DNA of 64,000 bases. It comes from Eledone cirrhosa. Lineage: Eukaryota. Both the position numbers and the translations under genes were made by a program. Each line of letters opens with the position of its first letter. Positions within the stretch are counted from its first letter, which is position 1. The DNA is taken from contig OZ024742.1 in assembly GCA_964016885.1 (NCBI GenBank), positions 296,980,001 through 297,044,000 on the forward strand, given 5' to 3'. The notes under the pieces were generated by a model. The model was not told the DNA's origin. It worked only from the letters and a program-made list of their open reading frames with translations, and ran no database searches. Shown here piece by piece: positions 1 to 64,000 of the stretch.

Positions 1-2670
1 ATTGTCTCATAATGCAACAATCCAATTAAACCTTGCAACCATGGAAAAATAGATGTTGACTGATGATGAGGATGATGATGCTGAAATTTCCAACTGAACA
101 ATTAAGAGTTTACTATTTGTCAAAGTATATAGCTTTGTTTTAAATTTATAACTTAAAATGTTGACTTAAATAAATTTTGCTGATAATAATATTGTTATCA
201 TGGTCGGTTGGCATCTTGATCATGAGCCCGACTAACAAAGAATATATTTTGTTACAATTTCATAAAATAAAATGTTGGCTTAGATAGATTTTGTTGTTCA
301 TAATGCTGTTTATATGAAGAAAGCTTTATGAAATACTAGCTGATTAACTTGTTGCTGCCATACAATTTACACTATAGAATGCCTTTCTTTCAATAGTTTT
401 TATTCTATGTCAGATCATGTCTCTCCCTTGCCTTATTACTCGTTACTTGCTCCCCATGACTCCTCCCTATCATTCTCAAGGTGGTATCTATGAAATTTAC
501 TCAGTGGAGCTGTATCTGTGTAGTATCTGTGGCTTGATGAGCCAAGTGATCTCTATGAGGGCAACTTTCTGCCTCATAGATAAAATAATGCTCGTTGTTG
601 ATGGCAAGGATGTACAGAATAATAAGGTCATATTAAAGAAATGCATAAGACAATCAGTAAAAGCCAGAGTGCTTAAATTCTCACAGTAACAGTGATTGTT
701 AGTGTTACTATTTTCTTTTGATAGTATTGCTATTTTCTTCTTTTTATGTTTATCTTTTATTCTTTACAGAATTATGAAACTTCATGTGTCTAAAAACCTC
801 CTTGGGACACAGACTTTGAAAATCAAATCCACCTTTCTCTAAGATGCATCATTTTGGAGAGTTTTGGCAGCATACACATACATACACACATATATATACA
901 TACACAAATATACATACAAACATGCATACAGACAGACTCTCTATTATATAGTGGATGTTGGAATGGTCCAATTTGGCCCAAGTCAGGTTTGGACTGAACA
1001 TCATGTTATCTTTTTGATCTGCTACACCTTATTATTGATCGCAGTAACAAATAGATACCTGTAACAAAAAAGACACACAAAAAGAAATAGTGTTGCTGCC
1101 CATTTATGTGAACAAATGTATGTGTTGGAAGATGATTGTGCATGTGTGTACCCATGTAACATTTATGTATGTGTGGGTTTCATATGTTTGCAAAGAAATG
1201 GTTTTAAAACAATCGATTAGTTTAGGTTAAGGTTATTTCCAATGTTAATGTAACTTATATTACAGTTAGCTGTATGTATGTAAATTGCTCTGTATTTCAC
1301 TTCAGTTATCTTTTTCCATTTCTTAGAGGGTTCTAAACTCCACTATCAGGCTAACATTTCTTTAGTCAAAAATATGATGAAAGCTTATATATATATATAT
1401 ATACGTATATAAGAAAGAGGGTGTGGTATGATACCAGGTGGATTATGACGCACCAAAGTACTCAATACTTAGGGTAGTGGAGGGGGTAATAGGAAAAGAG
1501 TCGAAATGGTCAGAGTTCAGCCATCGGGGTCCTGACTCTTTTCCTATATATGTATATATATGTGTGTGTGTGGGGGTATCTGCTTCTGTGCTTCTTCATA
1601 TTAATGTTCTGTGTAATCTGTTTGTGTGTAAATTGTATAAATTACTTTACCCTTCTAATGGGAAAGTATGAATTGTGGGATGTATAGTGTACTTTACAGC
1701 CAGTCGATTGGATGGTGTTTGTTTTCTTGCCACAACAACTATATTGGGTGCATGACAGTTAAGGCACAACAAAATTTCTTTTGACTACACAAATTTATTG
1801 TTGCATTTAAAATTAGGGAAGAAATTGTCTTCTCTATCAGTCCTCACCACACTAAATATTTTATCTGCAGCATGCCATAACTTTGTTAAATGTAAATAAA
1901 TGTAAATAAACTATAGATAACATGCTTAGAATTTAGTGCCCAACACTCGATTTTGTTTCATCACAATTTTCTTCATAATACTTTTGCCGAGAAACATTTG
2001 CAAAAATATAGATTATCTTAATGAAAATATATTTTTGTACAATTCCTAGTTGTTGAAATATTTATGACGTTATTGAAATATTTATGATGTTATCTTTTAA
2101 CAACAAGAAACTGGAAGGCATGATAAAAATATATTTTCAAGTTTATATTTAGCCAATGTTTTAAAATTTTCATCTGCATAATCATTTTCTAAACCATGAA
2201 AATGTACCCCTACAAAGTTACATTGAAATATGTAACATTAAGACAATTACGAGAAACAAAATTCTTGATGTGGTGACATGAATTGTAATGCTGTGTAGGT
2301 TATGTAAGCTAGGCAGCATATTCAAAATATTTAAATTAATTGTTGAAGATCATTTGCAGAAATTTTCATGTCTCAGGTATAAATAAAATACTGGTGGATT
2401 TTAAAAATGGGCCTGATAAATTACCAATACCCAAACCCTAAATTTGATGGTTGATTAAAAAATAATTCTGAGAAATAAAAATAACTGGCCAGTTGTTGAG
2501 TAGTTGTGGCACATAAATGCAGATATCTTCAATTGTAGTTGGATTGAATAGTTATTAGATGCTTAAAGTTTTGTTATTGAACATGACAGTCTGAATTAGA
2601 CACTTACAAAACTTTGTACAATGATAGTTCTAAACCCAAGTAACATAGATAAACTACAGCTACTCCTGAT

Positions 2671-2711
<41 letters not shown>

Positions 2712-2713
2712 AA

Positions 2714-5700
2714 TATCATCATCATCATCATCATCAACGTTTAACGTCCGTGTTCCACGCTTGCATGGGTTTGGACGGGGGTTTTCCCACTTGAGGCAAG
2801 AGTGATTGTCTTGCTCGCATAGGACTGTCTGGCAGGTTTTCTACAGTTGGATGCCCTTCCTAACACCAACCACATTTACAGTGTGGGTCTGGGAGGTTTT
2901 TACCGTGTTGCCTACACGGCCACATTACAGCGTGGACTGTGTGTTTTTTTGTCGTGACACCTACACGATCTCATTTGTTTCGGCCTGGATGGTGTGGCAC
3001 CAACATAACTTTACATAGAAGGGGGCGGTGTGGATGTGGTGGGGGTGGTGGGACGGGGGTGTATTTTGTTAGAGATGCCTACTGACTGTAGTAGGTTTTA
3101 CTTTGTATTTAGGTAAGGCGGGTCTTCTCTATTACTGAGTACCGCCAAAGGTCTCGGTCCAGTGACATTGTCTTGGTGAGGTGTAAGTGTGTGAGGTCGG
3201 AGTTTATCAGCTCGTCCCAGGTTTTTCTGGGTCTGCCTATTCCGTGGCTACCGTCTATCTTTATTGCCCTGCACTTTGTTATACAGCTATCGTCCTTCAT
3301 GCGCATCACGTGACCATACCAACGTAGCCTTCTCTCTAGTAAACAACATCTGATCCCTCTTATTTCTAATTTTTACCTTAGTTCGTTTATGCTTTGTCGT
3401 TCACGTATATTACTATTACACATCCAGCGGAGCATGCAAGCTTCATTTCTCTCTAGTCTGCGTATATCCTCTGCACACAATGCCCAGGTCTCACTGCCAT
3501 GCAACATTGCTGTTCGTATGCAGGCATCGTACAGCCTGCCTTTCATTTTTAGGGAGAACCCTTTAGCGGCTAATAGTGGTATAAGCTCTCTGAACTTTTT
3601 CCACCCAGTTCTGACTCTAGCTACTGTACTTTCAGAGCACCCTCCCCCACTGCTGATTTTGTTACCCAGGTAACGGAAGCTGTCCACTATTTCTATAGAA
3701 CCCTCTGCGCAGTTGAAAGAGCTAGTATTTTGTGGGCACTTGATGCTACTTATTGCCCCAGAACACCGGCCACATGTAAAATCTATGTTCTTAGTTAGCT
3801 TACCTGTGATCCCACTACATCTTTTATGCACCCAAACTTTGCATTTGGGACACAAAATGGAATTTCTACCTACGCCTTTCCTACACTCTACGCATGGCTA
3901 CTTCCCAGAGGGGACCGCCGCCTTATTTTCTTTCTTACAAACTAGAACTTTAGTCTTAGCCAGGTTAATTTTAAGGCCTTTTGATTCTAGGCCGTGCTTC
4001 CATGTTTGGAATTTCTTCTCTAGCTCGGCCATTGATTCAGCTATGAGCGTTAGATCATCTGCGTATAGGAGTTCCCATGGGCAGCCGGTCTTGAACTCCA
4101 CTGTTATAGCCTGGAGGGCAATAATAAATAGTAGGGGGCTAAGAACAGAGCCCTGATGAACACCAACTTTTACACTAAACTCTTCACTATATTCGTTGTT
4201 AATTCTAACCTTGCTGACTGTTTCTTTATACATGGCTTGTATAGCTCTCACAAGCCATTCATCAACACCTAGTTTTCTAAGAGCCCACCAGATAATGGAA
4301 CGGGGGACTCTATCGAAGGCCTTCTCCAAGTCGACGAAAGCTAAGTATAGGGGTTTACTTTTAGCTAGGTACTTCTCCTGTAGTTGTCGTACAATGAAAA
4401 GAGCGTCTGTGGTACTTTTTTCCTGACACAAACCCGAACTGCATTTCATCTAGATCAATTCGCTCTCTGATTAGTTGCGCTATTACTTTTTCCGTGACCT
4501 TCATGACCTGGTCGATTAATTTAATGCCTCTATAGTTACTCCTATCTAGGGCATCTCCTTTACCCTTATAACAGTTAACGATAATGCTGCTACGCCAGTC
4601 CTTCGGAACAACCCCATTCTGTATGACTTGGTTGACTATCCGGATGACCATGGTGTGTCCCACCGTACCAGATGCCTTCAGCATCTCGGCAACTATTTCC
4701 GAAGGCCCAGCCGCCTTGCCTGTCTTCATATCTTTGATTGCCTTACTTATACTACCCTCGACTAACACTGCTGGTCCCTCTATTGGGTCGATGTGGGGGA
4801 GACTGTCTTTCTCCCATTTATTCTCCTCATTTAGTAGCCTTTCATAGTGACACTTCCAAGCTACCTTCTTATCGGCGTCGGTGATGGCAAGTACGCCGTC
4901 ATCGTTAAGTACACACTTCTCCCCGACAATATCACTGTTTTCCTTGACACATTGCCTAGCAATCCTGAACACCTCACGTTTTTGGTCCTCACGTTGTAGA
5001 ACATGCTTGAACTTTCTTTCCTCTGCTTCCCTTCTTGCGAAGTACACTTGTCTCCTAGCTTCCCTCCTGGCCACTTGATAGTGTTCTCTACTTCCCTCAT
5101 CCCGCCATTCTTTCCAAGCCTGCTTTTTGGCCTTAATTGACCCCTCCACCTTACTGTTCCACCACCATGTTACTCTCCTCCTGCCTACAGGCCTGCTCCA
5201 GCCACAGACTTCGTCTGCCGCCGTCAGCAGGATTGCTTTCAGGAATTCCCACTGTTCCTCTACCTTGTACGTCTCTAATTGCTCTTCCTCACTGTCGAAA
5301 GCATCAAGTAATATGCTTTGGAATTTATTTTTGGCTGTGGGGTCCTTTAGCTTCCATATTTTTCTCCTGAGGATAGTCCTCTTCTGTTGTCTAGTACGTC
5401 TCGTCCTGACTATTAGGTCGCTAATTATCAGTCTATGTTGGGAAGTGCATTCTTCATGGGGGAGGGATTTAGTGTTTACGACAGTCACTTCGTCACGTCT
5501 TCTGGTAAGGATATAACCTACCTGGCTAGTATGTTCCCCTGATCTGTAGGTGATCAAGTGATTGTCTCGTTTTTTGAAGTTAGTGTTGCAGATAGTTAGG
5601 TTATTTGCGTCGCAGAATTCCAGGATTCTGGAGCCTTCCTCATTTCTAGTACCAAACTCATAACCTCCATGGATTTCGTCGTAGCCGTCACAATGTTGTC

Positions 5701-6400
5701 CAACGTGACCGTTTAGGTCGCCTGCAATAATTATATAGTCACTGTCGGTTATTTGGGAGGTAGTGAGCATCAGTGTCTCATAGAATCTGTCTTTTATAGC
5801 GCCGGGCAGTCCGGATTGGGGTGCGTACGCGGATATTACTGTCACCGTAGTTCTATTGAGGACAAGTCTTATTTTAATTATTCTGTCGTTCACTCTATTT
5901 ACGTCTATTATCTTATCTGCCCACTTTTCTGCTACCATGATTCCTACTCCACCCAGCCCATTGTCGTTTCCCACCCAGAAAAGCTTATAGCATCGTTTTC
6001 TACCCACAATGTATCTAGCAGATCCACCCCTCCATCTGGTCTCTTGAATACAACAAACATCGACCTTCTTACGTTCAAGCATTTCTACAACCTCGTTAGA
6101 GCGACACTTTAAGGTCCCTACATTCAAGGTACCAAATCTGAAGTTTTGGATTGCGTTTGGGGGGTTGGCAAGGTGGGGAGCGGGGGGAGATGGGGTTATG
6201 TTAGCCATCCGCGGCCGAAACAAAGAGGCATGCTCGCATTCTCGTCCACGAGGTGTGATTGTCTTTAACTTTGGCATTGTCGCTGAGCGTCCAGATTTTT
6301 CTCTCTTCAACTCTCCGGAACTCCGTAGTCCTTCCATCCTACATATCGAAGGCGACCAGGTAAGCGATAGTATAGGCCTCTGGCTTATGATTGGTCCACG
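2714..6400 (-). mobile_element. Near full-length RTE-clade LINE (APE endonuclease + RT + PHD-like finger), disrupted; about 400-bp 3' UTR ending in a (TGA)n tail
   Basis: Collinear minus-strand ORFs 4361-6337, 3898-4449, 3373-3855 and 3109-3309 form one APE-RT protein. The 3' end reads ...CCCATGCAAGCGTGGAACACGGACGTTAAACGTTGATGATGATG. The 5' boundary is approximate. Confidence 0.93.
3109..6337 (-). pseudogene. RTE APE-RT ORF with frameshifts and a premature stop
   Basis: APE motifs GTLNVGTL, CCIQETRW, SAYAPQ, AGDLNGHVG and SQHRL. RT motifs YRGIKL, FVDLEKAFDRV, GVHQGSVLSP, LYADD and FRYLG. C-terminal GRPRKTW. Frameshift near 4420, TAG at 3898-3900, further breaks near 3858 and 3373. Confidence 0.92.
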
Positions 6401-6750
6401 TAATAATAATGGTGGTGTGTGGGGGCGGGAGGGAGGGTTGTTGAGTTGTTAGTAAAATACGCCAAAAACTTCCGTATTTTTACAAGCATGACAGAAATAC
6501 AAGAGATTTGTTTTGGAAAATACATGGGGAATGGAAAGAGGATAGAAAAAAATGCTATTGGAAGGACTAAAAATGCTGTTGGAAAGGACTATGGAGTTAG
6601 GCGTATGTTGGAAGAGGTAGAAAAATGAGTACATTACATTATAACCATGAATGAATGATGTTCAACCACAAGTTTGGCGAAAGTAAATTACTTTGTCTTA
6701 TATATGTATATGGGTTGGGTAGAGAGAGAGGGGGGGGGGGTATATAAATA

Positions 6751-6866
6751 AATTAAAATAGAAGGCATCATCGTAACTTTTTGACTAAATAAAATAGTCT
6801 AATAACGCCCTGTTATTAAATTATTTCATTTAGTCAAAAATTACTGTGATGTCTCCAATTTCGATT
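6751..6866. repeat. Long imperfect inverted repeat (arms about 55 bp, 5-nt loop)
   Basis: The left arm ...catcatcgtaactttttgactaaataaaatagtctaataac is complementary to the right arm gttattaaattatttcatttagtcaaaaattactgtgatg... across the loop gccct. Confidence 0.75.
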
Positions 6867-7004
6867 TTCAAATTCCACTTGCCATTTTATAAACGTAATT
6901 TCCATATATTTATATTAAGTACAATACATGGCAAACTGACATATACCATTGTAGATATCCAGAGTTTCCTGATGTGAACTGATGTTATTGTCTTGCACAC
7001 ACAT

Positions 7005-7049
<45 letters not shown>

Positions 7050-7331
7050 ATAGTTTAATTTTACTATTGAACATTTATGAAGAAGGTCTGCTGACATTTA
7101 TTGCAGGCTTGCTGGTGGTTGATGAGATCATTATAAGAGAGGTCACTCCGGTTGCAATAGATGCAGGGAAAATGATGTTCTGGATATCATGTTGCAATGT
7201 TACATTTCTTCCTCAAACTCATTTTGTCCTGATGATCAACACTGTGTACATTTTCAAAGGAATAAGCAGATTGGTGTTTGGTGTGTCACTATGTGAAATG
7301 ATCAGATGTGATATCAGATAAGTGGTGAGAG

Positions 7332-7520
7332 TCAATATGACACACTTGATGGGATTTTTTCACAGAGCTCATGTACCTTTTTATTTGGTGCTCCTCTTTT
7401 ATGGTGATCAGTGGAGAGTTCACCGTACAGTGCAATCTTAAGTAGATGATGATCCTCCATTTTGGAAATATCTCTTGCCAAGTACAGATGTTTCTTTAGA
7501 AGCATTGTCTCAATATTGAA
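7332..7520 (-). mobile_element. Decayed RTE (BovB-like) 3' ORF fragment
   Basis: KMEDHHLLKIALYGELSTDHHKRGAPNKK resembles the BovB/RTE C-terminus (RMxDxRLPKxxLYGELxxGxRxxGxPxKR). Confidence 0.7.
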
Positions 7521-7710
7521 TAATTCTCCCTTTTCAGTATATGCCAATGCGTATGATTTTTTTCTTTGTGTGTATAGAATTAAAACGATGAAAAATATCT
7601 GGTTATGAAATTTAATATTGAGCTGATCATTGTCAATATTTATCTTTGAAAATAATCAACAAAACATTAAAAAAATATACCCATAAAGTATCAAATATAT
7701 TTCTCTGTAT

Positions 7711-7894
7711 TGGATTGGCAGTATCGGAAGAGTGTTGGACGCCATGCTTTCCAGCATAGTTACGTCCCTTTACGATCTGAGTTCAAATCCCGCCGAGGTT
7801 GACTTTGTCTTTCATCCTTACGGGGTCGATAAACTAAAGTACCAGTAATGCACTGGGTAATTGCTGGCCTTGTGCCTAAAGTAGAAACAATTAT
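7711..7894 (+). mobile_element. tRNA-derived SINE family A (Meta/MESC-like core)
   Basis: A-box-like TGGCAGTATCGG, B box GAGTTCAAATCC, core TTTCATCCTTACGGGGTCGATAAA..AAGTACCAG and tail GGCCTTGTGCCTAAAGTAGAAACAATTAT. More than ten related copies occur in the window. Confidence 0.88.
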
Positions 7895-8589
7895 ATGTTA
7901 GGTTAAGTTGACAATTTGATATTCAAGTTATATAAAATGTCATTGAATTAGAGAAACGTTTGACTGGGTTTTAAAGAAAGTAGCTTGATTCTTAATTATA
8001 TTATCTAATGTATCTTCAGTAATCTTGTAAAGTTCGTATTTTCTAAATAAAAGGTAAAGGAACAGCTCAGACTTTTCTAAATTCTGTTCATAAATACTTT
8101 AGTTTATATACATAATGTAAAGCCATTCTAAAGTTCAGCATTTGACATTTCATTGTTGCACACATAACAACAAAAGGAACTTGTTTCTATGTCAGCCACA
8201 AGAACTTATTCTATTGAATATATGAAAAGTTAGAAAGCTAAGGTTCAAATATAAATACATACACAGATTCTTTCAAGTGGCTAATTTATTCAACACCGAA
8301 ACAAAATAAATACCTATACAATTTCATGATTGTTGTCACTGTCATTGTTGACAATGTCATTTTTCCTCTTAATCTACTGTAATTTAATTCATGAAGCAAA
8401 ACATTTTGAGCCCTTACTTCACTTACACTGAATGAAAAATTTGTTACTCACCATTTTTTTTCTATCTATCCCCTTAGCCACACACCCAGGCACTGCTGCC
8501 CATAATACAAAGAGGTAGAAGATATCCAAAAATTCAGTATTTCACTGACTGCTTCCTTTTCATGTCATATACTGTTAAAACAATGTTTT

Positions 8590-8765
8590 CCAAAGGAAAG
8601 GCAAATGCCAATTCAGCTTGGCACCAGTGATGTTGCAGCCCATTTCTACTGCTGAGTAATCTGGAGCAATGTGAAATAAAGTGTTTTGCTCAAGAATACA
8701 ACAAACAACCTGATCACTTCATAATTGTAAGCCTGATGCTCTAACCACTAAGCCATTCACCTTCA
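8590..8765 (-). mobile_element. Decayed tRNA-derived (CORE-like) SINE
   Basis: The minus strand reads TGGCTTAGTGGTTAG (A box) ... TTGAGCAAAACACTTTATTTCACATTGCTCCAG, shared with other SINE copies here. Confidence 0.6.
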
Positions 8766-10769
8766 CACAAATATATATATATATATATACACACTTATAT
8801 GCACATGTGTGTGTGATTGTATGTATACACACACACCCACACAAACAAACACACATATATATATATGCATGTTTCTACTACATTGAAGTAGTAAATCGTG
8901 CCTATAACACTGTCAGTTCAATTCTCCTTTTCTTATTATTGATTTGATCACTAGTGGTGATATCTGATGATATCTAATGATAGTGTTGTTGTTGGTGGTG
9001 GTGATGATGATATAGTTGAAGAAGATGGTCATGTTCATGATTGTGATGATTATCTACCAACTGATTATAGTTCTACTGCCACATATTTCATTAGTGATGC
9101 CTACTGTAAATGTTGATCTAATAATTGGTAAAAATAACGACATAAAAAAACAGTTTTGACCAAATTAGCTTTGTTTCCTATAAACGTGGAAATAAAATGG
9201 AGGATATAGAAACTATTGGATGAATGAAAATAAATTGGATTTATCTGAGTTTGGTGATTTAATTAAAAACATGGAGTTTTGTTATATAAAACCAGGTAAA
9301 GTAACTGGAGGTGATTATGATTTACAAGAAGTTTTTCAGTCAAATGAGCAAATTCAAAACACATTCAGTAAAAATACAATATTATTGTGTTCTACTACCA
9401 CCTTCATCAGCAACCTCAACCTCTACTATGAATGAACACTACCCCCTCTAAACATCAAAATTATTAGCACAATGACAAAGAAGCCATGCTCTGGTTTTCT
9501 TTAACCCTTCCTCCCACTCATTGTCATCATTGATTTTCTGCCTGTTTTTCAATGCTGGTAATTTCTACAGTCAGCTTTCAACGTACAAATGGTTAACATT
9601 CTGTACTTCTCTATTTGTAAAAGAATTGACCCCTAACAATAATAAAATTTAACCCTTTTGATACCAAACTATCTAAAACCACCCCAGATTTTGTTGAATG
9701 AATCAACTGGAAAACCCATCATTGGAATCAATGGAGGTTGAACACTAATTTTATTTGATCATATTAAGGCATGTGTTTTTTGAAAATCAAAGTAGGGCAG
9801 GAGACAAAAAAAGATTAAGAAACACTGCTTTTGGCAGACACTCACGATCAGGAGATTTCTAATAGAATGATGTTAGTTACAACAGGGAATCGGTTCTACA
9901 GAATAAACGATCTTGCTGCTATGTTAAATATCAGTCACAGAAATGGCTGCATTATTTGTGTGTCAAAGGAGATGCTTTGCTCTATTTGTTTCAGCTGTTT
10001 GTGTTGTGAGTTCAAATTCTGCTGGGGCCTGGTTGGCTAATAGACCTAGTCTGTCACCCAGTTTAGCAAAACCATCTGACCATTTAGGGTCTATAGTTCC
10101 GTCCACTCTGTTGCAAGTATTTGAACCAGCTCTCTAGTTTGAATATACATTTTCCCTTCCCACGTTTTGCTGCTCATGGATATTGCCTTTCTTTCCCTCA
10201 CTAAATAGTAAAATATTAAACTAATTTTGGTCATGAGGGACCTGCAAAAGCCATAGAAACTGGCCTTCATTCAGACCCAATAAATATAAAAAAGAAAATA
10301 ATAATATTATTGTTATTTTAAACTCAATAGGACCTCACCACAATTCAAACTTCTATAGATCCTTTGCATTCAATAGAAGCTTACCATGATTGTAACCTCT
10401 ATAAAACGTTATCACCATTCTAAATTCTATAGAACCACACTACTCCAAGTTCTAAAGAAACTCACTGCTACTACTACCTTGCTACTTAATCGATCAGATG
10501 TACACCTCCACAGAAATAACAATCATAAAATAAAAACAATTTATTTAATTTGAGAAAGCAATACATAGCCATTAAAGTGGATGTGTTTTTAAATGTCTTT
10601 AAAAAGTCAAAGAAAACCTTTCTGGGAAGAAGTGATTAGGTCATAAGTAGTTCTCTTTGATTCTAGATCTATATTGTCAACTAGAAACATCAACAGGATT
10701 TTCATATATAAACTTAGGAGATTTATAGGACTGATAAGAAAATAAATAAATATCGATGATAAGTTTGTT

Positions 10770-11040
10770 GTGGTTTTGGGGATGGTTGATGGTAGTAATG
10801 GAGGTGGTGGTGGTTGGGCGTTTGTTGTGCTGGTGTTCGTGGTAGTAGTGCTGGTGTTGATGGCAGGGTGTGTTGTTGATACTGCTGCTGCTGATAATAT
10901 TGGTGCTGGTGGTGGTGGTGGTACAAGTGGTGGCAGTGATGTTGAGGATGACGATGATGATGTTCAAAATACTGATAACATTGAATATAATGGTTCAAAA
11001 TGTGAGGTGGATAATAATAATAACAATGGCCAATGATAAT
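10770..11040. repeat. GGT/GAT/AAT low-complexity triplet region
   Basis: Degenerate trinucleotide repeats; the overlapping ORFs are poly-G/V/H/T artefacts. Confidence 0.8.
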
Positions 11041-11719
11041 GAGATATATTTTTCTAAAAACCTTCATAAATCCTATATATATCCTATATATATATGTATG
11101 TATATATATATACACCATTAAACACTCCATTTAGATTAGTGAGGTTTCTTTTTGTATGTGTGTATGTATGTAGTAATATGTATGTATGCATATATATGTA
11201 TGTGTGCATGTATGTATGTACAACAAGTTTGTGCATATTTGGGGGATATATTAGTTCGTATATATGTAGACATGTGTTTATATTGTGAAATGTATGCATG
11301 AAATTACAGCCACACCAGAAATCAGATTTAAAATCAAGCTGATGCATTCACCACCAACACCACAACCATCACTTTTACATCTGCTTTCCATACTAACATG
11401 GGTTGGGTAAGTTGTCACAGTCTAAGAACAGACAGATCGGAGTGACCAGTCTTGCTGTTTATATTCTAGACTTGGCATGGCTGCAAGCCAACCAAATAAC
11501 AAGCTATAACAAGTGTGTCTTTCATGACACAAGAAATACCACTTTACAGAGTAGACGAGGTTTATTTTATCATGGAACCAACAGTAACACTTTCCAAAGT
11601 GTACTGGGTACATTTTATTTTATTAATACCATAATAAACAGTTTACAATATAAAGATATGTTGATAATAATGTTTGAAAATTTTGTTAATAATGAGGTGG
11701 TCAATTGGCACTCGATAGA

Positions 11720-12060
11720 GTATTGGTGTCAACACAGCATGGATAAAAGTTTCCCTCCCTACCATAAGGTCCCAGGTTAAATTGCAATGCATAGCATACT
11801 GAGCAAGTGTCATTTACCACAGCTTTGTGCCAACCCAAGTCTTGTGAATGAACTTTGGTATACAGAAATTATTTGGAAACTTATCAGATAGACTGAACTT
11901 GTAACTGAACCAGCCTTGTCATAAGTGGTGTCACATTAAATTTCTCTGAGTATTAAGAGTACATGTATCAGTGGAATTATCAGATAATTACACATTAATT
12001 TTATGAGCAGGCTGTTCCATTCATTGAACAACTGGAACACTCATCAAAATCAATAGATGT
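11720..12060 (+). mobile_element. Decayed SINE copies (CORE-like head plus family B body)
   Basis: Contains gagcaagtgtc, cttgtgaatgaactttggta and acattaattttatgagcaggctgttccatt...caactggaacac, the last shared with 31290-31535. Confidence 0.55.
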
Positions 12061-13829
12061 AAATTCTATTCCAGAATATTGGTTAGAATGTTTTGGTTTC
12101 AGTCAGTTAGATATTTGACAGTAAGAGATAGAATATTATGTCTACAAGATAGGACACTATAACAACACATTTTTACTAAAATTAAAAGCAATACTTTCAA
12201 GCCATTTGGCCACATCAAACGTTTAGTTTGTGGTCTCTCTAAAATCTGTCTGTGGGGTATGATACTTAGAAAGAAAAACTGAGGACATCCCAGTGATTGA
12301 TGGAAAGTCCAGACCCTAAAATGGCCTCAAAATCAATTATAGATAGAACTCAATATAATGGCGATGATGGAGGAAATATATTCATATTTTACATTCTGCT
12401 GTTAGAAGAAACAACAATTGAAATAATGATTTCTTCATTAACCACAAAGGGTTTGAAATAATAAGAAATAAAATAACTTGTTTTCATGTACTACACTCCA
12501 TGAATGAAGCACATAAATGTGCAAACTAATAGAAGAATAAAAGATGTTATGCATTCACTCTGTTATTTGAGGAAAGAGGTTCTAATCTGGGACACTCCCA
12601 TTCTTCATATCAAGTTTGTATAATGAGTTATATTGAAGACAATTTAAATAAATCTTAAATATACTGAGCCACATAAATTCTAGACTCTGCTTGCCAGGAC
12701 TTTAGATGGGGTACACTGTATCCCTTTGTATTGTACGAAGCATATAAAAGTACTTGCTGTCAGGAAGGACCCTGTTGATGTGTATAAAACATGTTATAGA
12801 GTGCACATGGCTAACTACAATTTTAGCAGGGAAAATGAACTGAAAACACTTGTTCATCATCATCATCTACATAAATAATAGATTGCGTACAACTGGCTTA
12901 GAATAGGTACACTGTATCCATATGTGTTGTAAGATACAACTGAAAAGGGTTAGAGTCATAAAGAACATGTCACTAAAAATAATGCTATTGATAGGAGAGG
13001 AAATGGCTATAAAGCACTTATTGTTGTTGTTGCACAACAATAATAGATTGTGATTATCTTGTTTGGAATACATACAGAATATCACTGAATGTCATAAGTA
13101 TCTACTTAAAGAAGGGCCTCTGTCTATAAAGGACGCCACTGATGATTATAAAGCCTGTTAAAGTGTCTACAAATATAACACGCATGTTAGATCACATAAC
13201 ACATAACGATGTTGTTGCTATTGTTGTACGTAAACCATAGATTCGTGGGAGTTTTGCAAAGGTTGATTAGCATTATTTTATTTTCTAATTGAACTCCCAA
13301 ATATAGCGAAGTAATTTATTTCGCATTTATTGATTTTTCTTTGATTGATTGCCAATTTAGTCAACTGTATTTCCCTCCTTGGAAAATTTGCATTTGATGA
13401 TTTGGTGTTTCAAACTGAAGAAGACTGCACTTAAGTTGTAAATGTGATGATGTTCTAATTTATGGAAGACAGGAAGGGTAACAAAATTCACACTGCTTTA
13501 ATCATCTGAAATGCCTATATTTAAAAATGTTCAATGCTGCATAATTATTTGGTATCGGATTTAGTAAAGATTATTTTAGTAATTCCACTAGTATATGATT
13601 TACTTTCATGTTATTTATCACTTTAAAGATTATGGTAATATTATTGTTAAAGAAATCTTTATTTTTAGCCCCAAATAACATTTAAGAAGTTTATGAAAAA
13701 CTTGTGTTCGTTTTAGTGACTTATTTCTAAATATTTTTCAATCAATTTCTTCATGCAAGATTGAGATTAATCATCCTGTCTGAATATATTTAAGAACTGC
13801 AGTCTTTATGTTGGACCTTTGTTGGTTGC

Positions 13830-14100
13830 AATGAAAACTGTTTCAGTTGTTCAAGCTATGGAGCAAACTGCCTGTGAAATTAATGTGCAAGTGGCTGAAC
13901 ATTCTATAGACACATATACCCTTAACAAGAGATTCAGCATGACACATTGTGTTACAAAATTGGTCCTTCAAATTAAATATACAACTCATTTTTACAGTTG
14001 AGTGGACTGAAGCAACATGAAAAAAATGACCTGCTCAAGGGAACAACACCCAATGGAATTGGACTTACAACCTTATGATAAACTACTAAGCAATCGTTGG
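13830..14100 (-). mobile_element. SINE family B copy (decayed)
   Basis: gcctgtgaaattaatgtgcaagtggctgaa...gagattcagcatgacaca...tttttacagttgagtggactg recurs at 16035-16510, 21275-21970 and 31290-31535. Confidence 0.65.
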
Positions 14101-14502
14101 TTATACACACACACATGCTTTAGGCCTTCCATTGAATTTGCAGATGATCATCTCCTTTAGTTGAGGATCCTTTGGAATCTGTACTTCTTAATGAACATAG
14201 CAATGGAAGGTATAGTCATGTGGGTCCCCAGAGAATTATGACAGTTACTGCTGATGATACATTTACATTGTACCTTCACAAGTGAAGAAACCATAGAAAT
14301 GATGTTATTTTGTCATTGCAGATGCATATAATGGTTTCTTATATAGGCACAAGGCCAGCAATTTTGGGGGAGGGGAAAGTCGATAAACGTACACCTCCCA
14401 CCAAACAGTAATAATGTCTCTAATCAGATATATAACCATCTTTTTGTTCTTAGGTGCAATTAATGCAAGTTTAGTCTTCTTTCAGTCATTATTTTCAGAC
14501 CC

Positions 14503-14714
14503 TGGTGGATTGGTAGTATTGGTAGAGTGTCAGAGTATACTTCATCGTATAGAGTCACGTCCATTTATTTTCTGATTTCAAATCCTGCCGAGATTAGCTT
14601 TGCCTTTTATCTTTATGGGGTCAATAAAATAAAGTACCCATAACATACTGGGATCGATTTAATAGACTTTATCCTCTTTGAAAACATTGTTGGCCTTGTG
14701 CCTAAATCAGAAAC
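14503..14714 (+). mobile_element. SINE family A, older and longer subfamily, with 16-bp TSD
   Basis: Same head, core and tail as 7711. TSD cattattttcagaccc at 14487-14502 and 14715-14730. Confidence 0.85.
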
Positions 14715-15375
14715 CATTATTTTCAGACCCCAGCGATTTGCAGTGTATCTTTCAGTAAATCTCTTTCTTCATCTTCTGGAGCAACAACATTACAATAGAT
14801 ACCCTAGTGGTTAGATATCTACTGATTAGTGTGTTGGACTTATGATCATAAGGTGACATATTTCATCCTGGACCAGAGGACATGTGTTCTTCAGCAAAAT
14901 ACTTTATTTAACATTGGTCCTTCTGCTAGGAAATGCAACCAGCAGATAGTGTCAGTAATGGCCAATTGAAACATTGTAACCTTGTTTCGATCTGACAATT
15001 GGCTTCTCTTCTTTCCTATTCTGAAACTAAATAAAGAACTGTATATTCTGTTTGTCAGAGTAATTATATGATTCATGTTATAAATAAGTTCTCAATCCTG
15101 ACTATTAAACCTTGTCAGTAGAAGTTTCTAATGTAAAAACAGAAACTGAATGATTAAAATCTGGCATTTCATGACACAAATGTATAAGATTTCTGAAAGG
15201 TAAATATAAAGTGTCACTATAAATGCAAATTTTCATTGGTTTTAATCTATATGTTGCAATGTTAGAGGAAAATATTCATTTCAATATTACATTCATTGAT
15301 AAATACATGAGACTTGCTGAACATTTATATAGATAATAGATTACACTAACCCACACCTGTGTACACTGATAAACA

Positions 15376-16032
15376 CGCTTTGATGTAAGTGTTTTGTTGG
15401 ACAAACACACACACAAGCACACAAACACACAAACACAAACACAAACATACAAACACACACACACATACACATACACACAAACACTTACACACACACACAA
15501 ACACTTATACACACACACTTTCATGTAAGTGTTTTGTTGGACAAAAACACACACAAGAGCATGCACACACAAGCACACACACAAACACACACACACACAC
15601 AAATGCACACACACACAAACACAAACACAAACACAAACATACAAACATACACACACAAACACATAAACACTTACACACACACTTTCATGTAAGTATTTTG
15701 TTGGACAAAAACATGAGCATGCACACACACATACACAAACACACAAACACATACGCACAAATAAACACACGCACAAACACTCACACACACACACTTTCAT
15801 CTAAGTCTTTTGTTGGACAAACACACACACAAGTGTGCGTGCACACAGACGCACACAAACACACACAAATACAGACACAAACACTCACACACACGTTCAT
15901 GTAAGTGTTTTGTTGGACAAACACAAACACAAGTGCGAACACAAATACATGTACACACACACACAAACACACACATACACACACAAACACATGCACACTC
16001 ACACACACTTTAATGTAAGTATTTTGTTGGAC
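15376..16032. repeat. Compound minisatellite: six copies of a ~24-bp unit (atgtaagtgttttgttggacaaa) separated by CA-rich spacers
   Basis: The unit recurs near 15383, 15522, 15686, 15798, 15898 and 16013. Confidence 0.88.
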
Positions 16033-16034
16033 GT

Positions 16035-16510
16035 CTGTCAGTTCCAACGATGAGTGTTCCTGCTGTCTGATCATTGGAACATCCCTCTTGTGAAATTAAT
16101 GTGCAAGTGGTTGAGTATTCAGTAGACCCATAAATCCACAATGTAGTTCTCAGACAGATTCAGCATGACACAGTGTGTGACAAGCAAGGGCCTTGTTTCA
16201 GAGGTGTACCAGGGGACAAGCCCCCCCTGCGCCCCACTTTTTCAAACGTCTATATTTTATTTTTTGTTTATTTGATATAATAAATTCTTTTTAAGCTTAT
16301 TTTCTTATATCTGAACTTCATTTGAGTATATAAAATTTAATTAGCATGAAATTTTACTTATGTGATAGGGTCCAGGAAAGGCACCATAAGCAATTTATGC
16401 TCCTTTAAGAATAAAAAAATTTTGGTGTGTCCTCCTCTCATTTTTAAGGCAAACGAGGCCCCTGGTGACAAGGTTGGTCAATGAATTACAAGTACAACAT
16501 ATTTTTTCCA
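16035..16510 (-). mobile_element. SINE family B copy interrupted by an hAT MITE
   Basis: ttgtgaaattaatgtgcaagtggttgagtattc...gattcagcatgacacagtgtgtgacaag resumes after 16464. Confidence 0.65.
16185..16464. mobile_element. Non-autonomous hAT-type MITE
   Basis: Imperfect 15-bp TIRs caagggccttgtttc / caaacgaggcccctg. Exact 8-bp TSD gtgacaag at 16177-16184 and 16465-16472. Confidence 0.8.
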
Positions 16511-18099
16511 CCAATTGGAAAAATCACACACAGAGGTTAACCTTGCTGGACCCATGACAAGCTTCTCCATTTTGTCATATTTTCTGTCTGCCCCCACCCC
16601 CACTCCACTAACGTGGCTTTAATTTCCTCTTCCATCATCTTTAGGTTCATCTTTCTTGGTCTTCTCCTTCCACATTTATTTTCATCACTCCTTTCATCTA
16701 CTCATTTTGATCCATCCTCAACATTTCACCATTTCACAATATTCAGTATCCGTCTTCCTCTTTCTCAGTGATACGAGATAAATATCAATATATTTGTTCC
16801 AAAATGACATAACTATTTCATTTGCTTAATATTGATTTCTTGTGATAGCCTAAGGTAACAAATGTGTTAGAAAATAGGCTGTATTTGATTGAATAAACCC
16901 CAGGACATGACTGATACTTAATTTATGACCTAAGAAGAATGATGGGAAATTAAATATCACTTGGCATTTAGTTCTATTTTCTATCATTTCTGTTGCTCCC
17001 TGACCTTTGTTAGGGAAGTATTTGTTTTCATACGTTCAAAATACAATAGATACTAAATTTAAATTATTGTAAACTAAAGAGTAGAATTAAGATAAAATTC
17101 GAAAATGTTTTATTGGAATTTGAGTAAAGAGTTAATCCATAATTAAAGTAGTTTATCTCTCAGTTTATTGTTATAACGTTCAATACTGAAGACATGCCTG
17201 CAAGACAAACAATTAGAAACCACTTGACTGAAAAGCAATGGTGCTAAATAGTCTAAGGCGAATGACACTTATTAGCTTAGTTATAAATGAAAAATAGCTG
17301 TGGTGGTGAGCTTAAGAAAAGGTTTACGGTGGTGAAAAGCTATTAATATTTATAGTTAGGACATAATTATTCCTTTTTCTTTCAAAGCGATGCTGATAAT
17401 AATTGGTTTATAAATGACATCATGGACCACTGATAATAATTTTGCTGAAGATAATTGGTTAATATATGGCATCCAATGAACCACAAGTAATGTTTACTTT
17501 GCAGAGGAGCCATTTAAATTGTGGTAGTTTGAAACATGAGTGTTGATTTCAAACACTGATGTAAACTCTTGATTATGAATTTTAGTGGACAAAGCACATT
17601 TTGCTGAAAAATGAATATCATTGCATTTGATCACTTGCTATTAGTAAAGATTTTCCTTTTCTGCTACTATAATGCCATAATATCTGCTTCTAATACCCAT
17701 CTAAATAACATATCTTCAGACATAAAGCATATGACTCTATGGAAAGCTAAATGTGAAATTGCAAACATAAAATATATGTATTTATTTTCCAAGTTACACA
17801 TTTACATTGCTGCTTTTTTCTTTCTCTCACCCTTTCTTTTTATATGCAATGGCTAGAAACTTCAGTGACTAGTATTGATCGTTGGCAGAGTTACCATAGT
17901 GCCAGATAATGGCTAAATAAGAAAAGCGATACATAGATTGAAATCATAGTAGTAATTTCTTATCTGTAAAGAGTATTTTACTATACATGTAAAATGTGAT
18001 TATATATTAATTGATTAATGTATTGGCTACTAATGTGTCTTCCTTCTTGGTGAATGTTGATGCAGGCCTGTAGAGAATGCTGGCAATGTACAAGACAGA

Positions 18100-18390
18100 G
18101 AATCTCCTGTCTGCATTAGTGGTATAAAGGAGAGGGCATATTTGGACAACATGTTGTACTATGGACATATAATGCATATGGAGGATGTTGGGTTGGTAAT
18201 GAAGTTCCAAGAAAACTCCATAGAATGAAGCCACAGAATAGAATGACTGAAGAAGACATGGGTAGAACTGGTTAAAGCTGATCTCAGAATATTGAACCTC
18301 AGAAAGGCAATGACAAAGAAACATAACATTTGGTGTAATGCAGTGTTGGAGAGGATCCTTCCAACCAAAGCAAGCTTGGAAAAATAGAGG
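18100..18390 (+). mobile_element. Decayed RTE 3' fragment
   Basis: Translates to YGHIMHMEDV and KTWVELVKADLRILNLRKAMTK, homologous to the end of the RTE at 27.5 kb. Confidence 0.7.
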
Positions 18391-19308
18391 AGGAGGAGAA
18401 GGTTTGATAATATATAATTCAGGGATGTCATTCATATGAATAAATCTTGTATACAACAATTTTAACAATTTTATTGCATGAGGTTTTAAGCACAAACAAA
18501 AATAAATATACTGAGTGGAAAAAATATGTTATTAGTCAGTGACAACTATCATTTTAATTTTCCCAGCAAATTGAGACTCATTTTAGTTTTATTCTGACCT
18601 CATCAATGACATATGACATTCACCATATTTGCCAAAGTAGTGCTGAAAGAACTACAATGATTCTATTTTCACACTGCAGCATTTAGTTAATGATACTTTC
18701 ATAAATATTTTGGTAAGTATGTTGTGTTGTTATCTTCTATTTTTGTCTTCTTTATGTACTTGTGTTGTTCCTTTCAGTGAGCTGCTCAACATTACCACAC
18801 TTTGACCAATTACATCAATTGTCAAGTCAAGAGTACTCAAAGTTTATGCTCATATAAAAGGATCAACTCGTGGTGTGAGTAGGTTATGCCTGGAAGGAAG
18901 GTTGGCTGGTAAGAGAAGCAGAGGCCGGCAGCCAAAACAATGGCTAGATGGAAGATTTTTAGATAAATAAACGCATTTATAATAAGCAACCTTGTATCAT
19001 AGAATCAGGGCAGTTTCTGGCAGTTTGGTTTCCAAAAGGTTAAGTATAAGACAAAAATTATCTTTAGATCAGCTGCAGATGTCTTTTTATTTTCATATCT
19101 CTGCAGTAAATCTTTATGTATATTTATATCTATACCATTAGTCAATTTATTAACTATATTAAGTTTTTCAAAGAAAGAGTGTTACACAATAGGATGAAAT
19201 CAAATGAAACAAATTAGCAAATAAATACACCTCTTTCTATTAGTTCACCAGACCATTAATATTGGATCTTATGAATCTGTCATACCTTCTTATAAGTCAA
19301 CCAGGATA

Positions 19309-20172
19309 TCTATATATATAAAACTGAGGATGTCTGTCTGTCTGTGTGTGAGTTTGAATCCCTAAAACTCGAGAACCACCCAACCGACTGTTTTCAAATT
19401 TTACACATGTAATACTTATGTTTCAGGGAGTGTTCTGAGCCAAATTTTCTATGCCCCAGGGACCACATTAGGCGATTTAGCGATCTCGCTCTATAATTCT
19501 GAGTCTTTCTCTTTTTAGATAGATACATACTTATAACATCGCGCCCTTATAATATCTGTCTGTATGTCTGCTGTCTGCATTACATCAGTTCCTTGAGCAT
19601 GTGTGTGTGTGTGTGAGTTTGAATCCCTGAAACTCGAGAAGTACCCAATCTTTTTCGAACTTTACATGTGTATTACTTATGCACATAAAACATTCAACTT
19701 TTTGTATCTCTTAGGGCCCGCATTAGGTGAAAAACTGCGTTTTAACATTTTCAGGGGCTTTTTGAGGCGTTACGTCAGACCGATTTCTTTGAAATTGTAA
19801 CTATGTATTAGTCAGTCTCTTCTTCATACCGTAAGCAAAGAAAATCCAACTTTCCTATGGCCTAGGTGGAAAACTTAATTTTTTCGGCTTCTTAGGGCTT
19901 TCTGGAGGCATTACGTCTAGGCGATTTTTCCCGAAATTTCAAGGCATATTATACACATAAAAAAAATTCATTTTCTTGATCCCCTAGCGCCCGCATTAGT
20001 TGAAAACCTGCATTTTTCCTGCTTCATCGAGGAAAATCTTAAAGATTATCCAGCCATCAGAGTATTCGGTTTATTTTCTTTACATATTGTCCAGGCATGC
20101 AGTGTTTAGGTCTATTGGCGGCCTGCGGCCCCAAAAATCCTTATCCCGTGCAACGACGGGTACCACTGCTAG
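19309..20172 (+). mobile_element. Non-autonomous Helitron
   Basis: Sits between host A and T with no TSD. Starts TCTATATATATAAAACTG, followed by GTCTGTCTGT. Ends with the hairpin CCCGTGCAACGACGGG (20145-20160) then CTAG. Confidence 0.85.
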
Positions 20173-20459
20173 TACCTTATAAATCCAGCAGACTAATCAA
20201 TTACATGACCTCATGACTGTACCAAACTATCATTATAACTCCCCCAGACCATTAAGGCTATATCTTATAAGTCTATGTGGATAGACCAGTTAATTACACA
20301 CACAAAATATAATATAGATCATTAATAAATATCCTCTTTCTATTCAGTGTTTATATATTTATTACAAACTGCATTAAATATGTTAACATTAACTTAACTA
20401 TAGTAGGACAGAATGAAATAATTCAAGGCTTTAACAGTTATGTTGAATTGATAGTTGAG

Positions 20460-20645
20460 TGACCTTGACTTTCAAATGACTGATATTTAAGAAGTCTTGA
20501 TATCTATGTAGACTTGACATCTAAATGATATTGAATTTTAAATGGCCTTGACACCTGAATGGTACTGAAAAATAGATGCCCTTGACATCTAAAGAGGCCT
20601 TGATACCTAAATGGCCTTCACATTTAAATGACACTGACATAAGCT
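20460..20645. repeat. Degenerate ~19-bp minisatellite (ccttgacatctaaatgg-like)
   Basis: About nine diverged tandem units. Confidence 0.7.
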
Positions 20646-20896
20646 TTGATATATTTTGTTGATTAACTCTCAACTACTATTATTTATAGTGCAATATAGC
20701 AAAGTTGTATACCAGTTTAATTTACTATTACTATGACTATTATAACCACAATGGTGATGGCAATTTCAACATCAATTGGTAATGACACTAATAACTGTAG
20801 AGGTGGGAACAAACATATACCTCATGGAATGATCTTTGTATATGTTAGACAATAAAATTAATACTTTACTATTGAATCTATTAGGAATGAGAATGA

Positions 20897-20898
<2 letters not shown>

Positions 20899-20953
<55 letters not shown>
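20899..20953. repeat. (AG)n microsatellite
   Basis: Direct observation. Confidence 0.97.
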
Positions 20954-20958
<5 letters not shown>

Positions 20959-21274
20959 ACACACAACGGGGAATATATGATCAGTATAGATATTATGACA
21001 GCATGTTAAATTTTAAAATAATTTACACGAGAAAAGTTTTTAAGTTTTTGTTAGGAAACTGCATTTGTCAATAGATTTGCAGCTTAGTGAGATGTAGTGA
21101 ATATAATAGGAAAGAAAATAATTCCAATAAATTTCAAATTACTTGCTTCAGACTTTCAAAATTCTGTTGGCCATATATTTATCATATTGTCCTCTTTTAA
21201 TACATCACCAATGGCTGACAAATACGAAGAAATATTTTATAATATATAGTTGAAAATATGTTGGATCCCCATTG

Positions 21275-21970
21275 GTACTGATGTGTGTTCCAGTTGTTCA
21301 AACAATGGAACAGTCTGCTCAAGAATTTAATGTACAAGTTGCTGATCATTCAACAGACACATGTACCTTTAACATAGTTGTCAGGGAGATTCAGTGTGAT
21401 ATATTGTGTGCCAAGTCTGGCTCTGTGAAATTTGGTACACCTCATTTATTTCCAGCTGTGTAGACTGGTCTAAAGTCTAAAATCTGTCTTAAGCCAGAAG
21501 GCTCGTTAGGCCGGTGCTTATCTCAGTTTCATAGCATGAAGCAACTGAGAGTACAAGACTTCCCCTGGACAGGATGCCAGTCCATCACAGGGTTAAAACC
21601 CAAGCGATTGCTGGTACCCATTTTCAGCTGATCAACATGAAATGAAGTGTTTTGATCAAGAACACAACTTACATGCCAGCCCAGGAATTGAACCCCCTTC
21701 ATTATGATCGTAAATCCAACACCTCGTAAGGCCATGCACCCCACTGGAGGAACATGAAATATAGTTCTCGGGGAGATTCAGTGTGATATATTGTTGGGCA
21801 AGGCTGGTGCTATGAAATTTGGTACAACTAATTTTGTTCCATCTGAGTAGGTGGGAGCAACGTGAAATATAGTGTCTTGTTCAAAGACATAGCTTGCCAC
21901 CTAGAATCAGATTTGCAGCCTTGTGATCTTGAACAAAACACCCTAACTACTAAACTATGTGTGTTCACAG
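21275..21970 (-). mobile_element. SINE family B copies (partly duplicated) hosting a V-domain SINE
   Basis: gggagattcagtgtgatatatt...gaaatttggtaca occurs twice, near 21384 and 21771. Confidence 0.6.
21470..21742 (-). mobile_element. V-SINE-like element
   Basis: Minus strand has a tRNA head with GGTTCAATTCC, then AACCCTGTGATGGACTGGCATCCTGTCCAGGGG (V-domain signature) and CTTCATGCTATGAAACTGAGATAAGC. Confidence 0.78.
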
Positions 21971-22623
21971 AGTTGAAAATAAAGCAAACATTAGTAGTCA
22001 TTTTGTCAGCAATAAATAAGACACAAGTTTATATTCTAAGTAATATGTTATAGCTGTCAAATAAACTAATATTTTATATAGGCTTCTTCAAACTGCAATA
22101 ATGTATAGCTCTTTACTTTAAAAATGATAATATTGTCTGGCTTTTATATTAAATAAATATTTTCCTGATTCTTTCAATGGGTTCACTTTAGCAACTGAGA
22201 AAAACAGAAAATAATAAGATATGTGCTTTTGGTCAAAGTCTAATATTTTATAACAATTTCTCAAATAACTGGGAATATTTCACATAAGTTTTCAGTTGAA
22301 TAATTCACTTTCTCTTCGAGGTATATAGTTACACACGTGTATGTATGTGTGCGTGTATATATATAGTTAGTTAGTTTTGCGAGGTTTTTTATATGAAATC
22401 GTGTGTCGAAACAAATATTGTTATATTTGGGGAGGGTCATATTTGTGTAATATTGCCAGAAATAATAACAGAACACACTCACTGTTTGGTTGGTTTTCGC
22501 TTCTCGCTTCTGTGTCTTTTATATCGGTAATCTAATATACTCGGTCCTCAATGTTGCCATTGACTGACCGGCGGTCAAAAATAATACAGATACAATATAG
22601 ACACAAACACATATATATAGTTT

Positions 22624-22666
22624 ATCATAAATCTTTCGTTGCACATCTGCAACATCGTCAGTGGTG
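22624..22666 (-). ncRNA. Minimal type I hammerhead ribozyme (partly decayed) downstream of the Naiad ORF
   Basis: Minus strand: cacca CTGACGA T GTTGCA-gatg-TGCAAC GAAA GATTT A tgat. Helix II is a perfect 6 bp, helix III is a near-palindrome (AGATTT for AGATCT), helix I has a mismatch. Confidence 0.72.
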
Positions 22667-23485
22667 CTATATTTTCCTCCTGTTGTATTGTATGTCTACG
22701 CCATTTTTATTCAGTCTGTCTATATATTTATTTATTTATTTGCTTGTTTGTTTATTTTATTTTGTCTTCTTTGCGCATGCGTTTGCGTGTGTGTATAGTG
22801 TTTTGTTTGCTGTGTGGATGGGTGACTAGTGTTTGTTTATGTGCTTGTTGTTATTGTGCTTGTGTATGTATGTATTTATTTATTTATTTTATTTTATTTA
22901 CTTATTTATACTTCTCTTAGGTCAGTGTTGTTTGTTTGGGTGTTGTTGTTATTCCATTCATTCTTTCTGTTTAGCCTTGGTCTTCTAATTTCTATTTCAC
23001 TGGCCTCTCTGATTTGCCTATCTGCTGGGTCATTTCTATATTTATGTGAAGTTTAAATGTTACGTAGATATTAGATGTTTTTTTTCAAAGGAAAAGATAA
23101 CTCTAATTTTTAGTTTACAGAGTTAAGTTATAGATATATTTATCGTCTAGTCTCGAATTTACTTTTAAATTATATTCTAATTGTAGCATATGGAAAAATT
23201 ATTTTATATATGACTTTAGAGTATCATATATTACATATTTTCTAAGATAAAAAGCAGATGTATATATTTTGATAACATTACTTATACTTATGCATAAATT
23301 TGAATGATATTACGTATTTTTATGTATGGATTTAAAATACCTATAAATCCTATAAGAAAAAAAGTTCAACAAACATCAAAATTACCTTCAACAATATCAT
23401 TAAAAACATCACAAAAAATCCCAAAGATCACCGAAGACATATAAAATGTAACTGGGTAAGATATAGAGGCTATATATAATATTTT

Positions 23486-24819
23486 CTATAGATTATAGAT
23501 GCTTCTAAAAGTCTTGGACTGTCGATGAAAACAAGAGTTAAACAATTCTTTCTTTTTGTTTATAGCATTCTTTTGATTGGTAATTATGTGAAAGATTTCT
23601 TCAATACATAGACGACAAATTATTGAGAGAACCATATTCTGCTATACGGGCGCTTTCGAAATCCTTATCCAAGAGATCGAATAGTCAATATTATTGTCTT
23701 TTAAGGACCAAATTAAATGTGAAAGTGATGTTGAGAATTGTTTGTCCAATCTATTAAATGTGTGTTTATGATTATACTAGCGTTCCTTAAATTTTGTAGA
23801 AGTGGCTCCTATATAGTTAAATAATTTATCTCTAGTTTTTACGGTGCATTTGTATACTAAGTTTTTATCTAGACAATTATTCTGTAAAGGGCAACATAGT
23901 TTGCTTCTGCAGTTACATTTACTAGAGTTACTATCTATTGGAACGGTATGATTATTAAAAGCACTGTTACTAGTAATATTATTATTGCTATTAGGGTTTA
24001 TTTGGGTTGGGTTTAATTTTAAGTTTCTATTATTAATTCTATAAATATTTTGTGCTATATTCATAGTAGTAGAATAAGAGAGTTTGATTGTATGCTGGTT
24101 AAAAATAGAGTGGTATCTATGGGATGTAGGAAAACACTTATCTAACGCCTTGAAAAATAGGTTTGCTAAAGGTGTATTAATTCCTAAGGAGATTGGAGGA
24201 GAGTACCAAAAAATGTTTCTAGTTCTAGCTTTTTTGTTTGATTTACTATTTAAGTTAATTTGCTTATTATTAATATTATAGTAAATTTTAGGAGGATTTT
24301 GTATACTATTGTTATCTATGTATTTAATTTTATTCATGTAACCAGCTCTGTGTAAAGCATCATTGTAATATTCTGCTTTATTATCAAATATATTTTTATT
24401 GGCTGAATTGCGTGATATTCTTTGCTAGACGCTATTGACTTTAGCATTTTTGACATTTCAAGGGAGGTTAGAATGGAAGCTTACGTAGTTCAGGTTTTCA
24501 TTAATCTTATGGAAAGGGTAATATAGACCTGAGTTAAGGTTTAAAGTAACATCTAAGACATTAACAATTTTAATATCATTTTCAATTTCTAATTTAAGGT
24601 TATAATTATTAAAAGATGTCTATGATAATTTTCTTTTTCCTACTAACTTCACTATTGCTATGCTTATCAACTATAAGTAACATATCATCGCGATATAAAC
24701 CTTCGGCCATCCCCGGCATTTTTCTATGTAATACATTAAGAATAAATATTCCAACGAGGTCGGTTACCTGCGCTGAGTCAGATGATCCCATTGTGATATC
24801 AAAGTTGTTCTGTCTATCA

Positions 24820-24823
<4 letters not shown>
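23486..24823 (-). pseudogene. Penelope/Naiad RT + GIY-YIG endonuclease ORF remnant
   Basis: ORFs 24609-24823 and 23777-24337 plus manual translation of the intervening and downstream sequence to the stop at 23486-23488. Several stops and frameshifts. Confidence 0.85.
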
Positions 24824-24896
<73 letters not shown>

Positions 24897-24897
24897 T
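24824..24897. repeat. (TA)n microsatellite at the 5' truncation of the Penelope element
   Basis: Direct observation. Confidence 0.95.
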
Positions 24898-25160
24898 ATC
24901 ATCACCGTTTTCCGTCCATTTTTCTACGCTAGCATGGGTTAGACAGGTTGTCCTGTTGTGGGTAATGCCAGATTGGGTGACAATGTCTTGCTCATACAGA
25001 ACTGATTTTGGTTTGATTTCTACAGCTGGATGCCCTTCCTAACACCAACGTCATTTACAGTGAGTACTGGGTGCTTTTTTACCATGGCACCTACACGACA
25101 ACTTTACAGTGTGGATTGGGTGATTTTTGTCATGACACCTACATGACCACTTTACAGTGA
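24898..25160 (-). mobile_element. Short RTE-tailed element (SINE or truncated RTE 3' UTR)
   Basis: GTTGGTGTTAGGAAGGGCATCCAGCTGTAG...AACCCATGCTAGCGTAGAA..ACGG..AAACGGTGATGAT matches 2714-2960, 47120-47315 and 52730-52987. Confidence 0.78.
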
Positions 25161-25380
25161 GAGGGGTGGGGCATACTGTATATATGCGTCAGCTTCGGCT
25201 TCTAACGTGGGAAGTTGGATCTTCTGTATTAGTGCCTAATGCCAGAGGTTCTGTCTCATCGACTTTGAGAGGTGCAATCGGACAAGGTCAGCTTTTATCC
25301 CCTCATCCCATGTCTTTTGGGGTCTCCCCACTCCAAGGTTTCCATCGACATTATATATGTATATATATACATATATATAT

Positions 25381-25640
25381 GGGCGGGGGCACGTAGCCTA
25401 GCAGTAAGAGTCTTAGACCTACGATCATAATGTCATAGGGTCGATACCTGGGTTGCGTGTTGTGTTCTTAAGCAAAACACTTCTTTTCAAATTGTTCCGG
25501 TATAGTCAGCTGAAAATGAGTACCAGCAATAGGTGGGGGTTTAAACCTGCGATGGACTGGTGTCCTGTCCAGAGAGGGGTATTATATACGCCGTGAAACT
25601 GGGATAAGCCCCGGGCAAATGAGCTAAAAGATCTTTCACT
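25381..25640 (+). mobile_element. V-SINE-like element
   Basis: A box TAGCCTAGCAGT, B-box-like GGTCGATACC, V-domain AAACCTGCGATGGACTGGTGTCCTGTCCAG and tail GAAACTGGGATAAGC. Confidence 0.75.
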
Positions 25641-25659
25641 AAAATATAAATTTAGTCGT

Positions 25660-27756
25660 ATGCCATAGATGATAACTGGAATTTCTTACGTGACAACTTA
25701 CTACAAGCTACTGAAGAAACTTGTGGCTAGAGCAGAGCTCTGACCAGACAGAGAGTGACCTGGTGGTGGAACAGCACGGTACATAGGGCCATTAGAGACT
25801 AGCATGGAACGCTTGGAAAAATGGGGGGAGTAGAGAAGGATACACAGCCGCTCTGAGAGAAGCTAGACGTCAGGTGTACTTAGCATGTTAGCCAATGTTC
25901 TGCGACAGGAAGATCACAGACGTGCGGTGCAGGGTAGTGTGTCAGTGTACATCAGGATGTTGTTGGAGATAAGTGTGTCCGGAATTATGCTGGTGTACTT
26001 AGTGTCATGAATGATCAGAAAAAGGAGGCCTGGAAATGTCATTATGAGAGACTGATGAATATGGAGAACGAATGGGAGAGAAAGAAATTACCCTCAGTAG
26101 ACCCGACAGAGGGACCAGTTATTGAGATTGACGAATATAGGGTCCAAGAGGCAATTAAGGAAATGAAAAATGGTAAGGCTACTGGACCATCGGCGATAGT
26201 TGCTGAGATGATGAAGGCAACAGAAGTAGGCACTAAACTGGTTGCATGCATCATCAATTAAGCTATATATGGCGGTGTGATACCCAAAGACTGGTGCAGC
26301 AGTATTCTCACAAATTGCTTCTGGAAAGGAGCAATTATAGGGGCATAAAGCTGATGGATCAGGTTATGAAAGTGGCCAAGAGAATATTAGCGCAACTGAT
26401 TAGAGAAAGAGTCAAATTAGCTGAGATGCAGTTTGGTTTTGTGCCTCAGAAAAGTACAACAGATGCCCTCTTCTAAGTGAGACAATAAAGTGAGGGTAGG
26501 AATGGAGTTTAGTGAGGAATTCCAGATACAAGTAGGAGTACATCAGGGTTCGGTCCTCAGCCCGCTCTTCTTCATTATAGTTCTCCAAGCCATAACAGAG
26601 GAGTTTAAAACTGGCTCCCCATGGGAACTTCTCTATGCTGATGATTTGGTTCTTATAGCAGAATCAGTAGAGGAGCTAGAGAAGAAATTCTGGCTATGGA
26701 AACAGCAGTTGGAATCAAGAGGACTGAGAGTGAACATAACTAAGACAAAAGTGTTGATAAGTAGAAAAGAGGACAAAACTCTGATTGCATCAGGGAAATG
26801 GCCATGTTCGATATGTAGAAAAGGAATTGGCATGAATTCTATAAAATGTATACAATGCAGATCTTGGGTACACAAGAGATGTAGTGGCATAGCAAGCAAA
26901 CTAACAGTTCGGGAAAACTACGTATGCAGTAGATGTACAGGGAAATTTGACAGTGGTAATCGCAGTGGTAGTGACATTTTTCAAATGCAGGTGGGTTCTA
27001 TAGAAGTGGTTGATAGCTTCCGGTACCTATGTGATCAGATTAGCATGGGAGGGGGGTGTTCCGAGGCCATAGTATCTAGAATAATTGTTTCTACTTTAGG
27101 CACAAGGCCAGCAATTACCCAGTGCTTTACTGGTACTTTATTTTATCAACTCCGTAAGGATGAAAGGCAAAGTTAACCTCGGCGGGATTTGAACTCAGTT
27201 CGTAAAGGGACGTAACACAGAATAATGACGGCTTGGAAGAAGTTTAAGGAGTTGCTTCCTCTGTTTACAAAGAAGGATTTCCCCCTGCGTTTGAAAGGCC
27301 AGTTATATGATGCCTGTGTGAGATGTACGATGCTGCATGGTAGTGAGACATGGGCAGCAACTACAGAGGATATGCGACGGCTGGAGAGAAATGAAGCAAA
27401 CATGCTCTGCTGGATGTGCAATGTGCGTGAACGACCAAGTATAGATGAGTTGAGAGAGAAACTGTGTATGAGAGGGATAAGTTGTGGCGTGCAGGAGAGA
27501 AGACTGAGATGGTATGGACATGTGATGCACATGGAGGATGGCCGCTGGGTAAATAAGTGCCAAGAAATCCCAGTAGAAGGAAGACGCATTAGAGAAAGAC
27601 CACGAAAAACATGGGCAGAGGTGGTGAGAGACCTCAGATCGCTGAAGCTCACGGAGGAGACGACTAAGGACCGTGACAAGTGGAGAGATGCTGAATAGGA
27701 CCCATCCCACCCTTGCAAGCAGGGAAAAACAGACGTAAAATGATGATAATGATGAT
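25660..27756 (+). mobile_element. 5'-truncated, internally deleted RTE LINE (second family) with PHD-like finger
   Basis: ORFs 26007-26261, 26246-26476, 26490-27176 and 27225-27698 are homologous to the first RTE. Deletion near 26484, SINE inserted at 27086, short 3' end with (TGA)n. Confidence 0.9.
27086..27218 (-). mobile_element. 5'-truncated SINE family A inserted in the RTE ORF
   Basis: TSD agaataat at 27078-27085 and 27219-27226. Removing the SINE restores the frame IVSRIMTAWKKF. Confidence 0.9.
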
Positions 27757-28760
27757 GTGTGTGTGTGTATGTATATATGGAAGTAGGCGTTTTAAAGGCC
27801 AGTATACTTGAAATGTTTTAACCTTTACTGAATAAACACTCAATAAATGTAAGCAGAGAGAAAGGTGGCAGTGACTTTAAAGTTACAGCTATTACTTCAT
27901 CTAACAGGCAGATGAAATAATAGCTGTTAGAAATATATAGATATATATCAGCATCATAATAACCATTTTTCGGTACTATTCAGTCACTTCTTTGACAAAA
28001 GCTGAAAAATATCATCAAATCTGAATCTGATAACCGAGGGAATTCCTGAATAGACAGTGGTAAGCCAATTTCAGAAAAAAAGATTGGTTAGCTTGTTCTA
28101 CAGCAGATATTGGTAAACCAGTTCCAGAACAGATACTGATAATCTAGTTCTAGCACAGATATTGATAAGTTAGTTCCAGCCCAGAAATTAGTCAACCAGT
28201 TCCTGAATACTCTGATTTCATATGAGAACTTTTGCAAAGAATTGTTAATGATGAAAATGAAACCTCTAATACACGACATGATGCTAGCCAGTTTATGAAT
28301 CAATTTTAACTTTTAATTACCCGATCTTTTGCTTAGGTTTAGGAATAAAATTCTTATTCAGATTGTCCATGTACAAAAAACATTCCAAGACAAAACTAAC
28401 AATAATTCAAGATTGACCTTGTAATTTAAAGATCCAATGAGGATATTTGTAAATAGTTGAGACACATTGATCAGCGAATTGCTTGAAGAAATGCTGAAAT
28501 TATGTGATAAATGGGATATCTACGTAAAATGAAACCCATACAGAGGAAACCTGGTGAATAGTCATGGGTGTAGAGTGAACTGTGATGGCAGAAATGCTGA
28601 TAATAAAGGAAGATAGCTTTGATCATTTCAGGAATAAATTGGAAGAAATATTCGTCAATCTCCATGACTTGCATCTAAATTTGAATTCTTTTAGAAGCCA
28701 GAAGATTTAACAAGAACGAAAGCAATGACATTCATAACCCATTTCAAAGTAAAGTGGTCT

Positions 28761-28905
28761 TAACCTATAGCATATATAGAGAGATGTGTCTCGTCTCAAA
28801 CTATAGCATATATATACAGATGTGTCTTAACCTATAGCATATATAGACAGAGATGTCTGAATTTATAGCATACATAGATATATTTGTCTCAACCTATAGC
28901 ATATA
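28761..28905. repeat. ~30-bp minisatellite (aacctatagcatatata..gatgtgtct), about 5 units
   Basis: Direct observation. Confidence 0.85.
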
Positions 28906-29899
28906 TTGATGGATAGGTGCATTATAAAGACTTCTTGGGATTGTAAAATATTTCTAAAACAAATATTTTAGGCATCAGCACCAAAGCTATGCTGGAGCAC
29001 CACCCTCATATGTTTCGATCTTTATGAGTTATTTGGGAAATTTCTTGCTTCCAGATCATCAGAGAATGTCAATATGTATACAACTAATTTCTGTTTTATT
29101 TCAACTAATTGTATTGAACATTAATATATACAATTGAATCTCCAAGGAACTGGTGTAAAATATTGCATATTTCTCAGTGCTGATTGTAAATTATATAGGG
29201 AGCATTCCGATCTGTCTTATGTTTAAGGAAATCTTTATGCTGGGTTGCATTATGCATGTTTTTCACAAATGTTAGGTAGTATCTTGATTGTATTTATATA
29301 TTGCTCTGCTATCAAATAATTTCCATTTTCTAACTTATCTTAACATGGCAGGCATTTATTGTTACAATATGCTAACATATAATCATCTCTATTTAATATG
29401 GTATCTATAGTTTGTCATTGTTCTGAAGGTGGTAAAGTATACTAGAATATATAATAGGATATAAACAAAGTTAGCATGTGTCTTAGTTGATGTTGGTATT
29501 ATTATTATACAATTTGTGAAATAAATGTCTATGTACAATATTTTGTTGATAAAGAGAGGGATTTACAACCAAATTTTCATTGAGATTATTTCATCTGCTA
29601 CAGTAGTTTCTCATGAAATGTTATGATATTCTAGGTATACTCTGAAAGCCATATTATTTCTCTCTTTCCATTAATCATCATCATTAATAAGTCTCATTCT
29701 TCTTTCTGTATAAGCTGTTGAAGGTTATACAAGATATTCTGAAGCAGTTTACCTACAATTACATGCTCTTCCTCATGAAAAGGTTGGTTATATACAGTTG
29801 ACCATTGTAAAATTAGAAAGTTGTGGGGCATATTATGTGAGGCATAAACAAACATCACTACTTCTTTGAAACAATGCTTTTATGAAAAGATGCATGGAG

Positions 29900-30571
<672 letters not shown>

Positions 30572-30574
<3 letters not shown>

Positions 30575-30980
30575 CAAGGTTTAGCAAATAAGAAAATGTT
30601 TCAAAATAAATTTCAAAAAATTCACTGTACTTACTATGGTTACCTTTACCGAGTCGGTTTCGAGTCTCAAAAGTAAATGGACAGTCCTTGCGGGCTTCCA
30701 TTGAAAAGATAAACTCTCGTCAGAAGGTTCTTTTCACTCGGAGAATATAAAATTCCCGAGTTCAAATTACGAACTGGCGCTATTCAAAATTGTTCCCGAG
30801 ATGAGAATGAATGATGTGGAAGCAATTCTGTCCAATGCCGTGTGCAAAGATAGTAGGCAGAGGCAGGGAGGTCAATCTACCACCACTATAAATAGCAGTA
30901 GTCAAAATGACCAAATTTTATCTCGACCAAGAGGAGGTAATAATAATAAAGTATATATCCCTACACGCAAAAGCGTACAT
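30572..30980 (-). mobile_element. Non-coding ~400-bp insert in (TA)n carrying a hammerhead; probable solo Penelope-type pLTR or retrozyme-like monomer
   Basis: CpG-containing unique segment bounded by TA repeats, with an intact hammerhead core. A splice-donor-like GTAAGT lies just 3' of the ribozyme on the minus strand. Confidence 0.6.
30642..30728 (-). ncRNA. Type I hammerhead ribozyme, apparently intact
   Basis: Minus strand: helix I ACCTT/AAGGT; core CTGACGA; helix II GAGTTT/AGACTC, extended by AATGGA/TCCATT and a GCAA-capped stem; GAAA; helix III ACCGA-c-TCGGT; cleavage triplet GTA with the predicted cut between 30647 and 30646. Confidence 0.88.
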
Positions 30981-31098
30981 ATATATATACATAATCATCA
31001 TCATCATTGTTTAACGTCTATCTTCCACGCTAGCATAATGTTATTACATAAATAATTTTTGTGATTTGCCTTACTTTTTTCTTAACATTATTCATTGT

Positions 31099-31188
31099 TG
31101 ACTTTGCCTTTCATCCTTACGGGGTCGATAAAATAAAGTACCAGTAATGCACTGGGTAATTGCTGGCCTTGTGCCTAAAGTAGAAACA
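31099..31188 (+). mobile_element. 5'-truncated SINE family A
   Basis: TSD attattcattgt at 31087-31098 and 31189-31200. Confidence 0.9.
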
Positions 31189-31289
31189 ATTATTCATTGT
31201 GTGAATAAATTGTAATTGTTTGATGTCTTCATGTATTTTGTAGATTTAGTTTTCCAATATGTACACAACGGGAAAATGATTTAATAGGT

Positions 31290-31535
31290 ATGTGACTTAA
31301 TAGTTAGCGCAATCTTGTTTTTGAGCAAGATACCTTATTTTACATTGCTCTAGTCCACTCAGCTGTCAAAAATGAGTTGTATCTGTAAGTCATAAGACTA
31401 GACTTGTTATTCACTGAATCATGCTCAATCTCCCTGAGAACTACATTAAGAGCTCATGTGTCTGTGGAATACTCAGCCACTTACATGTTAATTTTGAAAG
31501 CAAGCTGTTCCATTGATCGGAAAACTGGAACATCG
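31290..31535 (+). mobile_element. SINE family B copy
   Basis: ttgagcaagataccttattttacattgctctagtccactcagctg...aatactcagccacttacatgttaatttt...aactggaac. Confidence 0.7.
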
Positions 31536-31597
31536 AAATAAACAATGTTTGAAAACACAATAGAAATTTTCGGATGGATTTTTATTGTTATTATATA

Positions 31598-32411
31598 CTA
31601 GCAGTAAAGCCCGGCGTTGCTCGGGGTCGCTCAGTAGCTGTGTTAAAGTTACAATGTTAAGTTTCTTTTTTGGCTTAAAAACTGTAATGTCTACTGTGCA
31701 GACTTGCATGTGGTGTTTTTGATTAATATTCCCTCAACCAACAATATGCCTTATGAAGTTAAGAAAACATAACGATAACCCGAATGTTATAACAAAAGAG
31801 GATGCTGGGGATAAAAACTGCACTGGTTATTTATTAACAAAGATCGAAAATGTAAACACTGCAACGCAGAGAAAAACATTAGCGTAACCAAATTATCAGT
31901 TATGTCTGTCTGCACGCCTATATCACCTCTCTGCACGACTGTCTGTCTGCACGCCTGAAATATTTGCTTGTTTTACGTAGTCTTTAAATAGACTTGTTTT
32001 CAAGTAAAAATATTGTTTTAAAATGCTTTTAAATGGAAATGAAGCAAAACGGAAGCTTAGTGTTCGAACTGATGAATTTTGCAGGTCAATATTTTGCTGG
32101 CTCGACAACTGTTCGTGTATTGTGTTAATGTCATTTTAAACGCTGAGAAAGCCAGCGTAATTTTTTACGTAAGACGCTCAATGTAAACAGAACAAAGGGA
32201 AATAACTGATAACTTACGCTCAAAAATCGATACATTATATTCGATTTCGTCACATAGGGTGGGTCAATTTGAAATATTTTTTTCCGATGTCTTCGCTAGG
32301 GCTCAATGTACAAGTATAGCAATTTCGGTGCAATTCCGTGAGAGATTCTAAGAGGAGATGTGTGCCAAAAATCGATAGACAGACAGACAACCACAGTTTT
32401 ATATATATAGA
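31598..32411 (-). mobile_element. Non-autonomous Helitron (second family)
   Basis: Minus strand starts A|TCTATATATATAAAACTGTGGTTGTCTGTCTGTCT and ends with the hairpin CCCGAGCAACGCCGGG plus CTAG|T. Confidence 0.85.
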
Positions 32412-32730
32412 TTATTCAAGGTAGAAGCAGAAAGTCTGAAAGGTTGAGTGAACACATATAATATACATATATATGTTTTACCCCTTCCCCTCCTCTTGGT
32501 GCTATGCCATTAGTCTTGACATTCCATTCATATGCTGAAGGAGGATGGTGAAAGTAGCTATGCGGTTAAGAAGTTTGATTCACAACCATGCAATTTGAAG
32601 TTCAATCCTACTAAATGGCACACAATACTGCCTTAGAAATGTCTCATCTAACCCATATTGCCATTGAAAACAGGTGCAAAAATGATGATGATGATGATGT
32701 ATAATAAAAACGATAATAATAATATTAATA

Positions 32731-32908
32731 ATTGTTTCTACTTTAGGCACAAGGCCAGCAATTACCCAGTGCATTACTGGTACTTTATTTTATCGACCCC
32801 GTAAGGATGAAAGGCAAAGTTAACCTCGGCGGGATTTTAACTCAGATCATAAAGGGACGTAACTATGCTGGAAAGCATGGCGTCCGACCCTCTACCGATA
32901 CTGCCAAT
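32731..32908 (-). mobile_element. SINE family A abutting the 3' end of the Tx1-like LINE
   Basis: Near-identical to the reverse complement of 7711-7894. Confidence 0.9.
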
Positions 32909-33166
32909 AATGCTTTGTTTATTAACCACAAGGCTTTACACAAAGTAAGACATTAAGGACAATACAGGACAACACAGTACGGTACAAATGGGCATTTTTG
33001 CGTGTAAAAAAAACAAAAACAGAGGATGTAACAAAAAAAGAAACAATGAAAAATTCCCCAATAGAAGGGGGACTTCTGAGGGACATTCGTGGAGAAAGCC
33101 CATTAAAAAAGCCACGGTTACCCTGACCACCAGGGCAAGTGCCCTCTCCCAGTTTTCAACTTCAAT

Positions 33167-36100
33167 TTACAGGCACATACTCAGAGGGTCATTCTTGCCT
33201 CTCACACGGGCCATTTTTGCCACGCTCACCCATCTTTCAACAACGTGCTGGGAAGAGAGCACTTCCCTCTCTACCCTGGTTTTCCTTTTCAAATGAAATT
33301 TGAAAAAGTTAATCAGGGCATCACCGAAGAGGTAGGTGCTCGTCTTCAGCCCTTTCAAACGCGTCCACCATACTATCACTTTGGTCATAGCCACCAGAGA
33401 GATAAAAACTGCCTGCCCTTCCCGGCTAAAGGAAGAGGCCGGAGCAATCCCCACGATGGACTCAGCAGATATCCGGATCCGGATCGGTCCTACATGCGAC
33501 AGCAGGTGTTCGACATAAACACACAAGTCAGCAATGCTCGGACACTGGACGAGTGCGTGCAGGACGGTTTCGTCGCCTTGCGCGCATCTCGGACATGCCC
33601 GGCTGACGGCACCTCCGTGACTGTAGAGTTTATCCGGAACTGGCAAAGCTCCTCAGTAGCACTGCCAGGCCAGGGATTTCTGGAAGTTGTCCATAGGCCC
33701 CGGCCCGAAAGTTCTTCCGAAGATATTGGCTAGTTGATTGTCGTCGATGCCTAGAGTTTTCCCAAGTACGTCGTCGCTCCTCCCTTCCACTAATCCTCTA
33801 TAGAACGCCAAGGTGGAGTTTCCACCGATCACATTGCCCGACTGGTCGAGGGCTGTGAGCACCTGAATACATTCCAATCTCCAAGCGCTTCCTCTCGGTC
33901 TTCGCTTGACCCAGGACTGCAGCTCCGTCAAGGAGACGAGCGAGGGAAAGACGCGTCTAGCAAACGGCGACCACACCTGATCACCGTCGAGGAAGAGGTG
34001 GAGATGTAGCCTGAGCGCGTGTCTGCACATCATCAGCCACGGCAATCCCAGCCCTCCACGTAGCGAGTGTTGACAGCAGGTGGACCGCCTGCTGACCATT
34101 GGAGCGCGTCCCTTCCACAAAAAGCGAAAGAGCAAATGCTCCAGCGCAGTCAGGCGAGGCTTAGGACAAGGCACGACGGTCAGGCGGTAGTAGATGACGG
34201 ACGCGATGTACGCATTCGCCACCTCCGCTCGACCTTCTAGCTTCAAATCTGCCCATTTCTGGGTGAGAGAAGCCATCTTGCTCATCACCTCGTCCCAGTT
34301 TTTGTCCGTCTGGAGGTCCGGACCGAACCAGACCGCTAGCAATTTAACCGGTCCGTCCGTCCAGCGCCCGACGACGCTGGTGGACGGCATGGACCTGCCT
34401 CTCCAGGTGCCGAGCTGCAGGCCCACCGACTTTTCCTGGTTGATCATTGCTCCTGCCACCGTCTTATGTTCTTTAGGGTAGTGCCGATCGCCTCTATGTG
34501 TTTGGCGTTCAACACCACTACGGTGACATCGTCTGCGTATGCTGACACGGATCTTCCGTATCCTAGTTGGCGCGGGACCCCCCCCCCCTCAACGTCTCCA
34601 GTTTGTGCAGTAATGGTTCGAGAGTAAATACGTACAACAGAGACGAGAGCGGACATCCTTGGCGGACCGAGCACATGATGTTGAACGGTACCGAAAGGTG
34701 ACCGTTTACTCTCACCACAGAGCAGAAGTCGCTGTGCATGGCTGCTATCCAACCTCTGAAGACGGGCCCAAAGCCAGCCACTCTCAAGACTACCGCCAGA
34801 TAACGATGGTCTAACCTATCGAAAGCTTTCGACTGATCTAAATTGATCAAGGACCCACCCGTGCCAGGTTCCCTAGCTACCCTCTCCACAATGTATCGCA
34901 TGAGGTGGAGGTTGTCCTGGATAGATCTGTTTGGAATGGTGCATGTCTGCGCCTCTCCCACCAGACCACCAACGACAAGCACCAACCTCTTTGCTAGCAT
35001 CTAGGCCAAAATCTTGAACTCTGTGTTTAGCAGAGTTATGGGCCTGAAATTATCTATGTTATACCCCTTGTTCGGATCCTTTCTCAGCAGCACCACCGCT
35101 CCTCGGCTCACAGAGCTGGGAATTCTCCCGTTCTGTTTCCAGTTGAGTAGACGTCCGCCAAGAGGCACCCGAACAAGTCTGGCATCTGTACGTAAAGTTC
35201 ATAGGGCAAACCATCCAAACCAGCGGCTGTTATCGTCTTTTCGCAACACTCCGCCTTAGTGGCCGAGAGCCACAGCAGTCCGTCGAGGTAGGCACTAAAG
35301 TCCATCCCTCGATCCACCCCGCCGCTGCCCCGAACAGCTGAACGAAGTGTTGCTGAAAAGCTTCACACATTTGCCCGGGATCGAGTAGCATGCGCCTGTC
35401 GTGGTCCAACAAAGACCGGATCGTGGCTTTATTGCCACGACGCGCCTCCGCCACTCGGGCCCATTGAACAGCATTCGTCCCCTCGTGTCTGAAAGCACGC
35501 ACCCTTGCTCTGACAACGCAGCCTTTGTGCTTTGAATTGAACAATTGGTCAAGGGCCAATTTCGCCGCAAGTACGTCGGTCGTGATGCCTTTACTAATCG
35601 CCTCGTCTAATTTTCTAACTAGTTCTCCCTCTGTTCTATTTTTCTCTATTGCTAAAGCCTTACTAAACCTAATGGACTCTACTCTAATCGCTCTTTTCAG
35701 AGCAAACCACCATTTGTTGTTGACGATGGCCCCCGTCAACGCCCGCTTAACTAGCTCGCTAATCCGGTCTCTGTAGTCCTTGCGCGCTGTTAATGACGCG
35801 TTTAGTTTCCAGTAGTTGGGTCCTTGTCTATGAAACCTATCTAAGTCAACCTCACAGATCACGAATTTGTGGTCCGTGTAGTCGACTATTTTGAAATGTG
35901 GACAGCCTATGCTAGACCTATCTATTTTCCTACAAAATACCCTAACTAGATATGATCTGGAAGTCCCGATGCGGTTTGTCCTTGTCCACATTGGCACATT
36001 CGGGAAATCCAGACGGTACCTGTCAGACAATTGAAGCCGTCTGAGCAGGTTTGTGAGGCTTTTACACCCTCCTCCCCTATCCGCTAATCCCACACAGTCC

Positions 36101-36499
36101 CAACGTGCATCTAAGATCCCGTCCCAGTCGCCCACTAACACTCAGGCCACCCTGCTCCTGTGGGGGCATAGACGGCCACTAGCCTGAAAGCTTGCCCGTC
36201 TACGTTGGTCACGTCCAGCACCACCAACCTTCTAGGTCCAGGAAGATGGCCCATATGGTAAGATCCAAATCTCTCCGAAAAAGCACAGCAACTCCTCCCC
36301 ACGATCCAGGGCGGCTAGGAGATGCGTACACATCGTAGCTGCCGAAGATCGGAGAGAAGTCTCGTGCTTCGGAGATTCTGGTCTCGCTGATGTCCACCAC
36401 ATCTATGTTTAGTGACCTGAGGTCATTGGGGAGGTGGCACTGCTTCCATGACGACCCCAGGCCACGCACATTTTTGCTGCCTATTCTGAGTGAGCTCAT
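33167..36499 (-). pseudogene. Tx1-like ORF2 (APE + RT + zinc-binding C-terminus), multiple frameshifts
   Basis: Collinear ORFs 36209-36499, 35230-36141, 35108-35317, 34563-35000, 34444-34752, 33653-34459 and 33167-33646. Confidence 0.88.
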
Positions 36500-36799
36500 G
36501 TTGAAAAGGAGTGGAAAAAGATGGGAAAGACCACTTACCTCACTTCTCGTAGAGGAAGGATGGTTTCTCCATCCTTATCACTGCTTGTGGCTTCCTCCGG
36601 AAGGATGTCCTTATAAATCCCCCTGGAGAGTGTTTGTCGGAAGTCTCCGAAGTCCTTGGGGGAATTTTTGTTTTAGTGACGTGTACGTTTTCTGTGTGAT
36701 GCAAGTGATTTGTATGTATGGAGGTGGTATTAATTTTTGGGATGTTGTGTAGTCTTTTTCTGTGATGCTGGTATTGTGTTGGATGTAGTGTAATAATTG

Positions 36800-36983
36800 T
36801 TTCTACTTTTGGCACAAGGCAAGCAATTACCCAGTGTATTACTGGTACTTTATTTTATCGACCCCGTAAGGATGAAAGGCAAAGTTAACCTCGGCGGGAT
36901 TTGAACTCAGAATGGCAAGGGCCGTAACTCTATGCGTCAAAGCATGGCGTCCGACCCTCTACCGATACTGCCAATCCACCGCT
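36800..36983 (-). mobile_element. Full-length SINE family A inserted into Tx1 copy 1
   Basis: TSD atgtagtgtaataattg at 36783-36799 and 36984-37000. Confidence 0.92.
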
Positions 36984-37187
36984 ATGTAGTGTAATAATTG
37001 GTTGTTGTTCAAATTTAATGCTGTGTAGTGTGTAACGTTTTGGTTGTTTTGTTTTGTTTGCGTTTGTTGTGGTTTGTTTCTGTTTCGCTTTTTGGTGATT
37101 TTTGTGGTGTTGGTGATGGTGGTTGTGGGGTTAATAATGGTGATGGTGCTGGAGTTTGTGGTGATGGGGCTGGTGATGCTGGTGATG

Positions 37188-38647
37188 CTAGTGTGGGTGG
37201 TGGCATAGCTGTCTTAACTTTTTTCTTTGCTTATTTGTTTCCCCCTGCATTTTGTTTTTGGAAGGCGAAGGAAGAGGCGCTTTTTTTTGGCGGGGGGGGG
37301 GGTCTTTTTTTCTTTTTCTTTTTTCCTGATACCATTTCTCCTCGTCACAATCTATCTCCAGTTGCGATAGGTCGGGAAGTGGAAAATTCTCCACAGCCGT
37401 TGGTTTTGGTTGTGGCATGGTGGATGGTGGAGGCGCTGGTACTAATTCTGGCGTGGTGGGTGGTGATGGTGTTGGTTTTGCTACTGTTGCTGGGGTTGTT
37501 GCTGCTACAGTTGTTGCTGCCATTTCTGCTGCTGGTGGTTTTGATGGTTGAGTCACTGGGGTGAGTAGGAGAGGGGGCTTCAACTTTTTAGCACGAGGGC
37601 AGAAAGCCTTCAAGTGGGTTCCTTCGCCACAATCGACACACCTAGGCCTTCTACCCTCAACGATTACGGTGAGGTGACTGCCGTCATTGAAGTCTATCAC
37701 CTCTGGAATTTGCTCAATGTTGTTTTGGTCAGCTTGGATCAGGAGCTCCATCCCAGATCTGGACCAGTTTTCCTGCTTTTCTTTTGTTACCTCAATTATT
37801 TTCGTGTTGGCCTCTATACCAGCGAGGACGGCAGCCATTATCCAGGGAATTTCGATGGCCGGCGGAACGTGGGTCACCCTGATCTTCACGAGTCTCTGAC
37901 CACAATAGCTTGGGACGAGTGTGAATTCGTAACTTTTTAATGGGGCCATGGAGGGCTCTCTGGCTTCCTGTGGTGTTCCAAAGAATACGTCCACGGTCCC
38001 ATATTTCTGCCCACATCTGATGTGGGGTTTTTTCGCCCACACATGTCCCAAAGCTTTTTGTATCTGGGACTCGGATGCCCATTCCACTCGGCGTGATTTT
38101 GTGTTTATCGTTCGATATGACACGGTACATAGGCGCCGATGCTCCATTTTATTAGATGGGGGATGAGGCTAAACCTGTACCCATCTTTTTTACCATTCTC
38201 TTGGCTTCATTTAATTCATCCTGGCTTACCTCGATTGTTTCGCTTTTCTTGGCTGCTTTGTCAAACGACACATTTTGTTTTGCGCTGGGGTTGATGTTGT
38301 TGTTGTTATTGTTATTTTTAGTTTCAGTTGTGGTGGTAGTGGTGGCGTTAGTGGTGTTTGGCGTGGAAGAGTCGATTCTAGGTGAATCCATTTCGATGTC
38401 ATGAGATAATAATTTTTTTTTGTTTCTGTTGTCGCTGTGGTGGTGGTGGGGGAGGCGGCTTTAACACCTGCAGTTATTGGTAATGGCGGGAAATGAATGT
38501 CTGCATATGACAAATTTAAATTATTGCCACTGCTTATATTTTTAGTGTTGGCAAACGTAGTAATGTCTACAATGGTGGTGTTGGTGGTGGTGGGAGGTGA
38601 TGGTTTGTTAGTTGTCTGTCAGCTTTGTGTAGCTGAGTGCCGTCCAT
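37188..38647 (-). pseudogene. Tx1-like ORF1 (zinc knuckle, Pro/Thr-rich), disrupted
   Basis: ORFs 38226-38513, 38152-38391 and 37188-38147. Probable ATG at 38647; homologous to 43443-44707. Confidence 0.8.
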
Positions 38648-38861
38648 GTTTTTTCAAAGAAAGTTTTTGTTTGATAATTATAAAAGTTTAAAATGTTGGG
38701 CTCAAGGCCCCAATATTATTTACTGTCCTTTCCAGAAAGCAATATATGTGAACTTATAAACACTTAACAACAAAAATTTTCCATAACTGGCAATTTGAAA
38801 CAACTGAAAACAACAAACCTTTGCGGAGCTCACGATAATACGATTTCCTACGTAGATCGCC

Positions 38862-38929
<68 letters not shown>
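38862..38929. repeat. (AAT)n microsatellite between retroelements
   Basis: Direct observation. Confidence 0.97.
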
Positions 38930-38930
<1 letters not shown>

Positions 38931-39291
38931 GATCGTGCCTGATTGTGGATGTGGCCTGCCCATTCGACACGAGAGTGCAAGAGAAGGAGAGGGAGAAAAT
39001 TAATCGATACCAGGACTTAAAGTGGGAGGTAAAAAGGATTTGGAACTGCTATGAAGTCAAAGTGGTCCCGATTGTCATAGGCGCACTAGGTACTATCTCA
39101 AAAAGTTTCCAGGGAGGGTTAAAGAAAATTGGCCCCGCCACGCTTTTTGGAACGCTTCAAAAGGCATGCTTGCTGGGAACAGCAAGAACCCTCCAATACG
39201 TCCTGAATATCTGAGGCTGCAGGTAGTGGCTTGATATTCATTTCAACAAACTTTCCAGTTAACTAACATCGATGACTGAGACTCAAAGAAC
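38930..39291 (+). mobile_element. 5'-truncated R4/Dong-clade non-LTR retrotransposon (RLE C-terminus + 3' UTR)
   Basis: DVACPFD..EKEREKINRYQDLKWEVKRIW..VVPIVIGALG..LQKACLLGTARTL is the typical R4/Dong restriction-like endonuclease end. Flanked by (TAA)n on both sides, the known Dong target. Confidence 0.85.
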
Positions 39292-39306
39292 AATAATAAT
39301 AATAAT

Positions 39307-39617
39307 TGTTTCTGTATTGGCCACAAGGGCTAACACGAAGAAAAACATTACAGACGGCACAGAACAGTACAAGACGATACAAAGTGGGTTTTGGTCGTGT
39401 AAACAGGTTATAACAAAATTGGGCTAGAAATCAAAAAATTCAAACAACAAAAATTCCCCAAAAAGGAGCAAACATCCGAGGGTCACTCGTGGAGAAAACC
39501 ACACAAACAGGCAATGGCCACTCTGACCATACTCGTCGCTCTTTCCCTCCATAGAACGCCGAGGTGTATGTTCCACCGATACTAGTGCCTAGCTGGTAGA
39601 GGGCAGTGAGGGCTTGG
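39307..39617 (-). mobile_element. Truncated, internally deleted Tx1-like 3' fragment
   Basis: Duplicates the 3' UTR at 39627-39845 and joins it to an ORF2 segment (TSAFYGG). Bounded by AAT repeats. Confidence 0.82.
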
Positions 39618-39626
39618 AATAATAAT

Positions 39627-42600
39627 GATTTCTTTATTGGCCACAAGAAAGACATTACAGACGGCACAGAACTATAGAGGACGATACAAAGTGGGTTTTG
39701 GCAGTGTAAACAGGTTATAACAAGATAGAAATCGGGATAGAAATAAAAAAAATTCAAACAACAAAAATTCACCCAAAAGGGGGAAGCATCCGAGGGTCAC
39801 TCGTGGTGAAAACCACACAAAAGACCACGGCCACCCTGACCACCAGGGCAAGCACCCTCTCTCAGTTTTCCCACTCCTCAGTCTACAGGCGCATACTCAG
39901 AACGGGCCCATTCACTTGGACCAGACTCGCCACTTTCACCCACCTTTCAACAAACTTACTAGAAGACAGCACTTGCCTCTCCACCCTGATTTTCCTCTTC
40001 AAGTGAAACTTGAAAAAGTTGATCAGGGATTGGCCGGAGAGGAAAGTGTCCGTCTTCAACCCTTTCAACCTTGAACACCACACAATCTCTTTCGCCATGG
40101 CCACCAGGCAGAGGAAAACTGTCTGCCCTTCCTCCTCTTTAAAGGAGCTTGGCGGGGCTATCTGTACAATGGACTCAGTCGATAACCGGATCGGTTCTAC
40201 ACACGACAGCAGCTGTTCGACATAGCTCCACAAGACAGCAATCGTCGGCCACTGAACGAGTGCGCGCGGGATGGTTCGTTGCCCTGTGCGCATCTTGGAC
40301 CAGCTCGGCTGACAGAACTTCTGTGCCTGTAGAGCTTATGCCGAACCAGCAACGCTCTCCGGTAGCACTGCCAGGCCGGGGATTTCTGGAAGTTGTCCAT
40401 AGGCCCCGGGCTGAAAGTTCTCTTGAAGAGAGCAAACAGCTGATCGTCTTCGACGCCCAGGGTCTCCCTGAGAGCATCCTCACTCTTCCCCTCCACTAGC
40501 CCTCTATAGAATGCCGAGGTGGATTTTCCACAGAAAATGGATCGTCTGACCATGGGAGCACATCCCTTCCACAAAAAACGGAAGAGAAGGCGCTCCATTT
40601 CGGTCAGAGTTGGGCAGGGGAAAGATACGATGGTCAAGCGGTAGCAGATGACGGACGCGATGTACGCATTCGCCACCTCCGCCGAACATTTCTGGGTGAG
40701 AGAGGCCACCCTGCTCGCCAGCACCCCACGACGCTGTCGGACGGCATAGACTTGCCTCTCCAGGTGCCGAGTTTATCTTTGCTCCTGTCACTGCTTCGTA
40801 TTCCTTGAGAGCGGTGTCGAGCCTCTGGACGTGTTTGCTACTCGACACCACCACGGTGACGGCGTCGGCGTAAGCTGACATGGATCTCCCTCATCCCAGT
40901 TCGCATGGGACCACCCTCATCGTCTCCAATTTGTGCAGTAACGGCTCGAGGGCCAATATATACAAGAGGGACCAGAGGGGACAACTTTGGTGGACTGAGC
41001 GCATGATGCTGAATGGCTGCGCCAGGTGACCATTCACCCTCACAATCGAGCAGATGTCGCCGTGCATCGCAGTGATCCAGCCACTAAAGACATGCCTGAA
41101 GCCGGCCGCCTCGAGGACTACAGTCAGGTACCGATGGCCGACCCTATCAAATGCTTTAGATTGATCCAAGTTGAACAGGGCCCTACCCGTGCCAGGTTCC
41201 TTAACCACCCTCTCTATCAAGTATCGCATGAGATGGAGGTTGTCATGGATGGATCTGTCCGGAATGGCACATTACTGCGCCTCTCCCATCAGATCACCGA
41301 CAACAACCACCAATCTCTTTGCTAACACCTTGACCAAAATCTTCAACTCTGCGTTTAGCAGAGTTATGGGGCTGAACTTGTCTATAACGTCCTCCTTGTT
41401 CGGGTCTTTTCTCAGCAGCACCACCGCTCCTGGGCTCACAAAACTGGGAATGCTCCCTTTCTGCTGCCAGATGCAATAGACATCTGCCACAAGGTTTCCG
41501 AACAAGTCTGGCATATACACAGAAAGCGCGTAGGGCCATGCAAACCCGGCGATTTACCCCTCGTGCAGTCAGACATGGCTTCCCGTATTTCACCTGCCGT
41601 TATCTGCATTTCGCAGCACTGTGCGGCGGTCGTCGAGTCGAAAGCCGCGGCAGTCCGTCGAGGTATGCACCGAAGTCCATACTCCTATCCGGCCCGCCAC
41701 CGCTCCGGAACAATTGAGCAAAGTGCTGTTGAAAAGCCGCACACATCTGCTCGAGTTCGAGCAACATGCGCCCATTTTGATCAGGAAAAGACCGAATTGT
41801 GGACTTGTTGCCACGTCACGCCTCCACCACCCGGGCCCATTTGAACGGCTTTCGTCCCCTCGTGTCTCAGAGCACGCGCTCTTGCTCTGACAACGCAGCC
41901 TTAACGATTTGCGCATCGGTTGCGATGCCTGTCCAAAACGCCTCTTCTAGCTTTCTAACTAACTCTCCCTCTACTCTATTTTCACTACTCCTTTGCTAAA
42001 CCTTATCGATTTTACTCTAATAGCCCTTTTCAGGGTAAACCATCACCTGTTGTTGACGATCGCACCCGTCACTAATTCGCTAATTCGGTCTCTGTAAACT
42101 TTGCACGCCGGAACGACGCGTTCAGCTTCCAGTAACCGGGTCCTTGCCTATGGAGTTTTCTAAGTCAACTTCACAGATCACAAATTTGTGGTCCGTGTAA
42201 TCGACTACTTTAAATTGTGGACAACCTACACTAGCCTTATCTCTTTCCCTACAGAATACCCTATCTAAATACGATCTGGATGACCCGATGCTGTTTGCTC
42301 ATGTCCATATTGGCACATTCAGATAATCCATTCTATACCTGTCAGACAGTTCAAAACGTCTGAGCAAGTTGTTGAGGCTTTTACACCATCCTTCCCTGTC
42401 TACTAGCCCCACATAATCCCAGGGTGCATCTAAGATACCGTTCCAGTCGCCCACTAACACTGAAAAGCGGGACGTTTCAAGAAAGGTCTCTAGACATCTG
42501 AATAAATCTGGCCATCCTACATCCTAGCCTGAAAGCATTGCTTTCGCTGCCGGTCACGTCCAGCACCACCGACTTACCTTCTGGGTCCAGGAAGATGGCC

Positions 42601-44905
42601 CGTATTGCGAGATCCAAGCCTCTCCGAAAAAGCACAGCAACTCCTCCCCCTGAACCTGGACGGCTGGGAGATGCGTATACATCGTAGCCGCCAAAGATCG
42701 GTGCGAAAGCTCGTGCTTCCGAGATTCTGGTCTCGCTGATAGCCACCACATCTATGTTTAGTGACATGAGGTCGTTGAGCAGGTGACCCTGCTTCCAAGA
42801 TAACCCCAGGGTACGTACATTTATACTGCCTATTCTAAGTACGGCCATGCTGGGTGAGAAACGGGGTAAGTGAGAAAGGATCACTTACCTTGATCTTTAG
42901 GGAATTTTTGTTTTATTTGTTTGTAATCTTCGAGTTCAATTTCCACAATGTTTAATATTTTTTGGTAATGTTCTTGATGTTGGTGTGGTGTGGTAATTTA
43001 CGTCTGAAATATCGGTGTGCTGTTTTATATGTTCCATTAGTCCTTGGTGTGCAATGTTTATGGCTGTGTACTTTGGGGGAGGGAGGGGTGGTTTTGTTGC
43101 TGTTTTCTTGTTGCTGCTGTTGGGTGTGTGTGCTTTGTTGGGTTTGCAATGTTGCTGTTTGTGGTGATGCTGGTGATGCTTGTGGTGGTGATGGTGGTGG
43201 CGTTGCTGCAAGTCCCCTTGCAGCCTTTACCCTTCTTTGTTTGTCCTCGCTTTTGGAGGGCGAAGCTAAGTGGCTCTTTCGGTTTTGCTTTTTGTGGTAG
43301 ACCTTTTCCCACTTCAATCCCGCCTCATACTCCATGTCGGATTCCGTAGCGTCTGGGAGAGGTATGTGCTCCACGGATGTTGGTGGTAGTCGTATAGCAC
43401 CCTCTGGCGATTTTGTTGCTGGTGCAGCTACTCCAAATGTAGCTACTGGTGTTGCGACCACTGCTGCCGCTGTTTAGTTGTCCGTGGCCTTGGTATGGGT
43501 GCCACGGACGTTGCCCTCCTACTCGCCGTGGAAGGGTCTTCTGCCTCTGTTGCCTGCCCTGCTCTTGGTAGCAGCGGATCAGGCGTCGGAAGGAGAGGAG
43601 CCTTCTTCTTGGCTGTCTTCTGCGGGCAAAAGGCCCTGATGTGATCCTTTTGCCCACAGAGATAGCACTTTGGGCGCCTTCTTTCCATGGTTATAGGGAG
43701 ATGGAGTCCTTTCTCGAGGTCTATGATATCTGGGATAGCCTCGATACACTCCTGGTCAGATTGTATTAGCATTTGCATGCCTATACCAGACCAGTTCTCT
43801 CTTCCCATTCTCTCTATTTGCAGTATGGTGGTCCTGTCCTCGATTCCAGCAAGGACAGACGCGGCCAGCCAAGCTATGGGCTCGTCGCGTGGGACCTGGG
43901 TCCTTTTGACCCTCACAATTTTCTGCCCGCAGTAGGAGGGCACCAAGACTATGTCCTCACTCTTTAGAGTTTCCAAAGAGTGAGACTTTGCCTCTTGGAG
44001 GGGGGGGGGGGCGAACAGTACGTCTACTATGGCATACTTTTTGCCTCGGGTGATGTGGGTTTTCCGCGCCCAGACGCACACCAAGGCCTTTTGGATTTGA
44101 GCCTCCGTGGCTCTCTCCACCCAATGTGACATTTTTCTTACGGTGCGGTAAGTCACTGTCCGTAGCTGCTGGACCTTGAAAAAATCGGGTGGAGATTTCA
44201 AGGAAACTCTATTGTCATTTCTTGTCACCATGGCACTTGCGACTGCCATCTCCTCCTCCGTGACTAGCACTGTTTCTATATTTCGGGCCACACCTGCGAA
44301 AGAAGTGGCCCCTTTTTCAGCGGCACCATTATTGCTGCCGCTACTGCCGTTACTGGTCTTGTTGTTGTTGCTGCTGCTACTGCTACAAACGGTGCTGTTG
44401 GTGGTGTTGCTGTTATCACTGTTGCTGTTGGTGTTGTCGTTGTTTATTTTCTTGTTAGTGGTGTTAATATCGTTGTTGCATTTGTTATCATGTTTTTCTG
44501 TTGTCTGTATTTTGGTTGTCGCTGTTACTGTTGTAGTTGGTGTGGTAATTTTTTTTAAATTAGTGTTCTCAGTGTTGTTGTCATTGCTGTCTTTGTTCAC
44601 GTTGTTTGTGGTGGTGTTTCTTGTGTCAATTTCTGTAACCTCCTCTCAACTTTTACGCCGTTGTCACATGACAGCAGACATATTGCTGGGGGGTGTGGCT
44701 CAGCCATGTTTTTTTAAAATAATTTTTAAAAGTAAAATTTTCAAATATTTGGGCCAAAAGGCTCAACTATTATACTTTCCCCTTCACAGGGCAAAGTCCA
44801 AGGGCTTATATCCCTTACACAACAAGAAAAATTTAACAACAAATAATTATAACATGTAAATAAAGCGACTTACTGAGAGCGAGCAAAAAGACGTCCGATG
44901 AGGCC
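39627..44905 (-). mobile_element. Full-length Tx1/L1-clade LINE copy 2 (related family, disrupted)
   Basis: ORF1 43443-44707 with CYLCGQKDHIRAFC. ORF2 from the ATG at 42848 with GSINVRTL, DQSKAFDRV and YADA. The 5' end (GGCC) abuts (AAT)n. Confidence 0.92.
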
Positions 44906-44943
44906 AATAATAATAATAATAATAATCATAATAATAATAATAT

Positions 44944-45148
44944 TTGTTTCTACTTTAGGCACAAGGCCAGCAATTTTTGGTTAGGGGAGATTCGATTAAA
45001 TCAAACCCGGTACATTACTGGTACTTTATTTTATTGTCCCTGTAAGGATGAAAGGCAAAGCTATTCTTGGTGGGATTTAAACTCAGACTGTAAAAGGACA
45101 TAACTATGCTGCAAAGCATAGTTCCGATGCTCTACTGACGCTACCAAT
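44944..45148 (-). mobile_element. SINE family A (longer subfamily)
   Basis: Same tail, core and head as other copies; flanked by AAT repeats. Confidence 0.85.
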
Positions 45149-46844
45149 AATGATAATAATAAACATTTTCAAAATAACTTTATTCATTATTCCCATAATC
45201 TATAATTAATATTAGCTCAACTTTACTTCAGACTAGATCCAAATTGTTGATAAAATTATAATTGTTGTGATTAGTTGAGAGCTAAATTTAGATTTCAGGC
45301 TCATGTTTCTCACAATTAATTATCTATTCATTAAAATTGATGAAAGATGATTATTAATATTTGACATCATTATCATGAAATATAACCAATGAATTGAATG
45401 TCAGATAGAACATTAGAACTTTTTAAAGGCAGTTCACTTTCAAACTATCATCTTCGTCATCATCAATATTGTTAAGTCCACGTCTCCATGCTGACATTAG
45501 TTAAACGAGACTTTTTGAGACAGAATTCTACAGCTGGATGCACTTCCTGATAACAAGCCCTACAATCTAAATTTAATCCAAAAGAGAAGAAATCGGAACA
45601 ATTTTCTTTGAAAGTTCCTTATACTCTGAAGACGGGAATTTTAAATCCTGAAACTTTAGGACAAAAGAAATAACAGCAACAACAAAGAAAAACAAAACAA
45701 AGATTACCGGGTAACTTACTTTTTCATTACCTTCATCTGTCAGTCCATTTTGCATTGTTTAACCTTATATGACTTTCCACATTATATATTATATACAATG
45801 CTTCAAGCAAACTATAACATTTTATTTAACCCTATTGGTTTTTTAAGGTACATCACATGTTGAACCTCTGAGCTGCAGGACATATTGTTTATGTGGGACA
45901 CAATCAAATGTCACAGTTCCAATGTAAAGTGAACACACATGCAGAGACACACACACACACAAGCAAACACATGCATATACAATGATATGCATGGTTTCCA
46001 TCAACTAATTTTACTCACAGACAACTGGGCATCCTGAAACCATGTGGTAGTGATGAGAATTTATTAAACTCACTGCCATGCTTGCACCTGTATCAAAGGA
46101 AGGAGAGTCCAAACGGTGTTTTTGTCTGCTCATGATTAAATGGGCTGCTAAAAACCCATATGATTGTACATACCACTAGGTCATACTTAGTTGTGTGTGG
46201 CAGCCATAACTTTTATTTTTCATATTTGCAGATCTCGTACATTGACATGTATCAAGATAAAAAAATTCTTTTGATGTTGTTACCTAGAGAATCATATTCC
46301 TGTAACAGAATGATAATTTCTCTACAATAAAAACCTTTGCCAAATGCTTTGAACTTTTTCCAACTTGAAACAATTGGCTATAATTTTTTTATAACCCTAA
46401 GTAACATTTCTATAACAAAAATAATTCAATATTTTTTTACTTTGCGTTACAAAGCATTCATTTGACAGAATTCTTAAACATGATGTGAGTTCAACAAGAG
46501 TATAATGCAATTTGTTAGCATATAAATGCAAGAATGGCTGTGATTAAAGAATTTGTTTCACAGCCACGTAGGTTGCATTTCAGTCCCATTCCTTTTTGAG
46601 TTTTCGTTTTAAATAATAGATTATATCAGCATTCATTTTATTCACAATTGTATAAATAACATCACAAACTGTACACAATTCTTTCAAAATGAAAATATAA
46701 ACACATAATAAATACAGTTAACTATTGCTGGGAGCCTCACAGATATAATGCATCAAAATATAATATCAGAGTGAGAGAAAGAAAAGAAGGGAAACAATAC
46801 AAAAACGACCATCAATTCACCACCAAGTGTGAAAATTAGCCACA

Positions 46845-47000
46845 CATCACAAGGACCAATGGAATATCTTAATGGAAACCAATGTGCTCGCAGCATTACT
46901 ACGGGTGATAGTGATGCTAAGGCGCTGAAACAACCAGGCATCCTCATGGACATCACCTGACATCTCAGTAAGGTGAGCCACCAACGATGACTAGACTAGA
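46845..47000 (-). mobile_element. CRE-clade non-LTR retrotransposon 3' ORF fragment
   Basis: Manual minus-strand translation VAHLTEMSGDVHEDAWLFQRLSITITRSNAASTLVS matches the CRE RLE terminus pattern LxQRxSxxxxRGNAxS. Confidence 0.7.
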
Positions 47001-47070
47001 ACTTCACTGTCAGTAGCCACTAATCGTTTTAGTGAAGTATATATATATGTACATACTATATTCTACACAC

Positions 47071-47107
<37 letters not shown>

Positions 47108-47119
47108 TGTTAAGTGGTC

Positions 47120-47315
47120 TGGTAGGTGTCACAACAAAAAGCACCCAGTACTCACTGTAAATGAGGTTGGCACTAGGAAAGGGATCCAGCTGTAGAAACC
47201 AAGCCAGAATCGGTTCTGTATGAGCATGATATGGTCACCTGACCATGTCATTACTCACAACAGGATAAGTCATCTAACCCATGCCACCGTGGAAAAGTAG
47301 CTGATGATGATGATA
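47120..47315 (+). mobile_element. Short RTE-tailed element
   Basis: aaaaagcacccagtactcactgtaaatgaggttggcactaggaaagggatccagctgtag...aacccatgcc..gtggaaaa..(tga)n. Confidence 0.72.
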
Positions 47316-47445
47316 AATATATATATATATAGTGTAGCAAATAGTATGTGCATATATATATCATAAGTGTGCATGCATTTGTGAGTCAATGTCTTTATGG
47401 TGCATGTAACACAGAAGTTCTAGGAAAAGAGATCAAGAAAATAAT

Positions 47446-47567
47446 TGTTTCTACTTTTGGCACAAGGCCAGCAATTACCCCAGTGCATTACTGGTGCTTT
47501 ATTTTATCAACCCTGTAAGGATAAAAGGCAAAGTTAACCTCGGCGGGATTAACTTTGCCTTTTATCT
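47446..47567 (-). mobile_element. 5'-truncated SINE family A with a fold-back junction
   Basis: TSD agaaaataat at 47436-47445 and 47568-47577; 18-bp inverted duplication at the truncation point. Confidence 0.85.
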
Positions 47568-48836
47568 AGAAAATAATACTGGGCAACTTATATGATTGAT
47601 TAAAGCGTTACAAGTAATGCCCCAGCATGGTCGCTGAAAGGATAAAATAACGATAGAACATTTATTTCATCATCGCTATGATCATCATCAGGAAAAGCAA
47701 CAATTTTCCAAACTTTTAATGTTGAATTTATTAATTGTAATTTAAAAAAAAAAAAAGAAAAAACTCCAATGAGGTCTGATTAGTTATTATAGTAACCATC
47801 TTAGTATTTACATTACTCAAGCCAAGTGGACAGATTTTTAATTAATAGATTAAATATTCCTCTAATTTACTCTATAACTCAATCAAATAACAATAAATTA
47901 GAAAACAAACTATTATTTTTTTTTTTCTGTAATTTTATATTTTTATACTCAAATAAACTTTACAAATATGTGATTTGTTTTTATTCCATGATTTTATTTC
48001 CCATTTAAGAATAAGCCTGAAAAATTTGTATTTTTCTATAACAATTACCCAACAATCTGGATTTTAATTAACGAAATAAAGTTAAAATTAGGGAGACATT
48101 ATTGAAAATTAAAACGATCTTCTTCCCATATCATAGTAGAACATAAAATTCTGTTTCCACAATCTAAATGATTGTAGACATCAATCTAAATGTTTCTAAA
48201 TTAGACATCTCTTCATTAAAATGGAATACGTGCTTTCCATTAAAGACAAAAATAATACAATGTTGAGATGCTTACACATAAAAGCTTTCAGTTTAATTAC
48301 TTCAAATATTATGAAAAAAATACATCATTAATTATACTTTGCATTACTCTGTCTGATATATTACAGACATGTGATATATAATACATTTTTTCTACACTGT
48401 TTGATAAGTTATAGCAATACAGGACCATATCAAAACATTATATTTTGAAAATGAACATTATATATTTTTTAAAGCATTTATTGAATTACTTAAAATAGTA
48501 GTTAAACAACCAACTACAAATTAGTATTCTTTCTTCCTTTCTTTCCTCATCACATCTCACATTCTAATAACCACTGTACTGCCACCTTGCCATTCAGTGC
48601 CCCTCTTCAGAGTCCCAGCACCCCCAAAAATGTAATGATGCCCATTGTTGGAATCATTGATCTATAGCATGATAATACATTTGCAAAGTAGTTGTTTACA
48701 GTGTATGAAGCTTTGTTTAATGTATTCGGTTAATGCTGCAAACGCTATTCACTCTTATTTTCACTACCTGCTGTTATGGAATTTTTGATAATTTGAGTAA
48801 AAATATTTATATTCAAAGTTACAATAACATTTTGAA

Positions 48837-49325
48837 GGGTGTGACATTTCACAGATATCAAGAGGAGCAACAACTTTATGAGCATGGATCCAATACAGTG
48901 ACTAAACCATCCAAGGTTTGTGTTGGTGTGTTTTTCTTCTTGTTTGATGCTCCTCTCTTTTTCTCTTATATACACATATATACACCAGGTCCAAACACAA
49001 AAGTACCAAAACCCCACTGTCACTGCCTCTGTCGCTCCCGCTGGGAAAACGGGAGAAGATGTGCTGGCTGCCCTGCAGCCCCGGCAGACTGGCCATCCTG
49101 CAGCCCTGGGAGATAGAATAGAGAAGGTTTTTCCTTGGAGGATGGTGAGGGAGAGCCATTCAATCTCGGAAGGCTCACACCTGCGAGTAGCCAACTCTGT
49201 GCTGATGGAGGTGAGCAGGGAGGTGGCCCTAGAGCCAAGAACACCAGAAGTTTCCACTACCACAGGCTTGACCACAAACCTGTCGGAGAGCAACCAATAT
49301 TTGGAGTGTGCTCTAGGTACATAGC
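48837..49325 (-). mobile_element. CRE-clade non-LTR retrotransposon 3' fragment (RLE end + probable 3' UTR)
   Basis: KYWLLSDRFVVKPVVVETSGVLG..ATSLL..EWLSLTILQGKTFSIL resembles the CRE RLE. The segment 48837-48988 recurs at 56931-57080. Confidence 0.68.
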
Positions 49326-49428
49326 TTAGCACAGATATTGACTGATTTGCATCTAATTTGACAATGTCCATTTGTTTCTATTTTATAATCATGTTTATAA
49401 TTGAACAATTCTAAGAACTAATAATAAT

Positions 49429-49512
49429 TGTTTCTACTTTTGGCACAAGGCCAGCAATTACCCAGTGTATTACTGGTACGTTATTTTATCGACCCCGTAA
49501 GGATGAAAGGCA
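49429..49512 (-). mobile_element. 5'-truncated SINE family A in the CR1 tail
   Basis: TSD aagaactaataataat at 49413-49428 and 49513-49528. Confidence 0.88.
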
Positions 49513-49528
49513 AAGAACTAATAATAAT

Positions 49529-50368
49529 AATGAAATGATTGTGTACAGTGCTCAGGTGCACTACAACTCATCAAAGGTGCATGTATAGTACATAGAACAA
49601 TGTACAAATGTCAGGAAAATGAACAGTGTACGAGTCATGAAATACATGTGTACGTGTGTATGGAGGGGGGACATCGAATTTCAGGAAGCATGGAGGTTTT
49701 AAAGGATGCAGTGTCTCGACAACTAACAACTGATGCAGGTAGGTTTTTCCATGCTTCATCAACTATGAGCGTGAAAAAATATTTCAGAAAGTCATGGGAG
49801 CTGTGCTGTTTTCTGACTTTGTGGGCATACCCACGTGTGTTAGGCACATGGAAATCAAAAAGGTACTCAGGGTTGTTGTTGGCAAGATGGTTAATAATTT
49901 TGTGGGTGTTTACCAAGTCAGTTGCTAGACGTCAGAGCTTCAATGTATCCATGCCCAGGGAAGCAAGGCATTCAGAGTATAGTAGATACCTGATGGAGGG
50001 TATTCACTTGGTTGCACGTCTCTGAACACTTTCCAGGAGGTCAATGTTCTGAGCAAGATAGGGGTTCCAGACTGATGATGCAAATTCTAAGTGTGGCTGC
50101 ACCATAGCTATATACAGCTTTAAATATATAGCTGGAGAACGGCTGACAAAGGTCTTGCTGAGTGATGCTAAGACACCCTTGGCCTTCTTGACAATTTTAG
50201 AGACGTGTTTCATCCAACGCAAATTGCTGCTGACAGTAATGCCCAGGTCACGTTCACAAGAAGACTTCTTGATGTCAGTGTTGTGGAGGGAGTATGTGGA
50301 TGCTGGGTTTTTACAAAATGCATGATGGTACACTTGTCCACAGCCAGCTTAGTTGCCAGTCTGTGTAG
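49529..50368 (-). mobile_element. 5'-truncated CR1-clade LINE
   Basis: ERDLGITVSSNLRW..H..LYIAMVQPHLEFASSVWNPY...LESVQRRATK; TRG..K..FF...V..WKNLP..VV; (ATT)n tail. Confidence 0.88.
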
Positions 50369-50820
50369 ACAGATTATATTTTACCTTCAATTGAATCTTT
50401 CATATAATGTTTGTTAATCTTCCAATCAGTGTAGTAAGGAAGCTAATGCTCTCAAAGTTAAGAGTAGGGGTAGGAAAACTTTTATCTCATTAAGCTTTTC
50501 TGTTTACTTAGAAAGTGAAGGACAATGTCCACAACCACGTACAGGGCTTTCATGACTGGTGGGAGTAAGGAAGGAATCCTCAAACTGGAATCTTAGTTCA
50601 AATACTTACTATGGATTAGCCTCCATTAAATACACCCAATGCCCAGGTAGTGGTATTAAACTGGATGACAGATTTTAAGAAATAGATTGATCCTCTAATA
50701 TCACTTACAGTAATATATTTCATTTTTAGACAGTTCTCTATAACAATTTAGGAGAAACTTAAGCAAATACAAACAAAATTCAGAGTTTCAATATGAAAGG
50801 GAATGTATAAAAAAAAAATT

Positions 50821-51135
50821 GGCGGCGAATTGGCAGATTCGTTAGAACGTCAGATAGAATGCTTTATGGTATTCGTTCTGGCTCTCTGTTCTCTGAGCTC
50901 AAATCTGAGCTCATTTTGAGGTTGATAAAATAGGTACCAGTCTAGTAGTGGGATTGGTTCTTCCTCTACATCTCTTGCTCATTTCCTCTCTCTCTTACTT
51001 TCTATCTTTCTCTGGAAGAAATCGTCTGTACTCAGGCCTCGAGAGGGATGGGCTCTGCCAGGCTTAAAATGACCAAGAAATGCTGTATGTCAACACAGCA
51101 CCACTACAACTACGAGGAGTTATGGGACCATACAT
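50821..51135 (+). mobile_element. SINE with a family A-like head and core but a different 3' tail
   Basis: GGCGGCGAATTGGCAGATTCGTTAG head, gaggttgataaaataggtaccag core and tail caggcctcgagagggatgggctctgccaggcttaaa. Second copy at 59868-60150. Confidence 0.7.
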
Positions 51136-52254
51136 AGATTCTATTTTTAGACGGTTCTCTATAACAGTTTAGGAGAACCTTAAGAAAATACAAACAAAGT
51201 TTATTAGAGTTTCAATATAAAAGGGAAAACAAGAAAAATATTTTAAATGGGAATTATTTAATAACAACTTTGTTTAATTATTTAATAACAACTTTGGCTG
51301 GTGTTCGAATGGTAACAGTATAGGCTAGAGAAGACCCGTTAAATATGTAAAGGACTTGACAACTTTTACAATGCTAGTGCCACATAAAATACACCCATTA
51401 TGCACTGCAAAATGGTTGGTGTTAGGAAGGCCATCAAATAATAAAATCCATGCAAAAATTGGAAAGTATGGGTTATTAAATAAACACCTGAACCATCAAA
51501 CCAATGCAGTCATGGGAAAATGGATGTAATATGATGATAATGGTTATAAAACGTATATAGGCAAGTTGTATTATATCTTAGAGGAATTTGCCTGGCGTCT
51601 TTAATCTCTGTATTCAGACATCTCAATAGGATAGAAGAAAACATTTTTTTTTTTGTAAAACGCTTACTATACAATTTTGTTTAAATACCATAAATTGTTT
51701 TTAAAAACCTTATAAATAAATTGCATTTATTTTCCCATCTATCATCTAAACTTTCTTTAGAAGCTAAAATAGCATTTATGTTGAAAATAAATGCCGGTAG
51801 TGAATTTATTGTAGACAAATTGTGGCTAAATAGCAAAAATGAATACAAGATAAAAAGCACAAAACTAATATTTGACTATTAAAACAATATATAAATTGCT
51901 AATAAAAGGTAAATGACTTTTTAGTCTTGAAAATACTGACATATAGTATAACCTTTTAATGATTAAATATTTTTACAGCAGAGATAAGTTTGCTTTGCTT
52001 AGTAGATGATTTATTAAACTACAAATCTCATCTGTCTGGTTTAGAAATAAATTACTCACATTTTTAAAATGTTATATAAGTAGCTTAAGGACATAGTGAT
52101 GCCAAAAACTGAAAGAAAGATGAATTAATGTTCTATATAAATGAAACAAATTCTGTGATGGGAAAATTTCTGATGAATCCAGACTAATGTGTAGAGGTTT
52201 GTTTGATTTTAAACATTTTTAGATAAATATTTTATTAACTACAAATATACATAC

Positions 52255-52580
52255 GTACATACATAATACGGTGGCTGCAACTTGATACTCAAGCATGGGC
52301 ATCATGGATATGGCTTCTTAGTCCTTCTAGGGACCTGCCTATGGCCTGCCATGTCATACATCACAAAAAAGGTCACATATCAAGTGATGCCTGTGCTTGA
52401 AGCTTTTATAAGTGAGGAAAAGATTTGCACGGGCCCAATCCCACTCTCTGAACATCAAATGCATTTACCCAAAAAGAAGAACTGGTCTACATCATTGGAT
52501 GCAAATGAAGTTGCAGGATTTACATCCGAGTGACCTTCTAGACAGATGTCTTAACGAAGACTAGGAGTCTCTTGCTCCAC
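52255..52580. mobile_element. Dispersed repeat family C (TACA-tailed)
   Basis: ggctgcaacttgat..aagcatg..catcatgga..atgcctgtgcttgaag..gaggaaa..ccaatcccactctctga..cccaaaaagaaga recurs near 53330, 61045 and 61640. Confidence 0.6.
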
Positions 52581-52729
52581 AAAAAAGTACTTTATTGGAT
52601 GGCCATTGACTCTCTTCAGTTCCTCCACCCTTTGATGGGTTTTGTTTTTCGGTACCCGACCTCCCATGGGTACATGCTGAAGCATATAAACAATATGCCC
52701 CCCCCCCCCCTCCACCGCAAGGTGGCCGT

Positions 52730-52987
52730 GGAGGTGCCACGGCAAAAAAGCACCCAGCCCACACTGTAAAGTGGACGTGTAGGCGCCACGAAAAAGCACC
52801 CAGCACTCACTGTAAATGAGGTTGGTGTTAGGAAGGGCATCCAGCTGTAGAAATCAAGCCAGATCAGTTCCTGTATGAGCAAGGCATGGTCAGCCGACCA
52901 GACACTGCCCACAACAGGACAACCCGTCTAACCCATGCTAGCGTGGAAGAACGGACGTAAAACGGTGATGATGATGATGATGATGAT
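52730..52987 (+). mobile_element. Short RTE-tailed element
   Basis: gttggtgttaggaagggcatccagctgtag...aacccatgctagcgtggaagaacggacgtaaaacgg(tga)n. Confidence 0.8.
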
Positions 52988-53685
52988 CCAGCAGGGTGTC
53001 CAAAATCACCCTCCTCACCAACCTGATCATGCACAGGTTTTACTGGGTTACATGTTACCAGTAGCTGAGGAGTGACCTGGCATAACATACATACAAACAT
53101 AGACCCAATTATCACAGCTACAAAAAGGACAGCCAGGATGGAATACCTCTAGATTCCTTATTAGTTCAGCATAAATGTTTGCCTTTTTCCTAATCTTTAG
53201 CATTATATTGACATTTGCTGGGCAACTTATGTTAGAAACCGACTCTCTCTCTCTATCAGTGAAAGCTTATTAAATATAAAAAACTCAAGAACATACATAC
53301 AAACATCCATTCATGCATACATGCATATATACACATACATGATGGCTGCAACTTTATTTCGAGTAATGCCATTGCTTGATTCTTAAGTATGAGCGTCACA
53401 GATGTGGCTTTTTAGTACTATACATACATGATGGCTGCAAACTCTGCTAAGAGTATTGCATTCGCTTGTCAGATTCAGATGTGTGATGCTCAGACATAGC
53501 TTTTCAAGCCTGCTAGAGACTTGCACTCCTTCACACATTGGCGACAGCACTGGATTTCCCTGGCCTCAGGTCTTGCATCAGGTTGCCTATGAACCTTCAC
53601 AATACCGTGGAGATCCTAGTTCACTGGTTCTCTTTCAACACATACATATATACATACATAAATACATACAGATAGTTATAATAAT

Positions 53686-54079
53686 TGTTTCTACTTTTGC
53701 CACAAGGACAGCAATTACCCAGTACATTACTGGTACTTTATTTTATTGACAAAGTTATTTTTTTTATTTTATTGAAAGGCAAAGTTAACCTCGGCAGGAT
53801 TTGAACTCAGATCATAAAGGACCGTAACTTTATGCTGCAGAGTATGGTGTCCGACTCTCTACTGATACTGCCAATCCACAGATAGTTATAATAATTTTTC
53901 TACTTTAGGCACAAGGACAGCAATTACCCAGTGCATTACTGGTACTTTATTTTATCGACCCCATAAGGATGAAAGGCAAAGTCAACATCGGCGGGATTTG
54001 AACTCAGATCGTAAAGGGATGTAACTATGCTGGAAAGCATGGCGTCCGATCCTCTACCTATACTGCCAATCCACCGCCC
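53686..54079 (-). mobile_element. Two tandem SINE family A copies at one target
   Basis: acagatagttataataat is present three times (53668-53685, 53878-53895, 54080-54097). Confidence 0.9.
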
Positions 54080-55049
54080 ACAGATAGTTATAATAATAGC
54101 TGATCATTGTAAATAACAGTTGAAAAAATAGAGTACTTGCAAATGTAGAAAAAAAATAAACAGGCATCTTTGTCCTTTTTTACTGCCTCAGTTATTGTAT
54201 ATAACAAGCAGCTGTCATCATAGTTATCTGTCATATCAACTACATTTTTATATATATAGTGGTAAAAACTTTCAGGAGAGCTGGACAGCAGAAGGTCTTC
54301 AAGTGAGTGTTTCAACACTTAACTTCTGTGTGTATTTATGTGTATATGCATACACATATGCATGCATGTCTGAATGTATGTATGCATGTGTGTATGTTTA
54401 TGGTATTGCATGTATGGATCTGTATGTTTTGAATTATGTGCATACATGTGCATATATTTGTGAATCCATTTATAACGACCAGGATTTCCAATAAAAAAAA
54501 AACTACAGAAAAAGAAGACCAAACGAAAATATGTACAGAAGTAATGGGAAGATAATCTCAAGATGCTGACCTTCATGAAAATGATGACAAAACAATGCAA
54601 TATTGGTTAATGTAAAAATGATGCTAATGATGGGTTGCTTCCTTGCATTTACTCTATTTCTCAAGTACTATCCTAAAGCTAACAAGAAACATTAAATTTG
54701 TGGTTCCATTTTCTTTTTATGCAGTAAAACATTGCAATGAAAGGGTTTATCAAATATAAATTATATTTCATGTTCTATTATATAATATTGAATTGTACAA
54801 ATATTAACTATCACAATTTATATATTGTATACTCCCTCTTTCTGATAAACAAATGGTTATTTTGATGAGAGGTGTTTAATTAATGGGCATTGAAAGCAAT
54901 GCAAATATTTAGATATACAGGGCAATATTTAGTACCACTGGGATTGAATATCCAGCAGTGAGAAAGATTAGAATGAGTTGATACAAATGTGTAAAAGCAA
55001 AATGAAGATGACAATAATGATGATGAGGATTATATTAAAAATAATAATT

Positions 55050-55194
55050 ATGGTTTCTGATTTAGGCACAAGGCCAACAATTTTGCAGGAGGGGAAAATC
55101 GATTAATTCAACTCCAGTGCACTACTGATGCTTTATTTTACCGACAATGTAAAGATGTTTATTTTTATTAATGATAATAATAATAAATAAATAA

Positions 55195-55243
<49 letters not shown>

Positions 55244-55257
55244 TTAATAATAATAAT
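55050..55257 (-). mobile_element. SINE family A 3' fragment followed by (AAT)n
   Basis: ggtttctgatttaggcacaaggccaacaatttt...ctttattttaccgac, then an AAT array. Confidence 0.75.
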
Positions 55258-56930
55258 CTAGAGCCATAGTTACTTAGTTATTGCAATATCATTTTCTATT
55301 TGTGTAGGAAAAGAAAACTTCATGGAAAGAGATTTCTAACATTAATGAGCTTCCTGAAATACATCATTGAGAAAGATAGAAAGCTGAAACTATTAGAGAC
55401 GACTTTGATGAAAGGGTTAATTGAAATAAAGAATAAGGAAATTAAAAGACGACCATGACAGGTTTCTTATGAAATGCCAGGAGAGATCATTTCATTCATT
55501 TTGCTTTTGTTTTTTCTTGTATAAAAACGGTTTTATTGAATTTGTTCAGAGAAATATTCTGAAAAGATTCCAAAGAGAATTCTGTTATCGGTTTCTTTGA
55601 TATTGTTTGGTTGCTTAAGTGAAATTAAATCATATTAAACAAACACTTTAAATCACTAAAGGAGAAATTGCTTATTTCCTCAGTATCAATAAATCTAAAG
55701 CAGTACCATTTATGAAACATATTCAAACTAATATTGAAAAGTCATTGACAGACAAAAAGCAAATACGAACAAATTATTATTTGATAACTCCAACAGCAAA
55801 GAAACACACAACTTTGATCTCAAAGCACCTTTTTCTCCAACAAAATTTTCAAAATTGTTGAAACCTAGACTAAAATCGGGTTTGGTTAATAAAAGAAAAA
55901 TATAGAAAAATATTTACGATATTAGTATTTTTCAGCATTGATATAAATAATGTCTTCTAAGATGGTAATTTTCATTAATTCGTTTGATATATTGCACCAA
56001 TATTATTACAACAATCTTCTTCATCTCTTCATTCTCATCATCATCATTAGAATAAAAGTCTACAACTACTGATGAAACCAATATTTCTTTATTAAATGAC
56101 TCGGAAAAAGAAAACATTGGCTTTGAAAATAATCTTAAAGATGACTTTATGTGTGTTAACCTCTCAACTGAAAATAGCTGTTCTGTAGCATAGCTTATTA
56201 AGGTTATATATAAAAAATATTTATATATTTTTGTGAAAGAGTTAAATTTATTTTGCTTTGTTAGACTAAAGTTAGTTATTTACAGGGAGATTTTTAAATG
56301 TTTATTTAGTCAAGGACAGAAGTTCAATGCCCAGGACCTATTAGAGATGAAGGATGGAAGATGTACTCAAACCAGAGCCCTAGCCCGAATGCTTGCAATG
56401 GAGTTGACTCTGCTAAGAGGTCACAAAAACCAGGTAGTGGTAAACTGGGTGACAGATTAAGTTTAGCACTCAAATATACACAGAAGCATTTGAACATAGA
56501 ATGTAAAGAGATTCAACAAATACCACAAATCATCTTTTACAGTGCTCTAATGATTCAACAATCAAACACTCTAGAGTAATATTTTATTCATTGATCCTTA
56601 GAAGGATGAAAGATAATGTTGTCTTGGAAAGAATTTAAACTCAGAACATAAGGAGCCAGAGTAAATGACAAGACATTTTACCTAACACTATAATGCCTCT
56701 GTCAGTTTGGTTTTTGAGTATATTAATTTCTCTAATTTCTCTTCATTTCATTTTAAAATATCTGAGTTGTTCAAATGAGCTGTAATTAATTGTGTTTTGG
56801 TTTACTTACTTCTTCATACCTAGTTACTATTGTCCAGTACAAGCCACATGGGACCAATTTGGCTTTCTGAATGGCATGCCTGATTTGAAAATTGCATTGA
56901 ATTGTTTAGTAGTGTTGCTTGCCTTTGGTA

Positions 56931-57080
56931 GGGGTGTAATTTCACAGCTATCAAGAGGAGCAACAACTTTATGAGCTTGGATCCAATACAGTGACTAAAC
57001 CATCCAATGTTTTTGTTGGTGTGTTTTTCTTCTGGTTTGATGCTCCTCTCTTTTTATTTTATATACACATACATACACCA
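56931..57080 (-). repeat. Copy of 48837-48988 (probable CRE 3' UTR)
   Basis: Near-identical block tcaagaggagcaacaactttatgagc..ggatccaatacagtgactaaaccatcc...tatacacca. Confidence 0.8.
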
Positions 57081-58120
57081 TATCCTATGCAATCCATTGC
57101 TTGAAAATGGTTGCCCAGGCCTGGTCTTGTAATTCACAACATATAATCATACAGCATATAACTTTTTTACGTCACATTCATATGCCAATGAAGCATATTT
57201 TTCTTACATGTACCATCTAATCTTTTACTATTTCTTTTATTATCACATTATAACCATCATACATAGATTATTGGGTATAACTACAGTTTAGTACCCTGCC
57301 CTACCTATGCATAGGTAAGTTTTCCACTATGTTAAGTATGATAATGTTGATGAAAGTTACAAAAGGTTATATTTATAAATAGTTCAATTAAAGTATATAG
57401 CTTTGTTCATTAATGCTTTCATGTACTAAATACTTTTGATCTATATTTGCTATAGGTTCAATGTAAACTTTCATGTTGATAGTGAATAATAGTAATCAGG
57501 ATTTTGTCATAGATTTTCTATTGGCATATCATATTATTTCTACATCTACGTATTACAAAACAAATAAAAATTTTCCCCTTTAAATCTTATCGACAAAATT
57601 AATTTACATCAAAAATATTTATTGGCAACATCAATTAAAAAATGTGCATTAAAAAAATTGTAAGGAAAATCTAAGTGTATGTATGCTTCTCATTTCGTTT
57701 CCCCTATGGCTTCAGTTTATCAGCAACAAAAGCAGATATTGTACTATTAACAAATTAGCATTTTCATATTCAACATTTAGTCATCTACATTCAGTAAACA
57801 TAGTTTCACTGATGTTATTTCATTTATCAGCAAATATCCTGAAAATTGATCATCCTCTTTATTAAAACCAACTTCTCACATTTGTCTAATCCTGAGGCCT
57901 TCTGTCATATAATGTCAGAAACCAATATATTTAGCAAAGATTTTAAACTGCTTTAGTTATAAATTTAATATACAACTAGAACTGAATGTATTGATGCAAC
58001 AATAATGTTATTGGCTAAGAGGATCTTGTATTAAACCAATTTATACGAAATCTAATTATAAATATTATCCTACCTGAGAACTTTTACACACACACACAAA
58101 TGCACACACACACATACACA

Positions 58121-58329
58121 TCATCATCATCATCATTTTACGTCTGCTTTTCCCTGCTTGCAAGGGTTGGATGGGTCCTATTCAGCACAGCATCTCTCCA
58201 CTTGTCACGGTCCTTCGTCATCTCCTCGGTGAGTTTCAGCGATCTGAGGTCTGCTCTCATCACCTCCGCCCATGTTTTTCGTGGTCTACCTCTACTGCGT
58301 CTTCCTTCTACTGGGATTTCTTGGCACAT
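58121..58329 (-). mobile_element. 5'-truncated RTE 3' end, same family as 25660-27756
   Basis: CQEIPVEGRRSRGRPRKTWAEV..DLRSLKLTEE.TKDRDKWRDA plus a (TGA)n tail. Confidence 0.9.
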
Positions 58330-59867
58330 ATATATATATATATAAAGAGAGAGAGAGGGGGGGGAGTAAGATAGAGACAGATAAGATATCACCTAACTTA
58401 GTACCCAACAGTGTAGATATTAATATGAGATAGAATGTTTTACAGTCGATCTCGGACCATTGTGTGTGTGTATGTGTGCGTGTGTGTAACTTGAATATTT
58501 ACATTATCAGCAATGGAAACATAGTTTCCTTGGTCCAGTCTGACTATCGACTACTTTCATTTCTCTTAAGGATAGCTGAAAGGCTACAGAGAAACACCCT
58601 GCCTACTGATGGCTCACCAGATGGTAATGTTTTCTTTATTAAAGGTTTCAATGAATTTAATTGTTCATAATCTCTCCAGATTAAATTTGAAATGTAGTCG
58701 ACTCAACATCAATGACTATAGTATTAGCCAACCACTATAAATACTAGTTGAGAAAATCAGGTAAAGTGCCTGTCAAGATGGAAAAAGTGTGGATAGAAGT
58801 ACCTTCAAGAATCAAACCCCATTCATTACTCACCAGGCCTTTCCATGAAACTCTGAGACTTCCATGATCTCATCAATAAAAATGAAGAACATATTCAGCT
58901 GTACAAAATATAAAACCTCAGGGCTCTTCAAACAAAATCATTTTATGATTTTGTCCTACCCCAATTTACAGTCACTCACTTGTTAGACTTTCTATAAAAA
59001 TGCAGTGAACTATTAGTTACTTCATTGGAAATCCTTAACCTATTGTAATATGCTTGAATCATCTAGGCTATGTGATGTTCTGATACATTGCTGATGACAA
59101 TGTGCTTCCATTTCACCCCTCTTTAACATTTTGACCTGAATTCTTTGTGGTCTATGGGTATATAAGAATTTAAGTACAAGTCCAAAAATTTTGGAGAAAG
59201 TGAAACATGAACGGCAAAGCTGGCCTCAAAGGAACATGAAGTCAGAATGTAATGAACCAAAACAAATTTTATATTTTGACAGGACAGTATAAGAATTCGA
59301 CCAAACTACTGCTGGTTGCTTGGATTTTGCTCCACAACCATAGAGCAGTTTGTCTGAAATGCAATGGCTGAAGTCCATTTTTTAACACTCTTTTAACCTT
59401 TATATGATACAACCCCACTGGCTGGGTGGCCAGACCATAGCTACATCTCTCCACCGTAGAAACTCGACAGGCATTGCCACTATTGTGCCGCTATGAGGCG
59501 CTGAAGTTGGATTTCACAAATTATGATAAATAACAAAATTTTTAAATGTTCTTTTTGATTTCACCAATAAATTAAATATATTTTTGTATTATTTTAAAAC
59601 AATATAAATTCATTGCACTCTATTTTTTTTTATTCCAATTTGACTGTAACAGTTCAGTAAAGTAGATTAAATTGTAATTAAGACAGTTTCTATAATTTCT
59701 CACATAATGAAATAATGAGATTTCCAAATACCATTTGTGGTTTATTTTATTCCAAGAATCTTTTGATGCTCAATAATTTCGTTTGTAAATAAGTGAAACT
59801 GTTGAAAAACTACACTTCATTAAAAATGTGCTATAATCCTATTATTTAATTATGTTTATTTGCTGTA

Positions 59868-60150
59868 AGGTGGAGAGTTGGTGAAGTCATTAGAACATCA
59901 AATAGAATGCTTTACAGTATACATTAAAGCTCTCTGCATTCAGAGTTCAAATCAAACTGAGGTAAGATTGCCTTTTCATTCTTTTGAAGTTGATAGCTAA
60001 AGTATCAGTGTCATACTTTTGTCAAATCTTCCACTCTTTCTCTTTCTACAAGAAATCAACTATGTTCAGGCCTGGAGAAGGATCGGCTCTGCCAGGACTA
60101 AAGTTAATAAGACACTGCTCCTACGAGAGAGATATGTTCCCCATGTATGA
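59868..60150 (+). mobile_element. SINE variant as at 50821
   Basis: gagttcaaatc B box and caggcctggagaaggatcggctctgccagg tail. Confidence 0.62.
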
Positions 60151-60947
60151 ATACTAGTTTTTCTAAAGAATGTTTTAAATCAATTTATTACATAAATTCT
60201 GATGTTTTAAATTGTGTGTGTATGGTATTTTGGGGGAGGATTTCAACGATTATTCTTTTACTATTTCCAGTGTTGAGATTAGCTTCACTAGCACAGCATC
60301 TTGTAAGTTATAATCGATCATATTGACCTCAATAAGTATAGTTTTCAAGTCTAGTGCTTATTTTATCGATCTCTTTTTGTCAAACCACAAAGCTACAGGA
60401 TGTAACCATACACACATACATACATAACACAGTCAACGCAATCAGTCGCATATTTTGGCATGGAGACTATTTATTAAATTTAAGATGAATATTATCTCCG
60501 ACAGTAATCCCACAACTACAGTCATGTTGAATAACTGGTTATTCTTCTAAATATATCTTCTGAAGACACCTTTTATTCGAATTCGTAGACATATCCAACT
60601 AAATACATAATTCATTTTACAAGGATTTGCTACAAACAGCATGACTGAACACAACATCAACAACAAAATTAAGGAAGTATCGAAGACAAACAACAAGAAA
60701 GAACACAACTAATTAGGAAATTACAAGTACAATCCATTAATGGAACAGTACAAATATGTAAAACATTCCAAAAATGTTGCATCTCATAACTGCATATACA
60801 CATGTACAGATACAAAGCATATACACATGCACACATACAACTCAAAACATACACATCCACACATACAATAGCATCCATATCTAGACATGCATACATAATC
60901 TACCTAGTTGATGTTGTGTAAATTCCAATGAGAGAGTCTTGTGTCTA

Positions 60948-61541
60948 TGTTAGAAACCGACTCTCTCTCTATTGGGAAAAAAAATTTGTGAAATTATAAA
61001 ACCAGAAGAACATACATACACACATACACGCAGGCATACATACATGCATGATGGCTGCCCCCTCATTATCGAGTATGGCTATTGCACGATATAACATCAT
61101 TAATAATTATCAATTAATGCTATCGTGCAATGCCTGTGTATGAAGATATTTTTTTAAAGTGAGGAAAGACTGTGCACTGAGCCAATCCCACTTTCTGAGC
61201 AACAGAGCTATAACCCAAAAAGAAGAAGAGATAAACATCATCGGTAACTGCAGGTTTATGTCGAAATTATCCCAGTTTCCTGAGTTGCCTTCTCCTAGAA
61301 GAATGCCCTGACAAAGGCTAGGAGTCCTTCACTCCCAGTGAAGTATCCAGCGAGTATCCAGCTCGATTATTTCTATGTCCCCATGCATATATACACATAT
61401 ATACATATGTACATAAATACATACATACGTACGTACATACATACATACATACATACATACATACATACGTACGTACGTACATACATACATACATACATAC
61501 ATACATACATACATACATACATACATACATACATACATACA

Positions 61542-61572
<31 letters not shown>

Positions 61573-61820
61573 GTATGTATGTATGCATGTATCATGATGA
61601 TGATGATGATACATACATGCATACATACATATATGAATATGATGGCTGCAACTTGATTTCAAGTAATGCCATCACTTGATACTTAAGCATGAGCATCATG
61701 GACGTGGCATTTTAGTCCTGCTAGGGACTTGCCTATGACCAGCAATACTATACATCGCAAAATATATAACATATCAAGCGATGCCTGTGCTTGAAGGTTT
61801 TTTTTAAGTAAGGAAAGGCA
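60948..61820. repeat. Repeat family C copies around a (TACA)n array (about 61400-61635)
   Basis: Shares gttagaaaccgactctctct and downstream blocks with 53230-53470 and 52255-52580. Confidence 0.65.
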
Positions 61821-62097
61821 TACATACATTCACACATATATACATACATATATTCATACATAAATACAGGCAAATATACATGCATGCATACAATGAAGTC
61901 ATTGGTAGTGAATTGAGAGGTCATTGTTAGAGATTATAGAGATCATTGGAACTATTCACATGGGTCATTGATAATGTTTACAGGAGCCTGTGGTAGTGAT
62001 TCCAGGGGCCATTGAAAGAGTTTACTGAGCTAATTGATAGTCTCCTGCTCTCTGGCTGACAAATTTAGAAAATGGAAAACATAAACAGAACTTGATT

Positions 62098-62671
62098 GTG
62101 CATATATATATGTGTGCCTGTATGTATATATATACATGCTACTGTACGTCTGTATACATATATGTATGTACGTATACATACATACTTACATTTAAGTAAG
62201 TGCCGTACTAAGAGTGAGAAATGAAATTTCGTTTCATTCTATTCCATTTATCGTTTTCGGTGCGCCTGGCCGACTGAACTCACTTGATATGCAAATTAGG
62301 TTGCTCAGCTGTTAATTTTCATAAGGAAAGTATATACTTTTGGACGTACAACCATCTGGCAGAAAGGTATACGGTGCTGGCGATAGCTAATAAGCTTGAA
62401 ACTAGTACATCGTTCCTGTGTCAGTGTTGAACAAAAAGGTGACGTGGTTGCCTAAACACTGTACGGCGTAATTCAGGCTGTTCGTTTGTTTACAAACGAA
62501 CAAACCGAGCATTATAATAAATGTTCGGTAAACTGATACGTGCATATATATATGTGTGCCTGTATGTATATATATACATGCTACTGTACGTCTGTATACC
62601 TATATGTATGTACGTATACATACATACTTACATTTAAGTAAGTGCCGTACTAAGAGTGAGAAATGAAATTT
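62098..62671 (+). mobile_element. Non-coding terminally redundant element (442-nt unit + 132-nt repeat) with a hammerhead-like motif; retrozyme or Penelope pLTR-like
   Basis: Direct repeats 62098-62229 and 62540-62671 with one mismatch seen. Flanking gatt duplication at 62094-62097 and 62672-62675. Hammerhead-like motif at 62371-62413 and two hairpins at 62479-62529. Confidence 0.72.
62371..62413 (+). ncRNA. Minimal type I hammerhead-like motif (variant core)
   Basis: ACGGTG CTGGCGA T-AGCT-aata-AGCT-T GAA ACTAGT A CATCGT. Helix I is 6 bp with one G.U, helix III is the palindrome ACTAGT, the site is GTA. The core has G in place of A6 and a U.U at the base of helix II. Confidence 0.65.
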
Positions 62672-63299
62672 GATTACAAATAGATTTTAACAAAACTTAA
62701 GTAAAGAGAATTAAATACTGATTACTGGAACTTTACATATATCAATACCAAATCTAATATTATTAACACCATCTCTAATTATGTTATTAAAATATGAAAA
62801 TAGGTTTAAGATATATATATATATAAGCTGTACAGTGATAAATAGGTTATTATTTTTCTAAAGATATAGTGTGTTGTATCATTACAAAACAGGATTTTGT
62901 TGGCATTAATACTTTTCTTTACTTCCGTATAAGTCAATCTCAGAGTTGAAGAAATATAAATAAGGTTGATTAAATCTAAAATCAAATATATAAGTGTGTG
63001 AAGATAACTGCAGTTTTATAAAGAAATGCATTAAAAAGAAATCGCTACCGGAAAACATATTTTAGAATAAAATATTAAAGAGATTAGAATAGCATAAAAA
63101 GGGGAAAATATCGTCAATCTTTACAAATCTAATATATCAGAGATTTCTCATGTTGAAAAGAATAAAAACCATGTAATAAATATTATATTAATGTTGGATA
63201 ATTGTAAAAAATTGCTGTAGTTTACGAGATAGATTTGCATTAAATTTTATGTCTGATAGCAGTTTGTTTCAAAACGAAATTGCTGACAATAGCAATAAT

Positions 63300-63482
63300 T
63301 GTTTCTACTTTTGGCACAAGGCCAGCAATTACCCAGTACATTACTGGTACTTTATTGTATCGACCCCGTAAGGATGAAAGGCAAAGTTAACCCCGGCGGG
63401 ATTTGAACTCAGATCGTAAAGGGACGTAACTAAGCTGGAAAGCATGGCATCCGACCCTCTACCGATACTGCCAATCCATCGC
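63300..63482 (-). mobile_element. Full-length SINE family A
   Basis: TSD tgacaatagcaataat at 63284-63299 and 63483-63498. Confidence 0.92.
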
Positions 63483-64000
63483 TGACAATAGCAATAATGA
63501 AAGTTGCACATCTACTGAGAGTAAAATAATTTATTTTACCTTATATTTGCATTATCTTCCATGGATCCTCAACGCCTGATAGAATCATAGGGGCAACTTG
63601 ATGATATATGCTGTATTTTGAGCATTTTAACCCTTTAACATCTACTTTACTCTATATTTACTATTATATTTTCACTGTAAAGGCTTTACCTCACGTAATT
63701 ATCTCACATAATATTGAATCTATGAGATTTTGATGTTATTTATTTTGTGAACAATATCTTAATGCTGGTATGAGTGGCAGGTTATGACTGGTTTGAACAG
63801 AAAGAGGTGAGAGAATTCAGGTCGGATACGGTTGGTTTAAATGCTAAAAATTTAAACCTGGTGAAGCCAATCTCTTTAAGTCAGAACACAACCAATTTCA
63901 CCGAGAGATAAAGGGAGAAAGAAAAGGAATAAATTCACTATTGAACTGTTACTTTATCTGTTCACCCTGGAAGAATGAAAAGACAAAATTGACCACGGAG

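What the first reader, a model, noticed from the sequence alone, without database searches (positions are those of the whole stretch)
62098..62671. 574-bp terminally redundant, hammerhead-bearing mini-element: candidate retrozyme copied from a 442-nt circular or tandem RNA
Seen: the element is about 1.3 copies of a 442-nt unit. Its 132-nt ends differ at one position, suggesting a young insertion. It is flanked by a short gatt duplication and encodes no ORF. It contains a minimal hammerhead-like motif (62371-62413), two adjacent hairpins (62479-62502, 62504-62529) and an ATGCAAAT octamer near 62289. Established: partial tandem structure plus a minimal hammerhead typifies Penelope pLTRs and non-LTR retrozymes. 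Inference: a non-autonomous ribozyme retroelement family mobilised by a Penelope-type RT. Terminal redundancy is what reverse transcription running more than once round a circular RNA would leave.
Basis: partly seen in the sequence, partly recalled or inferred. Interest (0 to 1): 0.8.

Follow-up and report, generated by a model that had tools for sequence, protein, structure and literature searches.

The report
Ribozyme repeat hitchhiking on Penelope retroelements
This is one slightly damaged copy of a very abundant 442-base non-coding repeat that carries a hammerhead-ribozyme motif and whose insertions have the same two-ended layout as this genome's Penelope-like jumping genes, so it is likely copied by their enzyme, possibly from a circular RNA.

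Summary
In detail: 1.3 copies of a 442-nt unit, 132-nt ends differing at one base, a type I hammerhead, two hairpins and an octamer; the flanking repeat is TTGATT. The unit belongs to a dispersed non-coding family (3,224 exact hammerhead matches; CTGACGA in most copies, CTGGCGA here) with a 466-470-nt sister family. Helices covary. Copies are not randomly permuted: 95 of 113 touch (TA)n; 61 of 114 are head-to-head two-arm insertions; 158 of 177 outer 3' ends lie at two sites about 60 nt apart; 45 of 49 two-arm pairs use one of each. The sister family and two young Hydra-clade Penelope-like families here follow the same rule, which matches the published PLE 'tail' and two RT start sites. 36 of 37 informative arms read through the ribozyme cut site, so the template was circular or uncleaved multimer; no RNA data decide it. 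No partner element was found by homology. The window copy is atypical (one arm, odd end, no TA). Verdict: new non-LTR retrozyme family, likely PLE-mobilised. The scan noted a similar TA-targeting pattern in another genome.

The parts
62092..62097 (+). Left copy of the 6-bp boundary repeat TTGATT (probable target-site duplication)
   Evidence: right flank is single-copy in the assembly
62098..62539 (+). One full 442-nt unit (u1-u442) of the retrozyme family
62098..62167 (+). Long TA/CA-rich hairpin, kept in the sister family with different sequence
   Evidence: predicted
62183..62198 (+). Small hairpin holding the proximal end site S (family ends at u91-97 = 62188-62194)
   Evidence: ends; fold:
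62195..62251 (+). 'Tail' between the two end sites; contains hairpin 62220-62238; distal end site T at u150-154 (62247-62251)
   Evidence: loose (AT)n ends behind 62251 in 48 and 59 contigs of runs X1, X2
62289..62296 (+). ATGCAAAT octamer, kept in both families; function untested
62346..62432 (+). Extended stem that continues hammerhead helix I and would hold the cut ends together
   Evidence: predicted; sister family has a complementary stem of other sequence
62371..62413 (+). Type I hammerhead: helix I 62371-76/62408-13, core 62377-83 (62380 is G, family A), helix II 62385-88/62393-96, helix III 62401-02/62405-06, predicted cut after 62407
62461..62467 (+). 5' strand of a long-range helix that pairs with the start of the tail (62644-62650 in the next lap); compensatory changes in the sister family
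62479..62502 (+). Hairpin 1
62504..62529 (+). Hairpin 2
62540..62671 (+). Second, partial lap (u1-u132), ending in the loop of the tail hairpin, a rare end for the family
62670..62675 (+). Right copy of TTGATT; its first two T overlap the element end (possible priming microhomology)

Best explanation
The element is an atypical, core-mutated copy of an abundant non-coding tandem hammerhead family (a non-LTR retrozyme) that is likely copied in trans by a Penelope-like RT-endonuclease, probably of the Hydra clade, from a template that is predicted to be a ribozyme-made RNA circle. Shown: family size, non-coding tandem units, covarying hammerhead, (TA)n targeting, head-to-head two-arm insertions, two fixed outer ends used one per arm, read-through of the cut site, both arms usually from one template lineage, and young intact Hydra-clade elements with the same end rule. 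Inferred: tandem loci are transcribed; two hammerheads (probably as a dimer, since helix III is 2 bp and palindromic) release a 442-nt monomer that is ligated; the PLE protein nicks both strands of a (TA)n tract; each 3' end pairs by 2-3 bases with the RNA, one at site S (u91-97) and one at site T (u150-154); both cDNAs run upstream for variable, often more-than-unit lengths and are joined at their 3' ends, which gives the head-to-head layout with the tail on one side only. The window copy is read as an off-target single-primed event that started in the tail hairpin loop, left a 6-bp duplication and has since lost the conserved A of the core, so it is probably inactive.
For: Copy number 3,224 and 8,656, controls 0. 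No ORF; none of 30 tail-selected loci continues from the unit into a PLE ORF. Hammerhead: 6 of 13 pairs change on both sides, covariation 0.330, 0 of 500 shuffles, slid controls at most 0.086 (18 related sequences); sister copy matches Rfam Hammerhead_HH9 at E 1.4e-8, family copy at E 0.12, both below the gathering score. (TA)n on at least one side in 95 of 113 insertions against 128 of 5,000 random window positions. 61 of 114 head-to-head; 158 of 177 outer ends at S or T; S/T in 45 of 49 canonical pairs, T/T 4, S/S 0 (p 8e-10); 11 of 11 in new tail-selected loci; 14 of 14 canonical pairs in the sister family; 9 of 9 resolved and 7 of 8 in two autonomous families. Autonomous ORF has RWK, DKT, CxCX5C, CxxC and CxH, the Hydra features in PMC8557442 section 11, which also reports (TA)n insertion; 127 scored copies 99-100% identical. 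Two internal RT starts bounding the tail are shown in vitro for a PLE (PMC11167929). 1 arm stops at the cut site, 36 pass. Rare variants shared by the two arms in 6 of 22 insertions against 1 of 163 same-subfamily control pairs; by successive units 26 of 9,705 site pairs against 37 of 204,700 between insertions.
Against: No RNA evidence of any kind. No homology between either retrozyme family and the terminal regions of four Hydra families (best score reached by 8 to 86 of 100 shuffles; best E 0.87), and tail lengths differ (57-63 and about 70 nt against 116 and 89 nt), so the partner is not identified; other PLE clades in the genome were not surveyed. A circle predicts S arms stalling at T: seen in 1 of 39. 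No excess of changes at the ligation site. A 31-unit sister array has variants shared among non-adjacent units (25 units examined), and some arms mix subfamily letters (13 discordant sites between arms, 14 between laps; L113), which a single circle does not explain. The base of helix II is U-U in this family (4 of 18 sequences pair there, all sister) and the minimum-energy fold is not the active one, so cleavage may be weak. The window copy itself lacks the family's ends and target.
Confidence: 0.72

Rival explanations
1. Same family and same PLE enzyme, but the template is an uncleaved linear multimeric transcript of tandem loci; the hammerhead plays no part in copying and circles are absent or by-products.
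For: Read-through of the cut site (36 of 37) and shared variants also follow if the source locus has identical units; hammerhead mutants did not affect PLE insertion in vitro and unprocessed RNA was the main substrate (PMC11167929); no S-arm stall at T; weak helix II.
Against: The hammerhead and a long end-closing stem are kept with compensatory changes across families only about 63% alike; no variant tracks lap rank across insertions, as a fixed linear master would give; circles are shown for other animal retrozymes (PMC7229834).
Confidence: 0.2
2. The unit is the pseudo-LTR of an autonomous Penelope-like element not yet recovered, and the copies are ordinary 5'-truncated PLE ends.
For: The architecture is exactly that of PLE insertions (PMC8557442, PMC3846280); an earlier scan note describes such a case in another genome.
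Against: Unit follows unit directly for up to 6 or more laps and 31 laps in the sister family; none of 30 tail-selected loci joins an ORF; PLE ORFs beside some of the 115 loci are separated from the element by (TA)n or other DNA in the four cases read (L063, L108, L141, L256/L258); 174 hammerhead variants with another base after the core were, in the 100 listed, point mutants of this family.
Confidence: 0.04
3. Satellite-like repeat spread and expanded at the DNA level (local duplication, unequal crossing-over, gene conversion), with the window element a simple partial duplication.
For: Long sister arrays show mosaic shared variants; Li et al. 2026 propose local amplification of retrozyme tandems.
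Against: Dispersed copies on many contigs with fixed, paired outer ends and variable inner ends; strong (TA)n targeting. DNA turnover may lengthen arrays after insertion but does not explain the ends.
Confidence: 0.03
4. A TRIM or other small LTR element with 132-nt LTRs and a 4-6-bp target duplication.
For: The window copy alone looks like direct terminal repeats with a short duplication.
Against: The 132-nt repeat length is private to this copy; arm lengths run from 34 to over 2,500 nt, inner ends are scattered, more than half of insertions are inverted pairs; termini are not TG...CA.
Confidence: 0.01

Closest known systems
Animal non-LTR retrozymes (Cervera and de la Pena 2020, PMC7229834; Li, Clavereau and Pollet 2026, bioRxiv 10.64898/2026.07.22.740005)
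   Same: Non-coding tandem units with one type I hammerhead each, low GC, thousands of copies, monomers to long multimers, strongly self-paired predicted circle (-142.3 kcal/mol, z -7.6 against 60 shuffles), co-existing PLEs; a U-U at the base of helix II as in one axolotl motif.
   Different: Unit of 430-470 nt is a little above the 170-400 nt range given for invertebrates; insertion ends, (TA)n targeting and head-to-head pairing are not described in the text I read; no homology to any pLTR found here, unlike 24 of 57 Xenopus families; RNA, cleavage and circles not shown here.
Hydra-clade Penelope-like elements (Craig et al. 2021, PMC8557442) and the PLE tail / two-start mechanism (Frangieh et al. 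2024, PMC11167929; Arkhipova et al. 2013, PMC3846280)
   Same: (TA)n targets, partial tandems, inverted 5'-truncated arm, a tail on one end only, two internal end sites downstream of the hammerhead.
   Different: No ORF; tail 57-70 nt rather than 30-40 nt; the whole element is the repeat unit; no sequence link to four local Hydra families.
Non-autonomous Chlamys elements such as MRC1 (PMC8557442, passage)
   Same: Non-coding head-to-tail multicopy elements moved by PLEs.
   Different: Those resemble autonomous partners at their 3' ends and belong to a clade that mostly lacks hammerheads; this family has a hammerhead and no detected 3'-end homology.

Membership tests
Non-LTR retrozyme | Short tandem repeat units, dimers to multimers, no protein coding | tested here: met
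Non-LTR retrozyme | One type I hammerhead with intact core in each unit | tested here: met
   family; the window copy itself has A-to-G at 62380 and only one hammerhead
Non-LTR retrozyme | No LTR, PBS or PPT organisation | tested here: met
   variable arm lengths and inner ends; PBS/PPT were not searched for separately
Non-LTR retrozyme | Self-cleavage of the transcript | not testable with these tools
   needs in vitro transcription; U-U at base of helix II makes the outcome open
Non-LTR retrozyme | Accumulation as monomeric circular RNA | tested here: inconclusive
   no RNA holder listed; genomic signs mixed
PLE-mobilised element | Inverted 5'-truncated arm and tail on one end only | tested here: met
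PLE-mobilised element | Microsatellite (TA)n target bias as in Hydra and Naiad | tested here: met
   95 of 113 against 128 of 5,000
PLE-mobilised element | Intact contemporaneous PLE in the genome | tested here: met
   773-aa ORF family, 127 scored copies 99-100% identical; second family with 713-aa frames
Derivative of a PLE pseudo-LTR | Sequence homology to the pLTR of an autonomous family | tested here: not met
   four Hydra families compared; other families not surveyed
Autonomous PLE | RT plus GIY-YIG ORF between pLTRs | tested here: not met
TRIM / LTR retrozyme | Fixed LTR ends (TG...CA), fixed length; type III hammerhead for LTR retrozymes | tested here: not met

The most novel reading that the evidence does not exclude
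Viroid-like RNA circles with no sequence debt to any local Penelope element parasitise Hydra-clade enzymes by structural mimicry: one circle is primed twice, at a fixed proximal and a fixed distal site, one for each strand of a cut (TA)n tract, and both cDNAs roll round it. The strict one-of-each rule seen in two retrozyme and two autonomous families would then be the genomic footprint of an asymmetric dimeric PLE complex on a single RNA, and the general explanation of the PLE head-to-head plus one-sided tail structure.
Probability: 0.35. Interest if true: 0.75.

Novelty: new member of a known kind. Interest (0 to 1): 0.5.

Why it matters
Animal retrozymes are known, but who moves them has rested on co-occurrence and on pLTR homology in frogs. 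Here the insertions themselves carry the PLE signature, counted over more than a hundred loci, and the same genome holds young, intact PLE ORFs with the same signature. That gives a ready pair of reagents (a 773-aa or 713-aa-frame Hydra protein, and a 442- or 466-nt RNA) for asking in the published in vitro assay whether a PLE copies a ribozyme circle in trans, and whether the two start sites are used one per DNA strand on one RNA. The window copy itself is an unrepresentative, probably dead member.

Tried and rejected
Rfam on 58000-64000: only microsatellite-driven miRNA hits, no hammerhead; on the window motif alone none. Sequencing runs: no RNA holder listed, which says nothing on expression. 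Empty site: no joint across the element in the contigs of X1, X2, X4, X5 (X1 and X2 are one sample and may be the assembly's own), and the right flank has no paralogue. u132 as a third regular end: rejected, of 30 loci fetched from 241 matches nearly all continue in the unit; only one other stub ending there was seen (L108). Neptune as the local clade: my first label, replaced by Hydra after reading the clade features. Partner search: 30 loci of the window's own PLE family, the L141, L108 and L063 families gave no homology; retrozyme copies lying beside L141-family copies are separate insertions in (TA)n. Pfam and PDB sequence searches gave nothing for the PLE proteins; the Atlas gave PF26215/GIY-YIG clusters at 0.96-0.99. 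Circle-collision and ligation-scar tests negative. Hammerhead pattern absent from metagenome and viral contigs. Sequence and place look-ups in earlier findings empty. One contig of organism B matches 388 nt at about 95%: too little to call transfer or orthology.

Full report
Coordinates: u1 is window 62098; the unit is u1-u442. An 'arm' is a run of unit sequence on one strand.

1. Observation. The element is one full unit plus u1-u132; the two 132-nt ends differ at 62158/62600 only. GATT flanks it, and the longest boundary repeat is TTGATT. It has no ORF. Rfam finds no hammerhead in the window.

2. The family. A DNA search gave 3,390 first-look candidates (40 scored, best others 97-98% alike). 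The 37-nt family hammerhead occurs exactly 3,224 times and a 31-nt tail motif 8,656 times, reversed controls 0. Subfamilies range from 99% to about 80% identity with units of about 408-488 nt. The window copy differs from the majority at 8 of 574 sites, one being 62380, which turns CTGACGA into CTGGCGA; A stands there in 116 of 118 hammerheads from loci not chosen on the exact motif. A sister family of 466-470 nt, about 63% alike, gives most of the 100 listed among 11,124 matches to a relaxed pattern.

3. The ribozyme. Helix I has 6 bp, helix II 4 bp plus a closing position, helix III 2 bp with a palindromic UA loop: the layout PMC4209133 (parts 1-2 of 4 read) describes for canonical metazoan type I motifs that work as dimers. 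On 18 units of both families 6 of 13 pairs change on both sides, covariation 0.330, reached by 0 of 500 shuffles, slid controls at most 0.086 (the sequences are related, so this is no probability). Core positions are invariant except N7 and the cut-site base, which is A, U or C. A sister copy scores E 1.4e-8 on Hammerhead_HH9, a family copy E 0.12, both under the gathering score of 52 bits. Against activity: the 10.1-11.1 pair is U-U in this family and the minimum-energy fold mispairs the core. One axolotl retrozyme motif has the same U-U, and the axolotl motifs cleave weakly as monomers and better as dimers (PMC7229834, passage). The predicted cut is after 62407.

4. How copies end. Sample: 29 best-scoring loci (with the window copy, without L027, a segmental duplicate) and 86 loci from the first 100 exact hammerhead matches on contig C1 (L069 dropped as a duplicate, L073 dropped as a presumed duplicate that it was not); L137 runs off its locus, leaving 114. 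Of these 61 are head-to-head pairs of arms, 49 single-strand, 4 complex. Of 177 outward 3' ends, 74 lie at u84-101 (S) and 84 at u140-156 (T); strict scoring resolves them to u91, 94, 97 and u150-154. Inner 5' ends are scattered. Among 49 pairs with two canonical ends, 45 are S with T, 4 T with T, none S with S (p 8e-10 against one half); 12 further pairs have an odd end. In 17 new tail-selected loci all 11 two-arm insertions are S/T (S widened to u105). In 26 sister insertions: 14 S/T, no S/S or T/T, 2 with an odd end, 1 unresolved, 9 single. (TA)n touches 95 of 113 insertions against 128 of 5,000 random window positions. Every common end falls on TA or AT, and shifts in other microsatellites, which suggests 2-3 bases of primer pairing (inference). 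Loose (AT)n ends behind 62251 in run contigs repeat the T end.

5. The likely enzyme. A tail on one end of an inverted, truncated arm is the PLE hallmark (PMC8557442 passages; PMC3846280 passages), and in vitro a PLE cuts and extends both strands and starts RT at two internal sites that bound the tail (PMC11167929, parts 1-2 of 4). This genome is rich in PLEs (59,432 candidates). One family is intact and very young: 127 scored copies 99-100% identical, 773-aa ORF, 3,578-nt unit, with RWK, DKT, CxCX5C, CxxC and CxH, the features of the Hydra clade, which inserts in (TA)n (section 11 read). No tree was built, so the clade label rests on motifs. Its two ends pair one of each in 9 of 9 resolved two-arm loci of 10 fetched; a second family does so in 7 of 8 two-arm loci among 15. 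Neither these nor two older families share sequence with either retrozyme, so the link is by signature only.

6. The template. A cleaved linear monomer would stop arms at the cut site. Among 74 arms whose partner arm carries the selected motif, 37 reach that site: 1 stops, 36 pass. Successive units of an arm share private variants 26 times in 9,705 site pairs against 37 in 204,700 between insertions (16 of the 26 come from one locus, L134); by rare variants 4 of 24 lap pairs share. The two arms share rare variants in 6 of 22 informative insertions against 1 of 163 control pairs, and T arms end near S in 9 of 39 pairs (p 0.0016 against a uniform spread, though plain truncation also favours short arms). 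Both points suggest two primers on one RNA. Against a simple circle: S arms end near T in only 1 of 39, no scar marks the ligation site, some arms are mosaics, and a 31-unit sister array has variants shared among non-adjacent units (25 units read), pointing to later DNA turnover or mixed templates. Circle versus uncleaved multimer stays open; I favour the circle about 3 to 1 because the ribozyme and its end-closing stem are conserved and circles are shown for other animal retrozymes (PMC7229834 sections 14 and 17).

7. The window copy. One arm, 3' end at u132 in the loop of the tail hairpin, no (TA)n, a 6-bp boundary repeat. Such an end is rare. An off-target PLE event fits (the studied PLE prefers to cut ATT), but capture by a LINE enzyme or by repair is not excluded (about 1 in 4, my estimate). 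No empty site was found.

8. Novelty. Non-LTR retrozymes and their proposed PLE link are in print (PMC7229834; bioRxiv 10.64898/2026.07.22.740005, parts 1-3 of 5 read), as are the PLE tail and two starts. In six searches and the texts named above I saw no account of retrozyme insertion ends, of (TA)n targeting by retrozymes, or of a counted one-of-each rule; most hits were seen as listings only, supplements (including Fig. S9 of PMC7229834, Figs S1-S2 of PMC11167929 and those of the preprint) were not seen, and Repbase and subscription journals were not searchable. Earlier scan notes report a similar TA-targeting non-coding repeat in another genome (e1-7810660; unchecked, not independent support). 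Verdict: a new family of a known kind, with insertion evidence that makes the open question of retrozyme mobilisation directly testable. Interest 0.5.

Noticed in passing
L248, L293-L341 (e.g. G000:C1:5738094-5752750): Sister retrozyme family, unit 466-470 nt, about 63% alike, canonical G-C at the base of helix II; 11,124 pattern matches (includes some mutants of the 442 family); same hairpin layout, octamer and S/T rule; one insertion has a 31-unit arm.
   Followed up: yes
L291:1401-4978 and L259-L290: Very young intact Hydra-clade PLE: 773-aa ORF, 3,578-nt unit, 127 scored copies 99-100% identical, ends at -165 and -49 from the ATG; its hammerhead-like core at about -318 is not canonical.
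   Followed up: yes
L356-L370: Second young Hydra family (713-aa frames, copies about 95-98% alike), end sites 89 nt apart, no CTGANGA...GAAA core found in its terminal region.
   Followed up: partly
window 22900-24821 (-): Decayed 5'-truncated Hydra-type PLE (RT, CxCX4-5C linker, GIY-YIG) starting at a (TA)n tract; 59,432 first-look candidates in the genome.
   Followed up: partly
L119, L081, L078; L295: In (TC)n or (CAT)n targets the outer end shifts to where the unit matches the target repeat (u143-147 in (TC)n), which fits priming by short pairing.
   Followed up: partly
window 3373-6448 (-) and 26100-27800: Endonuclease-plus-RT LINE frames, frameshifted; look RTE-like (label recalled, not tested).
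   Followed up: no
window 33100-44900: Several L1/Tx1-like ORF1 and ORF2 fragments in a GC-richer block (label recalled, not tested).
   Followed up: no
window 63294-63478, 53678-54074, 36791-36979, 32722-32908, 7711-7894 and others: A dispersed repeat of about 190-400 nt present at 10 or more places in the window.
   Followed up: no
window 61881-62036: Degenerate 22-nt tandem repeat, five copies, just left of the element (D6).
   Followed up: no
run X4, organism B: A single 478-nt contig, depth 8, matches 62202-62576 with 18 differences and an intact core; the run otherwise holds no family copies.
   Followed up: no
L113, L146: Insertions whose laps or arms carry letters of two subfamilies, suggesting template switching or later conversion.
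   Followed up: partly
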